NCBI GenBank assembly: GCA_021786385.1
Contig: JAJYNJ010000080.1
Coordinates: 195 to 64,194 of the forward strand
Source of the DNA: Chloroflexota bacterium
GTDB lineage: Bacteria > Chloroflexota > Limnocylindria > Limnocylindrales > CSP1-4
DNA length: 64,000 nucleotides
Direction: 5' to 3'
Shown: piece by piece, positions 1 through 64,000 of the stretch
How positions within the stretch are numbered: the stretch's first letter is position 1
Layout: every line of letters begins with the position of its first letter
Notes under the pieces: model-generated
Database searches by the model: none
Told to the model about the DNA's origin: nothing
Seen by the model: the letters and a program-made list of their open reading frames with translations, nothing else
Position numbers and translations under genes: made by a program

Positions 1-77
1 CTGCTCCCCTGGGGCGTGCTCGTCGGGGGGCTCTGGCTCGTTGCCGTCTCGGTCATTCGGCGGGGAGGTACCGTCCG

Positions 78-1064
78 TTGAGCATCGAGGATCGCCTGGG
101 CGCCGCCCGGGCGCGCGCCGCCGCGGAGCGGAAGCGGCAGGGGCTCCCGGAGCTGGCCGAGGCCGCGCTCGGCGTGATCGGCGGGTCCGGGCTCTACGAG
201 ATCGAGGGGTTGCGGGACGTGGTCGAGGTGCGCCCCGTCACGCCTTACGGCCGGCCGTCCGATGCACTGGTCGTCGGGTCGCTCGGGGCGACGCGCGTCG
301 CGTTCCTGCCGCGCCATGGCCGCGGGCACCGGCTCACCCCGTCCGAGGTGCCCTATCGCGCGAATATCTACGCCCTGCGGCTGCTGGGCGTCGGGTCGGT
401 GGTCGCGGTCTCGGCCTGTGGCTCGATGCGCGAGGAGATCCGCCCACGCGACGTGGTCGTCCCAGATCAGTTCATCGACCGCACGAAGGACCGCCCCGCG
501 ACGCTGTATGGTGCCGGGGTGGTCGTGCACGTCGCATTCGCCGACCCGTTCTGCCCCGTCCTCTCGGCCCGCCTCGCCGACGAGGCCGAAAGGGTCTTCG
601 CGGCGTCCGACGCAGCGTTGGCGGGGACGCCGGCCGCGCGACGCGTCCATCGCGGTGGCACCTATCTCACGATGGAGGGCCCGCAGTTCTCGACGCGTGC
701 CGAGTCACACCTCTACCGGAGTTGGGGCGTCAGCGTGATCGGCATGACCGGCCTGCCCGAGGCGAAGTTGGCCCGCGAGGCCGAGCTCTGCTACGGGATG
801 CTTGCCTACGCGACCGACTACGACTGCTGGCGCGCGGCCGAGGAGGCCGTGACGGTCGCCCAGGTCGTCGCCAACCTCGGGGCAAACATCGCGTCCGCCA
901 AGGAGATCCTACGTGGGCTGACGGCCACTGGCGTGCCCGCACGTGACCACTGCGGGTGCGCCTCCGCGCTGGCGGGCGCGGTCCAGACCGATCCGTCCGC
1001 GGTCGACTGGGATCGTGTGCGGGAGCTCGCGCTGTTGCTCGGCGGAGAGCTGCCGCTCGACTGA
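78..1064 (+). CDS. mtnP: S-methyl-5'-thioadenosine phosphorylase (purine nucleoside phosphorylase family)
   Basis: 328 aa ORF with the MTAP N-terminal P-loop-like signature GVIGGSGLY. Conserved PNP-family segments follow (RHGRGH, VGSVVAVSACGS, MTGLPEAKLAREAEL). Confidence 0.85.
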   Translation: MSIEDRLGAARARAAAERKRQGLPELAEAALGVIGGSGLYEIEGLRDVVEVRPVTPYGRPSDALVVGSLGATRVAFLPRHGRGHRLTPSEVPYRANIYALRLLGVGSVVAVSACGSMREEIRPRDVVVPDQFIDRTKDRPATLYGAGVVVHVAFADPFCPVLSARLADEAERVFAASDAALAGTPAARRVHRGGTYLTMEGPQFSTRAESHLYRSWGVSVIGMTGLPEAKLAREAELCYGMLAYATDYDCWRAAEEAVTVAQVVANLGANIASAKEILRGLTATGVPARDHCGCASALAGAVQTDPSAVDWDRVRELALLLGGELPLD

Positions 1065-1131
1065 ACGGGGGGCGCCGAACGGAAGAGCCGCCGTGGGGCG
1101 CGGCGAGACGCGCGGCGCTGGTGCCGTCACG

Positions 1132-1990
1132 ATGCGTCACAATCGAGCGATGCCGCTGATCAGCGCCGAGGCGCTCCTCGCCCGGATCGGCGACCCCGAT
1201 CTCCGCATCGTCGACGCACGCTGGTACCTCGGCCAGCCCGGGCGGGGTCGCGCGGCCTACGAGATCGGCCATCTTCCCGGCGCCGTCCACCTCGACCTCG
1301 ACGCCGACCTCAGTGGACCGCAGGGGCCGGGGCGCCATCCGCTGCCGGACCCCGCGAACTTCGCGCGGCGGATGGGCGAGGTCGGCATCGGATCGGGCCA
1401 CCTCGTCGTGGGGTACGACGACGTGGGCGGCTGGGTCGCCGCGCGCCTCCGGTGGATGCTCGAACGGCTGGGACACCGTCGCGTGCGCGTCCTCGACGGC
1501 GGGCTGCGCGCCTGGCTCGCCGCCGGTGGCTCGCTGACGACCGCGCGCCCTGCATGGCCCGCCGCGCAGTTCGGCATCACTGGCGGGTGGACGGGCACGA
1601 TCGACCGAGACGCGCTCCGTGCCCGCCTCGGTCGGGTCGTGTTGCTCGACGCTCGCGCGGCTGAGCGATACCGTGGTGAGGTGGAGCCGATCGACCCGGT
1701 CGCCGGTCACATCCCCACCGCGATCAGCGCACCGCTCGAGGGGAACCTGGCGCCCGACGGCCGCTTCCTGTCGCCCGCCGCGCTCGCCGAGCGCTTCCGG
1801 GCGTTCGGGGCAGGCGGGGCGCAGGAGGTCGTGACGTACTGTGGCAGCGGGACCTCGTCGCTGCATCACGCCCTCGCGATGCGGCTGGCTGGCCTGCCCG
1901 ATCCGACGCTCTATGTTGGGTCGTGGAGCGACTGGAGCCGCGCGGGCTACCCGGTCGCGACGGGGCCCGAACCGGGGACGCCGCATGACC
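1132..1990 (+). CDS. Thiosulfate/3-mercaptopyruvate sulfurtransferase (two-domain rhodanese). The 3' end is unresolved: there is no in-frame stop until 2847.
   Basis: Tandem rhodanese domains with the catalytic Cys motif YCGSGTSS and a typical C-terminus ...GSWSDWSRAGYPVA. ATG candidates sit at 1132 and 1150. The reading frame then runs on without a stop for another ~285 codons of low-complexity sequence, overlapping the next gene. Confidence 0.6.
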
Positions 1991-3568
1991 CGCCCGGCAG
2001 GCGTGGCCCGGATTTCCGCGGCGGTCGGGATCGCCGGGGCGCCGCGCGTGCCGCCGCGCGGCATCCTACACGCGTGGGTGCTCGGCAGCGCGCTGCTGGC
2101 CGCGTGTGGGGGCTCTGTGCCCCCGTCCCTCACGCCGACCGCGGCGGGGGAGGTGGTCTCCCCGACGGCATCTGCGCCGTCCGCGGCGGAGAGCGCGTCC
2201 ATCGTCGGCTCGCCGCGGAGTTCCGCGGTGTCGCCGCCCGGCGCCCCTTCCGCCGCGGCGCCATCGTCGTCGGGTGCGCCGCGTACGACGCGCGTCTCCC
2301 CGTCGGTGGCCGCGTCGACCGCAACGGACTGGCCGGTCTACCACCGCGACGCCCTCCGAACGGGGTACGACCCCGCGTTCGTCGCCCCGCGCCGCTCGCT
2401 GACCGTCGCCTGGTCCGCGGCCCTCGACGGCGCGGTCTACGCGGAGCCGCTCGTCGTGGCCGGAAACGTGATCGCGGCCACCGAGAACGACACGGTCTAT
2501 GCGCTCGACCCACTCGACGGCGCGGTCCGCTGGCAGCGCCATCTCGGCACGCCGGTGCCCCTCTCGTCGCTGCCGTGCGGCAACATCGACCCGCTCGGCA
2601 TCACCGGCACGCCGGCCTACGACCCGGGCAGCGGATCGCTCTTCCTCGTGGCCGAGGTGAGCGGTCCGCGCCACGTGCTCTTCGCGCTCGACCCGCTGCG
2701 GGGATCGGTGCGCTGGTCGCGCGGCGTGGACCTGCCCGGCGACGACCCCAGGACGCACCAGCAACGTCCGGCGCTGGCGGTAGCCAACGGGTACGTCTAC
2801 ATCGGGTTCGGCGGGCTGGCCGGAGACTGCGGCGACTACCGCGGTGAGGTCGTAGGGGTGCTCACCTCCGGGCAGGGCGCGACGCTCGCGTACCGGGTCC
2901 CCACCTCACGCGAGGGCGGGATCTGGGCGACCGGGGGCCCCGTCATCGATGGCGCGGGCCACCTCTACGTGTCGGTCGGCAACGGCAGCTCCACCACGAC
3001 GTACGATGGCAGCGACGCGGTCGTCGAGCTCTCGCCCTCGCTGCAGCTGCTCTCGCGCTTCGCGCCCACGACCTGGGCGCAGGACAACGCGGTCGACGCG
3101 GACCTCGGCTCGATGAGCCCGGTTCTGGTGCCCGGGGGCTGGGTCTTCATCGCGGGCAAGAGCGGCACGGGCTACACGCTCCGCCAGGGCGCGCTGGGTG
3201 GGGTCGGCGGGCAGGTCGCCTCGGCACCTGTGTGCGCGGGGTTCGGTGGCGCGGCGCAGGTCGGCACGACGGTGTTCGTGCCGTGCAGCGACGGCCTGCG
3301 CGCGGTGCAAATCTGGACCGATGGGTCGATCCATGCGGTCTGGCGGACCGGCTCCGGCGCCGCTGGCCCGCCGGTCGTGGGTGGGGGCGCCATCTGGAGC
3401 CTGAACCTCGAGGCGGGGGATCTCGTCGAGCTGGAGGTCGGGACCGGCGCGGCGACGGCGCGGGTCGCGGTCGGCGCGGTGCCCCATTTCGCGTCGCCGA
3501 CCCTCTGGAGCGGTCGCGCCTTCGTGGGCACGATGCACGGCGTCGTGGCCGTGGCCGGGTCCCAGTGA
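1985..3568 (+). CDS. PQQ-repeat beta-propeller lipoprotein (BamB/PQQ enzyme-repeat family)
   Basis: Signal peptide with a lipobox (…LGSALLAACGGS). Repeated PQQ-like beta-propeller motifs follow (DGAVYAEPLVVAGNVIAATENDTVYALDPLDGAVRWQ, GHLYVSVGNG, and others). The ATG at 1985 lies inside the upstream rhodanese frame. Confidence 0.75.
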   Translation: MTRPAGVARISAAVGIAGAPRVPPRGILHAWVLGSALLAACGGSVPPSLTPTAAGEVVSPTASAPSAAESASIVGSPRSSAVSPPGAPSAAAPSSSGAPRTTRVSPSVAASTATDWPVYHRDALRTGYDPAFVAPRRSLTVAWSAALDGAVYAEPLVVAGNVIAATENDTVYALDPLDGAVRWQRHLGTPVPLSSLPCGNIDPLGITGTPAYDPGSGSLFLVAEVSGPRHVLFALDPLRGSVRWSRGVDLPGDDPRTHQQRPALAVANGYVYIGFGGLAGDCGDYRGEVVGVLTSGQGATLAYRVPTSREGGIWATGGPVIDGAGHLYVSVGNGSSTTTYDGSDAVVELSPSLQLLSRFAPTTWAQDNAVDADLGSMSPVLVPGGWVFIAGKSGTGYTLRQGALGGVGGQVASAPVCAGFGGAAQVGTTVFVPCSDGLRAVQIWTDGSIHAVWRTGSGAAGPPVVGGGAIWSLNLEAGDLVELEVGTGAATARVAVGAVPHFASPTLWSGRAFVGTMHGVVAVAGSQ

Positions 3569-3823
3569 GCGATCCGGTCCCCGTGCCACCGCCGGGGCGA
3601 CGCGGGGCCGGCGACGGCCACGGGGGGGCCGGCGGGAGCCACGTGCGATCACCGTGCGACACGAGGCGCTGCCGAGACGTGGCGCGGTCTGCGCAGAGAT
3701 CATGCGCCGGCGTGCGTTCCGTGCCATCCTCTCTGGTGCGCACGGTCAACACCGCGCGACGGAACCCCGCGTCATCTCCGCGTATCGAGACCACGCGATC
3801 GGCACTGCAGGAGTGTTCCGAAG

Positions 3824-6121
3824 ATGGATGCGAGCCCAGCGGAGCCTGGCGGGAGACGCACCAGGCGTCGTGGCGGGCGACCGGCGCGCCGCCCTCCGAG
3901 TCCCACCCCCTTCGTCCAGGAAGTCATCCTGGCCCATCTCCACGACGCCGTCTTCGCCACGGATCCCGAGAACCGCGTGACCTTTTGGGGCCCGTCGGCG
4001 GAGCGGTTGTTCGGGTACTCGGCGGCGGAGGCGGTCGGCCGGCCGTTCGGCGAGCTGCTGCCATACCAGATGGCAACGCCGTCCGACGAGGCGAGCTTCC
4101 TTGCCACGCTGCGCGAGGGCCGGACGTGGCGCGGCTCGGGGACCGTGCGGCTGCGCGACGGCTCGGAGATCTGGGTCGAGTCGGCGGTCCAGCCCATCGT
4201 GGAGGGTGGGCAGCTGATTGGCAGCGTCTCGGTGAGCCGCGACATCACCGCCGCTGTCGAGGCGCAGCGGACGCTGGTGGAGCAGGAGCGCTTCGTCAAT
4301 GCCATCATCGATGTGGCCGAGGCGCTCGTCACCGTGCTCGACGCGAGTGGCCGCATCATCCGCTTCAACCGGGCCTGTGAGCGGCTGAGCGGCTACACGT
4401 ACGCCGAAGTCGTGGGTCGTCCGTTGTGGGACCTCCTGGTTCCCGAATCCGAGGCGGCGGCCGCGCGTGCGGCGCTGGCGGACCTGTTGGCCGGCAACTT
4501 CCCGAAGCGGTTCGAGAACCATTGGCAGACCCGCAGCGGCGAGCTGCGCCGCCTGGCCTGGTCGATCACCTGTCTGGTGGGCGCGGACGGCGCGGTGACG
4601 CACGTCATCGGGACCGGCCTAGACGTGACGGACATGCGCCGGACCTCCGACGCGCTGCGCGGAATCGAGGCGGTGGGCCGCCTGCTGACGACCGCCGGCC
4701 CCACCGACCAGGTCCTCGACGCGGTGTTGCGGCAGCTGTCGGGCCAGATGGGGTACGCGTTCCTGACGCTCGTCCTGCGCGAAGGTGACCACTGGCGGCT
4801 CGGCGCCCAGCTCGGCTATCCGACGCTGCAGCCGTACTTCGATCCCGCCGTGGGCGTCATCGGCCGGGTGATCCGGACGGGCGAGCCCGCGTTCGTGACC
4901 GACGTGTCGAGCGATCCCGACTACCACGCGGACAGTCCGGACGCGCGCAGCGAGATCTGCGTGCCGCTACGGGCCGAGGGGGAGACGCTGGGCGTGCTCG
5001 ACATCGAGTCGACGGAGTCCGCGCCGCTCAGCGAGAACGACCTGCGGCTCGCGCTCGCGGTGGCCGACCGTCTGGCGAGTGCCCTGCTGCTCGGGCGCGA
5101 CCAGCTCGCCCTGCGCGACCGGGCCCGCGTCTTCGCAGCGCTGACGGAGTTCGGGCGCACGGTGAACGCGATCCACGACACCGGGCAGCTCTGGCCAGCG
5201 TTGGTCGAAGCCGTGCGGGCTGTCGTGTCGTGCGATGTCGTCACGCTGACCACGCTCGACCGAACCACAGGTCAGTACGTCGTGCGCGCGGTGGTGGGCG
5301 GCAGCCCGTCGATGGTCGGAAGCATCGTGCAGCCGGGCGAAGGAGCGGCGGGCCGGGCGATGACGAGCCGGACGCTCATCGTGATCGAGAATCTGCCCCG
5401 TGAGCGCTACGCCGCCTGGGCACGCGATCGGATCCCCCACGACTCGCTCGCGGTCGCCGCAGTCCCGCTGATCCGGGAGGGGGCCGTCCTCGGCGCCATC
5501 GTCGTCGGCCGCGCGGATCCGCGGGCGTTCGGCCCCCTCGAACTGGAGGCGATCGCCCTGCTCGGCGCCCACGGAGCCCTGGCGGTGGCGAACGCGCACC
5601 TCCTCGAGGAGGTGTCGGAGCTCGCCATCCACGACGGCCTGACGGGCCTCTACAACCGCCGTCACTTCGACGCGGCGCTCGACCACATGCTGGCGCGCTG
5701 GCGGCGACAGCCGGCCGGCCGGTCCCTCGCCGCGATCATGTTCGACCTCGATCACTTCGGCGCGTTCAACCGCCAGCACGGCCACCAGGCCGGTGACGAG
5801 GTACTGCGCGTCTTCGCGGGCGTCCTGCGCGAGCGGGTGCGGTCCTCCGACCTGGTCGCGCGCTACGGGGGCGAGGAGTTCGTGGTGGTCCTCGAGGACT
5901 GTGGCCTCGAGGACGCCGTGGCGGTGGCGGAGTCGGTCCGCAGTGCGCTCGAGGGTCGCGCCGTCGCGGCGCCGGGAGGCGCCCTGCTGCACGCGACGGT
6001 GTCCGCCGGGTGCGCGGCGCTCGATCGGGCCGCGCCGACGAAGGAGGCCCTCCTGCGGTCGGCCGACGTGGCCCTCTTCATGGCCAAGCGGGCCGGCCGC
6101 AACCAGGTAGTGGCCGTCTAG
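3824..6121 (+). CDS. Multi-sensor diguanylate cyclase (PAS-PAS-GAF-GAF-GGDEF)
   Basis: There are two PAS-like segments and GAF-like segments. The C-terminal GGDEF domain carries an intact GGEEF active-site motif (RYGGEEFVVVLED) and the RxxD I-site context. No EAL domain is present. Confidence 0.85.
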   Translation: MDASPAEPGGRRTRRRGGRPARRPPSPTPFVQEVILAHLHDAVFATDPENRVTFWGPSAERLFGYSAAEAVGRPFGELLPYQMATPSDEASFLATLREGRTWRGSGTVRLRDGSEIWVESAVQPIVEGGQLIGSVSVSRDITAAVEAQRTLVEQERFVNAIIDVAEALVTVLDASGRIIRFNRACERLSGYTYAEVVGRPLWDLLVPESEAAAARAALADLLAGNFPKRFENHWQTRSGELRRLAWSITCLVGADGAVTHVIGTGLDVTDMRRTSDALRGIEAVGRLLTTAGPTDQVLDAVLRQLSGQMGYAFLTLVLREGDHWRLGAQLGYPTLQPYFDPAVGVIGRVIRTGEPAFVTDVSSDPDYHADSPDARSEICVPLRAEGETLGVLDIESTESAPLSENDLRLALAVADRLASALLLGRDQLALRDRARVFAALTEFGRTVNAIHDTGQLWPALVEAVRAVVSCDVVTLTTLDRTTGQYVVRAVVGGSPSMVGSIVQPGEGAAGRAMTSRTLIVIENLPRERYAAWARDRIPHDSLAVAAVPLIREGAVLGAIVVGRADPRAFGPLELEAIALLGAHGALAVANAHLLEEVSELAIHDGLTGLYNRRHFDAALDHMLARWRRQPAGRSLAAIMFDLDHFGAFNRQHGHQAGDEVLRVFAGVLRERVRSSDLVARYGGEEFVVVLEDCGLEDAVAVAESVRSALEGRAVAAPGGALLHATVSAGCAALDRAAPTKEALLRSADVALFMAKRAGRNQVVAV

Positions 6122-6142
6122 GTCCGGGTCGCCGGCGACCGA

Positions 6143-7081
6143 TCAGCCCGCCGCGCGCAGCGGTCCGGCCGTGCCACTGGCCTCCGCCTGAACCGCCAGG
6201 AGCTCGTCATCGCCCGAACGCGTGTAGTAGCGCCGATAGTCGGCGGGCGACATCGAGCTGTAGCGGCGGAACACCGTATAGAACTGGTGGATGTTCGTGT
6301 AGCCGACGCTGCGCGCGATGTCGGAGACGTTGACGTCCGTGCTCAGGAGCAGCCGGCGCGCCTCGGCCAGCCGCAGGCTCGTCACGTACTCCTTGAACCC
6401 GAGGCTCGTGGCGTCCTTGAACAGGTGTCGGACACGCGATGGGCTGACGTGGACGAATGCCGAGACCCGCTCGAGCGTGATGCGCTCCCGGAAGTGGCGC
6501 CTGACGTACTCCAGGACCGGGCGCAGCTGCTCAGGTGCCAGACCGTCCACCGGCCATGCCGGGGCGGCCGCGGCCGGGCGACCGTGGCTGATCAGCACGC
6601 CGAGCGCCCGCCGCAGGTTCGCGTCGAGGAGGTGGCGGTCCGCGCGCCGGCGCCGATCCCAGATGGTCCGCAGTTCGACCAGGATGGGGGCCAGTTCCGT
6701 GGCCAGCGGCGTCGTGTGCGGGATGCGGTTCGCGGAGGGGCGACCCGGATGCCAGAAGGGCGAGAGGTACTGTGCGTCGAACGTGCGGCATCCCGGCGCG
6801 GTGATCAGCTCGGGTCGGAAGAGCACCAGGAGCAGGCGGAGCGACCCGGTCGGCTCGCCAATGCCGACGTGTGGTTCGGCGTTGTCGACCAAGAAGATGT
6901 CGCCCGTTTCGATCGGGTACGCCCGGCGGCCGAACAAGAAGCGGCCGCGGCCCTCGAGGCAGAGCGCGATCTCCAGGTAATCGTGCCAGTGCATACGGTC
7001 CTGACCGCCACGGGTCTCGTGCTCGAGCACCGAGAGCGGGAAGTCCGGGTCGAGGTCGTGGTGCCAGAAGAACACGGCCAC
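6143..7081 (-). CDS. AraC-family transcriptional regulator (N-terminal cupin sensor plus C-terminal AraC HTH)
   Basis: Cupin-like N-terminus (HWHDYLEIALCLEGRG) and C-terminal AraC/XylS HTH signature (…VSDIARSVGYTNIHQFYTVFRRYSSMSPADYRR). It is divergent from the flavoenzyme gene at 7467. Confidence 0.85.
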   Translation of the reverse strand: MAVFFWHHDLDPDFPLSVLEHETRGGQDRMHWHDYLEIALCLEGRGRFLFGRRAYPIETGDIFLVDNAEPHVGIGEPTGSLRLLLVLFRPELITAPGCRTFDAQYLSPFWHPGRPSANRIPHTTPLATELAPILVELRTIWDRRRRADRHLLDANLRRALGVLISHGRPAAAAPAWPVDGLAPEQLRPVLEYVRRHFRERITLERVSAFVHVSPSRVRHLFKDATSLGFKEYVTSLRLAEARRLLLSTDVNVSDIARSVGYTNIHQFYTVFRRYSSMSPADYRRYYTRSGDDELLAVQAEASGTAGPLRAAG

Positions 7082-7466
7082 GGGGGAGCCCTCACTGGTG
7101 CGCGATGGGCAGCCGCGCCGGGACTCGCCGCCCGACTGCCGTCACGCTGCCCGCGATGCTGAACGTCCCGGGCGCTTGCCGGCAGAGCCGGATGGATCGA
7201 AAGCAGCTCCATCCCAGGGCCCGCGGGAGCGCACGGTCGGCCACGTGCCGCCGGGCCGCCGGGCCGCCGGGCCGGCGTGCCGTCCCGTGGCCCGACCCGG
7301 TCCGTCCGGGGACCGGGCAGCCATTCCTGCCAGTTTCTCGGCCGCTCTTGACATTGTCGCCGCGCCGCGCCCGCCCCAGACTCGGACCGGGCGCAGTCCG
7401 CAGCGGTCCGTCGGGCGCCGGCACGCCGGCCTCCCGCGCACGGCCGAGGGCCCAGGAGGTACGACC

Positions 7467-9659
7467 ATGGCGCAGTTCCCGCATCTCTTCAGTCCCATCC
7501 AGCTCGGCCACCTGGAGCTCCCCAACCGCATCGTCCACGTCCCCACCGACATCAGTTCCTCGCACGCGGACGGTGAAGTGAGCGAGCGGGACATCCACCA
7601 TCACGCCGAGATCGCGCGCGGCGGCACGGGCTTCGTCATCGTCGGCGCGACGACACCGGACATGCGGACCGGTCGCCCCACCGTGACCTGTCTCGTCGCC
7701 GACGGTGACAACTACATCCCAGGACTCGCCCGCCTGGCCGAGAGCATGCATCGTTATGGAGCACGGTGTGCCGTCCAGTTGCAACACCCGGGACGCCAGT
7801 GCGCGATCCCGCGCTACAACACGCTCGGCGCCAACGATCGGGTCCTCAAACTGCCCTGGTCGGCCGGCCACGAGATCGTCTACGAGAACGCCGAGGAGAA
7901 GGGCAAGCCCGTTCGCGCCGCGACGACCGAGGAGATCCTCGAGCTGATCGACCTGTTTTCGGAGGCGGCCTGGCGGGTCAAACAGGCGGGCTTCGACGCG
8001 GTCGAGCTGCATGCCGCGCACGGGTACCTGCTCTCGGAGTTCATGAGCCCGCTCCTGAACCGCCGCACCGATCGCTTCGGCGGTGATTTCGAGAACCGCA
8101 TGCGGTTCCCGCTCGCGATCATCGACCAGATCCACAAGAAGTGCGGTGCGGAGTTCCCCGTCCTCGTGCGGTACTCGTTCGAGGAATGGGTGCCCGGTGG
8201 CCGCACACTCGAGGAGGGCGTCGAGATCGCGCGGGTGCTCGAACGCGCCGGCTGCGCCGCGATCGACCTCAGCATGGGGATCCAGGAGAGCCCGGGAGCC
8301 GGCTTCGATCCCATGCAGTATCCGCAGGGTTGGTCCGTCTACGCTGCCGAGGCGGTGAAGCGGGCGGTCCGGATCCCGGTCATCATCAGCCACTCATTGC
8401 GCGATCCCGAGTACTGCGAGCAGATCCTCGCGGAGGGCAGGACCGACCTGGTTGGCCTCTCCCGTCAGCTGCTCGCCGACCCGTACTGGCCAGTGAAGGC
8501 GCAGTACGGCCGGGTCAAGTCGATCCGCCGCTGCATCTCCTGTCTGGGCGGTTGTTGGCAGGAGTCGCTGATGGCCAAGAAGGAGATCGCCTGTTCGATC
8601 AACCCCGCGTGCGGTAACCCGGCGTACGCCGAGATGGGGCGGACCTCCCGCCCGGTGCGGGTGGCGGTCGTGGGGGGCGGGCCGGCCGGCATGGAGGCGG
8701 CGCGCATCGCGACCGAGCGCGGGCATCAGGTCACGCTCTTCGAGCAAGCGGGAGAACTCGGCGGGGCGCTCCTCTTCTGCTGCCTGGTGCCTGGCAAGGA
8801 GAAGATGCGTTGGTATCTGGACTGGATCCGCAACCAGCTGCTCGACCTGCGCGTGGAGATCCGGCTCAACCACGCGCCGACGGTCGCTGAACTGCGCGAG
8901 TTCGAGGTCGTGCTGAACGCCACGGGTGCCGTCTCCTACGTGCCCGACGTGCTCGGGGAGCGCGAGCGCGTGGTGCCGTTCGAGGCCGCGATGGCCTGTC
9001 CCAAGATCGCCTGTGAGTGCTACCCGGGTGGCCGGCGCCTACACAAGCTGGGGACGCGCGTGCTGCTCTGGGGCGATCACTACGCTGCGGCCGACACGGC
9101 GGCGTTCCTTGCGAATATCGGCAAGCAGGTGACGATCGTGACCGAGAAGCGCGAGTTCGCCGCAGAATGCGAAGTCATCCACATGTACGTGCTGCGCAAG
9201 CGCTTCGCGCAGTCCGACGCCGAGGTCCTCCACTCCCGCCCCTACAAATACCCGGTCACGGTCATCACGGAGACGACGGTCCGCGAGGTGCGCGCCGGTG
9301 CCGTGGGGCTCGAAGATCGGGCCTTCCGCCGCACGACCCTTGAAGTGGACGACATCGTGAGCTGTCACACGCGTCCGGTCCACGGCCTGTTCGACGAGCT
9401 GCGCGCGGCCGGCGTCCCGGTGGTCACCGTGGGCGATGCGGTGCGGCCACGCAACCTATACCACGCGGTCCGGGAGGGATCGGCCTTCGGGCTCGCGCTG
9501 GATGAGCGGATGCTCTTCAACCCGAACCACGCCATCATCAACGAGTTGCCGATCGACGTGCTGGGCCAGCTGACGCGCCCGGAAAGTCCCGCGTATTCCC
9601 ACCGGCAGATGCTGGCGCTCGCGGCCGCCGTGGGCAGCGACGGCGAGCGCGTTCGCTGA
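7467..9659 (+). CDS. NADH:flavin oxidoreductase of the 2,4-dienoyl-CoA reductase / trimethylamine dehydrogenase type (OYE TIM barrel, 4Fe-4S Cys cluster, FAD/NAD(P) Rossmann domain)
   Basis: ATG at 7467 with AGGAGG about 7 nt upstream. The N-terminus MAQFPHLFSPIQLGHLELPNRIV is typical of OYE enzymes. A cysteine cluster (CISCLGGCW…C…C) and a C-terminal GGGPAG dinucleotide-binding motif are present. Confidence 0.85.
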   Translation: MAQFPHLFSPIQLGHLELPNRIVHVPTDISSSHADGEVSERDIHHHAEIARGGTGFVIVGATTPDMRTGRPTVTCLVADGDNYIPGLARLAESMHRYGARCAVQLQHPGRQCAIPRYNTLGANDRVLKLPWSAGHEIVYENAEEKGKPVRAATTEEILELIDLFSEAAWRVKQAGFDAVELHAAHGYLLSEFMSPLLNRRTDRFGGDFENRMRFPLAIIDQIHKKCGAEFPVLVRYSFEEWVPGGRTLEEGVEIARVLERAGCAAIDLSMGIQESPGAGFDPMQYPQGWSVYAAEAVKRAVRIPVIISHSLRDPEYCEQILAEGRTDLVGLSRQLLADPYWPVKAQYGRVKSIRRCISCLGGCWQESLMAKKEIACSINPACGNPAYAEMGRTSRPVRVAVVGGGPAGMEAARIATERGHQVTLFEQAGELGGALLFCCLVPGKEKMRWYLDWIRNQLLDLRVEIRLNHAPTVAELREFEVVLNATGAVSYVPDVLGERERVVPFEAAMACPKIACECYPGGRRLHKLGTRVLLWGDHYAAADTAAFLANIGKQVTIVTEKREFAAECEVIHMYVLRKRFAQSDAEVLHSRPYKYPVTVITETTVREVRAGAVGLEDRAFRRTTLEVDDIVSCHTRPVHGLFDELRAAGVPVVTVGDAVRPRNLYHAVREGSAFGLALDERMLFNPNHAIINELPIDVLGQLTRPESPAYSHRQMLALAAAVGSDGERVR

Positions 9660-10054
9660 TGCGGGCGTCGGAAGGCGCAGCCAACCCTGATGGGGGGGCA
9701 CTTGTCTTGGGCGCTCAGGAGCGCCACGATTCGGGGCGCGACTCCGCGCCCGTGCGGTCGCTCCAAGCCCGGCAGGGAGACCCGCACGCCGGGCGGCACG
9801 TCGCAGCAGCGATACTCGCAGTTCGAGGTGCGTGCGGATGGGGGCGACTCTGAGAGGGACGGCGACCAAGAAGCGCTACGGCCGTGGCTGGCGGCGTGCC
9901 CGCGAGCGCGGCGCGACGTCGTGGGCTGAGCGGAAGGCGCGATCGCAGACCTACTGCCGCCAAGGTGGCGGCGCGGTGGTGGCGGCGGCACCGGACCGCC
10001 GCACCGCCGGGGGCGGTGGCCGCGAGGGGCGATAGCGCCGTCGCGCGTCGTTCA

Positions 10055-10100
10055 TCTCGGCGGCCCGCGCGCCCCACGCCGCCCACGCCGCCCACGCCGC
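10055..10100. repeat. Tandem 9-nt repeat (GCCCACGCC x3-4) in the 500-nt noncoding region downstream of the flavoenzyme gene
   Basis: Read directly: …cgccccacgccgcccacgccgcccacgccgccggc…. The PT-rich ORF 9884..10153 is its translation artefact. Confidence 0.45.
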
Positions 10101-10159
10101 CGGCTGGCGCGCGCCCCGCGCTGCCCACGCCGCCGGCCGGCGCGCTACCCTGAACAGCC

Positions 10160-10963
10160 GTGGTGCTCCTCGGCCTCAAGCTCGTCCTGACGCCCCTGCT
10201 GATCGGCGGGGCCACGGTCGGCGCGCGGCGGTGGGGCCCGCTGATCGGTGGCTGGCTGGTCTCGTTGCCGCTCACCTCGGGGCCGGTGGCCCTCTTCCTC
10301 GCGCTCGACCGCGGCACCTCCTTCGCCGCGACCGCCGCAGACGCGTCGCTCGTGGGCAACGTCGCCATCATCGCCTACTGCGTCGCCTACGCGACGGTCG
10401 CCCGGCGTGCCGGGTGGCGCGCGGCCATCATGGCGGCCAGCGTCGGCTGGTTGGTGGCGGCGCTGGCCCTGCAACCGGTGCTGGCGCTTCCGGTCGGCCT
10501 CCTCTTCCTGCTGGTTGCCGCGGTCTGGGTCCTCGCGCTACAGGTCATGCCGGCCGGGACGGCGCGCCCCTCCGACGTGCCGCCGCCCCGCTGGGATCTG
10601 TCGCTGCGCATCGTCGTGGGCACCGCCGTGGTCGTCGGCTTGACCGCCGCCGCGCCCTACCTCGGTTCAACCGTCAGCGGGCTCCTGGCGATGCTGCCGG
10701 TGATCGCCACGGTCCTCGCGATCTTCACCCATCGCCGGGACGGCGCCGGCACCGCGATCGGCGTGCTGCGGGGCATCCTGACCGGACTCGTCGGAACGGC
10801 GGCGTTCCTGGCGGTCGTCAGCGCCTCGATCGTGCGCCTCGGTGTCGCGCTCTCGTTCGCGGCCGCGATCGCGACCGTGGTCGCGGTCCAGCTGCTGGCC
10901 CTGACGGCCCTGCGCCGCCAGGGCGCCACGGGCGTCGGGCAGGCTGGCGCCGGTAGGGCCTGA
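10160..10963 (+). CDS. Hypothetical polytopic membrane protein
   Basis: 267 aa with 7-8 strongly hydrophobic helical segments. Its last ~300 nt overlap, antisense, the 3' extension of the ydeP-like ORF. Confidence 0.5.
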   Translation: MVLLGLKLVLTPLLIGGATVGARRWGPLIGGWLVSLPLTSGPVALFLALDRGTSFAATAADASLVGNVAIIAYCVAYATVARRAGWRAAIMAASVGWLVAALALQPVLALPVGLLFLLVAAVWVLALQVMPAGTARPSDVPPPRWDLSLRIVVGTAVVVGLTAAAPYLGSTVSGLLAMLPVIATVLAIFTHRRDGAGTAIGVLRGILTGLVGTAAFLAVVSASIVRLGVALSFAAAIATVVAVQLLALTALRRQGATGVGQAGAGRA

Positions 10964-13294
10964 CGCCGCCCCGGCGGCTACGGAACCGTGCACCGCCGCT
11001 GGCAGGATCTCGACCGTCGCGTTGTAGTCGGGGACCAACGCGACCGGGTCGCGGCGGCCCGGTCTGATCAGCGGGTTCGCCTCGGGAAAGAACATCTGCA
11101 CGTTGCGCGGCCGGATCGCTGCAAGCCTGACGTGTGCCTGCACCTCGCCATCCGTGGAGCGCACCCGCACCGGATCGCCTTCGCGGAGCGCCAGCGCCGA
11201 CGCGTCCTCGCGCGAGATGAAGAGCGCGTCGCGCATGGCGCCGGTCAGCGGATCGCGTTGCTTGAACACCATCGAGTTGAACTGCTTGCCGCGCCGGGTC
11301 GAGAGCAGGAAGTGTCCATCCGGGATCGCCAGCTCGGGCGGCTCGACCGGATCGAAGTGCGCCTTGCCGTCCGGCGTCGGGAAGACCCAGCCGTCACAGA
11401 GGCGCTCGCCGCCCCACTGCACTTGGTCGCCGGCCCTGCGCAGCGTCTCGATCCCCCGGTACGCCGGTATCACCCGCGCGATCTCGTCGCGGATCTGCTG
11501 CCCGCTGCGGAACTCGACCAGGTGTGCCCGCTCCGGGTCGACCCTGTGGGCCAGATCGACGAAGATCTCCCACTCGCTGCGCGCCTCGCCGACCCGAGGG
11601 CCCGGGATGCGCGGGCTGAACAGGACCCGTCGCTCGGTCGTCGTTTCCGTGCCTCCGCCGGGCTGTTCGTAGCGCGTCCGTGCCGGCAGCAGCACCACCG
11701 CCTCGGCCGGGTCGACCAGCATCTGGGTGGTGACCACGATGTCCTGATGGACGCGCAGCGGCACCCGCGCGAGCGCCTCGTGGACCGCCGCCGGATCGGG
11801 CAGGACGTCGAGGAAGTTGCCGCCGCTCGAGTAGAGGACGTCCAGCTCGCCACGGCCCGCCGCTTCGATCATCTCGGCCGCCGACAGTCCCCGTTCGCCG
11901 CGCACCGCGAAGCCGTACTGGGCGGAGAGTCTCGCGGCGCTCTCCGGCGTGATCGGGATACCGCCCGGCAGCACGGTCGCGTAGCAGCCCATCTCGGCGC
12001 CGCCCTGTACCCCAGAGTGGCCGCGCATCGGCATCAACCCGGCCCCCACGCGCCCGACGTTACCGCGGGCCAGTGCCAGGTTCACCATCGCCCGCACGTT
12101 GTCGCTCCCGCAGACGTGCTGCGTGATGCCCATCGCCCAGACGATCACCGCCGATCCGGCCGCGGCGTAGAGCCGCGCGAACTGCGCCATCTGCGCCCGG
12201 GTCGCGCCGCTCGCGCGCTCCAGGTCGTCGAACGACTGGCGGTCCAGTGAGGCGCGCAGCTCCTCGAAGCCGCTCGCGTGCTCCGCAATGAACCGCTCGT
12301 CGACGCCACCTTCGGCGATGAGGAGCTTGAGGACGCCGTTGATGAACGCGACGTCGCCGCCCGTGTGCACGGGGAACCAGGCATCGCTCATCTTGGTGCC
12401 GAAGATCGCGCTCTCGACGTTGGAGGGCACCCAGTAGCGCTCCATGCCGGGCTCGCGGAGCGGGTTGACAACGATGACCTTGGTCCCGCCCTTGCGTGCC
12501 AGGTAGAGGTACTTCATGAAGACCGGCTGCGCGTTCGCCACGTCGGCCCCGAAGATCACGACCAGGTCGCTCTGCAGGACGTCGGTGTAGGAGATCGTGG
12601 TGGCGGCTACGCCGAGCGCCTTCTTGAGCCCTGCCGTGGAGGGCGAATGGCAGACTCGGGCCGCATTGTCGACGTTGTTCGTGCCGAGGAAGCGCGCGAC
12701 CTTCTGCGCGACGTAGTAGACCTCGTTGGTGATGCCGCGGCTGGTCAGGTAGAACGCGATCCGGTCGGGATCGGCGCGGCGGATGCGGCCCGCGATCAGC
12801 TCGAGCGCCTCATCCCAGGTGCTGCGGCGGAAGCCCGGCTCCCCCTGCCGCCGCACCATCGGGTAGGCCAGCCGCCCCATGTCCCGCAGCTCCGCCCCGC
12901 TCATCGCGCGCAGCGCCGCGACGTCCGCCAGGCGGCCGTGGTCGAACGGGCGCGCGGTGTTGTACTTGAGCAGGTTCAGGCGGGTCGTGCAGAGATGCAC
13001 GCCGTCGATCGTCCAGTCGTGGAAGCCGCTGACGCCGAGGGCGCAGCCATCGCAGACGCCGTTGCGCAGGATGCGCAGCGCGTACGGGAGGGCGTGCCGG
13101 TTCTCCCAAATGGTCTGGGCGATCTCGAGATAGTGGTTCGGTTTCTGCTCGCCGATCCCGTTCGGCTTCCAGCCCGCCCAGAGTTCCGGGGCGACGAGTC
13201 GGGGCCGCTTGGGCCCGCGCGCCCGGGGGGCCTGTGCCGGTCGCTGCCCGCCTTCCGGCATCCCCTCTGCTGCCGACGATTGGTGGATGGCCAT
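10667..13294 (-). CDS. ydeP: FdhF/YdeP-family molybdopterin oxidoreductase (formate dehydrogenase H-like)
   Basis: MopB-type molybdoenzyme with an N-terminal Cys cluster (CDGCALG, C…C) and the YdeP-like C-terminus PEANPLIRPGRRDPVALVPDYNATVEIL. Its ATG at 13294 overlaps the fdhD stop. The final ~95 codons before the stop at 10667 are low-complexity, charged sequence, so the true 3' end is doubtful. Confidence 0.8.
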   Translation of the reverse strand: MAIHQSSAAEGMPEGGQRPAQAPRARGPKRPRLVAPELWAGWKPNGIGEQKPNHYLEIAQTIWENRHALPYALRILRNGVCDGCALGVSGFHDWTIDGVHLCTTRLNLLKYNTARPFDHGRLADVAALRAMSGAELRDMGRLAYPMVRRQGEPGFRRSTWDEALELIAGRIRRADPDRIAFYLTSRGITNEVYYVAQKVARFLGTNNVDNAARVCHSPSTAGLKKALGVAATTISYTDVLQSDLVVIFGADVANAQPVFMKYLYLARKGGTKVIVVNPLREPGMERYWVPSNVESAIFGTKMSDAWFPVHTGGDVAFINGVLKLLIAEGGVDERFIAEHASGFEELRASLDRQSFDDLERASGATRAQMAQFARLYAAAGSAVIVWAMGITQHVCGSDNVRAMVNLALARGNVGRVGAGLMPMRGHSGVQGGAEMGCYATVLPGGIPITPESAARLSAQYGFAVRGERGLSAAEMIEAAGRGELDVLYSSGGNFLDVLPDPAAVHEALARVPLRVHQDIVVTTQMLVDPAEAVVLLPARTRYEQPGGGTETTTERRVLFSPRIPGPRVGEARSEWEIFVDLAHRVDPERAHLVEFRSGQQIRDEIARVIPAYRGIETLRRAGDQVQWGGERLCDGWVFPTPDGKAHFDPVEPPELAIPDGHFLLSTRRGKQFNSMVFKQRDPLTGAMRDALFISREDASALALREGDPVRVRSTDGEVQAHVRLAAIRPRNVQMFFPEANPLIRPGRRDPVALVPDYNATVEILPAAVHGSVAAGAASGPTGASLPDARGALAAQGRQGQQLDRDHGRDRGRERERDTEAHDRGADDRQERRRSDESGQDAPQHADRGAGAVPAMGEDREDRGDHRQHRQEPADG

Positions 13295-13295
13295 G

Positions 13296-14144
13296 TCAGA
13301 CCTCCAGCTCGATCCGCTCTGGGTGGGCGTACACGTTGAAGCCATCGCCTCGGAGGAAGCCGACCAGCGTCATGCCCAGCCGTGCGGCGGACTCGGCCGC
13401 CAGATCGGTGGGCGCGGAGATCGCGCAGGTCACGGGGATCCCGGCCATCGCGGCCTTTTGCACGATCTCGAAACTGATCCGCCCAGAGACCAGCAAGAGC
13501 GATCGGCGCAGCGGCAGGCGACCGGCCAGCAGCATCGCTCCCACCAGTTTGTCGACGGCGTTGTGGCGCCCGACGTCCTCGCGTGCGGCGATCAGGCGCC
13601 CCGAGGTGTCGAAGAGCCCGGCCGCGTGCAGGCCGCCGGTGGCCTCGAACGCGCGCTGGGCGGCGCGCAGGGCCAGCGGCAGCCGCAGCACCGCCTCCCG
13701 CGGGACGGTGGGGCCGGCAGGGAGCGGCTCGCAACGCAGCACCACCGCGTCGAGACAGGCCTTGCCGCAGATGCCGCAGCTCGCGGTGGCCACGAAGTTG
13801 CGGCCGGAGACCGTGTCGGCATCGAACGCCCGGGTGAGCCGCACGGTGACGACGTTGTCGGGCCGTCCGACCGTGCCCGGATCGCCGAGCTCGATCCCGA
13901 CGATCTCGCCAGGGGCGATCAGGCCCTCGGTGCAGAGGAAACCCGCGGCCAGTTCTTCGTCGTGCCCCGGCGTGCGCATGGTGACCGCCACGGAGACCGC
14001 GCACTGACCGGGACCCGCGACGCGGATCTCCATCGGCTCCTCGCCGGCGAGCGCGTCTGGGCGTGAGGAGACTGCGGTACCGCGGACGGCGAGCGTCCGC
14101 GTCGCGACGACGTCCCGGCTCGGCGAGGAAAGCTTGGCGGACAC
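13296..14144 (-). CDS. fdhD: Formate dehydrogenase accessory sulfurtransferase FdhD
   Basis: FdhD family with conserved GRHNA and the CGICG cysteine motif. It is translationally coupled to the downstream ydeP-like gene. Confidence 0.85.
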   Translation of the reverse strand: MSAKLSSPSRDVVATRTLAVRGTAVSSRPDALAGEEPMEIRVAGPGQCAVSVAVTMRTPGHDEELAAGFLCTEGLIAPGEIVGIELGDPGTVGRPDNVVTVRLTRAFDADTVSGRNFVATASCGICGKACLDAVVLRCEPLPAGPTVPREAVLRLPLALRAAQRAFEATGGLHAAGLFDTSGRLIAAREDVGRHNAVDKLVGAMLLAGRLPLRRSLLLVSGRISFEIVQKAAMAGIPVTCAISAPTDLAAESAARLGMTLVGFLRGDGFNVYAHPERIELEV

Positions 14145-14385
14145 CGCGCTGCCTCGGGATGCTTGGCCTGAGCGGGCAATCGGCTCAGCGGCACCGTCGC
14201 CCGATCTGGGGGCGAGCGGTGCGCCCGACTATAGCCCATCAGGCTCGGCTGTGCCGTCGGGCGCGATGGTGGGCGCTCGCCATGGCCGGCGGCGCAGGGC
14301 GCGTGCGGTGGGCGTGCCGCGCCCGAGGCGCCACAATATCCTGGAGCGGTCCGGTACCGCGCGGTCGACGGAGGTGGTGCGCTCG

Positions 14386-14694
14386 ATGGACGATCGGTCG
14401 GAGCCGGTGAACGGTCTCAGCCTGGACGCCTGGCTGGCGCTGCTGCAGGAGGTCCCAGGACTCGCCGCGCTCGAGGTCAGCCGCGACGAGCAGCGTGCGC
14501 TGCTCGACTTGACCCGCGTGGCCGCGCATCGCAGCGCGCGCGCGGCGGCCCCCATCACGGCGTTTCTGGTCGGTCTGGCGCTCGCATCGACCGAACCCGC
14601 GCAGCGGGCCGCCCGGATCCGCCACTTCACGGCCCTGCTCGAGTCGTCCGCCGTGGACGTGCCTGCCGCGCCGCCGGACACGGGCGGCGGCTGA
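14386..14694 (+). CDS. Small hypothetical protein (~102 aa), divergent from fdhD
   Basis: ATG at 14386 preceded by GGAGGTGGTG. The product is alanine-rich and helical (MDDRSEPVNGLSLDAWLALLQEVPGL…) with no recognisable catalytic motif. Confidence 0.45.
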   Translation: MDDRSEPVNGLSLDAWLALLQEVPGLAALEVSRDEQRALLDLTRVAAHRSARAAAPITAFLVGLALASTEPAQRAARIRHFTALLESSAVDVPAAPPDTGGG

Positions 14695-14721
14695 GGCGGG
14701 CGGGGGCCGAGGCGGGCGGAC

Positions 14722-15504
14722 GTGGCGCCGTCTGCCGTGATCGAGCTGCGCTGTTACGGGCCCCTGAACGACTTCCTGCCCCTGGCCCTCCGGGGGCGCT
14801 CGTTCCGGCGTCGGCTCTTCGGCACGCCGGCCGTCAAGGACGTGATCGAAGCCGCCGGGATCCCGCATCCGGAGGTCGAGGTCGTGCTCGTGAACGGCAC
14901 GGCTGTCCCGTTCGGGCACCGGCTCGCGCCCGGTGATCGGGTCGCCGTCTACCCGCCCTTCCGTTCGCTCGACCTGGACGCCGTGGTGCGCGCGGACCCC
15001 CGGCGTGTGACAGGCGGGGAGCCGCAGTTCGTGCTCGACGGGCACCTCGGCCGGCTCGCCGCGTACCTGCGGTTGGCCGGTTTCGATACGCTCTACCGGC
15101 GCGATGCCGAGGACGACGGACTGGCGCGTCTCGCGGCGGATGGACGCATCCTGCTCACCCGCGACATCGGGCTACTGAAGCGGTCCGCGGTCGTCCGGGG
15201 CGCCTTCGTGCGATCGGATCGCCCGGCAGACCAGCTCGTCGAAACCTTCCGCCGGTTCGATCTGGCCACCGCGGTCCGCCCCTTCGCGCGCTGCCTGCGC
15301 TGCAATCGGCTTCTCGAGCCGGTGGAGCGGGAGGCCGTGCGCGATCTCGTCCCGACCAGGGTCTACCGCGAACAGGCCGCCTTCCGGCGCTGCCCGCAGT
15401 GCGGAGGGTTGTTCTGGCGGGGCTCGCACGTCGCGCGCATGGCGCGGCTGCTCGAGCGGACGCTGCGGGCCGCCGCGGGGCCGGATTGCAAGCCGTTGCA
15501 GTAG
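14722..15504 (+). CDS. Mut7-C RNase-domain protein with N-terminal ubiquitin/MoaD-like domain and C-terminal zinc ribbon
   Basis: N-terminal MoaD/ThiS-like segment (IELRCYGPLNDFL…VLVNG) followed by a PIN-like Mut7-C core. A C-terminal C-x2-C…C-x2-C ribbon is present (CLRCN…CPQCG). Confidence 0.7.
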   Translation: MAPSAVIELRCYGPLNDFLPLALRGRSFRRRLFGTPAVKDVIEAAGIPHPEVEVVLVNGTAVPFGHRLAPGDRVAVYPPFRSLDLDAVVRADPRRVTGGEPQFVLDGHLGRLAAYLRLAGFDTLYRRDAEDDGLARLAADGRILLTRDIGLLKRSAVVRGAFVRSDRPADQLVETFRRFDLATAVRPFARCLRCNRLLEPVEREAVRDLVPTRVYREQAAFRRCPQCGGLFWRGSHVARMARLLERTLRAAAGPDCKPLQ

Positions 15505-15554
15505 CGGTATGATGCGCCCACTCGACACAATCGCAGCAGCGAGGTCCGCGTCCC

Positions 15555-16661
15555 GTGTCTACTCTCTGGCGAGTCGTCTCCCGTCCGAGCCCGCTGCGCA
15601 CGAGGATCGTCGCGATCTACGGCGGCCTGGTCGGGTTCACGATCTTGTGCCTCGCCCTCCTCCTCACGGTCGGGCTCCCATACCCGCAGCTGGTGGGCGC
15701 GGGCGTCCTGGCCTACACGCTCGGCCTGCGCCACGCCTTCGACGCCGACCACATCGCCGCCATCGACAACACCACCCGTAAGCTGATGCAGGACGGGCAA
15801 CGACCGGTGGCGGTGGGCCTCTTCTTCTCGCTCGGCCACTCGACGATCGTGGTGCTCCTCTCGGTGCTGCTGGCGATCTCGGCCTCGGTCGCGAGCGACA
15901 TCCCGACGCTCCAGAGCATCGGCGGTCTGATTGGGACGGCTGTCTCGGCGACCTTCCTGCTCGTGATCGGCCTGATCAACCTCGTCGTGCTGGTCGACAT
16001 CTACCGGCTGTTCCGGCAGGTCTCGGCGGGCGCCGGCTACAGCGATCAGTCGCTCGAGGAGCTGCTCCAGAACCGCGGCGTGTTGGCGCGCATCTTCCGG
16101 CCGATGCTGCGGCTGGTGCGCAAGAGTTGGCACATGTACCCGGTCGGGTTTCTCTTCGGACTCGGGTTCGATACCGCGAGCGAAGTGGCCCTGCTGGGGT
16201 TGGCGGCGACCGCCGGCGGCGAGCGGATTCCGATCGCGTTCATCCTGATCCTGCCGGCCCTCTTCGCGGCGGGCATGATGACGATGGACTCGACCGACCA
16301 GATCCTGATGCTGGGCGCCTACGGCTGGGCGTTCCTGCGGCCGATCCGCAAGCTGTACTACAACCTCACGATCACTTTCATCTCGGTCGTCATCGCTTTC
16401 GTCATCGGCGGCATCGAGGTACTCAGCATCATCGGCGACCAGCTCGGTCTGCGCGGCGGCATCTGGAGCTTCGTCGCGAACCTCGACTTCGCGGTGGTGG
16501 GCGTCGTGATCGTCGGGATCTTCCTCGTGAGCTGGGTCGGCTCGACGCTGATCTACCGGCTCAAGGGCTACGATGCCCTGGGGGGACCTGCGGGCCCAGA
16601 ACCGGCGGAGACCGCGGTCCCGGAGCCGGCCGAGGCGGGGCCGGCCGAGTCGGCCGCGTAG
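15555..16661 (+). CDS. High-affinity nickel/cobalt permease (NiCoT; HoxN/NixA family)
   Basis: NiCoT signature in TM2 (LGLRHAFDADHIAAIDN = HX4DH). It has 8 TMs and the GxxFDxxxE-like motif (GLGFDTASEVA). Confidence 0.85.
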   Translation: MSTLWRVVSRPSPLRTRIVAIYGGLVGFTILCLALLLTVGLPYPQLVGAGVLAYTLGLRHAFDADHIAAIDNTTRKLMQDGQRPVAVGLFFSLGHSTIVVLLSVLLAISASVASDIPTLQSIGGLIGTAVSATFLLVIGLINLVVLVDIYRLFRQVSAGAGYSDQSLEELLQNRGVLARIFRPMLRLVRKSWHMYPVGFLFGLGFDTASEVALLGLAATAGGERIPIAFILILPALFAAGMMTMDSTDQILMLGAYGWAFLRPIRKLYYNLTITFISVVIAFVIGGIEVLSIIGDQLGLRGGIWSFVANLDFAVVGVVIVGIFLVSWVGSTLIYRLKGYDALGGPAGPEPAETAVPEPAEAGPAESAA

Positions 16662-16797
16662 CAGCGGTCGCGTGGTGCAGCTCGCGTCGTCTCCGCCACA
16701 AGGGAGGGATCGCTTGCCACGGCGTACAGAAGGGCCCCACGCCGAGCGCCATCCGCGGGGGGCGCCGGCCGGCCCGTGGGAAGGGCTCGCCGAACGG

Positions 16798-17238
16798 ATG
16801 CGCGCCAGCGGCCTGCGCTGGACGCCCCAGCGCCGGGCGCTCGTCGCGGTGCTCCGTGAGACGAACGGCCACGTGTCGGCAGCCGAGTTGATCGAACGCT
16901 GTCGAGCGCGCGACCCGGCCACGACCCCTTCGACCGTCTATCGCACGCTCGACGTGCTCGAGGTGCTGGGCCTCGTGCGCCACGGCCATGGGATCGACGG
17001 CCGCGGCGAGTACCACGTGCTGCCGCAGGCCGAGCATGGACATCTGTATTGTCGTGAGTGCGGCGCGACGCGCGAGATCTCCGACGCCGACGCGGCCGCG
17101 CTGGTGGCCCAGTTCGAGACGCGCCATGGGTTCGCGGTGGACCTCTCGCACGTGACGATCGTGGGGCGCTGCCGATCATGTGGGGAGGCGGCGCGCCGCG
17201 TCCCGGGCTCGGCGGCCACGGCCGACCGTCAGCCGTAG
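16798..17238 (+). CDS. Fur-family metal-responsive transcriptional regulator (candidate nickel regulator Nur)
   Basis: Fur fold: a winged helix (TPQRRALVAVLRETNGHVSAAEL…TVYRTLDVLE) followed by a metal-binding H/C-rich domain (HGHGIDGRGEYHV…HGHLYCRECG…CRSCG). It sits immediately downstream of the NiCoT permease. An alternative TTG start at 16714 is preceded by GGGAGGG. Confidence 0.75.
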   Translation: MRASGLRWTPQRRALVAVLRETNGHVSAAELIERCRARDPATTPSTVYRTLDVLEVLGLVRHGHGIDGRGEYHVLPQAEHGHLYCRECGATREISDADAAALVAQFETRHGFAVDLSHVTIVGRCRSCGEAARRVPGSAATADRQP

Positions 17239-18074
17239 CGGGCGTCGCGCTCGCGCAGCGCGGCCACCAGCTGCGCCTCGGTGGGCGTGCTGCCCAGTCC
17301 CAGGGCCCCGCCGACGACAGCCGCCGGCGGTGGGTCGAGGTGCGTCGAGCGGAGGACCTCCCAGGCCGCGGGGGCGAAGACCTCGTCTGGCGTGCCGTCC
17401 GCCACGATGGCGCCCTCGCGCATCACCACGACCCGCTCGAAGGTCTCCGCCACGAAGCGCATATCGTGGCTCGTGGCGAGCACCGTCCGGCCCTCGTCCG
17501 CGAGACGCCGCACGACCTCCTCGACCAGGCCGAGCCCGCGCCCATCCTGCCCGGTCGTCGGTTCGTCGAGCGCGACGATCGGCGTGCGCATGGCGAGGAT
17601 CGCGGCCAGGGCGACCAGCTTGCGCCGCGAGAACCCGAGGTTGAACGGGTTCGCGTGCTCGAGGCCACGCAGCCCGACCGCCTCGAGCGCCTCCATCACC
17701 GCACTGGCCAGGTCCGCGCCGGTCAGGCCCAGGTTGCGGGGACCGAAGGCGACCTCGTCCGCCACCTGTTCCTCGAAGATCTGCAGGTCGGGGTTCTGGA
17801 AGAGGAGGCCGACCTGCCGGGCAATCCGCTCGACCGGCACCCCCGCGGTCTCGCGTCCACGCACGAGCACCCGGCCGGCGCTGGGGCGCAGCAGTCCGTT
17901 CAGATGGCGCAGCAAGGTCGACTTGCCGCTGCCGTTCTGGCCGACGATCGCCACCCGCCCGCCCTCGGGGACGGCCAGGCAGACGTCGCGGAGTGCCCAG
18001 GTCCCGTCAGGGTAGACGAACGAGACGCCTTCGAGCTCGATGGCGTGGCTCGGCCGGCTGCCCCCCGCACTCAC
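17229..18074 (-). CDS. ECF/cobalt-type ABC transporter ATP-binding protein (EcfA/CbiO-like)
   Basis: Walker A GQNGSGKST, signature motif, Walker B ALDEPT. The start overlaps the upstream ATPase stop (ATGA). Confidence 0.85.
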   Translation of the reverse strand: MSAGGSRPSHAIELEGVSFVYPDGTWALRDVCLAVPEGGRVAIVGQNGSGKSTLLRHLNGLLRPSAGRVLVRGRETAGVPVERIARQVGLLFQNPDLQIFEEQVADEVAFGPRNLGLTGADLASAVMEALEAVGLRGLEHANPFNLGFSRRKLVALAAILAMRTPIVALDEPTTGQDGRGLGLVEEVVRRLADEGRTVLATSHDMRFVAETFERVVVMREGAIVADGTPDEVFAPAAWEVLRSTHLDPPPAAVVGGALGLGSTPTEAQLVAALRERDARYG

Positions 18075-18919
18075 CGCCCCGCCTCCGCGTCGAGGCCGCC
18101 CGGTCCGGGGCGGAGTGCGGCCACCACCGCCGCCTCGTCGAAGCGCACACCGGCGGCGCGCGCAGCCCGGGCGATGCGGATCCGCGAGGGGGGCAGGATC
18201 GCGAGCGCCTCGAGCAGCCGGTCGGCGAAGACCGTCTCGGCCGGCCCGTCGCGCACGACCGTGCCGTGGTCCATCAGGAGCAGCCGCTCGCAGAGCCCGT
18301 CGAGCAGGTCGAGCTTGTGTTCGATCACCAGGAGCGCGGTGCCGGTCGCGGCGAGGGCGTGGAGAGCCGCGCCGACGAGCCGCGTGCCGGCCGGATCGAG
18401 CTGCGCGGTCGGCTCGTCGAGGACGAGGTGGGCCGGATGCATCGCGAGCAGCGAGGCGATCGCGACCAGCTGGGCCTCGCCGCCGGACAGCCGGCGTGGA
18501 TCGCGCAATGCCAGGTCCCCGATGGCGAGCCGCCCGAGGGTCTCCTCCACCCGCGCGACGATCTCGGCACGGTCGAGTCCCAGATTCATGGGCCCCAGCG
18601 CCACCTCCTCGAACACGGTGCTGCTGACCTGCGAAATCTGCGTCGCCGGGTTCTGGAAGACGTAGCCGACCCGCTGGGCCACCTCGTACCCGGGACGCCC
18701 GGTCATGCGCTCGCCGTCGACCTCCAGATACCCGTCGAACGCGCCCCCCACCACGGCGGGCGCCATGCCTGCGGCGAGCAGGCCCAGCGTGGACTTGCCC
18801 GCCTCGTTCGGCCCGGTCAGCCCGACGATCTCCCCGTGGCGGATCTCGACGGCCACGTCGTGCACGGCGGGCTCCCGCGCGGCCGGATAGCGGTAGCTGC
18901 GACAGACGAGGCGCAACAT
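18071..18919 (-). CDS. ECF/cobalt-type ABC transporter ATP-binding protein (second ATPase, EcfA')
   Basis: Walker A GPNEAGKST, LSGGE signature, Walker B LDEPT. Its ATG overlaps the stop of the T-component gene (TGATG). Confidence 0.85.
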   Translation of the reverse strand: MLRLVCRSYRYPAAREPAVHDVAVEIRHGEIVGLTGPNEAGKSTLGLLAAGMAPAVVGGAFDGYLEVDGERMTGRPGYEVAQRVGYVFQNPATQISQVSSTVFEEVALGPMNLGLDRAEIVARVEETLGRLAIGDLALRDPRRLSGGEAQLVAIASLLAMHPAHLVLDEPTAQLDPAGTRLVGAALHALAATGTALLVIEHKLDLLDGLCERLLLMDHGTVVRDGPAETVFADRLLEALAILPPSRIRIARAARAAGVRFDEAAVVAALRPGPGGLDAEAGR

Positions 18920-19725
18920 CAGGCGAGCCAGCCGCCCAGGCGGGCGGCGATCACCAGCAGCACCGCGCCGAGCAGGGCGGCCCGGAAGCGCCGCTCCAGC
19001 GGTGGATCGGGCGGCCACCAGAGGAGGGTGCGCCGTCCCGGTCGGCCGCTCGCGCGCGATTCCATCGCCAAACTGCCCTCGCTCCAATCGTTGATCGCCG
19101 AAACGAGCGTCGGGAAGACGAGTGGCAGGCGCGCGCGGAAGGCGCCCCACGGGCCCCGGCCGATGGCCAGACCGCGGGCGCGCTGCGCGGCCGTGATCTG
19201 GCCCACACGGTCGCGCACCGCCGGTGCTAGGCCGAGCAGCCCGAGCACGCCGAAGACGAGGCCATGGGGGACGCCCCGGCGCTCCAAGTCGAGCGCCATC
19301 GCGCGGCGGTCCGTGGTCCAGGCGAAGAGCGCCGCCGCTGCGGTCACGGCAGCGACCCGCAACAGCACGTCGAGCGCGACCGCGGCTGCGTTCCATGGCG
19401 CGCTGCCGGCCGCCACGCCGGCGCTGCGGGACCCGAGCGCGAAGCGCTCGAGGCCGGCGAGCACCGCCAGCGGAGCGCTCACCTGTGCGCTGAGGAGCGA
19501 GATACGACGCACCAGTCGAGCCCAGACGACGGGCCCCGCCAGCAGCGCCAGCGCGGCGAGCGGGCCCGTCGCGCCCGGGACGACGAGCGCGACGACCAGT
19601 GCGACGCCGCTCAGGGTGAGTTTCGTGGCCGGGTTGCAGGCGTGATAGCGGGTCGCGGCCGGCGGACGCAGGCGCGCTAGGCTCCCGGGCGCTTCAGCCG
19701 CCCCGGCCGGGGGCTCGGGCGGCAT
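18919..19725 (-). CDS. ECF transporter transmembrane (T) component (CbiQ/EcfT family)
   Basis: Polytopic membrane protein with the CbiQ-like ARG motif region (…AQRARGLAIGRGP…). Its ATG overlaps the cbiO stop (TGATG). Confidence 0.75.
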   Translation of the reverse strand: MPPEPPAGAAEAPGSLARLRPPAATRYHACNPATKLTLSGVALVVALVVPGATGPLAALALLAGPVVWARLVRRISLLSAQVSAPLAVLAGLERFALGSRSAGVAAGSAPWNAAAVALDVLLRVAAVTAAAALFAWTTDRRAMALDLERRGVPHGLVFGVLGLLGLAPAVRDRVGQITAAQRARGLAIGRGPWGAFRARLPLVFPTLVSAINDWSEGSLAMESRASGRPGRRTLLWWPPDPPLERRFRAALLGAVLLVIAARLGGWLA

Positions 19726-20702
19726 CAATCGGTGTGGGTGGCCGGGTCGCCAGCCGGACCGGTGGTCGACCATGCGAACGACGCCGTGGTCGACGTTTCA
19801 GGCCGTGCCGCCGTCGACCCGTCGCCCGACCCGTCGCCCGACCCGTCGCCCGGCCCGTCGTCCGATGGCGGGCGTCGCTCGGGCGCCTGGTCCTCGTGGT
19901 GGCCGATGTCGTGTGCGTGCGCATGGAGCGCGCTGCCGTGCTGGTGCAGGTGCTCGTGGATCAGGTTCGCTCGGATCAACAGGGCCCAGTCGTCCAGGAT
20001 CGCCGCCGGCGCGCCGTCCGCGAGGATGCGCCGCTCCTCGCCGAGCACGATCACCCGGTCGGCGATGAGGGGCACGATATCGAGTTCGTGCGTGGCGGTG
20101 ATGAGGGTGCGGCCGGCCTCGCCAAGACGGCGGATCAGGTTGACGAGCACCCACTTGGTGCGCGGATCGAGCGAGGCCGTCGGTTCGTCGAGCAGGACGA
20201 CCTGCGGCTCGAGCGAGAGGACCGACGCGATGGCGGCCCGCTTCTGCTCGCCGCCAGACAGCTCGAAGGGGGCCCGTTGGGCCAGGTGCGCAATCCCCAT
20301 CATGGCCAACGCTTCGTCGCAGCGACGCTTCACCTCCGCCGCCGGCAGCCCCAGCTGTAGCGGCCCGAAGGCGACGTCGTCGAAGACGGTGGCGCTGAAG
20401 AGCTGGATGTCGGGGTCCTGGAAGACGAGGCCGACCGCGCGGTGAAATGTGAAGGCATCCTCGCCGTCGACGACCGAGGCGATCTCGCGGCCCAATGCCC
20501 ACATGCTGCCCTGCTGCGGTGCGATGATGCCGTCGAGGAGCTTGAGCAAGGTCGACTTGCCGCTGCCGTTCGCGCCGAGCAGCACGACCCGCTCGCCCTC
20601 GCGGATCTCGAGATCGACGCCATCGAGCGCGACGTGGTCGCCGCTGTAGACGTATCGGACGCCGCGCAGCGCGTAGAGCAGCCGGCCCTCGGCCGTGCTC
20701 AC
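19725..20702 (-). CDS. cbiO: Cobalt/nickel ECF transporter ATP-binding protein CbiO with a C-terminal His-rich and GDGS-repeat tail
   Basis: GTG start overlapping the cbiQ stop (GTGA). Walker A GANGSGKST, signature LSGGEQKR, Walker B LLDEPT. A tail HEHLHQHGSALHAHAHDIGHHED…GDGSGDGSGDGS follows. Confidence 0.8.
   Translation of the reverse strand: MSTAEGRLLYALRGVRYVYSGDHVALDGVDLEIREGERVVLLGANGSGKSTLLKLLDGIIAPQQGSMWALGREIASVVDGEDAFTFHRAVGLVFQDPDIQLFSATVFDDVAFGPLQLGLPAAEVKRRCDEALAMMGIAHLAQRAPFELSGGEQKRAAIASVLSLEPQVVLLDEPTASLDPRTKWVLVNLIRRLGEAGRTLITATHELDIVPLIADRVIVLGEERRILADGAPAAILDDWALLIRANLIHEHLHQHGSALHAHAHDIGHHEDQAPERRPPSDDGPGDGSGDGSGDGSTAARPETSTTASFAWSTTGPAGDPATHTD
19813..19860. repeat. Tandem 12-nt repeats (GACCCGTCGCCC x ~3-4) encoding the GDGS repeats in the CbiO tail
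   Basis: Read directly on the plus strand: …gacccgtcgcccgacccgtcgcccgacccgtcgcccggcccgtcg…. Confidence 0.5.
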
Positions 20703-21580
20703 GGCAGGAATGGACCCGCCAGAACGCCCACGGCGGCCACCGTCAGCGAACCCGCCAGGACCGCCCAGTCGGTCGTCCGCATGCGGTAGGTGCTGTACGC
20801 GCGGAGCTCGCCGGTGAAGCCGCGCGCCAGCATCGCCGCATACACATCGTTGCTCATCTTGAAGGCTCGATTCACCAGGGCTCCCATCGTGCCACTGATC
20901 CAGCGTCGCTGCTCCGCGCCGCTCGTCCGCCCCACGACGCGGCTCTTGCGGGCCTGCAGCACCCCGTTGACGGTGTGCAGGAAGAGGAAGATGTAGCGGT
21001 ACGTCATCGAGAGGATCAGCACGAAGACCTGCGGCACGTGCAGCGCCCGCAGGCTCTTGAGCAGATCGGCCCACGGGGTCGTCATCACGAGCAGCAACGC
21101 CAGCGAGACGCTGACGCCGACACGCGCCACGAAGATGACCCCGCCGACCACGCCCGGGAGGGACGGTGCAACGTGTAGCGGCCCCGCCGGGAGATCGAAG
21201 AGGCGCGGCCCCGGCACCAGGAAGAGGGCCGGGATCACGACGATCCCGGCCACCAACGGGATGCCCAACCAGACGCGTTTGACGAAGTACCGATAGGGCA
21301 CGTGGCTGGCGCCCGCGGCGGCCAGCACCACGAGGTAGAGGCCCGCCAGGACCGTGATCGATCCGCTCAGACTCGCCGCCAGCACCAAGGCCAGGAAGAT
21401 GGCGAGCTTGGCCCGCGGATCCCGTGCCTGCAGGAACCCGCGCTCCCGGGCGTGCTGCTCGGTGAAGACGGCGTGTTCGATCGACGCGGTGATTCCGGCG
21501 AGGGTCTGCTCGAGCCAGCCGATCCGACCCCGCCGGCGCTCGCGCCCAGCTGCCGCCGCGCCGGGCGCCGGGCCGCTCAC
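20699..21580 (-). CDS. cbiQ: Cobalt ECF transporter T component CbiQ
   Basis: GTG start overlapping the cbiMN stop (GTGA). The CbiQ/EcfT family membrane protein carries the conserved C-terminal ARG-type motifs (ARGFTGE). Confidence 0.8.
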   Translation of the reverse strand: MSGPAPGAAAAGRERRRGRIGWLEQTLAGITASIEHAVFTEQHARERGFLQARDPRAKLAIFLALVLAASLSGSITVLAGLYLVVLAAAGASHVPYRYFVKRVWLGIPLVAGIVVIPALFLVPGPRLFDLPAGPLHVAPSLPGVVGGVIFVARVGVSVSLALLLVMTTPWADLLKSLRALHVPQVFVLILSMTYRYIFLFLHTVNGVLQARKSRVVGRTSGAEQRRWISGTMGALVNRAFKMSNDVYAAMLARGFTGELRAYSTYRMRTTDWAVLAGSLTVAAVGVLAGPFLP

Positions 21581-22860
21581 GCCGTGCTGCCCATCTGGTC
21601 GGGCGCCGCCGACCTGCCGCCACCCAGCACCCGGGCCACCGCCGCGCTGAGGCCGCCCACGATCAGCATGCCCAGGATCCCCGTGATCTCGTAGCCGATC
21701 GCCGCGTGCCAGAGCGGGGCGTTCGCACCCTCGAAGAAGGGGAGCGGTACGTTGTAACCGGAGAGCGGCGCGCTGAAGATGCCCGACAGCTGCTGGAGCC
21801 CTTGCGGCACGTACCCGAACGCGGCCTCGACGTCCTGCGGGCTGCCCTCCCCGTAGGCGAAGCCTGGGGCGATCAGGCCGAGCGGTGCCACCACGGAAAT
21901 GGCGGTGAACGCGGCCCCGATCCGTTTGGCCGGCCGTGGGAGCAGCAGGTACGCGAGCGGCACGAGGACGAGGCCGATCAACGCGACGACGAGGAGCATG
22001 GTGCCGACGTCGGGCCAGCTGACCTGCGACCAGTCGGCGCCGTAGAAGTGGCCCGGGTCTCCGCCGCCCATCAGCAGTCCCAGGACCGCGACGACGAGGA
22101 CAGCGGCGCCGCCGGCGCCCAGCACCAGCTGCCAGAGTGGCCGGGGACTCGACTCGCCCTCGGCCGCGGCGTCGGGCGCGAAGATCCCCCGCAGCGAGGC
22201 GAGGTACTCGGGATGGCGCTGCTGGAAGTACGCCACGCCGAGCCCGGTGATGAGGGCCTCGACGATGGAGGCGCCGAAGGCATGTGCGGCGAGCATGGCG
22301 GGGACCGCCTGCCCGAGCGTGTAGGGGCTGTAGAGCGCGTGGCCGTTCTGCGTGAAGAAGATCGGCTCGACGCCGAGCTCGACGCCCACCGCGAGCGCCG
22401 CCACGGTGATCCCGACGTAGCCACCGATGGCGGCCGCCCAGACACGCCGCGTGGAGAGGAGCGGCGCGCGACCGGCCAGCAGCCGGTACGTCGCGTACCC
22501 GACGAACGGCAGAAGGATCCCCATGTTGAGGCAGTTGGCGAAGATCGCGAGCACCCCGCCGTCTCCGAAGAAGAGTGCCTGGATGATCAACGCCGTGCTC
22601 ACGGCGATCAGCGCCGCCCAGGGGCCGAGCACGATCGCGATGAGGGTGCCCCCGACGCCGTGGGCGGTGGTGCCGCCCGGCACCGGGACGTTGAACATCA
22701 TGATGGTGAAGCTGAGCGCCGCGAAGATCGCCAGCAGCGGGATGGTGCGGTTGTTGAGCACCCGCTTGACGCGCTGCGTCGCGATCGCCCACATGGGCAC
22801 CGTCGCGCCTCCGAGTCCGATCGAGATGACTGGACTCAGATAACCGTCCGGGATGTGCAC
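21577..22860 (-). CDS. cbiM: Cobalt/nickel ECF substrate-capture component CbiM with a long C-terminal membrane extension (CbiN-like / fused)
   Basis: GTG at 22860 with GGGAGG 6 nt upstream. The CbiM N-terminus (M)HIPDGYLSP is canonical. The CbiM core ends near …QQRHPEYLA, and ~190 further residues carry extra TM segments. Confidence 0.8.
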   Translation of the reverse strand: MHIPDGYLSPVISIGLGGATVPMWAIATQRVKRVLNNRTIPLLAIFAALSFTIMMFNVPVPGGTTAHGVGGTLIAIVLGPWAALIAVSTALIIQALFFGDGGVLAIFANCLNMGILLPFVGYATYRLLAGRAPLLSTRRVWAAAIGGYVGITVAALAVGVELGVEPIFFTQNGHALYSPYTLGQAVPAMLAAHAFGASIVEALITGLGVAYFQQRHPEYLASLRGIFAPDAAAEGESSPRPLWQLVLGAGGAAVLVVAVLGLLMGGGDPGHFYGADWSQVSWPDVGTMLLVVALIGLVLVPLAYLLLPRPAKRIGAAFTAISVVAPLGLIAPGFAYGEGSPQDVEAAFGYVPQGLQQLSGIFSAPLSGYNVPLPFFEGANAPLWHAAIGYEITGILGMLIVGGLSAAVARVLGGGRSAAPDQMGSTA

Positions 22861-22894
22861 CGCGTCCTCCCCGCCAGTGCTGCATGCACCGGCT

Positions 22895-22912
22895 GTTGCA
22901 ATACGTTGCAAT
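22895..22912. promoter_or_regulatory. Candidate Fur/Nur-type operator: two TTGCAA palindromic hexamers 10 bp apart (GTTGCAATACGTTGCAAT) in the cbiM / K-channel divergent intergenic region
   Basis: Read directly: …ggctgTTGCAAtacgTTGCAAtgagc… about 35-50 nt upstream of the cbiM GTG. TTGCAA half-sites match the published Nur-box half-site. The coordinates are within a few nt. Confidence 0.35.
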
Positions 22913-22983
22913 GAGCTGTCGGGATTGTAGCCGGCGCGCGGGCGGTTGGCGAGCGTCTGCGGCCGGGCCATACAATCGCCGCG

Positions 22984-24024
22984 ATGACCGACCACGCCGA
23001 ATCGGCCGCGTTACTGCGCCGGCGCACGCCGCTCGGCGCGCGCTTTGGGACGTCACACATTCGGCTCTGGCTCGTGCTCGTCGCGGCCGCCGTGGCCGTG
23101 GGCACCCTCGGCTACGTGGCCATCGAAGGCTGGTCACCGTTCGACGCGCTCTACATGACGGTCATCACCGTCACCACGGTCGGTTTCGGCGAGGTGCATC
23201 CGCTGAGTGCGGCCGGCCGGACATGGACGATGCTTGTGGCCGCCGGGGGCGTGGGGCTCCTCTTCGGGTTCGTCGGCGTGGTGGCCGAATCACTCTTCAC
23301 CGCGGCGACCAGCGGAGAGCGGGAGGCACGGCGGATGGCGCGTCGGGTAGAGGCCCTGCGAGGGCACTTCGTGCTGTGCGGCTACGGCCGCGTCGGTTCG
23401 ACGGTCGCGCACGAGCTGCGTCACGACGGCGAAGCCGTGGTGGTGATCGACGTGCTACCCGAGTCGCTGGACCGCGCACGCGCGGAGGGGTTCCCGGTCG
23501 TCGCCGGCGACGCGACCGATGACGCGACCCTGCACGCCGCCGGGATCGAGCGCGCCCGCGGCCTGATCACGACGGTCGACTCGGACGCCAACAACGTCTA
23601 TGTGATCCTCTCGGCGCGGGCGATCAACCCCGACCTCTTCGTGGTCGGCCGGGCGAACGCCGCGGGGGCGGAGGCCAAACTGATGCAGGCCGGCGCGGAC
23701 CGCGTGGTCTCGCCCTACACGATGGCCGGCCGCCGGATCGCCGGGCTGGCGTTGCGGCCGCGGGTCGTGGAGTACATCGACGCGGCCCTTTCGCACGGCG
23801 AGCTCGCGTTTTCGCTCGAGGAGGTGACCGCCCGCGAGGGCGATTCGATCGCCGGCAGCACCGTGGGCGAGCTGCGCGACCGCGGCATCTTCACGCTGGC
23901 CATCGTGCGGGAGGCGGGTGGCTACGCGGCCAATCCGGCGCCGGAACGGCGGATCGTGGCGGGCGAGACGCTGATCGTCTCGGGGAGCGCCGCGACGCTC
24001 GCCGCGCTGCGCGGCGGGGCGTAA
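22984..24024 (+). CDS. Potassium channel with RCK (TrkA-N/TrkA-C) gating domains (MthK/Kch-like)
   Basis: Two TMs flank the selectivity filter TVGFGE. A Rossmann RCK domain follows (VLCGYGRVGSTVA) with a C-terminal TrkA-C. Confidence 0.8.
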   Translation: MTDHAESAALLRRRTPLGARFGTSHIRLWLVLVAAAVAVGTLGYVAIEGWSPFDALYMTVITVTTVGFGEVHPLSAAGRTWTMLVAAGGVGLLFGFVGVVAESLFTAATSGEREARRMARRVEALRGHFVLCGYGRVGSTVAHELRHDGEAVVVIDVLPESLDRARAEGFPVVAGDATDDATLHAAGIERARGLITTVDSDANNVYVILSARAINPDLFVVGRANAAGAEAKLMQAGADRVVSPYTMAGRRIAGLALRPRVVEYIDAALSHGELAFSLEEVTAREGDSIAGSTVGELRDRGIFTLAIVREAGGYAANPAPERRIVAGETLIVSGSAATLAALRGGA

Positions 24025-24039
24025 TCACGCGCCGATCGG

Positions 24040-27537
<3,498 letters not shown>

Positions 27538-27711
27538 AGTTGAGCGGTCGAGCGTACCCGCATCCGGCAGATCGTGCCGAAACGGCTCTCGGCGGACGCT
27601 TCCCGCCCCTCGCCCGGGTCCTCCCGCCGCCGGCGCCGCCTCCCAGAGCGGGCGGCCTCCACAGGGCCCCGTTCGGCGCGGCCTGCACCTGCTCGCGCTT
27701 GAGTCGGGCCT

Positions 27712-28086
27712 TCAGGCGCCTGCCGTGGTCTCGAGGCGCCGCTCGAGCTCCTCCGCGACGACGCGGGCCTGGTTGTGCTCCTCGTCCCGTGCCCCGAAGA
27801 CCAGGGTGACCGTGCCGCTGTGCGCACGTCTCGCCAGGTGGTCGAGGATCGCGCTCCGTTCGGGGTCCGCCAGTTCGGCCCGATAGCGCGCCCGGAATGT
27901 CTCCCAGCGGGATGGGTCGTGGCCGAACCACGTGCGCAGTTCGTCGCTCGGAGCGACTTCCCGCGCCCACTCGTCGAGGCGGAGCGCGTCGCGGCTGCGG
28001 CCGCGCGGCCATACCCGGTCGACCAAGACGCGATACCCGTCATCGGGCTCCGGCGGGTCGTAGGCCCGTCGTACGCGGATCGTCAT
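27712..28086 (-). CDS. DUF488-family protein
   Basis: 124 aa with the signature YRVLVDRVWPRG…WF. I am inferring the family from this motif pattern. Confidence 0.65.
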   Translation of the reverse strand: MTIRVRRAYDPPEPDDGYRVLVDRVWPRGRSRDALRLDEWAREVAPSDELRTWFGHDPSRWETFRARYRAELADPERSAILDHLARRAHSGTVTLVFGARDEEHNQARVVAEELERRLETTAGA

Positions 28087-28095
28087 GCCACACCC

Positions 28096-28743
28096 TCAAC
28101 GCACATCGGCGGCCAGGCGGAGGCCGAAACCGATCAGGATCGCACCGGTCGCCCGCTCGAGCCACACGCGCGTGCGCCGCGTGCGCAGCAGGTCGCCTGC
28201 GCGCGTGGCCGCATACGCATACGCCGAGAGCCAGGCCAGGCTCATGCCGGCGTGGATCGCCGCCAGCAGCAGGGACCTGGCCAGGACCGGCTGGCCCGGG
28301 ATCATGAACTGCGGCAGGAACGTCGTGTAGAAGACGCCGACCTTGGGGTTCAGCAGGTTCGTCAACAGTCCCTGGCGGAACGCCGCCGCGCGCGATGCCA
28401 GCGCCGCGGTCGTCTCCGTTGCGGTGACCGCGTGGCGGTGCTGCCGGCTGGCCAGCAGGGCCGCCACGCCCAGCGCGACGAGATATGCGGCGCCTGCCAG
28501 CTTGAGCGCCTCGAAGAGGGCCGCCGAGGTCGCCAGGACGGCCGCGATCCCGATCGACGAGGCGATGCCCCAGGCCAGCACGCCCGTGACGGTGCCCGCG
28601 GCCGTAAGAATCGCGGTCCCCGTTCCCGAGCGCAGCGCGTTGCGCAGGACCAGCGCCATGTCCGGGCCCGGCGAGATCGTCAGGAGGGCAGCGACCCCGA
28701 TGAAGGCGAGCAGGCGAGAATCCACACAGGCGCTCCGTTGCAT
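28096..28743 (-). CDS. LysE/RhtB-family amino-acid exporter
   Basis: About 215 aa with 6 TMs and the LysE-type N-terminus (LLAFIGVAALLTISPGPDMALVL). The upstream in-frame extension to 28785 is probably not translated. Confidence 0.7.
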   Translation of the reverse strand: MQRSACVDSRLLAFIGVAALLTISPGPDMALVLRNALRSGTGTAILTAAGTVTGVLAWGIASSIGIAAVLATSAALFEALKLAGAAYLVALGVAALLASRQHRHAVTATETTAALASRAAAFRQGLLTNLLNPKVGVFYTTFLPQFMIPGQPVLARSLLLAAIHAGMSLAWLSAYAYAATRAGDLLRTRRTRVWLERATGAILIGFGLRLAADVR

Positions 28744-28870
28744 CGACGCCGCGGGCCACGGCAGCACCCAGGCGTGTGCGAGCATCGACGCGCCGATGCT
28801 ACACGAGACCGGCGCGGACGGACGACCACGGCCCGCCCGCCGTCAGTCGGCGGTGGGGGTTGCCCGCCGA

Positions 28871-29527
28871 TCACGGCGTCGCGGCCGGTGTCCCCCGCAC
28901 GGAGGCGGCGAAGTCGGCGATCGCCCCGTCGGAATGCTCGTGCCGGCCCAGCGCCTCGATGAGAGCGAGCGGGATCGTCAGCGAGTGTGCCCCCGCCAAC
29001 AGTGTCTCGACCGCCTCGTCGCGGGTCTTGATGCTCGCCGCCAGTATCTCCACCCCGCCACCGCAGGCTTCGAGGACGGCGCGCATCGCGCGGACGAGGC
29101 CCGGACCGTCCCCTAGCAGGCGCGTGCTGCGGTTCACGTAGGGCAGCACGTACCGTGCGCCTACTTGATACGCCAGATAGGCCTGCGCCGGGCTGAAGAT
29201 CGCGGTCATGCCGACGATGAACCCCTCCTGGGCGAGCCGGTGGCCCAGGACGAAATGGGCTGGTGTCGACGGGAGCTTGATGCCGACGCGGCCCGGGCGG
29301 AGCCCGCTGATCCGGCGGACCTCCGCCTCCGCCTCTGCGACCGTCGGGGCCACGGGCTGGTAGAAGACGAGCCCGGGGTGGACGTCGCACAGCTCGGCGA
29401 TGACGTCGCCGGGCGCGCGCCCGGTGGCGGCCACGAGGGTCGGATTGGTGGTGATGCCGGCGACGAAGCCGAGCGTCGCGGCCTTCCGCGCGTCGTCGGC
29501 CGACGCCGAGTCGAGGAAGAGTGCCAT
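28871..29527 (-). CDS. Transaldolase-family enzyme (fructose-6-phosphate aldolase / TalC-like)
   Basis: ATG at 29527 with GGGAGG upstream. The N-terminus MALFLDSASADD…GITTNPTL and the Schiff-base Lys context (…RVGIKLP…) are typical of FSA/short transaldolases. Confidence 0.8.
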   Translation of the reverse strand: MALFLDSASADDARKAATLGFVAGITTNPTLVAATGRAPGDVIAELCDVHPGLVFYQPVAPTVAEAEAEVRRISGLRPGRVGIKLPSTPAHFVLGHRLAQEGFIVGMTAIFSPAQAYLAYQVGARYVLPYVNRSTRLLGDGPGLVRAMRAVLEACGGGVEILAASIKTRDEAVETLLAGAHSLTIPLALIEALGRHEHSDGAIADFAASVRGTPAATP

Positions 29528-29575
29528 GGGTGTGCCTCCCGATCCTCCGCCGAACCCCGCCCGACGGTGCGCCAC

Positions 29576-30781
29576 TTAGCCGCCTGCGACGGCCCTGAGC
29601 GCGTCGACGACGCGGGGCAGGTTCGCTTCGGTCAGCCCGGCGACGTTGATCCGACCGCGTCCCACGGCGTAGATCGCGAACTCGTCGCGCAACCGCGCCA
29701 CCTGTTCCGCGGTCAGGCCGAGCAGCGCGAACATGCCGCGCTGCTCCCGCAGCGGCTCCCAGTCGCCCGCGACGCCCGCAGCCTCGAGCGCGTCGACGAG
29801 CGCCGCGCGGTTGCCGCGGATCCGCCCGCGCATGGCGGCCAGCTCCGTCTCCCACTGGGCGCGCAGGGCGCCGTCGCAGAGGATCGTCTCCACGATGTCC
29901 GCACCGTGCGAGGGCGGGTTCGAATAGTTGGCGCGGATCGCGATCTTGAGGTGGCTGAGCGCGGCCGCCGCCCGCTGGCCGTCGGTCGCTACCACCGTCA
30001 GCGCCCCGACGCGCTCGTTGTAGAGGGCGAAGTTCTTCGAGAAGCTGGAGCAGACGAGGAACTCCAGGTCTGGTCGGGCCAGGCCTGCCTGCCAGTCGGC
30101 GTCTTCGCGCAGGCCGTGTCCGAACCCCTGATAGGCGAAGTCGACGATCGGCACCAGGTCGCGGTCCCGCAGCACGTCGCCGATGGCGTGCCACGCGGCA
30201 GGGTCGGGGTCGACACCGGTCGGGTTGTGGCAGGAGCCGTGCAGCACGACAACGTCGCCGCGCGCCGCCGAGCGCAACGTGCTCAGCATCCCGGCGACGT
30301 CCAGGTGACGGCCCCCCGCGTCGAGGTAGGGGTAGCGACGCACCTCGAAACCGGCCAGCGAGAAGAGCTGCGTATGGTTCGGCCAGGTCGGTTCACTCAG
30401 CCAGACGGTGCGGTTCGACCCTGTCTGCAGCAGGAAGTCGGCAGCGACACGCAGGGCGCCCGTGCCGCCCGGAGTCTGCACCGTCACCGAGCGCCGCCCG
30501 GCCACGATCTCGTGGTCGGGCTCGAAGACGAGATCGCGCACCGCCTCGCGGTACGCCGGCCGGCCGTCGATCGGCAGGTAGCCCTTCGATCCTGCGCGGG
30601 CGAGCAGCCGACGCTCGGCCTCGAGGACCGAGGGCATGACGGGCGTCGTCCCGGTCTGGTCGACGTAGACGCCCACGGCGAGGTTGACCTTGGCTGGCCG
30701 GGGGTCGGCACGGAAGGCCTCGCTGAGGCCGAGGATCGGATCGGGCGGGGCGGGTGTGAGCGAGCGGGTGGGCAGGGACAT
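29576..30781 (-). CDS. Class-I aspartate/aromatic amino-acid aminotransferase (AspC/TyrB family)
   Basis: 401 aa with the PLP-lysine motif SFSKNFALYNERVG and an AAT-type N-terminus (PDPILGLSEAFRADPRP…NLAVGVY). The ATG at 30781 was confirmed in the sequence. Confidence 0.8.
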   Translation of the reverse strand: MSLPTRSLTPAPPDPILGLSEAFRADPRPAKVNLAVGVYVDQTGTTPVMPSVLEAERRLLARAGSKGYLPIDGRPAYREAVRDLVFEPDHEIVAGRRSVTVQTPGGTGALRVAADFLLQTGSNRTVWLSEPTWPNHTQLFSLAGFEVRRYPYLDAGGRHLDVAGMLSTLRSAARGDVVVLHGSCHNPTGVDPDPAAWHAIGDVLRDRDLVPIVDFAYQGFGHGLREDADWQAGLARPDLEFLVCSSFSKNFALYNERVGALTVVATDGQRAAAALSHLKIAIRANYSNPPSHGADIVETILCDGALRAQWETELAAMRGRIRGNRAALVDALEAAGVAGDWEPLREQRGMFALLGLTAEQVARLRDEFAIYAVGRGRINVAGLTEANLPRVVDALRAVAGG

Positions 30782-31026
30782 GGCGTTCCTCGCAGGCGAT
30801 CTCAGGCGGGGACCACCCAAACTGTACACGGATCGCCGCGTCGAGATGGCCAGCGGGAGCCTGGGACCGCTGTCAGGGTGGACGGCATGGCCCGCGACCA
30901 GCGCCGCGGACCAGATGCCCCGCATCCCCTGGCCGTTGGTCTGGCCAGCCGCGCTGTCGCCGCGCTCGATCGTCGTCGGTTTCGGGAATCGGCTGGGCAC
31001 CAGCCTCGCGGGCCGGCGCAGTCGGG

Positions 31027-31236
31027 TCAGCGGGTCCGGACCCGGACCGGTTGGAGCCGCCGCTCTCGGCGCCGTTCGAGCAACGCCCTGAGTTCGCCCA
31101 TCAGCGCTCCCAGCTCATGCACCAGTTCGTCGGCCTGGCGCCAGGCTTCGCTGTCGGGGTTGGCCAGACGACGCCGGCGCATCGCTGCTCGCGTGGTCTG
31201 TTTCAGTTCGTCGAGAACCCGTTCCAGGTCAGGCAT
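31027..31236 (-). CDS. Small hypothetical protein (69 aa, Arg-rich, helical)
   Basis: ATG at 31236 with AAGGAG 6 nt upstream. The product is MPDLERVLDELKQTTRAAMRRRRLANPDSEAWRQADELVHELGALMGELRALLERRRERRL…. Confidence 0.4.
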   Translation of the reverse strand: MPDLERVLDELKQTTRAAMRRRRLANPDSEAWRQADELVHELGALMGELRALLERRRERRLQPVRVRTR

Positions 31237-31609
31237 CGTGTCGCTCCTTCGGGGCCGGACGCCCCCCGGCCCTCGCCCGGTCCAGTGCATCTTCGGCCGC
31301 CAGTGTTCAGCGGATTGCGCTGGGCTGGTGAAGAAAGCGACATGGGACGTCAGCAAGGTCAGCTGCAAGCTGCAGGGGCTCGGAAGGACTGCTCCGGGCG
31401 GTGCCTTCGGCGGGGTGCCGTTGGGGCGCGCGGGACGATACGGTGCCGCCATGTCGCGTCTGCTCGCCGGAGCGCCGTTCGTCACGGACTTCACGGGGTA
31501 CATCCTGACGTGGCGCGACTAGGAGTGATGGCGCGCCGACCTGTGCGTCACGGCGCCGCGATTCCGACACCCGTCCGCGCCGGCCGCACCCGCAGCGGCC
31601 GCGGGCGCC

Positions 31610-31939
31610 TCAGGCCATCCCGGACGCCCGGGCCGCGGCAACCAGCGCGACCCCCACGAGCAGCCCCAGGAAGAGGTTGCGCCGCCACGCCACGAGCGTG
31701 ACCGACGCCCCGACTGCGGCCCACTCGATCCCGATGTGGAACGCCGGCCGACCGTCGACCGTGCCGATCATCACGTTGGCGGCGGCCAGAGCGGCGAGCA
31801 CGGCCGGTCCCACGAGCCGCAGATAGAGCCGGACACCGGCGGGCAGTTTCTCCATACCCGGCGCCAGCAGCGGCACGGCGCGCGAGGGATAGGTGACGGC
31901 CCCCATCAGGACCGCCAGGGCGACCAGGCCGAGGCTCAC
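31610..31939 (-). CDS. azlD: Branched-chain amino-acid exporter small subunit AzlD
   Basis: 109 aa with 3-4 TMs. It is coupled to the upstream azlC (start/stop overlap). Confidence 0.7.
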   Translation of the reverse strand: MSLGLVALAVLMGAVTYPSRAVPLLAPGMEKLPAGVRLYLRLVGPAVLAALAAANVMIGTVDGRPAFHIGIEWAAVGASVTLVAWRRNLFLGLLVGVALVAAARASGMA

Positions 31940-32766
31940 GGCAGCCCCGCTTCGTCGGGTGGAGCGATCGCCGCCTGGGCATCCGCGAGGAGCTGGACGT
32001 CCGGGGTCGTGTCGGGTGAGGAGGGCGCGGGCACGACGCGCGCGACCGGGCGCAGCCGCCCCGCGGCGATCCCTGCGAGCGGTCCCAAGAGGCCGCCGGC
32101 TACCACGCCGGCGGCGGTACCGACCACGAGCCCGAGGGCCACGGCGACGGCCGAACCGGAGACCGCCGCCACGAGCTCACGATGCCCGATGACGAGCCCG
32201 ATCGCCAGCCCGGCCATCGCGGCGGGGAAGACGACGTCCAGCCCGAACCGGCGCGGATCGGCGATCTGCCCCCCGAGCACGGCGCCCAGCGCAGTCATGA
32301 CGTTCCAGGGAATCCAGGTGGAGGCGAGCGCTCCAATCCAGTAACCGCGCTCGTCCGTGTACCCGAGCCGCTGGAAGTGCGCGATCGAGAGCGCGAACGA
32401 CTCATCGGTCAGGACGTAGGCCATCGCCGCGCGTCGCCGCCGTGAACGGCTTCTGAGCCACGGCGCGAGCGCCGCGGAGTAGAGGAGATGGCGCGCGTTC
32501 AGCAGCGCGGTGAGCAGCACGATGCCCGGCCAGGCCAGGCCACCGGTCACCAGACCGACGGCGGCGAACTGCGACGCGCCGGCGAAGACGAACACGCTCA
32601 TCGCGATCGCCTCGGCTGGGCTCAATCCTGCGTGACGCGCCGCCAGGCCGTAGACCAAACCGAAGCCGCCGGACGAGATGGCGATCCCTGCCGATTCGGC
32701 CCAGAGGCGTCGTCGCGACGCGGCGAGGGCGGGCCCGGCGGGCTCCGCGGCAGGCTCTCCAATCAT
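31936..32766 (-). CDS. azlC: AzlC-family branched-chain amino-acid permease
   Basis: AzlC motifs (…FVFAGASQFAAV…) in a polytopic membrane protein. The ATG is at 32766. Confidence 0.75.
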   Translation of the reverse strand: MIGEPAAEPAGPALAASRRRLWAESAGIAISSGGFGLVYGLAARHAGLSPAEAIAMSVFVFAGASQFAAVGLVTGGLAWPGIVLLTALLNARHLLYSAALAPWLRSRSRRRRAAMAYVLTDESFALSIAHFQRLGYTDERGYWIGALASTWIPWNVMTALGAVLGGQIADPRRFGLDVVFPAAMAGLAIGLVIGHRELVAAVSGSAVAVALGLVVGTAAGVVAGGLLGPLAGIAAGRLRPVARVVPAPSSPDTTPDVQLLADAQAAIAPPDEAGLP

Positions 32767-32947
32767 GGGCACGGGTCGCAGGGGCGACCGACTGTCGCCT
32801 GGGTTCTCCGGTACCATTCGTCGTCCGCCGCGGATTCCGAGCCGTTCGTTGGCATGGTCGTCATCTGCGACCGACTGTATGCGATTGGCCGTCCGTATGT
32901 GACTCTGGCGCGCAGCCGACCCCGCGCCCGACGTCGTGGCCCTCGCC

Positions 32948-33772
32948 TCAGATCGCCAGGCGCGGGTAGAGCCGTGCTGCGATCACGAGCAGGACGACCA
33001 GCGCGAACGCCAGCACCCCGAAATCGAGCGTGATCGGGAACGTGCTCGTCCCACCTGCCACCATCAAGCTGCGCAGCGCGTCCACCTGGTACGTCAGCGG
33101 GTTCACGTTGGCGAGCACCTGCAGCCACGTCGGCATCAGCGCGATCGGGTAGACCGCGCTGCTCGCGAAGAAGAGCGGCATCGTGAGCACCTGGCCGATC
33201 CCCATGAAGCGCTCGCGGGTGCGTACCACGCACGCGATCACGAGGGAGAAAGTGGCGAAGCCTGCCGCTCCGAGCACGACCACGACCGCGACGCCGAGGA
33301 CCTGCGGCAGCCCGACTTGCAGGTGAACCCCGATCAGCGCCGCCACGACATAGATCACCGCCGCCTGCACCAGGGCACGCAGCCCACCCGCGAGCGCCTT
33401 TCCCGCCACGAGCGAGATGCGCGACGCCGGGCTCACCAGGTACTTGTGCAGGACGCCCAGGTCGCGTTCCCAGATCACCGCGATCCCGAAGAAGATCGCC
33501 GAGAAGAGGGCGCTCTGGGCCAGCACCCCCGGCGCCAGGAAGTCGATGTAGCCGAGCTGGCCCGTCGGGATCGCGCGCGCCCGGGCGAGCACCTGGCCGA
33601 ACACCAGGAGCCAGAGGATCGGCTGCACCGCGCGGGTCAGCAGTTCGGTCGGGTCGTGCGCAAGCTTCCGCAGCTCCGCCTCCGCGACCGTCCAGACGTC
33701 AAGGACGAACCGGGCGGCGGCGGGCGGCTCAGCCGAGGCGACGGGCCGTGCGGCGCGTTCGAGCGACGTCAC
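32948..33772 (-). CDS. ABC-2 type exporter permease
   Basis: 6-TM ABC-2 family permease. I place the start at the GTG at 33772 with a strong AAGGAGGA 7 nt upstream. This overlaps the ATPase gene by 44 nt; the alternative ATG at 33823 has no RBS. Confidence 0.7.
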   Translation of the reverse strand: MTSLERAARPVASAEPPAAARFVLDVWTVAEAELRKLAHDPTELLTRAVQPILWLLVFGQVLARARAIPTGQLGYIDFLAPGVLAQSALFSAIFFGIAVIWERDLGVLHKYLVSPASRISLVAGKALAGGLRALVQAAVIYVVAALIGVHLQVGLPQVLGVAVVVVLGAAGFATFSLVIACVVRTRERFMGIGQVLTMPLFFASSAVYPIALMPTWLQVLANVNPLTYQVDALRSLMVAGGTSTFPITLDFGVLAFALVVLLVIAARLYPRLAI

Positions 33773-34526
33773 GATACGTTCCTCCTTCGTTCGGGTCGCT
33801 GCCGGTGTAGTGGGTGAAGACATCGTCGAGCGTGGCTCCCGAGCCCACCTCCCCAGCGAGCGACTCCGGGGTGCCGAGCGCCACGAGTTTGCCGAGGTGC
33901 ATGATCCCGACGCGTTCGCACAGCTCCGCCGCCTCGTCCATGTAGTGGGTCGTGAGCAGGATCGTGGTGCCCTCGCGCTCGCGCAGTCGGCGCACGTGCT
34001 CCCAGACGGCCCGGCGGGCGACCGGATCGAGTCCCACCGTCGGTTCGTCGAGGAAGAGCACCTCGGGCTGATGGAGCATGGCCTGGGCGATCTCGAGGCG
34101 GCGGATCATGCCGCCCGAGAAGGTCCGCACGAGGTGATCGGCGACGTCCGCCAGCCCCATGAACTCGAGCGCGGCATCGATCCGTGCGCGGCGCTCGGCC
34201 GAGGGGATGTGATAGAGACGGCCGGAGATGTCGAGGTTCTCGCGAGCGGTGAGGGCGCCGTCCGAGGAGAGCAGCTGCGGGACATACCCGATCGAACGGC
34301 GGACCAGCCGTTGCTCGGTGAGCACGTTGTGCCCGGCGACCGTGGCGCTGCCTGTGGTGGGGGGCAGCAGCGTGATCAGCATCTTGATGGTGGTGGTCTT
34401 GCCCGCCCCATTGGGTCCGAGGAGGCCGAAGACCTCCCCCGGCTCCACACTCAGGGAAAGGGCATCGACCGCGCAGACCGCCCCGAAGCGACGGGTCAGC
34501 GCGTTTGTTCGAATGGCCAGCGGCAT
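33729..34526 (-). CDS. ABC transporter ATP-binding protein (DrrA-like, partner of the ABC-2 permease)
   Basis: Walker A GPNGAGKTT, signature FSGGMIRR, Walker B LFLDEPT. Confidence 0.85.
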   Translation of the reverse strand: MPLAIRTNALTRRFGAVCAVDALSLSVEPGEVFGLLGPNGAGKTTTIKMLITLLPPTTGSATVAGHNVLTEQRLVRRSIGYVPQLLSSDGALTARENLDISGRLYHIPSAERRARIDAALEFMGLADVADHLVRTFSGGMIRRLEIAQAMLHQPEVLFLDEPTVGLDPVARRAVWEHVRRLREREGTTILLTTHYMDEAAELCERVGIMHLGKLVALGTPESLAGEVGSGATLDDVFTHYTGSDPNEGGTYRDVARTRRTARRLG

Positions 34527-34553
34527 CGTGGCCTCGTGCGTGAATGTGTGTCA

Positions 34554-34568
34554 GTTAGGTCACCTAAC
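34554..34568. promoter_or_regulatory. Perfect 7-1-7 inverted repeat GTTAGGTcACCTAAC in the MarR / ABC-exporter divergent intergenic region (candidate MarR operator)
   Basis: Read directly, ~20 nt upstream of the marR ATG (34586) and ~30 nt upstream of the ABC ATPase start (34526, minus strand). Confidence 0.4.
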
Positions 34569-34585
34569 AGTCTATCATTCCGCGC

Positions 34586-35146
34586 ATGCAGGGGTCTACG
34601 GACCGATCCAGCGCCGATGACGCGGCGGCCGCCATCCTCGAGAGCGTGCCGCTGGCGATGCGCGCGATCCGGGCGCGCATGCGAGAGGGTCGGCCGGCCG
34701 GGCTGTCGGTCGCGCAGTTCCGGGCCCTGCTGCATCTGCGCCGGCGCCCGGGCAGCGGGCTGTCGGAGATCGCGGATCACCTCGGGACCTCGGTCCCGGC
34801 TGCCTCCGAGCTGGTGAGCCGACTGGTGCGCCAAGGGCTGGTCGTCCGGGAAACGGACCCTGCAGAACGTCGGCGCATTCGTCTCACGCTGAGCCCGGCA
34901 GGGACGGCCCAGCTCGATGAGGCGCAACGGGCGGCGATGCAGTGGCTGCGCGGCCTCGTCGAGGCACTGGAACCGGGGCGGCGACGGGCGCTGGTCGAGG
35001 CGCTGACGGACCTGCGTAGACTGATCCAGGCGGTGGAGGAACCGGTCGAGCCGAGGGAAGGGTTGGCCGAACCGGCGGAGGGGTCCGCCCAACTGCCCGG
35101 GCGGGCTGCGCGATCGGCGGAGGTGCAGACACCGGCGCCCTCCTGA
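34586..35146 (+). CDS. MarR-family transcriptional regulator
   Basis: Winged-HTH MarR core (LSVAQFRALLHLRRRPGSGLSEIADHLGTSVPAASELVSRLVRQGLVVRETDPAERRRIRLTLSPAG). It is divergent from the ABC-2 exporter operon. Confidence 0.8.
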   Translation: MQGSTDRSSADDAAAAILESVPLAMRAIRARMREGRPAGLSVAQFRALLHLRRRPGSGLSEIADHLGTSVPAASELVSRLVRQGLVVRETDPAERRRIRLTLSPAGTAQLDEAQRAAMQWLRGLVEALEPGRRRALVEALTDLRRLIQAVEEPVEPREGLAEPAEGSAQLPGRAARSAEVQTPAPS

Positions 35147-35242
35147 CGATCGGACGCTCAGGACGGGCCGCCCGGACCTTCAGCGTCAGCGGCTGATGGT
35201 GCAACATGACCGCGGGCGCGCGGATGGTCGCCGCGCTACGCC

Positions 35243-35878
35243 GTGCGCCCGTGTACGAGTGTCGCGATGGGGAGGCCGGCCGTGCCGCTCGATGCCGTCG
35301 AGGTCCCTGTTGCGCCGTCCCTGGACGAGGCCGCCGGTGCGGCGCTGCTCGCGCTTGCACGGGACGCGGTCGAGGCCGCAGTGCGCCGTCGGGCATCTCC
35401 GCGCCCCGAGCCTGCGGCCCTGCCTGCGGTGCTGCGGGCGCCCGCCGCGGCGTTCGTGACGCTCCACCAAGACGGGGAACTGCGCGGCTGCATGGGGCAC
35501 CTGGAGTTCGACCGGCCGCTCTGGCAGAACGTCCTGGTGGCAGGTCGTAGCGCGGCGCTGGAGGACCCTCGCTTCATGCCCGTCACGGAGGCCGAGCTAC
35601 CCGCGATCCGCATCGAGGTCTCCGTGCTGGCACCGCCGGTGGAGCTGCCGGGCCCCGAGGCGTTCGACGCTCGGCAGCACGGCATCATGGTGGAGCGGGC
35701 GGGGCGCCGCGCGCTGCTGCTCCCGCAGGTCGCGGAAGCGTTCGGGTGGGACGAGGCCACCACGCTCGACGCGGTCTGTCGGAAGGCGGGACTCGCCGGA
35801 GACGCCTGGCGCTGGCCGAGCACGCGCCTCTTTGCGTTCCGGTCCGTGCGAGTGGCAGAGCCCGGATTCGAGGCGTGA
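35243..35878 (+). CDS. AMMECR1-domain protein
   Basis: Conserved AMMECR1 motif LRGCMGH and surrounding pattern. The start is uncertain; 35267 is possible. Confidence 0.7.
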   Translation: MRPCTSVAMGRPAVPLDAVEVPVAPSLDEAAGAALLALARDAVEAAVRRRASPRPEPAALPAVLRAPAAAFVTLHQDGELRGCMGHLEFDRPLWQNVLVAGRSAALEDPRFMPVTEAELPAIRIEVSVLAPPVELPGPEAFDARQHGIMVERAGRRALLLPQVAEAFGWDEATTLDAVCRKAGLAGDAWRWPSTRLFAFRSVRVAEPGFEA

Positions 35879-35965
35879 GCCACGGGCGACTGCGTGGGCG
35901 CGCACCTCGCCACGACGACGCGTCACCACCGGGGCTGACCAGCCTGCCGCGACGATGGGCGATGC

Positions 35966-36646
35966 CTACGGGGCGGCCAGGGTCCCGCGCGACGGCCGCT
36001 CGACCGCCCTCCTTGCGGCGCGAGCCCCGTCAGCCGGTTCGTCAGCGGCGAGCGCTGCCTCACCGTAACGCCGCTGGAGGGCGGCGTGCGAGAGCCAGAC
36101 GTCGCTCGAGCGGAGCGCGCTACGCCCGTGACGGAGCCGTTCGCGGCCCCGGGGAGACCAGCGCGCGATCAACCAGCGCAGGAACCAGTCGTCCAGGCGC
36201 GTCCGGGCGGTGCGCGGCCGGGACCGTGCCTCGAAACCGATCCGTCGCGCGAGCGGCCCCATGAGCGTTGCGCCGGTGTACGCGACGGGGCGCCGCTCGG
36301 CCGGCTGGAGGGCGGCCCATGTGGCCAACCGGACGAGGTCGGCGCGTGCCTCGCGCAGGCCCCGGGCCTGCCAGTCGGACGTGGCGACCTGGCGGGCCCG
36401 CGCGTTGTCGATGTGCAACACCCCGATCGGGTCGCCGTACCTGACCGACGTGCCGTCGGCGAGCTCGAGCGGGGGACCGTGGTACCTGCCGAACTCCACC
36501 CCGAGCACCCCGCCTCGCCGGATCGGGCGGATCCGGCGTCGACGGCGGTCGACCTCCTCCCACAGGCGGAGGATGGGATCGAGGGGTCGGGGCGGAGCCG
36601 GCCGGTGAACGCGACGTCGCCGAGCCCGCGTGTCGGCCTCAGGCAT
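35966..36646 (-). CDS. Hypothetical protein (Arg-rich N-terminus, conserved core GVLHIDNARAR…)
   Basis: Its ATG overlaps the 3' end of the MFS gene by 8 nt (ATGCCTGA). I recognise no family. Confidence 0.45.
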   Translation of the reverse strand: MPEADTRARRRRVHRPAPPRPLDPILRLWEEVDRRRRRIRPIRRGGVLGVEFGRYHGPPLELADGTSVRYGDPIGVLHIDNARARQVATSDWQARGLREARADLVRLATWAALQPAERRPVAYTGATLMGPLARRIGFEARSRPRTARTRLDDWFLRWLIARWSPRGRERLRHGRSALRSSDVWLSHAALQRRYGEAALAADEPADGARAARRAVERPSRGTLAAP

Positions 36647-38030
36647 CGCCCGTCCCCAGCGGCCGCTCGTCCGGTCCGAGCGCCGCCACACCGATGCGCG
36701 GCTCGTGGACGTGCAGGACGCCCCAGGCGCCCACGGCGAACTCGATCGCGGCCAGGACGAAGATCGCCCGGTAGCCCAACCCGAACCGGAACCGATTGAC
36801 GAGGTCGGCGATCGGTCCACCGAGCGCCACCGCGAGGAACCCTGCGCCGGCGGTCACGGTATTCGAGAGGCCCAGGTAGCGCCCCGCCTGGTCGAGCGGG
36901 GCCACGTCGGTGAGGAGGGCCCAGTCGGCCGAGAGGAAGACGCCGAGTGCGAGCCCGAAGGGGATCGCGATCAGGAAGAGCGAGGGGTAGTTCGGCGCCA
37001 CCGCGAACAGCAGCGCGCCGACGAGCCCGCTGGCAGCGCTCAACGCAACTGTCCGGACGCGCCCCCAGTGCGCGGTCATGGCGCCGCCGGGAACGGCCGA
37101 GACGAGGGCGACCAGGGCGACCAGGCCCGCGAGCGGCACGAAGGCGAGCCCCGCGTTCGCCCCGAGCCCCAAGGCGTCCTCCAGGTAGTAGTACGCGAAG
37201 GGCTGGAGCGTGCCGGCGGCCATCAGGATCGCCAAGCGCGACGCGAGCAGCCAGAGGTAGTCGCGGTGCTCGAGCACGTCGCGCCCCCACACCTCGAGCA
37301 CGATGCGCCGGATCGGGGTCGCCCAGCGGGACGGGTGGAGGAGCTCGCGCACCCAGTCGACCGGCTCGAGCCGCCCTCCGCCTGCGCGACCCGCCGTCTC
37401 GCGCATCGTCGCCACGGTGACGACCGTCCCGACGACCAGCGCGCCCGCCGAGAAGCTCACCGCCAGCGAGACGTCACCCGCGGCGAGCGCAACGCCGCCC
37501 AGGGCCACGCCCACGACCTGGCCCGCCAGAAGTCCCGCGCCGAGGAAGCCCGACGCCAGCCCGCGCTCGCCGGGCGGCACCATGTCGGGGAGCAGGCCCT
37601 GGTACGGGCCTTGGGCCGTGTTCGAGGCGAGCTCGATGCCGAGCATCACGACCAGGATCGCCCAGTACGCTCCGGCGACCGTGAGGAGCACGATCAGCAC
37701 CGTCTGCACCGCGACGCCAGCGACCATCAATGGGCGGCGACGGCCCCAGGGAGTGACGAGGTGGTCGCTTGCTGCCCCGCTCATGGGCTGGACGATGATC
37801 GAGACGAGCGCCTGGAGGGCGCCGATCAGCGAGAGCGCGGACGTCTTGATCGCCGCCGGCACGAACTGCTCGACCAAGCGGGGTAGGACGATCGTGGTGA
37901 GGCTGCCCCACGTGATCGACAGCCCGAACCAGTAGGCGCTCATCGCCCCTAGATCGCGCAGACCCATCCCCGTCCGTGGCCCAGCCCGCGCCTCGGTGGG
38001 CGAGGACGTCATCTGATCTCCTCCGGTCAC
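36639..38030 (-). CDS. MFS transporter
   Basis: 463 aa with 12 predicted TMs and an MFS loop motif (…GIFLPM-like GRRRPLMVAG). Confidence 0.8.
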   Translation of the reverse strand: MTGGDQMTSSPTEARAGPRTGMGLRDLGAMSAYWFGLSITWGSLTTIVLPRLVEQFVPAAIKTSALSLIGALQALVSIIVQPMSGAASDHLVTPWGRRRPLMVAGVAVQTVLIVLLTVAGAYWAILVVMLGIELASNTAQGPYQGLLPDMVPPGERGLASGFLGAGLLAGQVVGVALGGVALAAGDVSLAVSFSAGALVVGTVVTVATMRETAGRAGGGRLEPVDWVRELLHPSRWATPIRRIVLEVWGRDVLEHRDYLWLLASRLAILMAAGTLQPFAYYYLEDALGLGANAGLAFVPLAGLVALVALVSAVPGGAMTAHWGRVRTVALSAASGLVGALLFAVAPNYPSLFLIAIPFGLALGVFLSADWALLTDVAPLDQAGRYLGLSNTVTAGAGFLAVALGGPIADLVNRFRFGLGYRAIFVLAAIEFAVGAWGVLHVHEPRIGVAALGPDERPLGTGDA

Positions 38031-38253
38031 CCCATCGGACGGCGGCCCGCATCAGGACCGCGGAAAGCCTCCGATCCAAAGTTTCGGCCGCGCGGCCTCG
38101 CCTCGCAAGGGTCGACCGCTCGCGCGTGGGCCACTCTGGCACGCGCAGGCCAGTCTGGCACGCGCAGCCCGGCGGGGGGCCACGCCTCCGCGTGGCCCCC
38201 CGCCGCTACTGGGTCGCTGCTCCGGCGTCGGCGACCGCCGGCCATGGGCACGC

Positions 38254-38562
38254 TCAGGCCGTGGAACCGACCTCCGGCCAGAGCCCCGTGTAGCGGACGC
38301 CCTGGCGTGGCTCGGCCATCCAGTCCGCGACCGTCTCGCGCCAGGTGAGGTAGTGCGCCGTTTCCCGGTGGGCCTGGGCCGCCGCGGCGTCCACGTACGC
38401 CTCGTAGAAGACGAAGCGGGTCGGGTCGTCGACCGCTTGCAGGATGTCGAACCGTAGGTTCCCCGGCTCCCGGATCGAGCCCTCGTGGTTCGCGCGGGTC
38501 GCCGCGATGAACTCCTCTAGGTGCTCGGGCAGCACGTGGATGTGGACCAGCGTGACGTGCAT
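38254..38562 (-). CDS. Antibiotic-biosynthesis-monooxygenase (ABM) domain protein
   Basis: 102 aa ferredoxin-like ABM fold (MHVTLVHIHVLPEHLEEFIAATRANHEGSIREPGNLRFDILQ…). ATG at 38562 with GGGAGGA upstream. Confidence 0.7.
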   Translation of the reverse strand: MHVTLVHIHVLPEHLEEFIAATRANHEGSIREPGNLRFDILQAVDDPTRFVFYEAYVDAAAAQAHRETAHYLTWRETVADWMAEPRQGVRYTGLWPEVGSTA

Positions 38563-38714
38563 CCCGGTTCGTTCCTCCCTGTACGTCGATCGTCGTTGGG
38601 CCCGGGTCGACGGAGCCAACGCGGCCTGCGTGCACTCGAACCGGGCAACGCCAGCGGCCGAGACGGCCGAGACGGCCGAGGCGCTGCCCTGCTCGGAGCT
38701 GCCCTGCTCTGACC

Positions 38715-39080
38715 TTACGCTTGCGGGAGCTGCCGTTCTTCGAGCGGCACGTCCCAGTGCGCGTCGAGCAGCTCGAAGCGTCGCTGCTCTGCGGCACGGA
38801 ACGTCTCCTGGTCCGGGTAGAGGCGCTGCGCGATCTCCGGTTCGGAGTGCTCCTCCATGGCGGCCCAGTCGCGGTACGTGATGGTGACCATGACGTCCCA
38901 GTCGGCGCGGCCGTCGCCGTGGAAGCGTGGCTGGTAGAGGCGCACGTCCAGGAGCCGGCCGATCCGCAGCTGCTCCCGCAGGATCGGCCAGTGATTGCGC
39001 AGGAAGAGCTCCACCCACTCGTCGTGGTGCCCCCAGCGCACGCGGTAGAAGTACGCGGCCGTCACCGGTTGGTCGGCCAT
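38715..39080 (-). CDS. Hypothetical dimeric alpha+beta barrel-like protein (NIPSNAP/ABM-like)
   Basis: ATG at 39080 with GGAGG upstream. It is ~121 aa; the family assignment is tentative. Confidence 0.5.
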   Translation of the reverse strand: MADQPVTAAYFYRVRWGHHDEWVELFLRNHWPILREQLRIGRLLDVRLYQPRFHGDGRADWDVMVTITYRDWAAMEEHSEPEIAQRLYPDQETFRAAEQRRFELLDAHWDVPLEERQLPQA

Positions 39081-39251
39081 GCGATCGCCTCCTCTCATCT
39101 TCGATGCCCGGGCCGCACGCTACCACGGCGGGCCAGATCGACCCGGGCCGTCGCTTGCCCCGTGGGTCGACGGCACCCGGGGCAGCGGGTCGCGGAGCTG
39201 GCAACCGCCGCTGCCGGCGAGGATCGGCGCCCCGCCACTATCGGCGCCCCG

Positions 39252-40223
39252 CTACTGTGACCACTCGGTGGGCCTGCGGTCCCAGCGGTGGGCGCGCAGG
39301 CGGGCGAGCAGGTCGGGCGGGAGCGGGCCGGCTTCGGCGGCGCGCACGTTCTGGGCCACGCGTTCCGGGCTCCGCATCCCCGGGATGACCGTCGAGACGT
39401 CGGGGTTCGAGAGGATGAAGCGCAGCGCCATCTCCGCCATGGTCATGCCGGGGGGCACCAGTGGCCGCAGCGCCTCGGCGTGCTCCACGCTTTGACGCAG
39501 GTTCTCGGGCACGAAATACGTGTTGCGCCAGTCTCCCTCGGGCCAATGCGAATCGAGCGTCAGGGTGCCCGTCAAGGTGCCCTCGTCGAACGGCACCCGA
39601 GCGATCACGGCGACGTCGAGCCGGCGGCACTCCGGGAAGAGCTCATCCTCAGGCGCCTGGTCGAAGATGTTGTAGATGACCTGGACCGCGTCGATCAGCC
39701 CGGTGCGCAGCGTGCGCAGCACGTTCCACGGTTCCCAGCGATTCACGCTGACCCCGACGGCGCGGACGAGGCCCTCGCGCTTCAGATCGTCGACCGCGCG
39801 CTGCCAGCGCTCGTCGTCGGCCCAGGCGTCCTCCCAGACGTGGAACTGGATCAGGTCGACCGTACCGAGCCCGAGGTTCGCGAGGCTCTTCTCGGCATAG
39901 GCGCGGATCTGGTCGGGCGGGAACGCCTGGTCGAGCGGATCTCCACGGCGAGAGGGCCAGCGGCGGTTGTGGGGCGGGATCTTCGTGGCGGTGTAGAGCC
40001 GGCGGCCCGGGTTCGCCCGTACGAGCTGGCCGAGCAGCCGCTCGCTGCGGCCCTCACCATACGCCCAGGCCGTGTCGAAGAACGTGACGCCCCGGTCCAC
40101 GGCGGTCTGCAGGGCCTGCAGCGATCGCTCGTCGTCCGAGCCGGACCAGCTGCCCATCCCCCACATGCCATGGCCGAGCTCACTGACGAGCCACCCTGTC
40201 CGTCCGAACCGTCGTTCCCGCAT
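39252..40223 (-). CDS. Aldo/keto reductase
   Basis: AKR family with the catalytic tetrad context (DTAWAYG…, K in TKIPPH, and so on). 323 aa. Confidence 0.85.
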   Translation of the reverse strand: MRERRFGRTGWLVSELGHGMWGMGSWSGSDDERSLQALQTAVDRGVTFFDTAWAYGEGRSERLLGQLVRANPGRRLYTATKIPPHNRRWPSRRGDPLDQAFPPDQIRAYAEKSLANLGLGTVDLIQFHVWEDAWADDERWQRAVDDLKREGLVRAVGVSVNRWEPWNVLRTLRTGLIDAVQVIYNIFDQAPEDELFPECRRLDVAVIARVPFDEGTLTGTLTLDSHWPEGDWRNTYFVPENLRQSVEHAEALRPLVPPGMTMAEMALRFILSNPDVSTVIPGMRSPERVAQNVRAAEAGPLPPDLLARLRAHRWDRRPTEWSQ

Positions 40224-40401
40224 CGCTCGCCTCCTCCTGCCTGAGCCGCTGCCCGTGCGTGGTTCCGCTGCGCGCCTGACGATACCGCCTTCGCCCCCGA
40301 GGGTGGCGCGCCCCGCACGGCACCGCTGTTCCTGCGTTCCGTCTCCAGCCCGCAGAGTCGCCGAGCTCGGCGGCGCCGAGCGTCGTCCTGATCGCCCCTC
40401 G

Positions 40402-41049
40402 TTACGTGATGCGCCCCGTCGCGAGGTCGACGAGCCGCTGCAGGGCCGGGCGCAACCCGGGCAGCGACCCCGGCGCGTGCCGCAGCGAGACGAGCAGCGT
40501 CATGCGAGGTTGCGCGCCGCGCAGCTCGAGCAGCACCACGTCGCCGAGATCGGTCGCTGCCGGCACCAACCGTTCCATGGCCGCCCTCCCCGGAGCGTCG
40601 TAGGCGACGATCGCGAGTCCGCGCCCATCTGCCGTGCTGCGTGTCCCGCCCGCCGCGACCGCGGCACGCAGGGCCGCACGCCCGGTGCGGTGGTGCGGAT
40701 CGGCCAGGAGGCCCACGCCGACCGGCGGCCCGTCTAGTTCGGCCTTCACGTCGAGCAGGTCACCCCGCCCCTGCAGCGCCCAAAGCACCCAGACCAGGAG
40801 GGCCTCGCGCGGTGCCATCAGCACGGTCGCGACCGCCCGTCCGACGCCGCGAACCGGTCGCTCCGCCTCGATGCGGACGATACTCCGGCCGAGCCGCTGC
40901 AATTTCGCGGGGCCGGCGGGTCCGGCGAACGCCTCGCGCAGACCTGCGGCGAGCGCCTCCATGCGACGTGCGTTCAGCACGCCCCCGACCGCGTACCCTC
41001 CGACGAGCACCACGGCGAGCACGACCACGATGAGCGTGCCGCTATCCAC
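40402..41049 (-). CDS. Hypothetical N-terminally membrane-anchored protein
   Basis: GTG at 41049 (RBS AAGGGAG upstream) followed by a single TM (LIVVVLAVVLVGGYAVGGVL). The rest is a soluble domain of unknown family. The longer upstream extension looks noncoding. Confidence 0.45.
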   Translation of the reverse strand: MDSGTLIVVVLAVVLVGGYAVGGVLNARRMEALAAGLREAFAGPAGPAKLQRLGRSIVRIEAERPVRGVGRAVATVLMAPREALLVWVLWALQGRGDLLDVKAELDGPPVGVGLLADPHHRTGRAALRAAVAAGGTRSTADGRGLAIVAYDAPGRAAMERLVPAATDLGDVVLLELRGAQPRMTLLVSLRHAPGSLPGLRPALQRLVDLATGRIT

Positions 41050-41066
41050 TCGTGACCGCTCCCTTC

Positions 41067-41088
41067 GCGTTTGTAATGCGTTTGTTAT
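41067..41088. repeat. Tandem 11-bp direct repeat GCGTTTGTAAT / GCGTTTGTTAT in an unusually AT-rich promoter island
   Basis: Read directly (…cgcgtttgtaatgcgtttgttattgctcttcc…). It lies between the divergent starts of the 40402..41049 gene and cstA. Confidence 0.4.
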
Positions 41089-41395
41089 TGCTCTTCCCGC
41101 GTGACGCGCTAACAGTAGCTCACGTGGAGCCGCCGGCTGCGTGGCCCAGGTGGCCGCCTGGCTCTGTTGTGGTTGGCTTCCGGGTGAGGAGGTGCGGCAG
41201 ACCGACGATTCTCTGTGTTGTTGCGCGACCAACTCGCCGCTCGGGACCGCTGGTGGGTCCCACCCTTGATGGTCCCAGCGGCCAGTGTCCACGATCTCTT
41301 GACCCTCGGAGCCAGCGGTCTGCGGAGACCGCGTCCCGCCGGTGGGCTGCCCGGCTCGCCGGCCCGTTCCGGGGCTTGTGGGAAGGGAGTCACGC

Positions 41396-43165
41396 TTGGA
41401 CACACCTGCACTCTTCGTGGTCCTCGCCCTGATCGCGTATGGCGTCGCGTACTTCTGGTACTCGCGCTGGTATGACCGCGCGGTCTGGGCCCCGGACGCC
41501 GGCAGGACGACCCCGGCGCACATGCTGATGGACGGGGTGGAGTACTTCCCGGTCAGCAAGTACGTCCTCTGGGGCTACCAGTTCAAGTCGGTCGCGGCGC
41601 TCGGACCGATTCTGGGCCCCTTCATCGCCATCCAGTACGGGTGGCTGCCGGCACTGGCCTGGATCATCATCGGCAATTTCTTCATCGGCTGGCTGCAGGA
41701 CTACAGCTCGATCATGGTGAGCCTGCGCAACGAGGGCCGCTCGTTCGGTCCCATCAGCTACGAGTTCATGGGGGCCCGCGGTCGGACAACCCTGCTCTGG
41801 TTCATCATCCTGTACCTGCTGATCATTTCGGCGACGTTCATCTTCTTCATCGCGACCTTCTTCAACATCTTCCCGGGCGTCTTCTGGGCGACCATCGGCG
41901 TCCTCGCGACCGGGGTGATCGCTGGACGGCTCCTCTACCGACTGCGCTGGAACGTGGGTCTGGTGACCTTGCTGGCGCTGGTAGGAGTCGCACTCTCGAT
42001 CCTGATCACTACCGACGTCGGCGTCTTTCACGTCGCCAAGAACTTCCTCGGCGGCAACACGATCCTCTTCTGGGCGATTGTGACGGCCGTGATCCTCTAC
42101 CTCGGCTCGGTGCTGCCGCTGCCGAGCTTCATCCAGCCGATCAACTACGTCGCGTTCTTCCCGGCGTTCGTCGCGATCGTCGTGATCCTGGTCAGCGCGC
42201 TGATTACGCCGCTGACCGGCGTCCACCTCCAGCAGTCGGCGTTCAAGACCTTCTATCCAGGTCTGAACCCCGGGCCGCTCTGGCCGATCCTCTTCGTCGC
42301 GATCGCCTGCGGCGCGATCAGCGGCTGGCACTCACTGGTCAGCAGCAGCTCGACCTCGAAGCAGGTGGACATCGAGACGGATGCCCGACCGGTCGGCGCC
42401 GGCGCGATGCTCACCGAGGGCCTGCTCGCGCTGGCCTCGCTCGCCGCCTACATGGTGCTCTCCTCAAAGGCCACCGGGCTGGGCTCCGTGGGGGCCTGGG
42501 TGACGGGCGCGCAGGTGCTGACGAACCCGTGGCTCGGCTTCTTGGGCACGGCGATCCTCGCGACCTTCTTCGGCCTGGTGCTGGTGGTCTACGCGCTGAC
42601 GGTGCAGGCGCTCGTCACGCGCTTCTGGCGGCTGGTGTCGGCGGAGCTGGCTGGCGACGGCCGCTACGCCGTGCTCGGCAACAAGCACGTCGCGACGCTC
42701 ATCGGGCTCGTCATCCCGGTCGCCTTCGCGATCAACGGCAGCTGGTGGAACCTCTGGCTCTATTTCGGCGCCTCCAACCAGCTGCTCGCCGGGCTCGCGC
42801 TCATGATCGTCAGCATCCACTTGGCGAAGGTGCGGCGCGACACGCGACCCAGCGTGATCCCGGCGACGTTCATGATCGTCACGACCCTCTCGGCGCTGGT
42901 CTGGGAGATCATCGTGTTCGTGAACGCCGTGGTCACGAACAAGCCGCTCACGCAGGCCGGGACGACCCTTGCCCAGCCCGCGTGGCACGCGGTGGCCCTG
43001 ACGTTCAACGGGATCTTCGTGTTGTTCGGGGCGCTCTTGCTCTACTTCGGTCTGCGCATGACCTGGTCGAGCTACAGCGCCTATTTCCGCATGCTGCGCG
43101 GTGTGCAGCCGCCGGCGCCACAGCCGAGCTCGTCCGTGGCGATGGGAGGTGCGGGTCGGAAGTAG
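41396..43165 (+). CDS. cstA: Carbon starvation protein A (CstA; peptide/pyruvate transporter family)
   Basis: CstA family polytopic membrane protein (…KYVLWGYQFKSVAALGPILGPFIAIQYGWLPALAWIIIGNFFIGWLQDY…). TTG start at 41396 with GGGAAGGGAG upstream. Confidence 0.85.
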   Translation: MDTPALFVVLALIAYGVAYFWYSRWYDRAVWAPDAGRTTPAHMLMDGVEYFPVSKYVLWGYQFKSVAALGPILGPFIAIQYGWLPALAWIIIGNFFIGWLQDYSSIMVSLRNEGRSFGPISYEFMGARGRTTLLWFIILYLLIISATFIFFIATFFNIFPGVFWATIGVLATGVIAGRLLYRLRWNVGLVTLLALVGVALSILITTDVGVFHVAKNFLGGNTILFWAIVTAVILYLGSVLPLPSFIQPINYVAFFPAFVAIVVILVSALITPLTGVHLQQSAFKTFYPGLNPGPLWPILFVAIACGAISGWHSLVSSSSTSKQVDIETDARPVGAGAMLTEGLLALASLAAYMVLSSKATGLGSVGAWVTGAQVLTNPWLGFLGTAILATFFGLVLVVYALTVQALVTRFWRLVSAELAGDGRYAVLGNKHVATLIGLVIPVAFAINGSWWNLWLYFGASNQLLAGLALMIVSIHLAKVRRDTRPSVIPATFMIVTTLSALVWEIIVFVNAVVTNKPLTQAGTTLAQPAWHAVALTFNGIFVLFGALLLYFGLRMTWSSYSAYFRMLRGVQPPAPQPSSSVAMGGAGRK

Positions 43166-43279
43166 AATCGCGGGCACGGGCGGGCTGGTCGTCGCCGGTC
43201 CGCCCGCCCGATCGATGCCGTATTCGCTCTGCCATCGATCCGGCGCGGCCGCACCATTGGCCACGCCGCAAGGAGGAAC

Positions 43280-43555
43280 GTGGTGCCGGAAGAGGAACGG
43301 AAGAAGCTCGGCGTCGGCGGGATGCTGAAGGGTGTCATGTACGGCATGGCCTCCCACGGGAACGTCACTGCCGCTCTGCGTACGCGGATGTACATGGAGC
43401 ACCTCTTCATGTTCATCACGCTCGGGGACATGCTTGGGATCCCCGTCCTGCCGCCGTACTACTCGCTGCGGCTGCTGCCGTACGCGGTGCCGAACGTGAA
43501 GTCCTGGAAGCAGCGGGTCTTCCGCGAGCGGGATTTCACGGACGCGCTCTACTGA
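43280..43555 (+). CDS. Small conserved hypothetical protein (91 aa), first gene of the ArsA-like ATPase operon; paralog of 46815..47153
   Basis: Shares the motif block LG(D/E)MLGIP…LRLLPYAV with the last gene of the operon. It has no known domain. Confidence 0.55.
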   Translation: MVPEEERKKLGVGGMLKGVMYGMASHGNVTAALRTRMYMEHLFMFITLGDMLGIPVLPPYYSLRLLPYAVPNVKSWKQRVFRERDFTDALY

Positions 43556-43573
43556 ACGGACGCGCTCTACTGA
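43538..43573. repeat. Perfect 18-bp tandem duplication (ACGGACGCGCTCTACTGA x2) spanning the stop codon of the small gene
   Basis: Read directly: …cacggacgcgctctactgaacggacgcgctctactgacacg…. Confidence 0.5.
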
Positions 43574-43671
43574 CACGCCCGGCGCCGGCGCGCGCGGCGG
43601 TGGGAACGATCTCGCCGCACGCCCCGCGGGCGTGCTGGCGTGGCGGCGACTGACAGCGATCGGAGGCGCTC

Positions 43672-44709
43672 GTGCAGGGTCTTGGTCAGTATTTTCGGTC
43701 CCGCGGCTCGACCCCGGAGATCGTGATCTTCGCGGGCAAAGGCGGCTTGGGGAAGACGACGTCCTCGGCGGCGCTGGCCTGGCACATGAGCCAGGTCGAG
43801 GGGAAGAAGACGCTCTGTTTCTCTACCGATCCGCAGGCCTCGCTCTCGGACATTTTCGAGGCGGACATCTTTGGCCGGGGTGTGGTCGAGCTGCGCCCCA
43901 ACCTGTTCGTGGTCGAGATCGACGCCGACCGGCGCGTCCACGACTACCAGGAGCAGGTGCGCGCCAAGATCCGCGACATGTACGGACTGGACCGCGTGCC
44001 CGAGGAGATCGACGAATACATCGAGTCGACCTCGGCTGAACCGGCGATGTACGAGTCGGCCACGTACGACGCGATGGCCGAGCTGGTGGCGGCGCGCGAG
44101 TACGAGCTCTACATCTTCGACATGCCGCCCTTTGGCCATGGCGTCCGCATGGTCGCGATGGCCGACATCCTCTCGAAGTGGGTCGAGAAGATCACCGAGG
44201 CACGCGAAAAGGTGGCCGAGTACGAGGCGGTCGCGGCGACGCTCAAGGGCGGCGGCAAGGAACGCACCGAGGACGCGGTGCTGCACGAGCTGCTCGACAT
44301 CAAGCGCCAAGTCACCAACTTCACCGACCTCATCACGGACCGCCGCCGCACGGCGTTCTTCATGGTGCTGATCCCCGAACAGATGGCGATCGTGGACACC
44401 GAGCGCGCGCTCCGCATGTTCGGCGAGCTCCACATCGAGATGAGCGGGCTGATCGTCAACCAGGTCTACCCGTCCGACCTGCTCGCCGACGCGGAGCTAC
44501 CCGAGTTCCTGCGCAATCGGATCGGGATGCAACAGGGGAACCTGGTCGAGATCAATCGACGGTTCGGCAGCAAGGTGGTGGCGGCGATGCCGATGTTCCC
44601 CCGCGAACCGAAGGGTCTGGAGATGATCCAGGCTGCGGCGCAGGTGCTGATGGATCCGCCGGAGCCGGTGCGCCGGATCTTCGAGGCGGCGCCGGGGGCG
44701 GCACGATGA
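43672..44709 (+). CDS. ArsA/Get3-family P-loop ATPase (BagA-like, short paralog)
   Basis: Deviant Walker A GKGGLGKTT. It has ArsA-family architecture but no metalloid-binding Cys triad. 345 aa, the same size as mycobacterial Rv3679-type proteins. Confidence 0.8.
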   Translation: MQGLGQYFRSRGSTPEIVIFAGKGGLGKTTSSAALAWHMSQVEGKKTLCFSTDPQASLSDIFEADIFGRGVVELRPNLFVVEIDADRRVHDYQEQVRAKIRDMYGLDRVPEEIDEYIESTSAEPAMYESATYDAMAELVAAREYELYIFDMPPFGHGVRMVAMADILSKWVEKITEAREKVAEYEAVAATLKGGGKERTEDAVLHELLDIKRQVTNFTDLITDRRRTAFFMVLIPEQMAIVDTERALRMFGELHIEMSGLIVNQVYPSDLLADAELPEFLRNRIGMQQGNLVEINRRFGSKVVAAMPMFPREPKGLEMIQAAAQVLMDPPEPVRRIFEAAPGAAR

Positions 44710-45830
44710 CCGCGGATCGGCCCGCCATGGGCACCGACCTGGCCTCGTTCTTTGCGGCGCACCCCGACCTGCGGTTCATCTTCACGGGCGGCAAGGGCGG
44801 CGTCGGCAAGACCGTCGCGGCCGCCTCGATCGCGTCGCTCACGGCGCGGGAGGGCCGGCACACGCTCCTCGCGTCGTTGAACCCGGTGCATTCGCTGGCC
44901 AGCCTCTTCGGGCAGAAGCGCCTCGCGTCCGGGCGGATCGAGCCGGTCGACGGCGTGCCCAACCTCGACGCGGTCGAAGTGGAGGCGGACGAGATCATCG
45001 CGCGCTACCGTGACAACATCGGGTCGCGCGTGCGGGAGTTCCTCAAGTGGGCGGACATCCCGGTCGACGCCAAGCCGTTCGTCGAGATCGCGGTGACGAA
45101 CCCCGCGTTCGAGGAATCCGCGATGTTCGACAAGATGATGGAGATCATGCTCAAGGAGGGGCGTGACTACGAGCGGATCGTCTTCGATACCGCTGCGGTC
45201 GCCAACGCGGTCCGCCTGATCGGCCTTTCGAAGATCTACGGCCTCTGGCTGGCCCGCATGATCGACTCTCGGAAGGAAGCGCTGGGGATGCGTGTCCAGC
45301 TCTCGTTCCGCAAGGAGCGGGTGATGGAGGAGGTCGCCCGCGACCCCCTGATGGCCGACCTGCTCGACATGAACGAGCGGTTCACCCAGGTGAAGGCGCT
45401 GCTGACGGACCCCGAGAAGACGGCCTTCTTCTTCGTGACGCTGCCGCTGAGCCTGCCGATCAGCGTGGTCAAGCGCTTCATCACCATGGTCCAGGCGTAC
45501 GACATCCCGATGGGCGGGGTGATCGTGAACCAGGTGCTCCAACCCGAGCTGCTGGGCGCCGGGGGGATGACCCGGATGTCGGATCCCGCAGAGGCCACCG
45601 GGCGCGACGAGACGGGCGGCGCCCACGCGGCGGACTACGTGCGCCACCGCTACCAGGAACAGCTGGGCTACCTGGAGCAGATCCGCACCGACCTCGGGCC
45701 GTACGTGCGTGCCTTCGTGCCGCAATATCCCGACGAGGTGAGCTCGGTCGCTGCGGTCTCTCGGGTGACCGACGACTTGCTCCGCTTCGTCCCCGACTCG
45801 TGGCGGGCGATCGCGGGGGCGGGCGCGTGA
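44706..45830 (+). CDS. ArsA/Get3-family P-loop ATPase (BagB-like, long paralog)
   Basis: ATGA overlap with the upstream ATPase. Deviant Walker A GKGGVGKTV. 374 aa. Confidence 0.8.
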   Translation: MTADRPAMGTDLASFFAAHPDLRFIFTGGKGGVGKTVAAASIASLTAREGRHTLLASLNPVHSLASLFGQKRLASGRIEPVDGVPNLDAVEVEADEIIARYRDNIGSRVREFLKWADIPVDAKPFVEIAVTNPAFEESAMFDKMMEIMLKEGRDYERIVFDTAAVANAVRLIGLSKIYGLWLARMIDSRKEALGMRVQLSFRKERVMEEVARDPLMADLLDMNERFTQVKALLTDPEKTAFFFVTLPLSLPISVVKRFITMVQAYDIPMGGVIVNQVLQPELLGAGGMTRMSDPAEATGRDETGGAHAADYVRHRYQEQLGYLEQIRTDLGPYVRAFVPQYPDEVSSVAAVSRVTDDLLRFVPDSWRAIAGAGA

Positions 45831-46387
45831 TGGCAGGCCTCGCCGACCAAGGGCTTCCATCGGACGCCGACGCGTCCCGCCCGGCCCCAGCGCCCGCGCC
45901 TACCACGCAGATCGTGCTCGGGGCGACCAACCTCCTGATGGGCCCCACGAACTTCGCGAACCTGGAGCTGCCCGAGCCGTGGCGGCTCATGCCGGGGGTC
46001 TCGCCTCCTGAGGTCGACCGGAGCCGCGACTGGGGCGGCAGCGGTTGGGTCACGGCCGGCACCGCGGACTATGTCTTGCGTCGCGCCGAGCCGCTCTTGC
46101 ACGTGGAGCTGCACCTCCGGATCGCGCCATGGCCGGACGGGGCTCGCCAACCGCCGCCGGCGGTCCCCGCCGATGCGCCCACGCTGACCGTGAACGGACA
46201 CGAGGCGCGGCTCTGGCGGGGGTCCGGCATCCGGGGACTGCTGCCGCGGCGTACTGTCCACTGGGCGCGGGCCTGGATCCCGTGTTCACACACCGGACGG
46301 GCGCTCTCGGTGGAGCTCGTCGGCGCCTGCGAGCTCGCCGAAATCGACACCCTCGTGCCGGTGGTCGAGCGGTTGGGGTGCCATTGA
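45830..46387 (+). CDS. Hypothetical protein (185 aa), coupled to the ArsA-like pair
   Basis: Its ATG overlaps the ATPase stop (TGATG). There is no recognisable domain. Confidence 0.5.
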   Translation: MAGLADQGLPSDADASRPAPAPAPTTQIVLGATNLLMGPTNFANLELPEPWRLMPGVSPPEVDRSRDWGGSGWVTAGTADYVLRRAEPLLHVELHLRIAPWPDGARQPPPAVPADAPTLTVNGHEARLWRGSGIRGLLPRRTVHWARAWIPCSHTGRALSVELVGACELAEIDTLVPVVERLGCH

Positions 46388-46818
46388 TGGCGGGAGATGC
46401 GGGAGCGGCGCGCGCCAGCCATCGCCCGCTCCGACTGGAGCTGGTGGGGCTCTTCCCCGAGCTCTTCAGCGTCTGCGCCAGCCGCTGCCTGACCGGCCAG
46501 CTGGCACGAGCGGGGGCCTCCACGGACGACGACCAGCTCCGCGACTACCCGCCCGATCTGTTGGCGGTGCACGAGGCGGCCGGCGAGCTCTTCGCGACGC
46601 TGTTGGCGGAGTTCGGCGGGCGTGTGGCGGTGATTGCGACCGGCACCACGTCGCCCCGTGGGCTCTGGCTCTCACTCCGGCACCGGCTGCCGAGCTCGGG
46701 CGTGGCGGTCTTCCTCGAGGGGCGCCTGCTCGACGCGTCCCTCGAAGACCTGCCTGCGATCCGAAGCGCGGTGGCCGCGGAGTTGGCCGCGCGGAGCGGC
46801 CACGGGGCGGCGGCGTGA
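46387..46818 (+). CDS. Hypothetical protein (143 aa), coupled
   Basis: TGATG overlap with the upstream gene. There is no recognisable domain. Confidence 0.5.
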   Translation: MAGDAGAARASHRPLRLELVGLFPELFSVCASRCLTGQLARAGASTDDDQLRDYPPDLLAVHEAAGELFATLLAEFGGRVAVIATGTTSPRGLWLSLRHRLPSSGVAVFLEGRLLDASLEDLPAIRSAVAAELAARSGHGAAA

Positions 46819-47153
46819 ACCAGGTCGACGGACGCTCGGCGCTTCGCCGCGAGAGGCCGACCGAGGGTGGGGCGGCCCAGGCGCGCGGCCGGCTACGGCG
46901 GGCGATCGGCGCTGCCCGCGAGATCCTCTGGGGCCTGACGCTCTACGACTCGTACCACGAGTCGATGGTCGAGGCGCAGCGGCACCGCGACGCCTTCGAC
47001 GTGCTGATCCTGGGCGAGATGCTGGGCATCCCCCTCATGAACACGACGGTCGGCCTGCGGCTGTTGCCGTACGCCGTCGGCGACCTGGCGGGGTTCCGCG
47101 TGCGCTTCCTGCGCGAGCACGAGGTGCTGGAGCAGGCGCCGCACATCCACTGA
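46815..47153 (+). CDS. Small conserved hypothetical protein (112 aa), paralog of 43280..43555
   Basis: GTG start overlapping the upstream stop (GTGA). It shares LGEMLGIP…LRLLPYAV with the first gene of the operon. Confidence 0.55.
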   Translation: MNQVDGRSALRRERPTEGGAAQARGRLRRAIGAAREILWGLTLYDSYHESMVEAQRHRDAFDVLILGEMLGIPLMNTTVGLRLLPYAVGDLAGFRVRFLREHEVLEQAPHIH

Positions 47154-47579
47154 TCGGGCGTCTCGGGGCTGTCGCGACGGAGCTGCGGCTCGACCGGCTA
47201 CGGCCGCACCGCAGCGAACGGGAGTTCACCGCGTCCGCCGGCGCCACGTCCAAGTCGAGCCTGGACCGCCTCGCGCTCGGCCTGGGACACCCGGTACCCG
47301 CCGGCGCTGAGTTTCCCGCTCGAGGACCGCGGATGACGCGTTGGCACGCGGGTGGCGCGTTGGCAACGGAATCGCGGCGCAGGCGCGTCAGGGGGGCCGG
47401 CAGCAGGACGTTGCCGGGGGCACTCGCCCACCGCGGGTCGCTCGTCAGCGGCACGCAGGCGACGGTACGGATGGCGCTCCGGTTGCAGGCGTCCCCCTGG
47501 ACGAGCCTCGCCACCTGCCGCGCGGTGGCTTCCTTCCGGGTTCTGGCGGGCGGCATCGAGCGCCAGGCCGAACCTCGAA

Positions 47580-49589
<2,010 letters not shown>

Positions 49590-49751
49590 CCGGCTGACCT
49601 CGAAGCGACGTGCGCGGTACGCCGCCGGCGTGCGCCGACGGCGCCGCAGGCTCGCGAATCTACACCCGGTGTCGCCAAGGGGGCCGGATTGCGGATCGGC
49701 GGGGGGCCGCCACGGGAGGGCGGACTGGCCCCGGGGGCCGACCGACCGGGC

Positions 49752-50402
49752 TCAACCAGGCCAGACCAGGCGGCCGTCCACCAACGCGAACGGATCGATC
49801 AGGAGTGGGTGCGGGTCGTTCATCTCGAAGTCGACGACGATGTCCGCGATCACGGGCGGTGGCGTATCGGCCTCGAAGCTGATGAGCGTCGCCGAGCCGG
49901 GCGCCGCGATCAGCTGGTCGTGGCTGCCGAAGAGCCGGATCAGTTCGTCCGCCACGAGCACCAGCGACGACGTCCAGGGCGTCGCCCGCGAGATTCGCAC
50001 GATCCGACCGCTCAGCGTTCCGCTGGTGACCGCCTCGGGGCCGAGGGCAGCTGCGCGGCCCTGGAGGTTGGCCAGCGCCACGTCGCGGATCTGCTCGGCC
50101 GTGCACTCCCACCGTTCGGCGACCGGCGCATCGACGAGGGCGAAGGCACGTCCGAGTTCGAGCCCGAAGACCACGGCGCAACCGGGATCCATCACGGTCC
50201 GTACGAGCTCCTCGCCACGGGGGTCCAGGCGCGGCCCAGCCAGCAACGGTAGCAGTCGCGGCCGCGCCCACTCCCAGGGAATGGGCCGGGGCATCTCGCG
50301 CGTGGCACGGTGCAGGGAGCGCTGTTCCCGCACGAGGGCGCCGCCGAGGCGGATCATGTCGTGGATCAGCGGTGTGGCGAGGAGCGAACGCCGAGCGAAC
50401 AT
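49752..50402 (-). CDS. Hypothetical protein (216 aa)
   Basis: ATG at 50402 was confirmed in the sequence. No family recognised. Confidence 0.45.
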   Translation of the reverse strand: MFARRSLLATPLIHDMIRLGGALVREQRSLHRATREMPRPIPWEWARPRLLPLLAGPRLDPRGEELVRTVMDPGCAVVFGLELGRAFALVDAPVAERWECTAEQIRDVALANLQGRAAALGPEAVTSGTLSGRIVRISRATPWTSSLVLVADELIRLFGSHDQLIAAPGSATLISFEADTPPPVIADIVVDFEMNDPHPLLIDPFALVDGRLVWPG

Positions 50403-50642
50403 GCCGCTAGTCTGCCCTCGCCCACTCAACGCCGGCTTATCAGCACCGTGCCATACGAATGGGCCGGCGGCCACGCCTCGCTGAGAGCGGCGCGGGGCGC
50501 GATGGTGCGCGGCCCGCGCGATGGTGCGTGGCCACCTGCTGCTGGCCTGGATGGGCCTGGCCGTCTGCCAAAGCCACGGGCGCGACCCGTGGGCGCGACG
50601 TCGCGGCGCCACCTGGCGTACGCTTCGGACGGAGGTGCCTCA

Positions 50643-50705
50643 ATGGCGGACAAGACGCCGAAGCGGCCGCCGAAGCCGAAGCAGCCGAAGAAACCGAAGG
50701 CCTGA
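50643..50705 (+). CDS. Candidate tiny ORF: 20-aa Lys/Pro-rich peptide MADKTPKRPPKPKQPKKPKA
   Basis: ATG preceded by GGAGGTG at about 6-7 nt. It lies in the intergenic region upstream of the acyl-CoA dehydrogenase gene. Confidence 0.25.
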   Translation: MADKTPKRPPKPKQPKKPKA

Positions 50706-50919
50706 CGGGCCGTTTCGTGCGCCGGGCAGTCACCGGAGCGGCGGGGCCATCCGCACGGCCGCGGCCGTCGGCAACCGGTGGCCACGGCCGAGGCGCAGCA
50801 GCGACCGCTGGCCTGGCCCCGCAACACCCGGCGTTGCGGCCACCGCCGAGGCGCCGGGATCGGCCGGGCCTGGCCGCCGTGACGCGTGCCGCTGCGCGGT
50901 GCGCGTGGTAGGGTCCGGG

Positions 50920-52077
50920 GTGGTGGACCTCGAGCTGCCCCCGGAGCACCGACTGCTGAAGGACGCGATCCGCGACTTCCTCGAACGGGAGGTCGAGCCG
51001 ATCGTGGCCCGGCACGAGCGCGAGCGCCGGTTCCCGGCCGAGATCGTGCGGCGTATCGGTGAACTGGGCTGGCTGGGCATCCCCTATCCCGAGGACGAAG
51101 GTGGCGCCGGCATGGACACCCTCGCGTATGCCGTCGCCATCGAAGAGATCGCCCGGACCTGGGGATCGCTCGCGCTGATCGTCGCCGCACACACCAGCCT
51201 CGGCTGCGGGCCGCTCCATCTCTTCGGCTCGGCGGCTCAGAAGGCGCGCTTCCTGGTGCCGATGGCGGCCGGTCAGATGCTCGGCGCATACGGCCTGACC
51301 GAGCCCGGCGCGGGCAGCGACGCTGGGGCGACGCGTACCACCGCACGCTTCGAGGACGGCGGCTGGGTCCTCGACGGGACGAAGCGCTTCATCACGAACG
51401 CCGGCCATGCGCGCACCTACGTCGTTGCGGCACGGACCGGCGACCGGCCGGACGGATCGGCCGAGGTGAGCGCCTTCATCGTTCCCGCGGATACCCCCGG
51501 CTTTGCCGTTGGCCGGCTCGAGGAGAAGATGGGCCTGCACGCCTCGGCGACCGGCGAGCTGCACTTCGACCGCTGCCGGATCCCAGCCGAGAATCTCCTC
51601 GGCGAACGAGGTGGTGGGTTCCCAATCTTCTTACAGGTCCTCGATGGCGGCCGGATCTCGATCGCGGCGTTGGCGCTCGGGTTGGCGCAGGCGGCGCTCG
51701 ATGCCGCCACCGCGTACGCGCGCGAGCGCCAGCAGTTCGGCCGGCCGATCGGGACGTTCGAGGGTGTCGCGTTCATGGTCGCGGACATGGCGACCGAGAT
51801 CGCAGCGGCCCGGGGCCTCGTCTACCGCGCGGCCTGGCTCAAGGATCGGGGCCGCCCGTACCGGCTCGAGGCGGCGCAGGCGAAGCTGTTCGCGTCGGAG
51901 GTGGCCTCGCGCGCGACCAACGCTGCGGTGCAGATCCACGGCGGATACGGGTACGTCGAGGAGTATCGCGTCGAGCGCTATCTGCGCGATGCCAAACTCA
52001 CGGAGATCGGGGAGGGCACGAGCCAGATCCAGCGGCTGGTGATCGCGCGGCAGATCCTGAACCTACGGGTGATCTGA
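50920..52077 (+). CDS. Acyl-CoA dehydrogenase (isovaleryl-CoA dehydrogenase-like)
   Basis: ACAD fold with the catalytic Glu context (…[15 protein letters not shown]). The start was chosen among GTGs at 50899..50923 and is uncertain. Clustered with HMG-CoA lyase and MccAB. Confidence 0.8.
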
Positions 52078-52115
52078 GGAACGAACCGGCGGGCCCCGCG
52101 CCGCGGGCCGGTGGC

Positions 52116-52568
52116 ATGGGTAGCACCGCGCCGGCGCTCGCGGGGATACCATCGCTGCTCGTGAAGCGGCTGCCCATCTCGTCGTTGCAGCGGTACCTGA
52201 CCGTACGCGACAGTCCCCTGTGGCTCGCATCGGTCGGGCTGCTGATGATGGCCCTGACCGGCGTCGTGCAGTCGTTCGGCGATCCGTCACTGGCTCCGGT
52301 CGTCGTGCTCGTGATGGGCGGGACGGTCCTGACGATCGTGCTCGGCCGCGTCCTCGTGCGCCACACGCGCTACACGCGGAGACGGCGCATCGCCGTGGCG
52401 GTGCTCGCGTTGGTGAGCCTCTTTCCCCTGCTCGGTGCGCTGGCGTTCCTGTTGCTGCCCGCCGCGCTGGCACTGCTCGCAGTCGAACTGGTGGCGCCGC
52501 CGCCCGGATCACCGGGTCCGCCGCCCGGCCCGATGCGTCAGCCTTCCGACCCACGCCCGACCGGCTGA
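52116..52568 (+). CDS. Hypothetical membrane protein
   Basis: 150 aa with 3-4 TMs and a Pro-rich C-terminus. It overlaps the HMG-CoA lyase 3' end convergently by ~30 nt. Confidence 0.4.
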   Translation: MGSTAPALAGIPSLLVKRLPISSLQRYLTVRDSPLWLASVGLLMMALTGVVQSFGDPSLAPVVVLVMGGTVLTIVLGRVLVRHTRYTRRRRIAVAVLALVSLFPLLGALAFLLLPAALALLAVELVAPPPGSPGPPPGPMRQPSDPRPTG

Positions 52569-53506
52569 CCCGTCTGCGGATCCCACCCCCCAGCCTGACC
52601 GACCTTGGACGACAGCGGCCGCCCGAGCACGGCGGCGATGAAGCGGGCCGCATCGAGCAGCCGCGGCAGGTCGACTCCGTGGCCGAACCCGAGGCCGTCG
52701 AGTAGGTAGACTAGGTCCTCGGTCGCCAGGTTGCCGGCCGCGCCGGGGGCGTACGGGCACCCGCCGGTGCCCCCCGTCGACGCGTCGAAGCAGCGGACGC
52801 CCGCGTCGAGACCGGCCACCACGTTCGCCACCGCGGTCCCGCGCGTATCGTGGAAATGGAGCGCCACTCGCTCCATCGGGATCCCCGCCGCGGTGGCTCG
52901 CGCGAGCAGCGCTCGCACGTGCGACGGCACGGCGACACCGACCGTGTCCCCGAAGCAGACTTCGTCCACGCCGAGATCCAAGAGCCGCTCGGCGACGCGC
53001 ACCGCGCGCTCGGGCTCGACCCGCCCGGTGTAGGGACAGCCGAAGGCGGTCGAGACGTATCCGCGCCGCCACCAGCCGAGCCCACCCGCCCGCTCCAGCA
53101 CTGTGGCGAACGTTTCGAGCGAGGCGTCTACGCGCATCCCGATGTTGTGCTCCGCAAAGGCGTCCGTGGCTGCGGTGAAGACCGCGATCGCGTCGGCTCC
53201 GGCGCTCGCGGCCCGTTCGAGACCGCGCAGGTTCGGCACGAGAACCGGATAGCGGACGCCCCGGCGGCGCGGCAGGAGGGGCAGCAGCGCATCGGCATCC
53301 GCGAGCTGCGGCACCGCCCGGAGTGCCACGAAGCTCGTGGCCTCGATCTCACGAAGCCCGGCCGCGACCAGCAATTCGATGAAACGGCGCTTCTCCACGG
53401 TCGGGACAGGCCGCGCCTCGTTCTGCAGGCCGTCGCGCGGTCCCACCTCGTAGATGCGGACGTATTCGCGACCCAGGTTCCCGCCGGGGCCGTCGGAGGC
53501 GCTCAT
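52538..53506 (-). CDS. Hydroxymethylglutaryl-CoA lyase
   Basis: HMGL family: EVGPRDGLQNE at the N-terminus, the catalytic Cys region GCPY, and HFHDTRG. 322 aa. Confidence 0.85.
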   Translation of the reverse strand: MSASDGPGGNLGREYVRIYEVGPRDGLQNEARPVPTVEKRRFIELLVAAGLREIEATSFVALRAVPQLADADALLPLLPRRRGVRYPVLVPNLRGLERAASAGADAIAVFTAATDAFAEHNIGMRVDASLETFATVLERAGGLGWWRRGYVSTAFGCPYTGRVEPERAVRVAERLLDLGVDEVCFGDTVGVAVPSHVRALLARATAAGIPMERVALHFHDTRGTAVANVVAGLDAGVRCFDASTGGTGGCPYAPGAAGNLATEDLVYLLDGLGFGHGVDLPRLLDAARFIAAVLGRPLSSKVGQAGGWDPQTGQPVGRGSEG

Positions 53507-55509
53507 CGCTCGCGGCCTGTGGCCCGTCGCGCCGCTCGCGTCGGCCGACCCGACCCGATCACGCGGCCGTCCGACGTCGCGCCGCCCCGCGCGTCCCTGC
53601 CCGCGCCGTGGCCATCGTCCGCCGTCGCGCCGCCCTGGGCGCCGATCACGGCCAGCAACTGCCCCCCGCTCACCTGGTCGCCGGGCCGCACGAGTAGGTC
53701 CGTCACGATTCCCGGCCGAGGGGCCGTCACGACCTGCTCCATCTTCATCGCCTCGAGAGTCGCGATCGGGTCGCCCGACGCCACCGCCGAGGACTCGGCG
53801 ACGTGGACCGCGAGCACGCGTCCCGGCATGGGCGCAGCCACCTCCGACCCGCTTCCAGGTCCGCGTTGCCCCGCCTGTCGCGCGGCGAGGTCGACCTCGG
53901 GCGCCGGCGCGATCCGACATGGCACGCTGCACCCCGCGAGGTCGAGGTGGACCGTGCCGTCGGCCAGTATGCAGGGGACGTCGGGCACCGGGTCCCCGTG
54001 CGGCCGCCCCACGTCCCGGGCCGGGAGCCGCACCATCCGCTCGTCTGTGCCGCAGCGCAGCCGCACCGCCGGGGGAGCGTTGAGACGCCAGCCCCCGCGC
54101 CAGGGATCTCCCGCGCGTGTCGCGGCAGCCTCCTCCAGCAGGAGCCGCGCGGCCAGCTGCCACGCGGCCTCCGGGATGTGGGGTGGCCCCCAGTCCTCGG
54201 GCGGCGGCCAGTAGCGTTCGAGTGTGTCGGTGCGGGCCACTCCTTCGCGGACCAGCGGCGAACGCACCAGCCAGCGTAGGAAGCGCAGGTTCGTCGTCAG
54301 CCCGAGCACCCGGGTCGCGTCGAGCGCGTCGGCCAGCCGGCCCAGCGCCTCGTCCCGGCCGCGACCCCAGACCGCGATCTTGGCGAGCAGCGGGTCGAAA
54401 CGGCCGGTCACCTCGTCGCCGACCGCGATCCCGGGCTCCACGCGGACGTGCGGGCCCCGCGGCCAGCCGATGGCTTCGACGCGTCCCGTGGCCGGGAGGA
54501 AGCCGGCCGCGGGATCCTCCGCGTAGAGCCGTACCTCAACGGCATGCCCGGCGAGCTCGACGTCGCGCTGTGCGATGCCGAGCCGTTCGCCGACGGCGAT
54601 GCGAAGCTGGTCCGCGACCAGGTCGCGTCCGGTCACGAGCTCGGTCACTGGATGCTCGACCTGCAGGCGCGTGTTCATCTCGAGGAACCACCACGCGCCG
54701 GAGTCGTCCACCAGGAACTCGCACGTGCCGGCCGACGTGTACCCGACTGCGGCGGCGAGTCGCAGCGCCGCAGTCGCGAGCGCTTCCCGCAGCGACCCGT
54801 GGACCGTGGGCCCCGGCGCCTCCTCGAGCACTTTCTGGAAGCGCCGCTGGACGGAGCAGTCGCGCTCGCCGAGGTGGATGGCGGCGCCGAAGCCATCGGC
54901 GAGCAGCTGGATCTCCACGTGACGTGCCGGTGCCACGTGGCGTTCGAGGAGCAGCCGCTCGTCGCCGAACGCGGTCTGCGCCTCCCGCCGTGCCGCGGCC
55001 ACGGCCGCTCCCAGTTCCGCCGGCCCGCGCACGATGTGCATCCCCTTGCCACCACCGCCGCCCGCCGGCTTGACGAGCAGCGGCAGGCCGATGCGGACGG
55101 CCTCCTCCAGCAGCGTCGCGTCCGACTGGTCATCGCCGTCGTAGCCCGGCAGGACCGGGATGCCGAGCGACGCCGCAAGGCGCCGGGCGCCGGCCTTGTC
55201 GCCCATCGCCCGGATGGCATCTGGCGGTGGCCCCACCCAGCGCAACCCTGCTGCGAGGACCGCCTCCGCGAACGCGGCCTGCTCGGAGAGGAAGCCGTAG
55301 CCGGGGTGGAGGGCATCCGCCCCTACCTGCAGTGCCGCGCCGACGACCGCCGCAGGGTCGAGCAAGTCGAGCCCTGGATCGACGTCGCGGTGAGGCAGCA
55401 CCGCGTCGATTCCCAGCCGTCTGCAGGTCCGTTCGATGCGGGCCGCGATCTCGCCGCGGTTCGCGATGAACAGGACGCGAAGCGGGCCGGCCGCGGTCCG
55501 AGCGCTCAC
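53503..55509 (-). CDS. mccA: 3-methylcrotonyl-CoA carboxylase alpha subunit (biotin carboxylase plus BCCP)
   Basis: Biotin carboxylase ATP-grasp (…EMNTRLQVEHPVTE…) and a C-terminal biotinyl domain (EAMKME). GTG start near 55509. The stop overlaps the lyase start. Confidence 0.85.
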   Translation of the reverse strand: MSARTAAGPLRVLFIANRGEIAARIERTCRRLGIDAVLPHRDVDPGLDLLDPAAVVGAALQVGADALHPGYGFLSEQAAFAEAVLAAGLRWVGPPPDAIRAMGDKAGARRLAASLGIPVLPGYDGDDQSDATLLEEAVRIGLPLLVKPAGGGGGKGMHIVRGPAELGAAVAAARREAQTAFGDERLLLERHVAPARHVEIQLLADGFGAAIHLGERDCSVQRRFQKVLEEAPGPTVHGSLREALATAALRLAAAVGYTSAGTCEFLVDDSGAWWFLEMNTRLQVEHPVTELVTGRDLVADQLRIAVGERLGIAQRDVELAGHAVEVRLYAEDPAAGFLPATGRVEAIGWPRGPHVRVEPGIAVGDEVTGRFDPLLAKIAVWGRGRDEALGRLADALDATRVLGLTTNLRFLRWLVRSPLVREGVARTDTLERYWPPPEDWGPPHIPEAAWQLAARLLLEEAAATRAGDPWRGGWRLNAPPAVRLRCGTDERMVRLPARDVGRPHGDPVPDVPCILADGTVHLDLAGCSVPCRIAPAPEVDLAARQAGQRGPGSGSEVAAPMPGRVLAVHVAESSAVASGDPIATLEAMKMEQVVTAPRPGIVTDLLVRPGDQVSGGQLLAVIGAQGGATADDGHGAGRDARGGATSDGRVIGSGRPTRAARRATGRER

Positions 55510-55538
55510 CACGCCCCCATGGTAGCGGTGGGCGCCAG

Positions 55539-55808
55539 TCAGCCCTCCTGGTGCCGGTACCGCCGTGCCACCGAGATCGTCGCGATCCCCACCACCAGGG
55601 CCACCGAGTTCGAGACCACCAGCGCCGGGTTCCGGATCGAGAACCCGTACGCCGCCCAGAGCAGGAAGCCGACCAACAGGACGGACAGATACCCGATCGA
55701 AACGTCCGCCGACGATCGTCGTTGGACCATGCGTCTGATCTGGAGCAATGGGCTGATGCCCATGAGCACGCCCCAGGCCGTCGCCACGACGGCAAGCGCA
55801 TCCATCAT
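55539..55808 (-). CDS. SemiSWEET / PQ-loop small membrane transporter
   Basis: ~90 aa with 3 TMs and the PQ-loop motif (ISPLLQIRRMVQRRSSADVS). It is embedded between mccB and mccA. Confidence 0.6.
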   Translation of the reverse strand: MMDALAVVATAWGVLMGISPLLQIRRMVQRRSSADVSIGYLSVLLVGFLLWAAYGFSIRNPALVVSNSVALVVGIATISVARRYRHQEG

Positions 55809-56021
55809 GTCTCTCCCGCAAACACGACTGCGCTCTGGCGAACGGACCACGCTCACTGGATGCCAGGAGGAGCGCACGCGCGGCGATCACGATTGTACGA
55901 AGCGGCTGTCCGAAGCGGTGCCTGAAGAAGCGCCATCGGCCCGCCGCCTGCGCCCCTGGCGCCCGCGCGGCCGGGCCTCGGCTGGATGCAACGAGGCTCG
56001 GCCAGCTGAGTCGAGCCTTGG

Positions 56022-57671
56022 CTACATGCGGAAGACGCCGAAGCGAGTCTCAGGGATCGGTGCGTGGAGCGCGGCCTCGATCCCCAGGGCCAGCAGACGC
56101 CGGGTGTCGAGCGGGTCGATCACGCCGTCGTCCCAGAGGCGGGCGGTCGCGTACCAGGGCGACCCCTCGCGCTCGTAGGCGTCCAGGATCGGGGTCTCGA
56201 ACGCCGCCCGATCCGCTTCGGACGGCCAGCGTCCTCCCGGCAGCGACGCTTCCCGCACCGTGGAGAGCACGCGCGCCGCCTGCTGGCCGCCCATCACGCT
56301 GATCCGGCTGTTCGGCCAAGACCAGAGGAAGCGCGGCTGGTAGGCGCGCCCCGCCATCGCGTAGTTGCCGGCGCCGAAGCTCCCCCCGACCAGCACGGTG
56401 AACTTCGGCACCTCGGCGCACGCCACGGCCATCACGAGCTTCGCGCCGTGCTTGGCGATCCCGCCGGCCTCGTACTCGCGGCCGACCATGAAGCCGGCGA
56501 TGTTCTGCAGGAAGACCAGCGGCACGCGGCGCTGCACCGCCAGCTCGATGAAGTGCGCCCCCTTCAACGCCGACTCGCTGAAGAGGATGCCGTCGTTGGC
56601 GAGGATCGCGACCGGATAGCCTTCCACGTGCGCGAACCCGCAGACGAGGGTCGCGCCGTAGAGCGGCTTGAACTCGTGGAAACGGCTGCCGTCGACGAGC
56701 CGCGCGATCACCTCGCGAGCATCCAGCCGGCCCCGGCGCAGGTCGCTCGGGATCACGTCATAGAGGCCGGCGGAGCCGTCGCTCCCATCCGATCCGACCG
56801 CCGGAGGCAGCGGCGCCAGGCGCTCCCACGGAGGGTCGGGTGCGGGGCGGGCAAGGTTGCGCACGATCGATCGGCCGAGCGCGAGCGCGTGCTCGTCGTC
56901 AAGCGCCTCGTAGTCCGCCACGCCGCTGACTCGGGCGTGCACCTCCGCGCCGCCCAGCTCCTCGGCCGAGACGTTCTCGCCCGTCGCCGCCTTCACCAGC
57001 GGGGGCCCGCCCAGGAAGATCGTGCCCGTCCCGCGCACGATCACCGTCTCGTCGCTCATCGCCGGCACGTATGCGCCGCCCGCGGTGCAGCTGCCCATCA
57101 CGAGCGCGATCTGTGGGATGCCGAGCGCCGACATGCGGGCCTGGTTGTAGAAGATGCGGCCGAAATGGTCGCGGTCCGGGAAGACCTCGGCCTGCAGCGG
57201 CAGGTAGGCCCCGCCCGAGTCGACCAGATAGAGGCAGGGCAGGCGGTTTTCGAGAGCGATCTCCTGCGCGCGGAGGTGCTTGCGGACTGTGAGCGGATAG
57301 TAGGTGCCGCCCTTCACCGTCGCGTCGTTGGCGATCACGACGCAGGTGGTGCTCTCGATCCGCCCGATTCCCGTGACGATACCGGCCGACGGGACCGCTT
57401 CGTCGTAGACACCGTCGGCGGCGAGCGGGCTCAGCTCGAGGAACGCGCTGCCCGGGTCCAGCAGCCGGTCGATGCGCTCCCGGACCGGCAGTTTCCCCCG
57501 GGCACGGTGGCGCTCGATCGACGCCTCGTCGCCCCCGGCTCCGCGGCCCGCCACGGCTTCCTGGCGCGCCCTCAGCTCGGCCACCAGGGCCTCCATCGCG
57601 GCGCGGTTCGCCTGAGCCTCCGGGCTCTGGGGATCGGCGCGACTGCGTAGCACGGGCATGCTGCGGATCAT
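56022..57671 (-). CDS. mccB: Methylcrotonyl-CoA carboxylase beta subunit (carboxyltransferase)
   Basis: Acyl-CoA carboxyltransferase alpha/beta domains with the MccB-like N-terminus (…[18 protein letters not shown]…). 549 aa. Confidence 0.85.
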
Positions 57672-57893
57672 AGCCCGGCGTCGTCCCGCGATCGCGCGGT
57701 GACCGACTGGATGTCTCGGCGGCCCCGCCGGGGTGCCGAGACAGCTGGCGTATCGAGCCTGACACTTCGTGATTCGTGGTCATCAAGCCATAGTCATGTG
57801 CAAAACGAGGCTGGGCCAGCTAGGATGCGCGAAAGTCGTCGTGAACGTGCCCGAGGTCTGTGTCGCGCCCGCGGGGAACGCAGGAGAGGTGTC

Positions 57894-59111
57894 ATGAAGG
57901 TGCTGCTGGTCGGAGCCGGGACCGTCGGCGAGTCGATCGCCAGACTCAGCGCGGGACGCCACTGGCTCGAGCGGATGGTCGTGGCCGACTACGACCTGGA
58001 CCGTGCACGCCGCGTGGCGGTTGCCGCCGGCGGCGAGCCCACCTTCAGCGCCGCCCAGATCGACGCCTCCGACCGCGCTCAGGTGGCTGGGCTCGCGACG
58101 CAACACGGCGTGGACTTGGTGCTGAACGCCGTCGACCCGCGCTTCGTGATGCCCATCTTCGACGGCGCGTTCGAGGCAGGGGTCGACTACATGGACATGG
58201 CCACGAGCCTCTCGGTCCCGCACCCGACCGACCCGTACCACCAGACGGGCGTGAAGCTGGGCGACGAGCAGTTCGCCCGCGCTGCAGCCTGGCGCGACCG
58301 GGGCCGCCTTGCGTTGGTCGGCATGGGGATGGATCCGGGTCTCTCGGACGTCTTTGCCGCGTATGCGGCAAAGCACCTCTTCGACACGGTCGAGACGGTC
58401 GACGTGCGCGACGGCGGCGATCTGCGCATCGAAGGCTACCCGTTCGCGACGGTCTTCTCGATCTGGACGACGATCGAGGAGTGCCTGAACCCGCCGGTGA
58501 TCTGGGAGCGCGAGCGCGGCTGGTATACGGTGGAGCCGTTCGCCGAGCCCGAGCTCTTCGCGTTCCCCGAGGGGGTCGGCCCCGTGGAGTGCGTCCACGT
58601 CGAGCACGAAGAGGTGCTGCTGGTCCCGCGCTGGATCGATTGCCGCCGGGTCACGTTCAAGTACGCGCTGGGAGCCGAGTTCATCGACACGCTGCGCAAG
58701 CTGCATGCGCTCGGGCTCGACAGCAAGGAGCCAGTGCGCGTCAAGGGCGTAGCGGTCGCACCGCGCGACGTGGTCGCGGCGGTGACGCCCGACCCGGCCA
58801 CGATCGGCGACCGGATGGTCGGCAGGGCGATCGTCGGAACGCTCGTGTCGGGTGTGCGGGGCGGGCGGCCGCGCGAGGTCTATCTGTACCAGGCGTCCGA
58901 TGCGCAGGAGACGATGCGGCGCTTCGGGCTGCAGGTGGTCGGATACCAGACCGGATTCAACCCGGTCCTGGCGATGGAGCTGCTGGCCGAGGGTGCCTGG
59001 CACGGCGAGGGCGTGTTGGGACCGGAGGCGTTCGACCCCGACCCGTACGTAGCACTCCTGGACCGGTACGGCATCCATCACGCGATCGAGGAACGGGCAG
59101 ACCGCGCCTGA
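57894..59111 (+). CDS. Saccharopine dehydrogenase NADP-binding family protein
   Basis: ATG with AGGAGAGG upstream. Rossmann N-terminus MKVLLVGAGTVGESIA. Sacchrp_dh family. Confidence 0.75.
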   Translation: MKVLLVGAGTVGESIARLSAGRHWLERMVVADYDLDRARRVAVAAGGEPTFSAAQIDASDRAQVAGLATQHGVDLVLNAVDPRFVMPIFDGAFEAGVDYMDMATSLSVPHPTDPYHQTGVKLGDEQFARAAAWRDRGRLALVGMGMDPGLSDVFAAYAAKHLFDTVETVDVRDGGDLRIEGYPFATVFSIWTTIEECLNPPVIWERERGWYTVEPFAEPELFAFPEGVGPVECVHVEHEEVLLVPRWIDCRRVTFKYALGAEFIDTLRKLHALGLDSKEPVRVKGVAVAPRDVVAAVTPDPATIGDRMVGRAIVGTLVSGVRGGRPREVYLYQASDAQETMRRFGLQVVGYQTGFNPVLAMELLAEGAWHGEGVLGPEAFDPDPYVALLDRYGIHHAIEERADRA

Positions 59112-59442
59112 CGTCGGCCCGGCGCCGTGCGCCGGCGCCCGCCCCCCGTGCCTGCCCGTGTGCCCGACCCCGTGCCCGTCCCCCTGCGGAGCCGTGGGTC
59201 GGCGGGCACGGGGTCGTGCCGCACGGCCGTTCGCGGAGCAGCCTTTTTCCCCGGCCAGTGCCGCCATCCGGCACTTCTGGCTCGCCGCCCTGGGTCCCTT
59301 GCTGCAGCCGCGCCCCGGCAGAACGATGACGGCGATTGCGATGGCCAGGCCGAGGGGGCGGGGCGCGGGCTGACGGCGACCGCCGCCGGGCTGCCTCCCG
59401 CTGCGGGCCGACGCCCGTTGTCGAAGAGATGGGAGGTTGCCG

Positions 59443-60033
59443 GTGACCCAGGACCAGCTGGCCCCACCAGCGGTCGCCGATCCGGGTCGGGGGTTCCTCG
59501 CGGAAGTGGTCGCCCGCGCGGGAACGGCCGCGCGGCTCGAGCTGTGCATCCAGTGCGGCGTCTGCGGCGGCTCGTGCCCATCGGCGGACGAGATGGACCA
59601 GACGCCGCGGACTCTCTTCGCGATGATCCGCGCGGGCATGCGGGAGCACGTCCTGCGCAGCACCACGCCGTGGCTGTGCGTCTCCTGTTACCGCTGCACG
59701 GTTCGCTGTCCCCAGGGCGTACAGGTGACGGACGTGATGTACGCGCTGAAGGCGATGGCGGTGGCGCAACACACGTACCTGAACGCAACCGCCGCGGACT
59801 TCTCCCGAGCCTTCGTCTGGAACGTCGAGACGTTCGGACGGAGCTTCGAGGCGGGTCTCAGCGCCCGCCACTATCTGCGCCACTACCTGACGCGGCTCCC
59901 GGCGGTGGCTCCGATGGGGATCGGCATGCTGCGCAGTCGCCGCCTGAGGCTCCTGCCTCCACGGCGGATCCGCGGCATCGCTGACCTGCGGCGGATCCTG
60001 GTCTGCGCCAAGGCGCTGGAGGCTGCGGCGTGA
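59443..60033 (+). CDS. hdrC: Heterodisulfide reductase subunit C-like 4Fe-4S protein (HdrC)
   Basis: Two CxxCxxCxxxCP ferredoxin motifs (CIQCGVCGGSCP, CVSCYRCTVRCP). GTG with GGGAGG 6 nt upstream (a TTG at 59437 is also possible). Confidence 0.8.
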   Translation: MTQDQLAPPAVADPGRGFLAEVVARAGTAARLELCIQCGVCGGSCPSADEMDQTPRTLFAMIRAGMREHVLRSTTPWLCVSCYRCTVRCPQGVQVTDVMYALKAMAVAQHTYLNATAADFSRAFVWNVETFGRSFEAGLSARHYLRHYLTRLPAVAPMGIGMLRSRRLRLLPPRRIRGIADLRRILVCAKALEAAA

Positions 60034-61025
60034 CCAGATACCTGTACTACCCGGGCTGCTCGATGGAGAGCAACGCTCGTGCGTATCGTGACTCGCTGGC
60101 GGCGATTGCCGGGCCGCTGGGGATCGACCTGCGCGAGATCGACGACTGGAACTGCTGCGGAGCGACCGAGTACCTCGGCCTGAGCCGGCTCCCGGCCTAC
60201 GCCCTGATTGCCCGCAACCTCGCGCTCGCCGAACAGGTGCGCGACGGCTCGGAGGTCCTCGTCGCGTCCTGTAGCGCCTGCTTCCTCAACCTGTCCAAGG
60301 CCAACCATGCCATGGCCGAGAGCGCGGCGTTCAGCGCCCAGGTCAACGAGGCGCTCGCCGCCGGCGGTCTGCACTACACCCCCGACGCCGTCAAGGTGCG
60401 GCACCTCCTCGACGTGATCGTCCGTGAGGTCGGGCTCGATGCCGTGCGCCGCCGGGTGACGCGGCGCCTGTGCGGGCTCAAGCTGGCTCCGTACCTCGGC
60501 TGCATGGTGCCACGGCCCGACTACGACGGACGCTGGACCGACCGCGAGCGGCCGAGCGAACTCGATCGCCTGCTCGTCGCGCTCGGCGCGGAGGTCGTGG
60601 ACTACCCGCTCAAGACCGAGTGCTGTGGTGGGCACATGACCCAGATCGGCCCGGAGACGGCCTTTGCGATGATCCGGCGCTTGGTAGACGGGGCGGAACG
60701 AGCTGACGCCGACCTGATGGTCACGGTGTGCCCGATGTGCCAGATGAACATCGACGCGTTCCAGCAAGAGATGAACGCGCATTTCCGGACCAGCTACCAG
60801 ATGCCGATCGTCTTCTTCACCCAAGTGATCCGCCTGGCGTTCGGCATCGCGCCCGAGGCCCTTGGCTTCGGACGGGAGCTGGTCGACGCGCGGCCCGCCC
60901 TGGCGCACATCTCGGATGCGCCTGCGCCGCCACCCGAACCGGCCCGGGTGCGGCGTCCGCCGCGTCCCAAGGGCCCGGCGCTGCCGATGCCGGTGATGCC
61001 CGAGCGCGGGGACGGAGCAACATGA
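60030..61025 (+). CDS. hdrB: Heterodisulfide reductase subunit B-like (two CCG domains)
   Basis: CCG-domain cysteine signatures (NCCGATEYLG, …ECCGGHM…, VCPMCQMN). Overlapping coupling to hdrC and hdrA. Confidence 0.85.
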   Translation: MTRYLYYPGCSMESNARAYRDSLAAIAGPLGIDLREIDDWNCCGATEYLGLSRLPAYALIARNLALAEQVRDGSEVLVASCSACFLNLSKANHAMAESAAFSAQVNEALAAGGLHYTPDAVKVRHLLDVIVREVGLDAVRRRVTRRLCGLKLAPYLGCMVPRPDYDGRWTDRERPSELDRLLVALGAEVVDYPLKTECCGGHMTQIGPETAFAMIRRLVDGAERADADLMVTVCPMCQMNIDAFQQEMNAHFRTSYQMPIVFFTQVIRLAFGIAPEALGFGRELVDARPALAHISDAPAPPPEPARVRRPPRPKGPALPMPVMPERGDGAT

Positions 61026-63109
61026 CCCACGCTGGCAACGGGGGACCTCGCCCCGAGACCGCGTCCGCGGCGGCCGGCGACCCGCGGATCGGCGTATACG
61101 TCTGCCACTGCGGCAGCAACATCGCGGGGACGGTTGACGTCGCGGCGGTACGTGACTGGGCCGCCACGCAGCTGCGGTCACGTGGCGTGGTGGTGGCCCA
61201 GGACTACCGCTTCATGTGCTCCAGCCTGGGCCAGGAGCTGATCGAGCGGGAGATCCGGGAAAAGGGCATCAACCGCGTGGTGGTGGCGGCCTGTTCACCG
61301 CACCTGCACGAGGGCACGTTCCGCACGGCCTGCGAACACGCCGGCCTGAACCCCTACCTTTGCGAGCTCGTCTCGATCCGCGAGCAAGATTCGTGGGTCC
61401 ACGCGGATCGCGCCGCGGCGACGGAGAAAGCGAAGGCGATCGTCGCGGGCGGTGTCGAGCGCGTCCGGCACGATGCGGAGTTGGTGCCGCTGCGGGTCCC
61501 CATCCATCCGGCCACGCTGGTCGTGGGCGGGGGGATCGGTGGCATCTCCGCCGCCCTGGAGCTCGCCAACGCCGGCTATCCCGTCTATCTCGTCGAGCGC
61601 GAGCCGTCGCTGGGCGGACACATGGCGCAGTTCGACAAGACGTTTCCGACGCTCGACTGCTCCGCCTGCATCCTGACCCCGCGCATGGTGGAAGCGGGCA
61701 GCCACCCCAACATCACGCTCCTGACCTACAGCGAGGTCGAGCGCGTCGAGGGGTACGTGGGCAACTTCACGGTGACGATCCGCCGGCGCGCGCGCCAGGT
61801 GGACGAATCGCTCTGCACCGGCTGCGGCATCTGTTGGGAGAAGTGCCCCGTCGCCGTGATCGACACGCAGTTCGAGGCGGGGCTGGGGTACCGCAAGGCC
61901 ATCTACGTGCCGTTCCCCCAGGCGGTCCCCAAATTCCCCGTGATCGACCGCGACAACTGCACGTACTACGAGCGCGGGACGTGCCGGGCCTGCGAGAAGT
62001 TCTGCCCGCCGCAGGCAATCCGGTTCGACCAGGACGACGAGCTGCTCACGGTCGATGTGGGCGCCATCGTGCTGGCCACCGGTTTCAGGTTGTTCGACGC
62101 GCGGCGCGTCCCGCAGTACGGCTACGGCCGCCTGCCGAACGTCTTCTCCAGCCTCGAGTTCGAGCGCCTCTCCAACGCGGCGGGCCCGACGGGCGGCCGG
62201 GTGGTGCTGCGGGACGGGGTGACCGAGCCCCGGGCGGTGGGCATCGTGCACTGCGTCGGCAGTCGGGACCGCGCCTACAACTGGTACTGCTCGGCCATCT
62301 GCTGCATGCAGAGCTTGAAGTTTGCGCACCTGGTCAGAGAGCGCACCGGGGCGACCGTCTACGAGTGCTACATCGACATGCGCACGCCAGCCAAGGGGTA
62401 CGACGAGTTCTATCAGCGACTGATCGAGGAAGGCACGCTCTTCGTCCGCGGCAAGGTCGCTGCGATCAGCGAAGGAGGCCCCACGCCGGAGGAAGCGGGT
62501 CGGCTCGTGATCCAGGTGGAGGACACGCTCGTCGGCCGGCAGCGGCGCATCCCGGTCGACATGGTGATCCTCTCGAACGCGCTGGAGCCGCAGGCGGATG
62601 CCCGTGAGGTCGCCAAGCGTTTCGGTATCTCGTGCAGTCTCGATGGCTGGATGATCGAGCGTCACCCGAAGCTCGACCCGGTCGCCACGATGACCGAGGG
62701 CGTCTTCGTGGCGGGTGCCGCCCAGGGTCCCAAGGACATCCCGACCACGGTGGCCCAAGGCGCGGCGGCCGCGGCCCGCGTGCTCGGCCGGATCCAGCAG
62801 GGCGAGATGGCGCTCGAGCCGATCCGCGCCAGCGTCGATGCGGTGCGCTGCTCGGGCTGCCGCATCTGCAACAACCTCTGCCCCTTCAACGCCATCACGT
62901 TCGACGAGGACCGCATGAGCACCGAGATCAACCCGGCGCTCTGCCAGGGCTGCGGCACGTGCATCGCCGCCTGTCCGGCTGGGGCCATCAGCGGCACGGT
63001 CTTTGGGACCGCGCAGATCCTCTCGCAGATCGACGGGCTGCTCCTGCGGACCGCAGCGGCCACGGCGGAGCCGGCCGTCTCGGTCCAACTCGAAGGGGTG
63101 CCGGCATGA
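61022..63109 (+). CDS. hdrA: Heterodisulfide reductase subunit A-like FAD/Fe-S flavoprotein (HdrA)
   Basis: ATGA overlap with hdrB. FAD Rossmann (LVVGGGIGGISAALELA), multiple 4Fe-4S motifs (CTGCGICWEKCP, CSGCRICNNLCP, CQGCGTCIAACP), and the HdrA N-terminal CHCGSN cluster. Confidence 0.85.
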   Translation: MTHAGNGGPRPETASAAAGDPRIGVYVCHCGSNIAGTVDVAAVRDWAATQLRSRGVVVAQDYRFMCSSLGQELIEREIREKGINRVVVAACSPHLHEGTFRTACEHAGLNPYLCELVSIREQDSWVHADRAAATEKAKAIVAGGVERVRHDAELVPLRVPIHPATLVVGGGIGGISAALELANAGYPVYLVEREPSLGGHMAQFDKTFPTLDCSACILTPRMVEAGSHPNITLLTYSEVERVEGYVGNFTVTIRRRARQVDESLCTGCGICWEKCPVAVIDTQFEAGLGYRKAIYVPFPQAVPKFPVIDRDNCTYYERGTCRACEKFCPPQAIRFDQDDELLTVDVGAIVLATGFRLFDARRVPQYGYGRLPNVFSSLEFERLSNAAGPTGGRVVLRDGVTEPRAVGIVHCVGSRDRAYNWYCSAICCMQSLKFAHLVRERTGATVYECYIDMRTPAKGYDEFYQRLIEEGTLFVRGKVAAISEGGPTPEEAGRLVIQVEDTLVGRQRRIPVDMVILSNALEPQADAREVAKRFGISCSLDGWMIERHPKLDPVATMTEGVFVAGAAQGPKDIPTTVAQGAAAAARVLGRIQQGEMALEPIRASVDAVRCSGCRICNNLCPFNAITFDEDRMSTEINPALCQGCGTCIAACPAGAISGTVFGTAQILSQIDGLLLRTAAATAEPAVSVQLEGVPA

Positions 63110-63744
63110 GTGCCCCGCCGAGCGCGGCGCCGCCCCTGCCGCTTCCCGCAGCGCTGTCGCCCTCGCCGCCGGCCGCCCCGGTCGGAGCAGGCGCCCGGGC
63201 GGCCGAGGGTCGCTTCGAGCCGGTCGTGATCGGCTTCACCTGCAACTGGTGCAGCTACCGTGCGGCCGATCTGGCCGGCACCTCGCGTCTGAAGTACCCG
63301 CCCAACATCCGGCTGATCCGGCTCATGTGTTCGGGCCGGCTCGACCCGACCTTCGTGCTGAAGGCGTTCGCCGACGGTGCGGACGGGGTGATGGTGAGCG
63401 GCTGCCATCCCGGCGACTGCCACTACGTCGATCAGAATTACAAGACGCTGCGCCGCCATCGACTCCTGCAGCGCACGCTCGAACAGTTCGGCATCGCGGC
63501 GGGGCGGCTACGGCTGACGTGGGCCAGCGCGGGCGAGGGCGCGCTCTTCGCACAGGAGATCACGACGTTCGTCGAGCAGGTGCGCGCGTTGGGTCCGCTG
63601 CGCTGGCCCACGGCGCTCGCGCGCGACGACGCGGCTCCGCTTCCGTGCGGGCCGGTATCCGACGCCGGGGTGCCGGCAGGCGACGCGGAGGCAGCGGCGC
63701 CCGACGGCGCGACGTCGTGGCGCACCGCGGAGGTGACCGCGTGA
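63106..63744 (+). CDS. mvhD: MvhD-like hydrogenase iron-sulfur (delta) subunit
   Basis: ATGA overlap with hdrA. MvhD/FlpD signature (FTCNWCSYRAADLAG…MCSGRLDP…VSGCHPGDCHY). Confidence 0.8.
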   Translation: MSAPPSAAPPLPLPAALSPSPPAAPVGAGARAAEGRFEPVVIGFTCNWCSYRAADLAGTSRLKYPPNIRLIRLMCSGRLDPTFVLKAFADGADGVMVSGCHPGDCHYVDQNYKTLRRHRLLQRTLEQFGIAAGRLRLTWASAGEGALFAQEITTFVEQVRALGPLRWPTALARDDAAPLPCGPVSDAGVPAGDAEAAAPDGATSWRTAEVTA

Positions 63745-64000
63745 GCGCTGCGACCGGGAACGCCAGGCCCAAGTTCGCGATGTACTGGGCCGCCTCGTGC
63801 GGCGGCTGCGACATCGCCGTGCTCAACACTGGGGAGCGGATCCTCGCGCTCGACGCCGCCTTCGACCTGGTCTTCTGGCCGATCGTGATGGACGCCAAGT
63901 ACCGCGACGTCGCGGCGCTACCGGACGGCGCGCTCGCGTTGACGCTCTTCAGTGGCAGCATCCGCAACCGCGAGAACGAAGAGCTGGCGCTCCTGCTGCG
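63741..64000 (+). CDS. [NiFe]-hydrogenase small subunit (MvhG/FrhG-like), 5'-partial; it runs off the window end
   Basis: GTG overlapping the mvhD stop (GTGA). The N-terminus …KFAMYWAASCGGCDIAVLN carries the proximal-cluster CxxC signature of hydrogenase small subunits. It is absent from the ORF track because no stop lies within the window. Confidence 0.7.
   Translation, partial: MSAATGNARPKFAMYWAASCGGCDIAVLNTGERILALDAAFDLVFWPIVMDAKYRDVAALPDGALALTLFSGSIRNRENEELALLL

Follow-up and report, generated by a model that had tools for sequence, protein, structure and literature searches.

The window analysed here, a 64-kb stretch of DNA (64,000 nt), carries a nickel-uptake regulon of a high-GC, Limnocylindria-related member of the Chloroflexota, whose last nik gene overlaps the first gene of a further ECF module. 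The reading that we consider likely is that a Nur-type regulator controls two nickel importers, NicT and Nik(MN)QO, and that an EcfT/EcfA1/EcfA2 module of a different, non-metal family (T2-A1-A2) has been joined on behind the nik operon. The nickel part, two importers and a Nur-type nickel-sensing repressor, is a fairly ordinary uptake cluster, here in a soil bacterium of the Chloroflexota. The relevant features are as follows.

15486-15513, plus strand: nicT promoter and predicted operator, with the 6-4-6 box TTGCAAGCCGTTGCAG at 15486-15501 and the -10 hexamer TATGAT at 15508-15513
15555-16661, plus strand: nicT, NiCoT-family nickel/cobalt permease, 368 aa (PF03824, TIGR00802)
16714-17238, plus strand: nur-like Fur-family regulator, 174 aa, start TTG 16714
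17229-18074, minus strand: A2, EcfA2-like ATPase, 281 aa, with the degenerate signature LGFSRRK in place of LSGGQ
18071-18919, minus strand: A1, divergent EcfA1-like ATPase, 282 aa, whose LSGGE signature is canonical
18919-19725, minus strand: T2, EcfT-like transmembrane component, 268 aa, start ATG 19725
19725-20702, minus strand: nikO, CbiO/NikO ATPase, 325 aa, best match CbiO
20699-21580, minus strand: nikQ, CbiQ-type T component, 293 aa (TIGR02454, 147.2 bits, above 111.8)
22860 (GTG) to 21577, minus strand: nik(MN), 427 aa, NikM-type S component with a membrane domain fused to its C-terminus, N-terminus MHIPDG
22896-22952, minus strand: nik promoter and predicted operator, with the -35 hexamer TCGCCA at 22952-22947, the -10 hexamer TACAAT at 22929-22924 and the box TTGCAACGTATTGCAA at 22911-22896
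59437-64000, plus strand: HdrC (59437-60033), HdrB (60030-61025), HdrA (to 63109), MvhD/FlpD (63106-63744) and the first part of a gene resembling a hydrogenase small subunit

All eight transport and regulatory genes listed in an earlier note on this DNA are present, two on the plus strand and six on the minus strand. The translational coupling that it described for the latter is real: in the chain nik(MN)-nikQ-nikO-T2-A1-A2, each pair overlaps by 1 or 4 nt (in order GTGA, GTGA, TGATG, TGATG and GTGA; 4, 4, 1, 1 and 4 nt). An alternative T2 start at ATG 19773 would give a 49-nt overlap with nikO. Two details required correction: the start of cbiM, placed at about 22912, moves to the GTG codon at 22860, and the ATPase order, given as T-A'-A, becomes T, EcfA1-like gene, EcfA2-like gene. 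A2 and the Fur-family gene are convergent, with a 10-nt overlap. The best start of the latter, preceded by a GGGAGGG ribosome-binding site, lies 52 nt past the nicT stop codon, and the two plus-strand genes probably share a transcript. Separately assembled genomes from this species-level group (L001, L168, L169 and L170) show the identical arrangement, which rules out an assembly artefact.

A promoter scan of positions 15300-23100 detected only two sigma-70-like promoters, those of nicT and nik(MN), and no promoter-like site between nikO and T2. Both promoters coincide with a copy of the 16-bp palindrome TTGCAA-N4-TTGCAA, which is found nowhere else in the window. A search with TTGCAA-N4-TTGCA returned four matches (the two sites, counted on both strands), with 0.04 expected by chance. 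The first half-site of TTGCAAGCCGTTGCAG forms the -35 hexamer of the nicT promoter, and TTGCAACGTATTGCAA sits a short way past the -10 hexamer of the nik promoter, covering its predicted transcription start region. Boxes of the 6-4-6 type are also present upstream of nikMN in relatives (L001, L165, L166, L167, L168 and L169); L001 and L168/L169 also conserve the nicT-promoter box, with differences in the spacer, and L002 and L005 have such a box upstream of nicT. The half-sites are invariant and the spacers differ (CGTA, TATG, GGGA), and 1.6 Mb of unrelated loci contained one match at up to two mismatches. A Ni(II)-loaded Nur-type repressor would bind these palindromes, and their presence at both promoters would mean that both importers and nur itself are shut off when nickel is sufficient.

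The genes downstream of nikO belong to another family of transporters. Profile comparisons placed the T family with vitamin-type EcfT (88.6 bits, versus 21.6 bits to CbiQ) and A2 closest to EcfA2. By these affinities, T2-A1-A2 appears to be a vitamin-type energising module that lacks its usual S gene, and neither a duplicate of the nik genes nor a nickel/cobalt system. All three genes are under purifying selection (dN/dS of 0.11-0.13, window versus L001). At essentially all other loci, about 140 in Limnocylindria and other Chloroflexota, homologues of the module stand behind a dedicated 366-aa S component (S366) in the arrangement S366-T-A1-A2. S366 scores 95.6 bits to the CD3073-family S component (NCBIfam NF045596) and weakly matches PF12822; a nucleoside hydrolase gene is usually the neighbour and was counted in 109 of 164 loci. 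The adjacent S gene is missing in a small clade only, and the fusion behind nikO is restricted to the window species. The earlier note had itself named a vitamin-type module with S components elsewhere as evidence that would count against its reading, and the outcome is close to this: the family is borne out, and the partner in trans is an assumption, since no S component for the module was found within the 64-kb window. Most likely, the module still energises at least one S component encoded elsewhere, in a group-II-like manner, and its co-transcription with nik would be a lineage-specific accident of gene order.

Alternatively, the S-less module might have changed partner and serve as a second, nickel-repressed energiser of Nik(MN) or of another nickel-related membrane protein. 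The overlap of its first start codon with the nikO stop, behind the promoter that carries the Nur box, and the purifying selection on all three genes are consistent with this, as is the divergence of T: within the S-less clade it is 33-42% identical to S-linked T proteins, which share 57-100% among themselves, whereas A2 retains 54-65% identity to its S-linked counterparts, a pattern that a switch of docking partner would be expected to leave. Moreover, both lineages of the clade have the module no more than about 1 kb from nicT, although its orientation differs. However, these are only two independent lineages, NikQ and NikO are intact here, and in L002, L005 and L006 the module stands behind a pair of beta-lactamase-family genes, where T has no box upstream and no nik(MN) lies within 10 kb. 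We also know of no precedent for EcfT docking to NikM/CbiM or a NiCoT protein. The tight linkage with nikO and the recurrent closeness to nicT could still reflect a nickel-related role; we regard such a change of partner as unlikely.

In the preferred reading, a non-metal module attached to a nickel operon, the two importers carry nickel. NiCoT members range from nickel-preferring to cobalt-preferring. The assignment of nicT to this family, proposed from its HX4DH signature, holds: the product scores 338.8 bits to PF03824 and 393.4 bits to TIGR00802 (cutoff 333), and its motif RHAFDADH corresponds to H60-X4-D65-H66. The unit previously called CbiMNQO is indeed a metal importer of the ECF class that has Q and O components of its own, but of the nickel type. 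The "cbiMN" product, whose family carries the label CbiM in databases, scores 227 bits to TtNikM2 versus 42.7 bits to RcCbiM, which supports its assignment as a NikM-type fused Nik(MN), and NikQ scores 50.9 bits to CbiQ versus 34.2 bits to EcfT. Nik(MN)QO is a complete group-I ECF nickel importer by itself. The square-planar site of NikM-type proteins can also take Co(II) (PMC3945884), and together with the database label and the spread of NiCoT preferences this is what speaks for cobalt as the imported metal. Against it stand the fivefold higher similarity to NikM2 than to CbiM, the Nur-type operators, and the window itself, in which no B12 genes were seen and no Rfam match, hence no B12 riboswitch, was found. 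Hydrogenase-associated genes nearby also argue for nickel, and cobalt import is improbable. The earlier note regarded an Mvh/Hdr hydrogenase at the window end as a nickel sink; the Hdr and MvhD genes are there, the last 86 codons of the window weakly match a small subunit (Oxidored_q6, E = 7e-4), and a [NiFe] large subunit is not encoded in the window. HdrCBA-MvhD with the small-subunit-like gene is a possible nickel consumer, of which the window shows only a part.

The Fur-family protein is most plausibly a Nur orthologue, given its structure match, its Ni-site residues and its linkage to nik genes in several genomes, and the earlier designation as a Nur candidate gains backing from these residues, the operator sites and the conserved linkage; its nickel response is predicted. 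Among solved structures, the top match of the single sequence is S. coelicolor Nur (ScNur, PDB 3EYY; E = 7.5e-22). ScNur loses DNA binding when any one of its three Ni-site histidines is mutated but tolerates the change H86A (PMC2691836). In the window protein, the Ni-site residues His70, His72 and His126 are kept, as are His33, His88 and His90, and the His86 position of the M-site is Ala. A gene of the same type adjoins nik(MN)QO in L165, L166 and L167. A zinc- or iron-responsive regulator (Zur, Fur or PerR) acting on the palindrome would fit the two CxxC motifs, the NCBIfam matches to Fur, PerR and Zur, which are all sub-threshold, and the identity of 39% to M. tuberculosis Zur, barely below the 40% to ScNur. 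In contrast, a profile of five nik-linked homologues separates Nur from the runner-up by 30 bits (101.4 versus 71.4), the Nur-specific Ni-site triad is present, with Thr in place of His70 in M. tuberculosis Zur, all predicted targets of the box are nickel importers, and its half-sites are identical to those that footprinting defined for the Nur box of S. coelicolor (tTGCaa-N5-ttGCAA), where nikMNOQ is likewise under the control of that box. To our knowledge, no other Fur-family box matches these half-sites. We hence hold a zinc or iron regulator to be quite improbable.

Finally, the proposal of the earlier note that T-A-A duplicates the nickel/cobalt ECF system or forms a second such module, in tandem with the first, is highly improbable: the coupling of all six genes, the lack of a promoter-like site between nikO and T2 and the sub-threshold matches of all three ATPases to cbiO-type models would agree with it, but BLAST detects no similarity between T2 and NikQ, the extra ATPases share a mere 35-40% identity with NikO, T resembles EcfT and A2 resembles EcfA2, the homologous modules are dedicated systems with a CD3073-like S component and none of the about 140 is linked to CbiM/NikM, and the closest nik(MN)QO operons, including those of relatives with nur, lack T-A-A and are followed by a peptide deformylase gene.

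Comparison with known systems delimits each part of the predicted Nur-controlled regulon and its attached module. The S366-T-A1-A2 clusters (L003 and about 140 others) contain the closest homologues of T2, A1 and A2 (mean identity 37%, 52% and 60%) and share the degenerate A2 signature. The window differs in lacking S366 and the adjacent nucleoside hydrolase gene, in its much more divergent T, and in keeping the H-loop histidine of A1, a position at which the S-linked clade mostly has Gln. The group II EcfA1-EcfA2-EcfT module of Lactobacillus brevis (PDB 4HUQ/4HZU) likewise combines an EcfT-like T with two different ATPases, one clearly EcfA2-like here, and has no S gene in its operon. In contrast to it, the window has the order T-A1-A2 and a degenerate A2 signature (LGxSRRK), and the clusters most closely related to its module are S-T-A-A sets of the dedicated (group I) kind; sharing by several S components is putative.

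Nik(MN) aligns with the NikM core of Thermoanaerobacter tengcongensis NikM2N2QO (PDB 4M58) over residues 1-218. An N-terminal MH, the histidine of GGTTAH and dedicated Q and O genes next in the operon are further features in common with it and with the Nik(MN)QO systems described by Rodionov/Eitinger. Unlike TtNikM2, Nik(MN) is fused to a C-terminal membrane domain of ~170 aa whose sole match is to the tail of NCBIfam PRK07331, with putative kinship to NikN, and NikO carries a conserved His-rich C-terminal motif (ANLIHEHLHQHG..HAHAH) followed by a strain-variable, low-complexity (GDGS)n tail. NicT shares the RHAxDADHI signature and above-threshold family matches with NiCoT permeases (HoxN/NixA/NicT, TC 2.A.52); it falls under the NicT equivalog cutoff (392.9 versus 450 bits), so that a preference for nickel is putative. 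The regulator differs from ScNur in its host, Chloroflexota and not Actinobacteria, in its position after a NiCoT gene and in its 6-4-6 operator (16 bp, versus 6-5-6 and 17 bp in S. coelicolor; the N5 version, the characterised Nur spacing, is absent from the window). The two share the Fur-family fold, the Ni-site triad, three of four M-site histidines and a palindromic operator with TTGCAA half-sites, and just as the S. coelicolor Nur regulon comprises sodF, nikABCDE and nikMNOQ, the predicted targets here include an ECF-type nikM operon.

The locus comprises eight genes, called from the ORF listing, start-codon inspection and family scans, and two candidate operator boxes, in a window with a G+C content of 72%.

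Genes and candidate operator boxes of the nickel island
15486-15501: N4 box at nicT
15555-16661, plus strand: nicT, NiCoT permease
16714 (TTG) to 17238, plus strand: nur-like Fur-family gene, with a GGGAGGG ribosome-binding site, 52 nt past the nicT stop
18074 to 17229, minus strand: A2, ABC ATPase
18919 to 18071, minus strand: A1, ABC ATPase
19725 to 18919, minus strand: T2, second T component
20702 to 19725, minus strand: nikO
21580 to 20699, minus strand: nikQ
22860 (GTG) to 21577, minus strand: nik(MN), 427-aa fusion
22896-22911: N4 box at nik

The six minus-strand genes form an unbroken chain with a 1- or 4-nt start/stop overlap at every junction, and four further assemblies from this species-level group show the identical eight-gene order, which confirms the nickel island and coupled six-gene chain described in an earlier note. 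On the plus strand, TTG 16714 is most likely the start of the Fur-family gene; given its spacing from nicT and its ribosome-binding site, the two genes look like one operon. Directly upstream of nicT (window 10667-15504) lie genes for FdhD, an 875-892-aa molybdopterin oxidoreductase, a DUF6457 protein and a ThiS/Mut7-C fusion, and two of the further assemblies (L001 and L168) carry the same genes.

The nicT product scores 393.4 bits against the HoxN/HupN/NixA subfamily model TIGR00802 (cutoff 333) and contains the HX4DH motif as H60-X4-D65-H66, in agreement with its initial description as a NiCoT with this signature. Against the NicT equivalog NF052500 it reaches 392.9 bits, below the cutoff of 450. 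The second importer had been described as a cobalt-type (Cbi) ECF unit with its own Q and O. NikQ is CbiQ-type (TIGR02454, 147.2 bits; cutoff 111.8) and the best match of NikO is CbiO 5X3X (180 bits), so that Nik(MN)QO is, as judged from these assignments, a complete group-I ECF transporter by itself. This part of the description stands, whereas the Cbi label does not: residues 1-218 of Nik(MN) score 227.1 bits to TtNikM2 (structure 4M58) versus 42.7 bits to Rhodobacter CbiM (RcCbiM). Furthermore, no Rfam family matched anywhere in the window, hence no cobalamin riboswitch, which leaves a cobalt/B12 reading without support. These bit scores, the missing B12 riboswitch and a Nur-type operator (see below) assign the predicted S component to the nickel branch (NikM), not to CbiM. 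From GTG 22860, Nik(MN) begins MHIPDG, a Met1-His2 N-terminus, and its GGTTAH segment aligns with His67 of TtNikM2, in which Met1, His2 and His67 are the metal ligands (PMC3945884). The fused C-terminal membrane domain (~170 aa), the candidate for the auxiliary N component (or K+L) of such transporters, matches just the tail of PRK07331 (E = 1.7e-9), and a Pfam scan of this domain and of the NikO tail gave no matches. Fusions of this 427-aa form occur very commonly across Limnocylindrales at 72-83% identity and carry the label "cobalt transporter CbiM"; our assignment corrects this common label for a family that is very widespread in Limnocylindria.

The NikO C-terminus carries a His-rich motif, ANLIHEHLHxHG..HxHxH (window 19725-20000), which is also kept in three related genomes with nik(MN)QO (L165-L167). 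Window NikO adds a low-complexity tail with a strain-variable number of GDGS repeats, and NikO lengths are 325, 317, 333 and 337 aa. In the three related genomes, a peptide deformylase gene lies directly 3' of nikO (L165 12241-12654, L166 12121-12648, L167 12339-12818), where the window has T2-A1-A2; this deformylase may be a nickel-linked paralogue.

The regulator contains a Fur-family domain (PF01475, 81.6 bits), and its best solved-structure match is Nur of Streptomyces coelicolor (ScNur, 3EYY; E = 7.5e-22), with Mycobacterium tuberculosis Zur behind. The margin is narrow in single-sequence identity (40% to ScNur versus 39% to M. tuberculosis Zur); a profile of five nik-adjoining homologues yields 101 bits for Nur versus 71 bits for the next match. 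The Nur-specific Ni-site residues His70, His72 and His126 are conserved in all five proteins compared, the window regulator and four nik-linked homologues, and mutation of any Ni-site histidine abolishes DNA binding in ScNur (PMC2691836). Three of the four M-site histidines (His33, His88 and His90) are conserved, and the fourth, His86, is replaced by Ala; the H86A mutation does not significantly impair DNA binding of ScNur (PMC2691836). A homologous Fur-family gene adjoins nik(MN)QO in L165-L167, and a search on Nur in Chloroflexi found nothing in the literature available. In the metagenome-assembled genome GCA_053498095.1 (L168 9488-9928), nur codon 100 reads TAG in place of TAC and the gene is called as two fragments; the strain is naturally nur-null, or the change is a sequencing error.

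The intergenic regions upstream of nicT and nik both contain the box TTGCAA-N4-TTGCA(A/G). This pattern has two sites in 64 kb, versus 0.04 expected by chance, and both coincide with the sole two sigma-70-like promoters predicted in 15300-23100. The nicT box has the -35 hexamer as its first half-site, and the nik box follows closely after the -10 hexamer. Eight further loci conserve the box at nikM or nicT promoters: upstream of nikMN in L001, L165, L166, L167, L168 and L169, and upstream of nicT in L001, L002, L005, L168 and L169. Closely related strains share invariant half-sites and differ in the spacer (CGTA, TATG, GGGA), and 1.6 Mb of unrelated Chloroflexota loci hold a single match with up to two mismatches (<=2). 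The Ni-site His triad, the Nur profile match and the boxes at nickel-importer promoters support the Nur candidacy that had been proposed for the Fur-family gene. The best reading is a Nur-type, nickel-repressed regulon, for which we infer the nickel response from these sequence features.

The T2-A1-A2 genes behind nikO had been taken for a second or duplicated metal ECF module in tandem with the first. A profile of T2 homologues scores 88.6 bits to Lactobacillus EcfT versus 21.6 bits to CbiQ, BLAST of T2 against NikQ detected no similarity, and the best match of A2 is EcfA2 (172 bits); these results do not support a second Ni/Co (CbiQ/CbiO-type) module. A1 has diverged and slightly favours EcfA1 over the other ECF ATPases, and the three ATPases of the chain are 35-40% identical to one another. 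An EcfT with two distinct EcfA ATPases and no S gene alongside corresponds to a group II-type gene set. The ATPase pair is asymmetric (window 17229-18919; loci L003-L164): LGxSRRK replaces the LSGGQ signature in A2, and the H-loop His of A1 is Gln in most S-linked loci and is kept in window A1. From this asymmetry, one ATP site is predicted to be degenerate and the other catalytic, an arrangement that, to our knowledge, is unusual among ECF transporters.

Relatives of this module came from a homologue scan of one genome per species (80 loci, nearly all in Limnocylindria/Chloroflexota) and a metagenome scan (80 more). Wherever the upstream sequence is long enough, essentially all loci encode a multi-pass protein of ~366 aa (S366) ahead of T-A1-A2, which matches a CD3073-family ECF S component with a sub-threshold 95.6 bits and PF12822 weakly; 109 of 164 loci contain a gene for an inosine-uridine nucleoside hydrolase. 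On this gene content, the T-A-A family is predicted to be normally a dedicated S-T-A-A system, and its substrate is probably nucleoside-like. The Limnocylindria cluster of nucleoside hydrolase, S366, EcfT, A1 and A2 (L003 7927-12425 and ~140 other loci, e.g. L008-L084) is probably a dedicated nucleoside-type ECF importer, which appears uncharacterised; a literature search on CD3073 found nothing relevant. S366 is about twice the usual size of S components. Genes for a biotin carboxylase, an HMG-CoA-lyase-like protein and a carboxyltransferase flank S366-T-A-A in Limnocylindria (L003 623-7867), and the same three genes lie ~35 kb from T-A-A in the window (52577-57671), which is consistent with relocation of the module in the window lineage.

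An S gene directly upstream of T is absent in the window, L001, L002, L005, L006, L168 and L169. In the window, tblastn with S366 gave no match, and Pfam scans of the other membrane proteins identified AzlCD, ABC-2, MFS, LysE and CstA and no S component. The S-less clade unites the window species and a sister lineage (L002, L005, L006), with T proteins 55-58% identical; a metagenome scan for further members returned just S366-type relatives (<=45% identity). In the sister lineage, two beta-lactamase-family genes are followed by the module and then by a Nur-box-preceded nicT. These two genes (L002 3-1262, L005 6959-9822, L006 1-2025) encode secreted serine hydrolases and lie 9 nt before the T start; the L002 gene upstream of T, considered as a CbiM-like S component, is a beta-lactamase-family protein. 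The module is fused behind nikO solely in the window species, and the nearest nik(MN)QO operons elsewhere continue with the peptide deformylase gene and lack T-A-A.

We consider it probable, from these comparisons, that T-A-A serves S components encoded elsewhere and that its predicted co-transcription with nik arose by accident in this lineage; no promoter or terminator was predicted between nikO and T2. That EcfT-A1-A2 now energises a new partner seems unlikely, since sister genomes hold the module without nik(MN) nearby and NikQ and NikO are intact, even though the module is tightly coupled to nikO, lies near nicT in both lineages of the S-less clade and is under purifying selection rather than decaying (dN/dS versus L001 of 0.11-0.13). 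T has also diverged far more than the ATPases, which fits a change of partner: identity to S-linked T proteins is 33-42%, compared with 57-100% among those proteins themselves, and A2 is 54-65% identical to its S-linked counterparts. In a more specific and very doubtful form, an EcfT-EcfA1-EcfA2 that had lost its dedicated S component would have joined the Nur-repressed nik operon and would there energise, as a second heterodimer in which one ATP site is degenerate, Nik(MN) or another nickel-related membrane partner such as the persistently neighbouring NiCoT. If true, partner capture would represent a "module swap" from one ECF class to another under metal regulation. The orphan EcfT-A1-A2 offers a small natural experiment in partner loss, and perhaps partner change, among ECF modules.

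A nickel sink in the form of an Mvh/Hdr cluster had also been suggested. The window end (59437-64000) encodes HdrC, HdrB, HdrA and MvhD, and the nickel-containing subunit is not visible in the window; of the gene that follows, the window holds the first 86 codons, which show a weak hydrogenase small-subunit-like match, consistent with an Mvh-type hydrogenase just past the window end. The context of the Hdr/Mvh genes, with 2-oxoglutarate dehydrogenase and acyl-CoA dehydrogenase, appears to be that of an aerobic-type soil Chloroflexota.

Overall, the original nickel interpretation was largely right, with nickel in place of cobalt and Nik in place of Cbi. New here are a putative Nur regulon in a new phylum, with an operator one base shorter, and the attached lineage-specific orphan EcfT-A-A'; none of these findings overturns current understanding. 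Nur-type nickel regulation, characterised in Streptomyces, would thereby extend to Chloroflexota. The N5 Nur box has no match in the window even at two mismatches. The footprinted S. coelicolor Nur box, tTGCaa-N5-ttGCAA, controls nikMNOQ there as well (PMC2691836). The window boxes have identical half-sites and differ in their N4 spacer, which points to a candidate operator variant, 6-4-6 versus 6-5-6, with clear phylogenetic footprints.

Follow-up and report, generated by a model that had tools for sequence, protein, structure and literature searches.

In Streptomyces coelicolor, Nur is a Ni(II)-activated repressor whose DNase I footprints at sodF, sodF2, nikA and nikM yielded the box tTGCaa-N5-ttGCAA, a 17-bp element of 6-5-6 architecture (PMC2691836; PMC3919588). 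One of these targets, nikM, encodes a cbiM-type ECF importer, and both the nikA and the nikM promoters are bound by Nur in a Ni-dependent manner (PMC2691836). The study that solved the structure of this protein (3EYY) tied the long spacer of its box to an S1-S2 sheet that is fixed by the Ni-site, and reported that DNA binding requires the histidines H70, H72 and H126, whose conservation is restricted to Nur orthologues, and that an H86A mutant still binds DNA (PMC2691836). A literature search for Nur outside Streptomyces or for a box of 6-4-6 architecture (curated regulon databases lay outside this search) returned nothing. Classical Fur, Zur and PerR boxes (7-1-7 or 9-1-9) would share with the element described below a dimeric Fur-family repressor, a palindrome overlapping the promoter and a metal co-repressor, but are AT-rich and arranged around a single central base, in contrast to the two GC-centred hexamers and four non-conserved bases found here. 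NikR operators and B12 riboswitches, which usually regulate nik/cbi ECF transporters, follow a comparable logic, uptake being shut down once enough metal or cofactor is present. NikR belongs to the ribbon-helix-helix proteins and has a different type of operator, GTATGA-N16-TCATAC in E. coli. No cobalamin riboswitch was found at the locus analysed here.

The window, i.e. the whole 64-kb stretch of Chloroflexota DNA that was analysed (64,000 nucleotides), contains a TTGCAA-N4-TTGCAA repeat which we judge very likely to be the operator of a Nur-like regulator (16714-17238) that would control both the cbiM ECF operon and nicT-nur (Table 1). Half-site and target class match those of Nur, as nikM is a cbiM-type importer, and the spacer differs.

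Table 1. Features of the candidate nickel-uptake locus (positions are those of the 64-kb window).
Feature	Position	Strand	Details
Predicted nicT promoter, TTGCAA-16-TATGAT	15486-15513	+	Sole promoter-like site (0.0 expected)
Candidate operator 2 (nicT-nur box), TTGCAAgccgTTGCAG	15486-15501	.	1 mismatch; 20.2 bits
nicT, HoxN/NixA-family Ni/Co permease	15555-16661	+	Pfam NicO 3e-101; TIGR00802 393 vs cut-off 333
Nur-like Fur-family regulator, 174 aa	16714-17238	+	Pfam FUR; TTG start preceded by GGGAGGG
Two further ABC ATPases	17229-18074 and 18071-18919	-	Pfam; L089/L090 gene calls
Second CbiQ-like T component	18919-19725	-	Pfam; L089/L090 gene calls
cbiO (ABC ATPase)	19725-20702	-	Pfam ABC_tran; translation; L090 gene calls
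cbiQ (ECF T component)	20699-21580	-	Pfam CbiQ; 4-nt overlap with cbiM; coordinates from synteny, L090 gene calls
cbiM/nikM-type ECF S component, 427 aa	21577-22860	-	Pfam CbiM 1e-53; NCBIfam NF008873 289.8 vs cut-off 225
Candidate operator 1 (cbiM box), TTGCAAtacgTTGCAA	22896-22911	.	Perfect 6-4-6 palindromic core
Predicted cbiM promoter, TCGCCA-17-TACAAT	22952-22924	-	-10 at 22929-22924; sole promoter-like site in the region (0.0 expected)
K-channel gene	start ATG 22984	+	Ion_trans_2, TrkA_N and TrkA_C domains

The repeat lies in the intergenic region of exactly 123 bp (22861-22983) that separates the divergently oriented cbiM and K-channel genes. There gTTGCAAtacgTTGCAAtg is read at 22895-22913, and its core, TTGCAA-N4-TTGCAA, becomes 22893-22914 once the conserved flanks are added (operator 1). 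The two TTGCAA copies that a preliminary description of this DNA had placed about 35-50 nt upstream of the cbiM GTG (22860, minus strand) are present, with 35 nt between start codon and box and the box itself 36-51 nt upstream. That description also read the element as a 9-bp direct repeat (GTTGCAAT), which did not hold up: in L089, one of three syntenic near-relatives of the window (L089, L090 and L091), the flanks are altered (GTTGCAAcataTTGCAAtg) but both palindromic hexamers are intact. The direct repeat is incidental; the unit conserved across relatives is an inverted repeat, TRTTGCAA-N4-TTGCAAYA, including flanking positions that had not been used for site selection. Across the approximately 160 bp of the cbiM promoter region the window and L089 differ by seven substitutions, three of them in the 4-bp spacer (tacg to cata) and none in the hexamers. 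On the nicT side of L089, the single substitution upstream of the start codon is located in the spacer of operator 2. Relative to the predicted cbiM start, operator 1 would extend from about +5 to +22 and cover the start region, the position of this start being a promoter-based prediction.

Allowing at most two mismatches, 0.14 matches to the N4 pattern were expected in the 64-kb window versus two seen, a number reached by none of 100 shuffles (0/100, same threshold). The hexamer TTGCAA itself occurs four times in the 64 kb, three of these inside the two boxes. The window was also scored with a position weight matrix trained exclusively on the sites of other loci, i.e. without its own, which gave 29.6 bits for operator 1 and 20.2 bits for operator 2, compared with shuffle maxima of 8.9 ± 2.4 bits on average and 18.2 bits at the highest. 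No site other than these two rose above background in the scan of the 64 kb. The third-best match (12.5 bits), at 44514 inside an ArsA-like gene, was considered as an extra regulon site and rejected as being within background.

Operator 2 (15483-15504 with its flanks) is located 53 nt upstream of the nicT GTG and covers the -35 and the spacer of the predicted nicT promoter. It falls inside the last six codons (DCKPLQ and stop) of an upstream gene with Ub-Mut7C/Mut7-C RNase domains, so that the C-terminus of this protein and the putative regulator site use the same bases. A Fur-family gene that had been noted about 5 kb away beside nicT was indeed found directly after nicT, on the plus strand, beginning 52 nt behind it and 5.6 kb from the cbiM repeat. 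Its TTG start at 16714 agrees with an exact 174-aa database protein (P0001) and with the N-terminal 'PW..L.ER' block of its relatives. The gap between nicT and the regulator gene contains no promoter-like or terminator-like site, and nicT-nur is therefore likely to be one operon under operator 2. Both boxes sit at the predicted promoters of the two Ni/Co uptake systems of the window, and the linkage of operator, regulator and targets is backed by strong comparative evidence. The arrangement differs from that in S. coelicolor, since in the window the regulator gene and its targets are linked, with probable autoregulation through the nicT-nur operon, whereas the Streptomyces nur locus (L093/L094) was found without Ni genes and without boxes; nor is any sodF/sodN link visible in the window.

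The six genes of the cbiM operon (cbiM, cbiQ, cbiO, the second CbiQ-like gene and the two further ABC ATPase genes) overlap or abut according to the gene calls in L089 and L090, and the last three are probably co-transcribed with cbiO in a single operon. The predicted CbiM starts with a GTG and has the N-terminus MHIPDGYLSP, and a cbiM gene of identical length (427 aa) was called in L090. Its C-terminal part is a membrane extension of about 200 aa, in the place where relatives carry a separate or fused PDGLE domain. The CbiO C-terminal tail is His-rich (HEHLHQHGSALHAHAHDIGHHED) and followed by a low-complexity stretch rich in Gly, Asp and Ser; it may represent a metal-binding tail on the ATPase, and a comparable His-rich stretch is found in the CbiO of L005. 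With two T components and three ABC ATPases in one tightly packed string of six genes, the operon has an unusual, doubled energising module. The region that precedes the nickel locus (10667-14694) encodes an FdhF-like molybdopterin oxidoreductase, FdhD and a DUF6457 protein, in a synteny that is kept in L089-L091.

The regulator scored 83.3 bits against Pfam PF01475 (cut-off 23.1) and remained below every cut-off of the NCBIfam Fur, Zur, PerR and Irr models. Its best solved relative is 3EYY, the S. coelicolor Nur (E 7.5e-22, 80.8 bits, 128 residues aligned), with M. tuberculosis FurB/Zur (68.9 bits) and the Furs behind, while its database relatives are named merely 'Fur family' and come from Chloroflexota or Limnocylindrales. 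In addition to the Fur-family fold and the TTGCAA half-site, the protein shares with S. coelicolor Nur an identical recognition helix (STVYRTL), and the M-site residues H33, H88 and H90, the DNA contacts Y56 and R57 and four cysteines are kept in the window protein as well as in some 30 relatives. The Ni-site residues H70, H72 and H126 are likewise retained in the window regulator and in all relatives of 50-72% identity. The proposal that the Fur-like protein is a Nur candidate thus stands, its nearest solved structure being that of Nur and the Nur-specific Ni-site histidines being kept. The differences are a host that appears to belong to the Chloroflexota and not to the actinomycetes, an overall identity to S. 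coelicolor Nur of 37%, a non-conserved D37 and an Ala in place of the M-site residue H86 (Nur numbering). Despite this replacement the M-site is probably intact, because the H86A mutant of Nur still binds DNA.

The intact Ni-site triad favours nickel over cobalt as the effector. We consider it unlikely that the box is a genuine Nur-like operator whose protein responds to cobalt or another metal, or activates instead of repressing. Such a reading could draw on the fact that CbiM- and NiCoT-type transporters carry Ni or Co, that the best NCBIfam name obtained is 'cobalt transporter CbiM' and NicT lies below the equivalog cut-off, and that a distant cbiM-linked clade has the same box without H70 and H72, which would imply a different metal sensing. 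The crystallographic Ni-site was possibly affected by crystallisation conditions (review PMC7055735), and neither Ni enzymes, which could anchor the nickel assignment, nor B12 genes were found among the 30 annotated ORFs of the window. However, the present clade retains every one of the three histidines that Nur requires at its Ni-site, no B12 riboswitches or B12 genes were found near these operons, and positions over the transcription start and over the -35 are typical of repression.

The TTGCAA motif, recognised in the preliminary description as the half-site of Streptomyces Nur boxes, agrees with the footprinted S. coelicolor box (PMC2691836). The reading of the repeat as a Nur/Fur-family operator was upheld as regards half-site, regulator and second site, but as an element that would work like a Nur box without being a canonical one, because the 5-bp spacer is not found: the spacing is N4 (a 10-bp period) against the published N5 (an 11-bp period), and the window contains no match to the canonical 6-5-6 Nur box at up to two mismatches. 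For comparison, actinomycete NikMN loci were reached with a Nonomuraea NikMN-like protein as bridge, which added Planobispora, Actinomadura, Streptosporangium and Planomonospora. (The record PLSDB NZ_LT559118.1, our L096, is labelled 'Nonomuraea gerenzanensis plasmid I', but with 11.85 Mb and 10 annotated features it is evidently a chromosome.) The promoters of these five genera resemble that of the window in that a conserved inverted repeat precedes an ECF operon; in the five genera the repeat is TGCC...TGCA, the operon is of the CbiM+PDGLE type, and a -10-like TAAAGT lies beside the repeat. They differ from it in having no adjacent regulator gene and an 11-bp period, the invariant TGCC...TGCA pair being 11 columns apart as in a 6-5-6 box (TGC-N8-TGCA in 5/5 promoters and TGC-N7-TGCA in 0/5). 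In the Chloroflexota-type set the 10-bp form is present and the 11-bp form never (best mismatches 0-1 for N4 versus 3-5 for N5). Two metagenomic loci (L067 and L069) possess clean N5 boxes beside a divergent Nur-like gene and cbiM. Both geometries therefore occur in nature, and the window belongs to the 10-bp class.

The preliminary description would have counted an absence of the motif from other metal genes against its own reading, and this objection is not borne out. Apart from the second copy at the nicT-nur promoter, it recurs at cbiM and/or at a Nur-like gene in dozens of related loci. A genome scan based on the regulator retrieved Chloroflexota MAGs (Limnocylindrales and similar; 61-70% identity), of which five loci (L002-L006) each contain exactly one N4 site (at most two mismatches) and no N5 site. 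The aligned start of the Nur-like gene follows approximately 80-125 bp downstream of this N4 site. In L005 a divergent cbiM-PDGLE-cbiQ-cbiO operon lies on the other side of the box. In the other four (L002, 1521<-; L003, 9857<-; L004, 9889<-; L006, 4225<-) the Nur-like gene is divergent from a gene for a His-rich membrane protein with a GLRHGxDxDHIAAI-type motif. Among these His-rich partners the protein of L002 alone scores above the Pfam NicO cut-off (42.3 bits), and the remaining ones are sub-threshold or unmatched; if they export metal, simple Ni-dependent repression at these four loci would be puzzling.

A metagenome scan with CbiM gave 80 loci (54-83% identity), 79 of which contain the cbiM start and were scored. 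At up to two mismatches, the N4 motif had 49 matches in the regions reaching up to 250 nt upstream of cbiM (18.9 kb in all) versus 19 in the 390 kb elsewhere, and the corresponding numbers upstream of cbiM for spacers N2, N3, N5, N6 and N7 were 1, 0, 9, 3 and 9 (79 loci). A box positive by the weight matrix was present within 300 nt upstream of cbiM in 48/76 loci, with three matches in 212 kb of downstream DNA. About one-third of the cbiM relatives lack a recognisable box. The megaplasmid cbiM of a cultured member of the Chloroflexota, Thermomicrobium roseum (L095, 593040; 58% identical), has a 222-nt upstream region that contains no TTGCAA box, and it has no adjacent Fur gene or Rfam riboswitch. 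Cobalamin riboswitches were not found in 20 box-negative cbiM loci either, so that they do not separate Co-type from Ni-type loci. Within 16 aligned cbiM leaders the order is fixed (a -10-like TAGACT, the box, a conserved leader block, the Shine-Dalgarno sequence and the start codon), with TAGACT about 10 nt upstream of the box in 14/16; its equivalent in the window is TACAAT. In three of the more distant cbiM-linked loci (L059, 3895-3926; L061, 3805-3836; L062, 3479-3510) two 6-4-6 boxes abut, for example TTGCAAttctTTGCAG directly followed by CTGCAAggaaTAGCAA, in a 32-bp array upstream of a Nur-like gene, which suggests binding by two dimers.

It is very improbable that the hexamers are plain core promoter elements of the TTGACA-like -35 kind (in divergent or tandem promoters), or a chance AT-rich repeat in a GC-rich intergenic region, with no dedicated regulator. 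TTGCAA does equal TTGACA at 4/6 positions, and the first hexamer at nicT coincides with the predicted -35. Yet conservation extends to both hexamers, to their exact 10-bp register and to the palindromic flanks, although the distance between box and start codon ranges from 19 to 177 nt among the loci, and at cbiM the box is placed downstream of the conserved -10. The 49 N4 matches upstream of cbiM against 0-9 at the other spacings, the shuffle statistics and the association of the box with a specific regulator gene also speak against chance or a mere promoter element.

An RNA element in the cbiM 5' UTR, in which a 6-bp stem with a 4-nt loop would control translation or stability or act as a riboswitch-like sensor, is again highly doubtful. 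A palindrome with a 4-nt spacer is able to fold as a hairpin, and the cbiM box, situated between the predicted -10 and the Shine-Dalgarno sequence and hence downstream of the -10, would be transcribed. However, the 67 unique sites depart from TTGCAA at 102 positions, of which 91 disrupt the pairing and only eight are compensated. It is therefore the sequence that is conserved and not the stem, as expected of DNA bound by a protein rather than of an RNA hairpin. The cbiM leader is no more stable than its shuffles (z = -0.48) and its minimum-energy fold lacks the box hairpin, while Rfam (14.5-24.5 kb, E up to 1) returned no family besides a chance CRISPR-DR match. The box moreover coincides with part of the predicted -35 at nicT and at the nur genes of relatives, where it would fall outside the transcript.

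By tblastn, a Nur-like gene adjoins cbiM in most loci, being either divergent and separated from cbiM by the box, or co-directional and immediately upstream. Such an adjacent upstream gene was found in 33/48 box-positive versus 4/16 box-negative loci (p=0.003). That another transcription factor binds the box, with the Nur-like gene as a bystander, is scarcely credible on present evidence. Regulator and operator are paired by co-occurrence only, 15/48 box-positive loci are devoid of an adjacent upstream Nur-like gene, and in some box-positive loci the DNA covered contains no Nur-like gene at all, but several of the 15 carry one at the far end of the operon, as does the window. Moreover, the half-site is the footprinted Nur half-site, the recognition helix is identical to that of Nur, and the loci examined contain no recurring regulator gene besides the Nur-like one.

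The K-channel gene, with operator 1 about 60-75 bp upstream of its start, is not counted in the putative regulon, nothing having been found that ties it to the latter. None of the K-channel gene, the Mut7-C gene and the HoxN-type NicT gene recurs as a partner of the box in the related loci. The K-channel gene lacks a Shine-Dalgarno sequence and has a TACAAT of its own that ends 7 nt short of the ATG (22971-22986), an arrangement suggestive of a leaderless transcript. The putative -35 of this gene overlaps that of cbiM, which is on the other strand.

For the Nur-like operator that we prefer, we infer repression and the effector metal by analogy with Nur, and the transcription starts from the sequence. 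As in S. coelicolor, the targets would include a cbiM/nikM-type ECF nickel importer and the operators would overlap core promoter elements. When nickel is sufficient, a metal-loaded dimer would occupy each box, placing one STVYRTL helix on each TTGCAA hexamer, 10 bp apart. At cbiM the occupied box would cover the transcription start, immediately behind the predicted -10, and at nicT it would cover the -35 and spacer. From these positions the bound repressor would exclude or trap RNA polymerase, and both importers would be shut off. As nur lies behind nicT, its own synthesis would also be switched off, amounting to negative autoregulation. When nickel is scarce, the apo-protein would leave and both importers would be derepressed.

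Beyond the close relatives, a second cbiM-adjacent Fur-family clade that is 28-40% identical to the window regulator was found in L060-L064, L067-L069, L073, L074, L078, L080, L081, L084 and L086. In this distant clade H70 and H72 are absent (position 70 is E or K, position 72 mostly D or E), and H88/H90, mostly H126 and the TTGCAA box are kept, often as two abutting 6-4-6 units. The regulators of L067 and L069 have S126 and a 2-residue insertion before the recognition helix, and their boxes are of the N5 type. The retention of the box in this clade suggests either that the box predates the canonical Ni-site or that the mode of metal sensing has been remodelled. On balance we lean towards the view that Nur-type regulators are not confined to actinomycetes but make up a broad, un-annotated family that accompanies cbiM/nikM operons in Chloroflexota and in further uncultured lineages, with an operator shifted by 1 bp (6-4-6 versus 6-5-6) and a sister clade without H70/H72 that would sense metal otherwise, possibly a different metal.

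If this is true, the dimer geometry would have been re-set on an unchanged recognition helix, and the 10-bp and 11-bp periods recognised by an identical helix would constitute a natural experiment on half-site spacing in the Fur family. The present clade keeps the Ni-site yet uses the shorter spacer, despite the link between Ni-site and long spacer made for Nur. The box may further aid the annotation of Ni-type cbiM/nikM operons and of generic 'Fur family' genes in metagenomes. Nur, so far characterised only in Streptomyces coelicolor, would be extended well beyond the actinomycetes, and a poorly known, mostly uncultured lineage of the Chloroflexota would gain a testable nickel-uptake regulon comprising two operators, two transporters and their regulator.

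Follow-up and report, generated by a model that had tools for sequence, protein, structure and literature searches.

The question raised by this locus is whether a heterodisulfide reductase (Hdr) module in a bacterium is joined to a [NiFe] hydrogenase and, if so, which disulfide it would act on. The host, a member of the Chloroflexota with a high-GC genome, is uncultured. The window, i.e., the whole stretch of 64,000 nucleotides that was analyzed, carries genes typical of respiratory heterotrophs and ends within an eight-gene operon composed of hdrC, hdrB, hdrA, mvhD, mvhG, mvhA, an endopeptidase gene, and an ACT gene.

An operon that extends beyond the window

The following features were assigned to the locus.

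59112..59442, + strand: intergenic leader 5' of hdrC, presumed promoter region (RBS alignment)
59443..60033, + strand: hdrC-like ferredoxin subunit, 196 aa, GTG start (Pfam Fer4_8/Fer4_17, TIGR03290)
60030..61025, + strand: hdrB-like catalytic subunit, 331 aa (PF02754 with two CCG domains, TIGR03288)
61022..63109, + strand: hdrA-like flavoprotein, predicted to be bifurcating, 695 aa (NF040770 HdrA2; PDB 8rvu_a)
63106..63744, + strand: mvhD-like [2Fe-2S] adaptor subunit, 212 aa (FlpD PF02662; PDB 8rvu_F)
63741..64000, + strand: mvhG-like [NiFe] small subunit, first 86 codons (Oxidored_q6/VhuG on the fragment)
Beyond the window, L002 coordinates 11657-13147: [NiFe] large subunit, 496 aa
Beyond the window, L002 coordinates 13171-13890: maturation endopeptidase (TIGR00072)
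Beyond the window, L002 coordinates 13896-14309: small ACT-pair protein

The preliminary description had reported five coupled genes in the order hdrC-hdrB-hdrA-mvhD-mvhG from 59443 to 64000. All five were found there, on the forward strand, and the letters of the sequence reveal a 4-bp start/stop overlap (GTGA/ATGA) at every junction from hdrC to mvhG. The profile E-values for the window genes ranged from 1e-21 to 1e-236, so that their identities are not a matter of chance. As had also been stated, the cluster runs off the window: the small subunit stops at codon 86, and the rest of this protein (336 aa in total) is supplied by near-identical public contigs, which are 99.6 to 99.99% identical to the window. 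The extension that had been proposed as a check succeeded, since in these contigs the small-subunit gene is followed by those for the large subunit, the maturation endopeptidase, and the ACT-domain protein.

A GGGAGG ribosome-binding site is located ~7 nt 5' of the hdrC GTG start and is kept in the relative L007, whose alignment at the hdrC start contains the conserved block GGGAGGT.GCCGGTGACCCA. The alternative TTG start at 59437 is not kept in this relative, and the 196-aa gene call for hdrC is the same in public records. Neither sigma-70 promoters nor intrinsic terminators were detected when the ends of the operon were scanned, and the hdrC leader is therefore only presumed to function as a promoter. 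The entire window was also compared with Rfam, again with no match.

Cofactor ligands of the Hdr subunits

The translation of hdrC contains two CX2CX2CX3CP [4Fe-4S] motifs, CIQCGVCGGSCP and CVSCYRCTVRCP, and the protein scored 77 bits against TIGR03290, for which the equivalog cut-off is 160. HdrB matched PF02754 with 84 bits in two stretches, corresponding to two CCG domains that presumably provide the ligands of two noncubane [4Fe-4S] clusters. Its score against TIGR03288 was 167 bits (equivalog cut-off 345), and the alignment with the solved HdrB 9sfi_C (134 bits, 30% identity) retained all 10 template cysteines. Considering that HdrB and HdrC fall far below the equivalog cut-offs and that HdrB shares 30% identity with its archaeal counterpart, the substrate is probably not the archaeal one.

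HdrA scored 787 bits against HdrA2 NF040770 and 682 bits against PDB 8rvu_a, with 49.5% identity over residues 18-676 of 695, whereas the score against the short sHdr-type protein 6tjr_A was only 138 bits. It comprises an N-terminal Fe-S domain, an FAD/thioredoxin-reductase-like domain, an inserted ferredoxin domain, and a C-terminal ferredoxin domain. Relative to 8rvu_a, 26 of the 28 template cysteines are kept, and one further cysteine is shifted by a single residue.

A probable group 3-type hydrogenase

MvhD, which has Ala/Pro-rich extensions at its N- and C-terminus, scored 173 bits against FlpD PF02662 and 168 bits against PDB 8rvu_F (55% identity, five of six template cysteines kept). 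The full small subunit, taken from L002, aligned over its whole length with MvhG 5odc_E (205 bits), retaining 12 of the 14 template cysteines, whereas the short HydS and HoxY types matched only residues 8-183, i.e., the N-terminal half, with 72 and 46 bits, respectively. The small subunit is thus of the long MvhG type, with three predicted [4Fe-4S] clusters. Taken together with the HdrA and HdrB data, these counts agree with the earlier view that the CCG domains, the HdrA flavin and Fe-S sites, and the cysteine motifs of MvhD and the small subunit are intact. Since the small-subunit N-terminus, VSAATGNARPKFAMYW, contains no RRxF motif and thus no twin-arginine signal, the hydrogenase is probably cytosolic.

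The large subunit contains the metal-binding motifs RICGVCPEAHH (C61, C64) and DPCFGCATH (C463, C466, H469), which were invariant in 22 homologues. DPCFGCATH is followed by a 27-aa C-terminal tail, and tails of this type are removed by maturation endopeptidases. The annotated parts of the window and the region directly downstream of the operon yielded no hyp maturation genes. The best NCBIfam match of the large subunit was VhuA with 362 bits (equivalog cut-off 800), followed by FrhA (155) and ShyA (146). Among PDB entries, the highest score was obtained with Acetomicrobium mobile HydL (384 bits), followed by MvhA (369/342/332) and HoxH (307). The protein is ~42% identical to archaeal MvhA and, in a small neighbor-joining tree in which the base of the clade was unresolved, it fell into a separate deep Chloroflexota clade outside archaeal MvhA. 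The Chloroflexi large-subunit clade has been termed group 3c (bioRxiv 10.1101/2021.08.23.457424). The assignment to a group 3-type enzyme is supported by VhuA as the best profile, the full-length MvhG-like small subunit, and the missing Tat motif. With the methanogen-like HdrABC alongside, the sequence data favor the group 3-type cytosolic hydrogenase with an Hdr module that the preliminary description had anticipated.

Conservation in Chloroflexota

The operon is genuine and intact, but it is neither rare nor new. At least 596 species genomes, most of them from Chloroflexota, contain a matching operon, and the Mvh-Hdr arrangement in Chloroflexi has been reported in a 2021 preprint (bioRxiv 10.1101/2021.08.23.457424). 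The closest large subunits (70-88% identity) are encoded by Chloroflexota MAGs. Among 80 related loci from these genomes, the order hdrCBA-mvhDGA-protease recurred in nearly all whose length allowed it to be read. Together with identities of 67-86% for HdrA and 69-88% for MvhA, this points to strong purifying selection acting across the operon.

A linked thiol/disulfide or polysulfide partner had been suggested as something to look for, and no universal partner accompanies the operon across the 80 loci. When the ORFs located up to 5 kb from the operon in these loci were clustered, the only recurring genes, each confined to subsets of the loci, were hyp genes and those for two-component regulators, a cNMP-binding protein, and an HdrD-like protein; genes for thiol carriers, DsrC/TusA/LbpA, or ferredoxin were not conserved there. 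The gene with a cNMP-binding domain is present in 35 of the 80 relatives, in the place of the ACT-pair gene found here, and the ACT protein itself gave only weak, generic ACT matches in the PDB.

We know of no bacterial Mvh-Hdr complex that has been characterized biochemically. The disulfide partner and the physiological direction of such complexes matter for H2 cycling and flavin-based bifurcation. The present example adds a high-GC Chloroflexota copy with a complete cofactor set and offers no handle on the disulfide partner that hundreds of other genomes do not already provide; its value is that of a confirmatory annotation, not of a discovery.

Proposed function and alternative readings

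In our judgment, the operon quite probably encodes an MvhAGD-type [NiFe] hydrogenase bound to HdrABC that would act as a reversible bifurcating/confurcating enzyme on H2, a ferredoxin, and a disulfide other than that of CoM and CoB. Gene content and order, and the conservation of ligands and operon, are read from the sequences; complex formation, bifurcation, partners, and direction are what we infer. How the archaeal complex works, and with what stoichiometry, has been described (PMC5861303, PMC8880783). If the enzyme operates like the methanogen complex of known structure, the Ni-Fe site in the large subunit would split H2, and the electrons would be passed along the small subunit with its three [4Fe-4S] clusters, and then via the [2Fe-2S] cluster of MvhD, to the FAD of HdrA, where the pair would be bifurcated. 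One electron would travel uphill through the HdrA ferredoxin domains to a ferredoxin, and the other would take the downhill route via HdrC and reach the two noncubane HdrB clusters, where the disulfide would be reduced. In reverse, reduced ferredoxin and thiol would yield H2, and the enzyme may serve as a redox valve under anoxia.

CoM-S-S-CoB is presumably absent from this lineage, and the HdrB disulfide is very probably a different one. Net H2 evolution and H2 uptake appear to have similar odds, evolution being slightly favored at low soil H2 pressures. Given that the archaeal complex is extremely O2-sensitive (PMC5861303) and that the window genes are of the respiratory type, use of the enzyme would be confined to anoxic phases. 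A more specific version, in which an H2-evolving, confurcating valve operates in hypoxia with a novel thiol/disulfide cofactor or protein, and the ACT- or cNMP-domain protein is an allosteric regulatory subunit, is unlikely.

The same complex may differ from this proposal at HdrB, which could reduce or oxidize protein-bound sulfur or only relay electrons to a membrane CCG/HdrD-type partner that is linked to the quinone pool. Divergence is greatest in HdrB and HdrC, which form two classes among the relatives (50-65% and 34-45% identity, as compared with ~70-86% for HdrA); an HdrD-like CCG protein is encoded upstream in ~11 loci of the divergent class, and bacterial Hdr-like systems with protein sulfur carriers are known (PMC6776052). 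However, no sulfur-carrier gene was present in the window or conserved beside the operon, and the noncubane-cluster cysteines of HdrB match those of the small-molecule enzyme at all 10 positions, so that we regard this reading as unlikely. The protein-sulfur candidates would include a DsrC-like trisulfide/disulfide, a lipoamide-type carrier, and a thioredoxin-like protein. It is also conceivable, but very unlikely, that the HdrA flavin merely conducts and that the enzyme simply acts as an H2:disulfide (sulfhydrogenase-like) or H2:ferredoxin oxidoreductase. Bifurcation is not known from any bacterial Mvh-Hdr, and the large subunit forms its own clade, both of which would fit simple conduction. 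On the other hand, HdrA is not truncated: it possesses both ferredoxin domains and almost every cluster ligand of the bifurcating archaeal enzyme, and the retention of a 695-aa, six-cluster HdrA in hundreds of species is hard to reconcile with conduction alone.

From the window alone, which ends before the large subunit, the locus might be read as an Hdr-MvhD module without hydrogenase, serving a formate dehydrogenase, a methylene-THF reductase, a Flx-type NADH dehydrogenase, or an sHdr system. All of these systems contain MvhD/FlpD and HdrABC (PMC5736913), and an FdhF/YdeP-family gene is located 46 kb upstream of the operon. The preliminary description had named the absence of a [NiFe] large-subunit gene, i.e., an Hdr complex without hydrogenase, as the case against its own proposal; a large subunit is present downstream. 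As the large subunit and the protease follow in the near-identical contigs, the FlpD/formate and sulfur-Hdr alternatives are removed. The downstream small subunit, large subunit, and endopeptidase, together with the long HdrA, exclude the formate/FlpD, MetFV, Flx, and sHdr assignments, and the operon is not flanked by fdh, metFV, flxABC, lbpA, dsrE, or tusA genes. For sHdr in particular, HdrA has 695 aa and is not the short form (~350 aa, lacking ferredoxin domains), hdrB and hdrC are each present once rather than duplicated, and no sulfur-carrier gene lies within 10 kb. We consequently consider a function without hydrogenase extremely improbable.

Comparison with known systems

The methanogen MvhAGD-HdrABC complex (PDB 5ODC, 8RVU, 9SW2) matches the present one in its six subunits and in the probable cytosolic location, and its hydrogenase likewise has its own endopeptidase. 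Beyond the values given above for HdrA, MvhD, HdrB, and the large subunit, MvhG is 43% identical to its methanogen counterpart. In contrast to the methanogen system, the host is bacterial, all genes form one operon (hdrCBA-mvhDGA), an MvhB polyferredoxin gene is missing, and a terminal ACT-domain gene is added. Group 3c hydrogenases preceded by hdrABC have been reported from Anaerolineae and Dehalococcoidia (West-Roberts et al. 2021); they share the operon type, the phylum, and the proposed bifurcating role, and Mvh has also been described in RBG-2 (Hug et al. 2013). Compared with other Chloroflexota operons, the one studied here belongs to a lineage of 72% GC and contains an ACT-pair gene, with no adjacent ETF, HdrD, or hyp genes.

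The sHdr, FlxABCD-HdrABC, and HdrABC-MvhD-MetFV systems share the CCG-domain HdrB, HdrC, and an HdrA-family flavoprotein, and some also an MvhD-like protein, but, unlike the operon analyzed here, they do not include a [NiFe] hydrogenase. In the sHdr of sulfur oxidizers, a short HdrA is accompanied by lbpA/dsrE/tusA neighbors, none of which occurs at this locus. The A. mobile NiFe-HydABCSL enzyme (PDB 7T2R), the top PDB match of the large subunit (43% identity), has a short small subunit of 179 aa and NuoEFG-like HydABC partners with FMN (PMC8880783). An enzyme of this type is excluded by the long MvhG-type small subunit and the lack of hydABC genes in the operon, which has MvhD/HdrABC instead.

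Operon structure and continuation

The preliminary description had read the end of the window as an hdrC-hdrB-hdrA-mvhD-small subunit cluster, and family scores far beyond chance for all five genes bear this reading out. The genes are co-directional on the plus strand, from 59443 to the window end, and all junctions from hdrC to the small-subunit gene are 4-bp overlaps (GTGA or ATGA).

Genes of the operon within the window and in the near-identical contig L002
59443-60033, plus: hdrC-like (Fer4 dicluster; HdrC TIGR03290, 77 bits)
60030-61025, plus: hdrB-like (two CCG domains, 84 bits; HdrB TIGR03288, 167 bits)
61022-63109, plus: hdrA-like (HdrA2 NF040770, 787 bits)
63106-63744, plus: mvhD-like (FlpD PF02662, 173 bits)
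63741-64000, plus: [NiFe] small subunit, first 86 codons (Oxidored_q6/VhuG)
Beyond the window, L002: complete small subunit, 336 aa (VhuG, 184 bits)
Beyond the window, L002: [NiFe] large subunit, 496 aa (best model VhuA NF041785, 362 bits; PF00374)
Beyond the window, L002: maturation endopeptidase, 239 aa (TIGR00072, 92 bits)
L002:13896-14309, just past the window end: ACT-pair protein, 137 aa (ACT domain matches), last operon gene

The hdrC start proposed initially, GTG at 59443, is retained: it lies about 7 nt past a GGGAGG site, and both are kept in the relative L007, where the alternative TTG at 59437 is not conserved. Inspection of the translated product revealed two CX2CX2CX3CP motifs. 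Promoter and terminator scans at the two operon ends gave no match, nor did an Rfam scan of the window.

An exact-sequence look-up with MvhD retrieved 19 public contigs. L002 (ENA ERZ27236928), which was also retrieved with the exact window HdrA, differs from window positions 53106-64000 by one mismatch in 10,895 bases, and five further loci share 99.6-99.9% identity with the window. The possibility that no [NiFe] large-subunit gene follows is thus dismissed, since large subunit and endopeptidase genes follow in near-identical contigs. The large subunit contains the motifs RICGVCPEAHH and DPCFGCATH, invariant across 22 homologues, and a C-terminal tail of 27 aa; such extensions are removed by hydrogenase maturation endopeptidases. 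The downstream hydrogenase genes and the long form of HdrA rule out sHdr, Flx-Hdr, Hdr-MvhD-MetFV, and Hdr-Fdh complexes.

Distribution and gene order

Databases contain more than 8,000 homologues of the large subunit, and the nearest named ones are annotated as "F420-non-reducing hydrogenase large subunit" or stem from Anaerolineae/Chloroflexi MAGs. A scan of species-representative genomes matched at least 596, and the best 80 of these were almost all Chloroflexota (Anaerolineae, Anaerolineales, Promineifilaceae, Ardenticatenaceae, Thermoflexales, and Limnocylindria), with closest large subunits at 85-88% identity; three bins among these 80 were labeled otherwise (Gemmatimonadales, Chthonomonadaceae, and Hydrogenophilaceae). 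Mvh had previously been noted in Chloroflexi RBG-2 (PMC3971608). In the 80 loci, tblastn with the window proteins revealed the order hdrC-hdrB-hdrA-mvhD-mvhG-mvhA-protease in nearly all sufficiently long loci, the exceptions being L056 and L072. The Mvh-Hdr operon of the window is thus real and correctly read, and is one more case of a known, very common type. As to the disulfide partner, the direction of the reaction, and the ACT/cNMP role, this locus offers no better handle than hundreds of other genomes.

Identity to the window ranged from 67 to 86% for HdrA and from 69 to 88% for MvhA, whereas HdrC and HdrB formed two classes, one at about 47-82% and the other at 34-45% (all by tblastn). 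In the divergent class (L014, L018, L034, L035, L038, L044, L057, L059, L065, L074, L079, L080, and L085), HdrA still shared about 70-75% identity, and most of these loci carry histidine kinase and response regulator genes and an HdrD-like CCG protein upstream. This pattern suggests that the disulfide-reducing module was exchanged or diverged independently in these loci.

Cofactor sites and proposed mechanism

Conservation was assessed as the number of cysteines of solved methanogen chains that are kept in the subunits of the window lineage.

Comparison with the solved methanogen complex
HdrA vs 8rvu_a: 682 bits, residues 18-676, 49.5% identity; 26/28 cysteines kept, one more shifted by one residue
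HdrB vs 9sfi_C: 134 bits, 30% identity; 10/10 cysteines kept
MvhD vs 8rvu_F: 168 bits, 55% identity; 5/6 cysteines kept
MvhG vs 5odc_E: 205 bits, full length, 43% identity; 12/14 cysteines kept (three [4Fe-4S] clusters)

With nearly all template cysteines kept, the sites for the full chain of cofactors in archaeal MvhAGD-HdrABC are preserved. The archaeal complex, with ferredoxin counted as a one-electron carrier, catalyzes 2 H2 + CoM-S-S-CoB + 2 Fd(ox) -> HS-CoM + HS-CoB + 2 Fd(red)- + 2 H+, and bifurcation occurs at the FAD of HdrA (PMC5861303; PMC8880783). Given that nearly all cofactor ligands are conserved, we infer the same wiring here: electrons would pass from the Ni-Fe site through three [4Fe-4S] clusters of MvhG and the [2Fe-2S] cluster of MvhD to the HdrA FAD, from which one branch would lead through the HdrA ferredoxin domains to ferredoxin and the other through HdrC and the noncubane clusters of HdrB to a disulfide. 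HdrB is far more divergent than HdrA and scores below equivalog cut-offs, which suggests that its substrate is a disulfide other than CoM-S-S-CoB.

Published genome-based models have proposed both H2 uptake (PMC3971608) and H2 production (PMC11650866). Confurcating H2 evolution during anoxia, at low environmental H2, would be thermodynamically attractive. Because the archaeal enzyme is extremely O2 sensitive (PMC5861303), the complex is expected to work only while oxygen is absent. The small subunit carries no twin-arginine motif, which makes a cytosolic location of the enzyme probable.

Hydrogenase group

Top large subunit matches in the PDB
7t2r_D, A. mobile NiFe-HydL: 384 bits
5odc_F, MvhA: 369 bits
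9sw2_F, MvhA: 342 bits
9sfi_g, VhuA-like: 332 bits
5xf9_D, group 3d HoxH: 307 bits

The Chloroflexota large subunits shared about 42% identity with archaeal MvhA/VhuA, 43% with HydL, and 38% with HoxH, and formed their own deep clade in a small neighbor-joining tree, the basal branches of which had no firm order. Judged from the alignments, the small subunit discriminates better among the candidate groups: it is of the long MvhG type, whereas similarity to A. mobile HydS (179 aa) and HoxY (189 aa) is confined to its N-terminal half. HydDB defines group 3c functionally as "heterodisulfide reductase-linked" (PMC5037454); a long MvhG-type small subunit encoded with MvhD and HdrABC in one operon fits this functional definition, large-subunit tree placement apart.

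Three loci (L054:15948-17898, L058:15733-17685, and L083:13713-15137) harbor a second group 3 [NiFe] hydrogenase, located downstream of the Mvh-Hdr operon at a distance of a few kb; in the alignment used for the tree, its large subunits showed 36-41% identity to the query, and in the tree they joined the branch of A. mobile HydL and HoxH.

Gene neighborhood and other genes of the window

The preliminary description had proposed looking for a linked thiol/disulfide partner and for maturation genes. When all ORFs lying up to 5 kb from the operon were clustered across the 80 loci, no universally conserved partner gene emerged, and no thiol carrier or ferredoxin gene was conserved; a conserved thiol/disulfide partner was likewise absent from this range. 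As for maturation, the endopeptidase gene does follow that of the large subunit, but none of the hyp genes turned up in those parts of the window that were annotated; hypA, hypF, hypC, and hypD occur downstream in about 8-14 of the 80 loci. In 35 of the 80 (among L013-L082), the protease is followed by a stand-alone cNMP-binding-domain protein (156 aa; PF00027, 55 bits) without a DNA-binding domain, the position of which is held by the ACT-pair protein in the clade of the window (6 loci). This terminal ligand-binding protein may regulate the hydrogenase as one of its subunits or serve it as a sensor. MprF-like and esterase genes on the opposite strand come after the ACT-pair gene. Directly upstream of the operon lie a saccharopine dehydrogenase-like gene and an opposite-strand leucine catabolism set (methylcrotonyl-CoA carboxylase subunits, HMG-CoA lyase, acyl-CoA dehydrogenase, and AMP-ligase).

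A nickel/cobalt uptake cluster (15555-22860), about 40 kb upstream of the operon, could serve as the nickel source for the hydrogenase.

Genes of the uptake cluster
15555-16661: HoxN/HupN/NixA-family nickel permease (TIGR00802, 393 bits)
16714-17238: Fur-family regulator
17229-22860, minus: CbiM/CbiQ/three-ATPase ECF transporter (CbiMQO type)

An FdhF/YdeP-family molybdopterin oxidoreductase gene (875 aa; TIGR01701, 654 bits) adjoins an FdhD-like sulfurtransferase gene (10667-14033, minus); lying apart from the Hdr genes, it probably has no connection with them. The gene at 24040-27405 (minus) encodes a 2-oxoglutarate dehydrogenase of the OdhA type, in which the E1 and E2 domains are fused as is known from Actinobacteria, and that at 3569-6121 (plus) a large PAS-PAS-GAF-GAF-GGDEF signaling protein. 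The GC content of the window is 69-75% throughout, except for a stretch at about 40-46 kb (0.67-0.69). A lower-GC island (about 0.67; 41396-47153) encodes CstA and two Get3/ArsA-fold ATPases with weak BagA/BagB-like matches, flanked by two small DUF7990/'cory-CC-star'-like proteins and two proteins without a family match.
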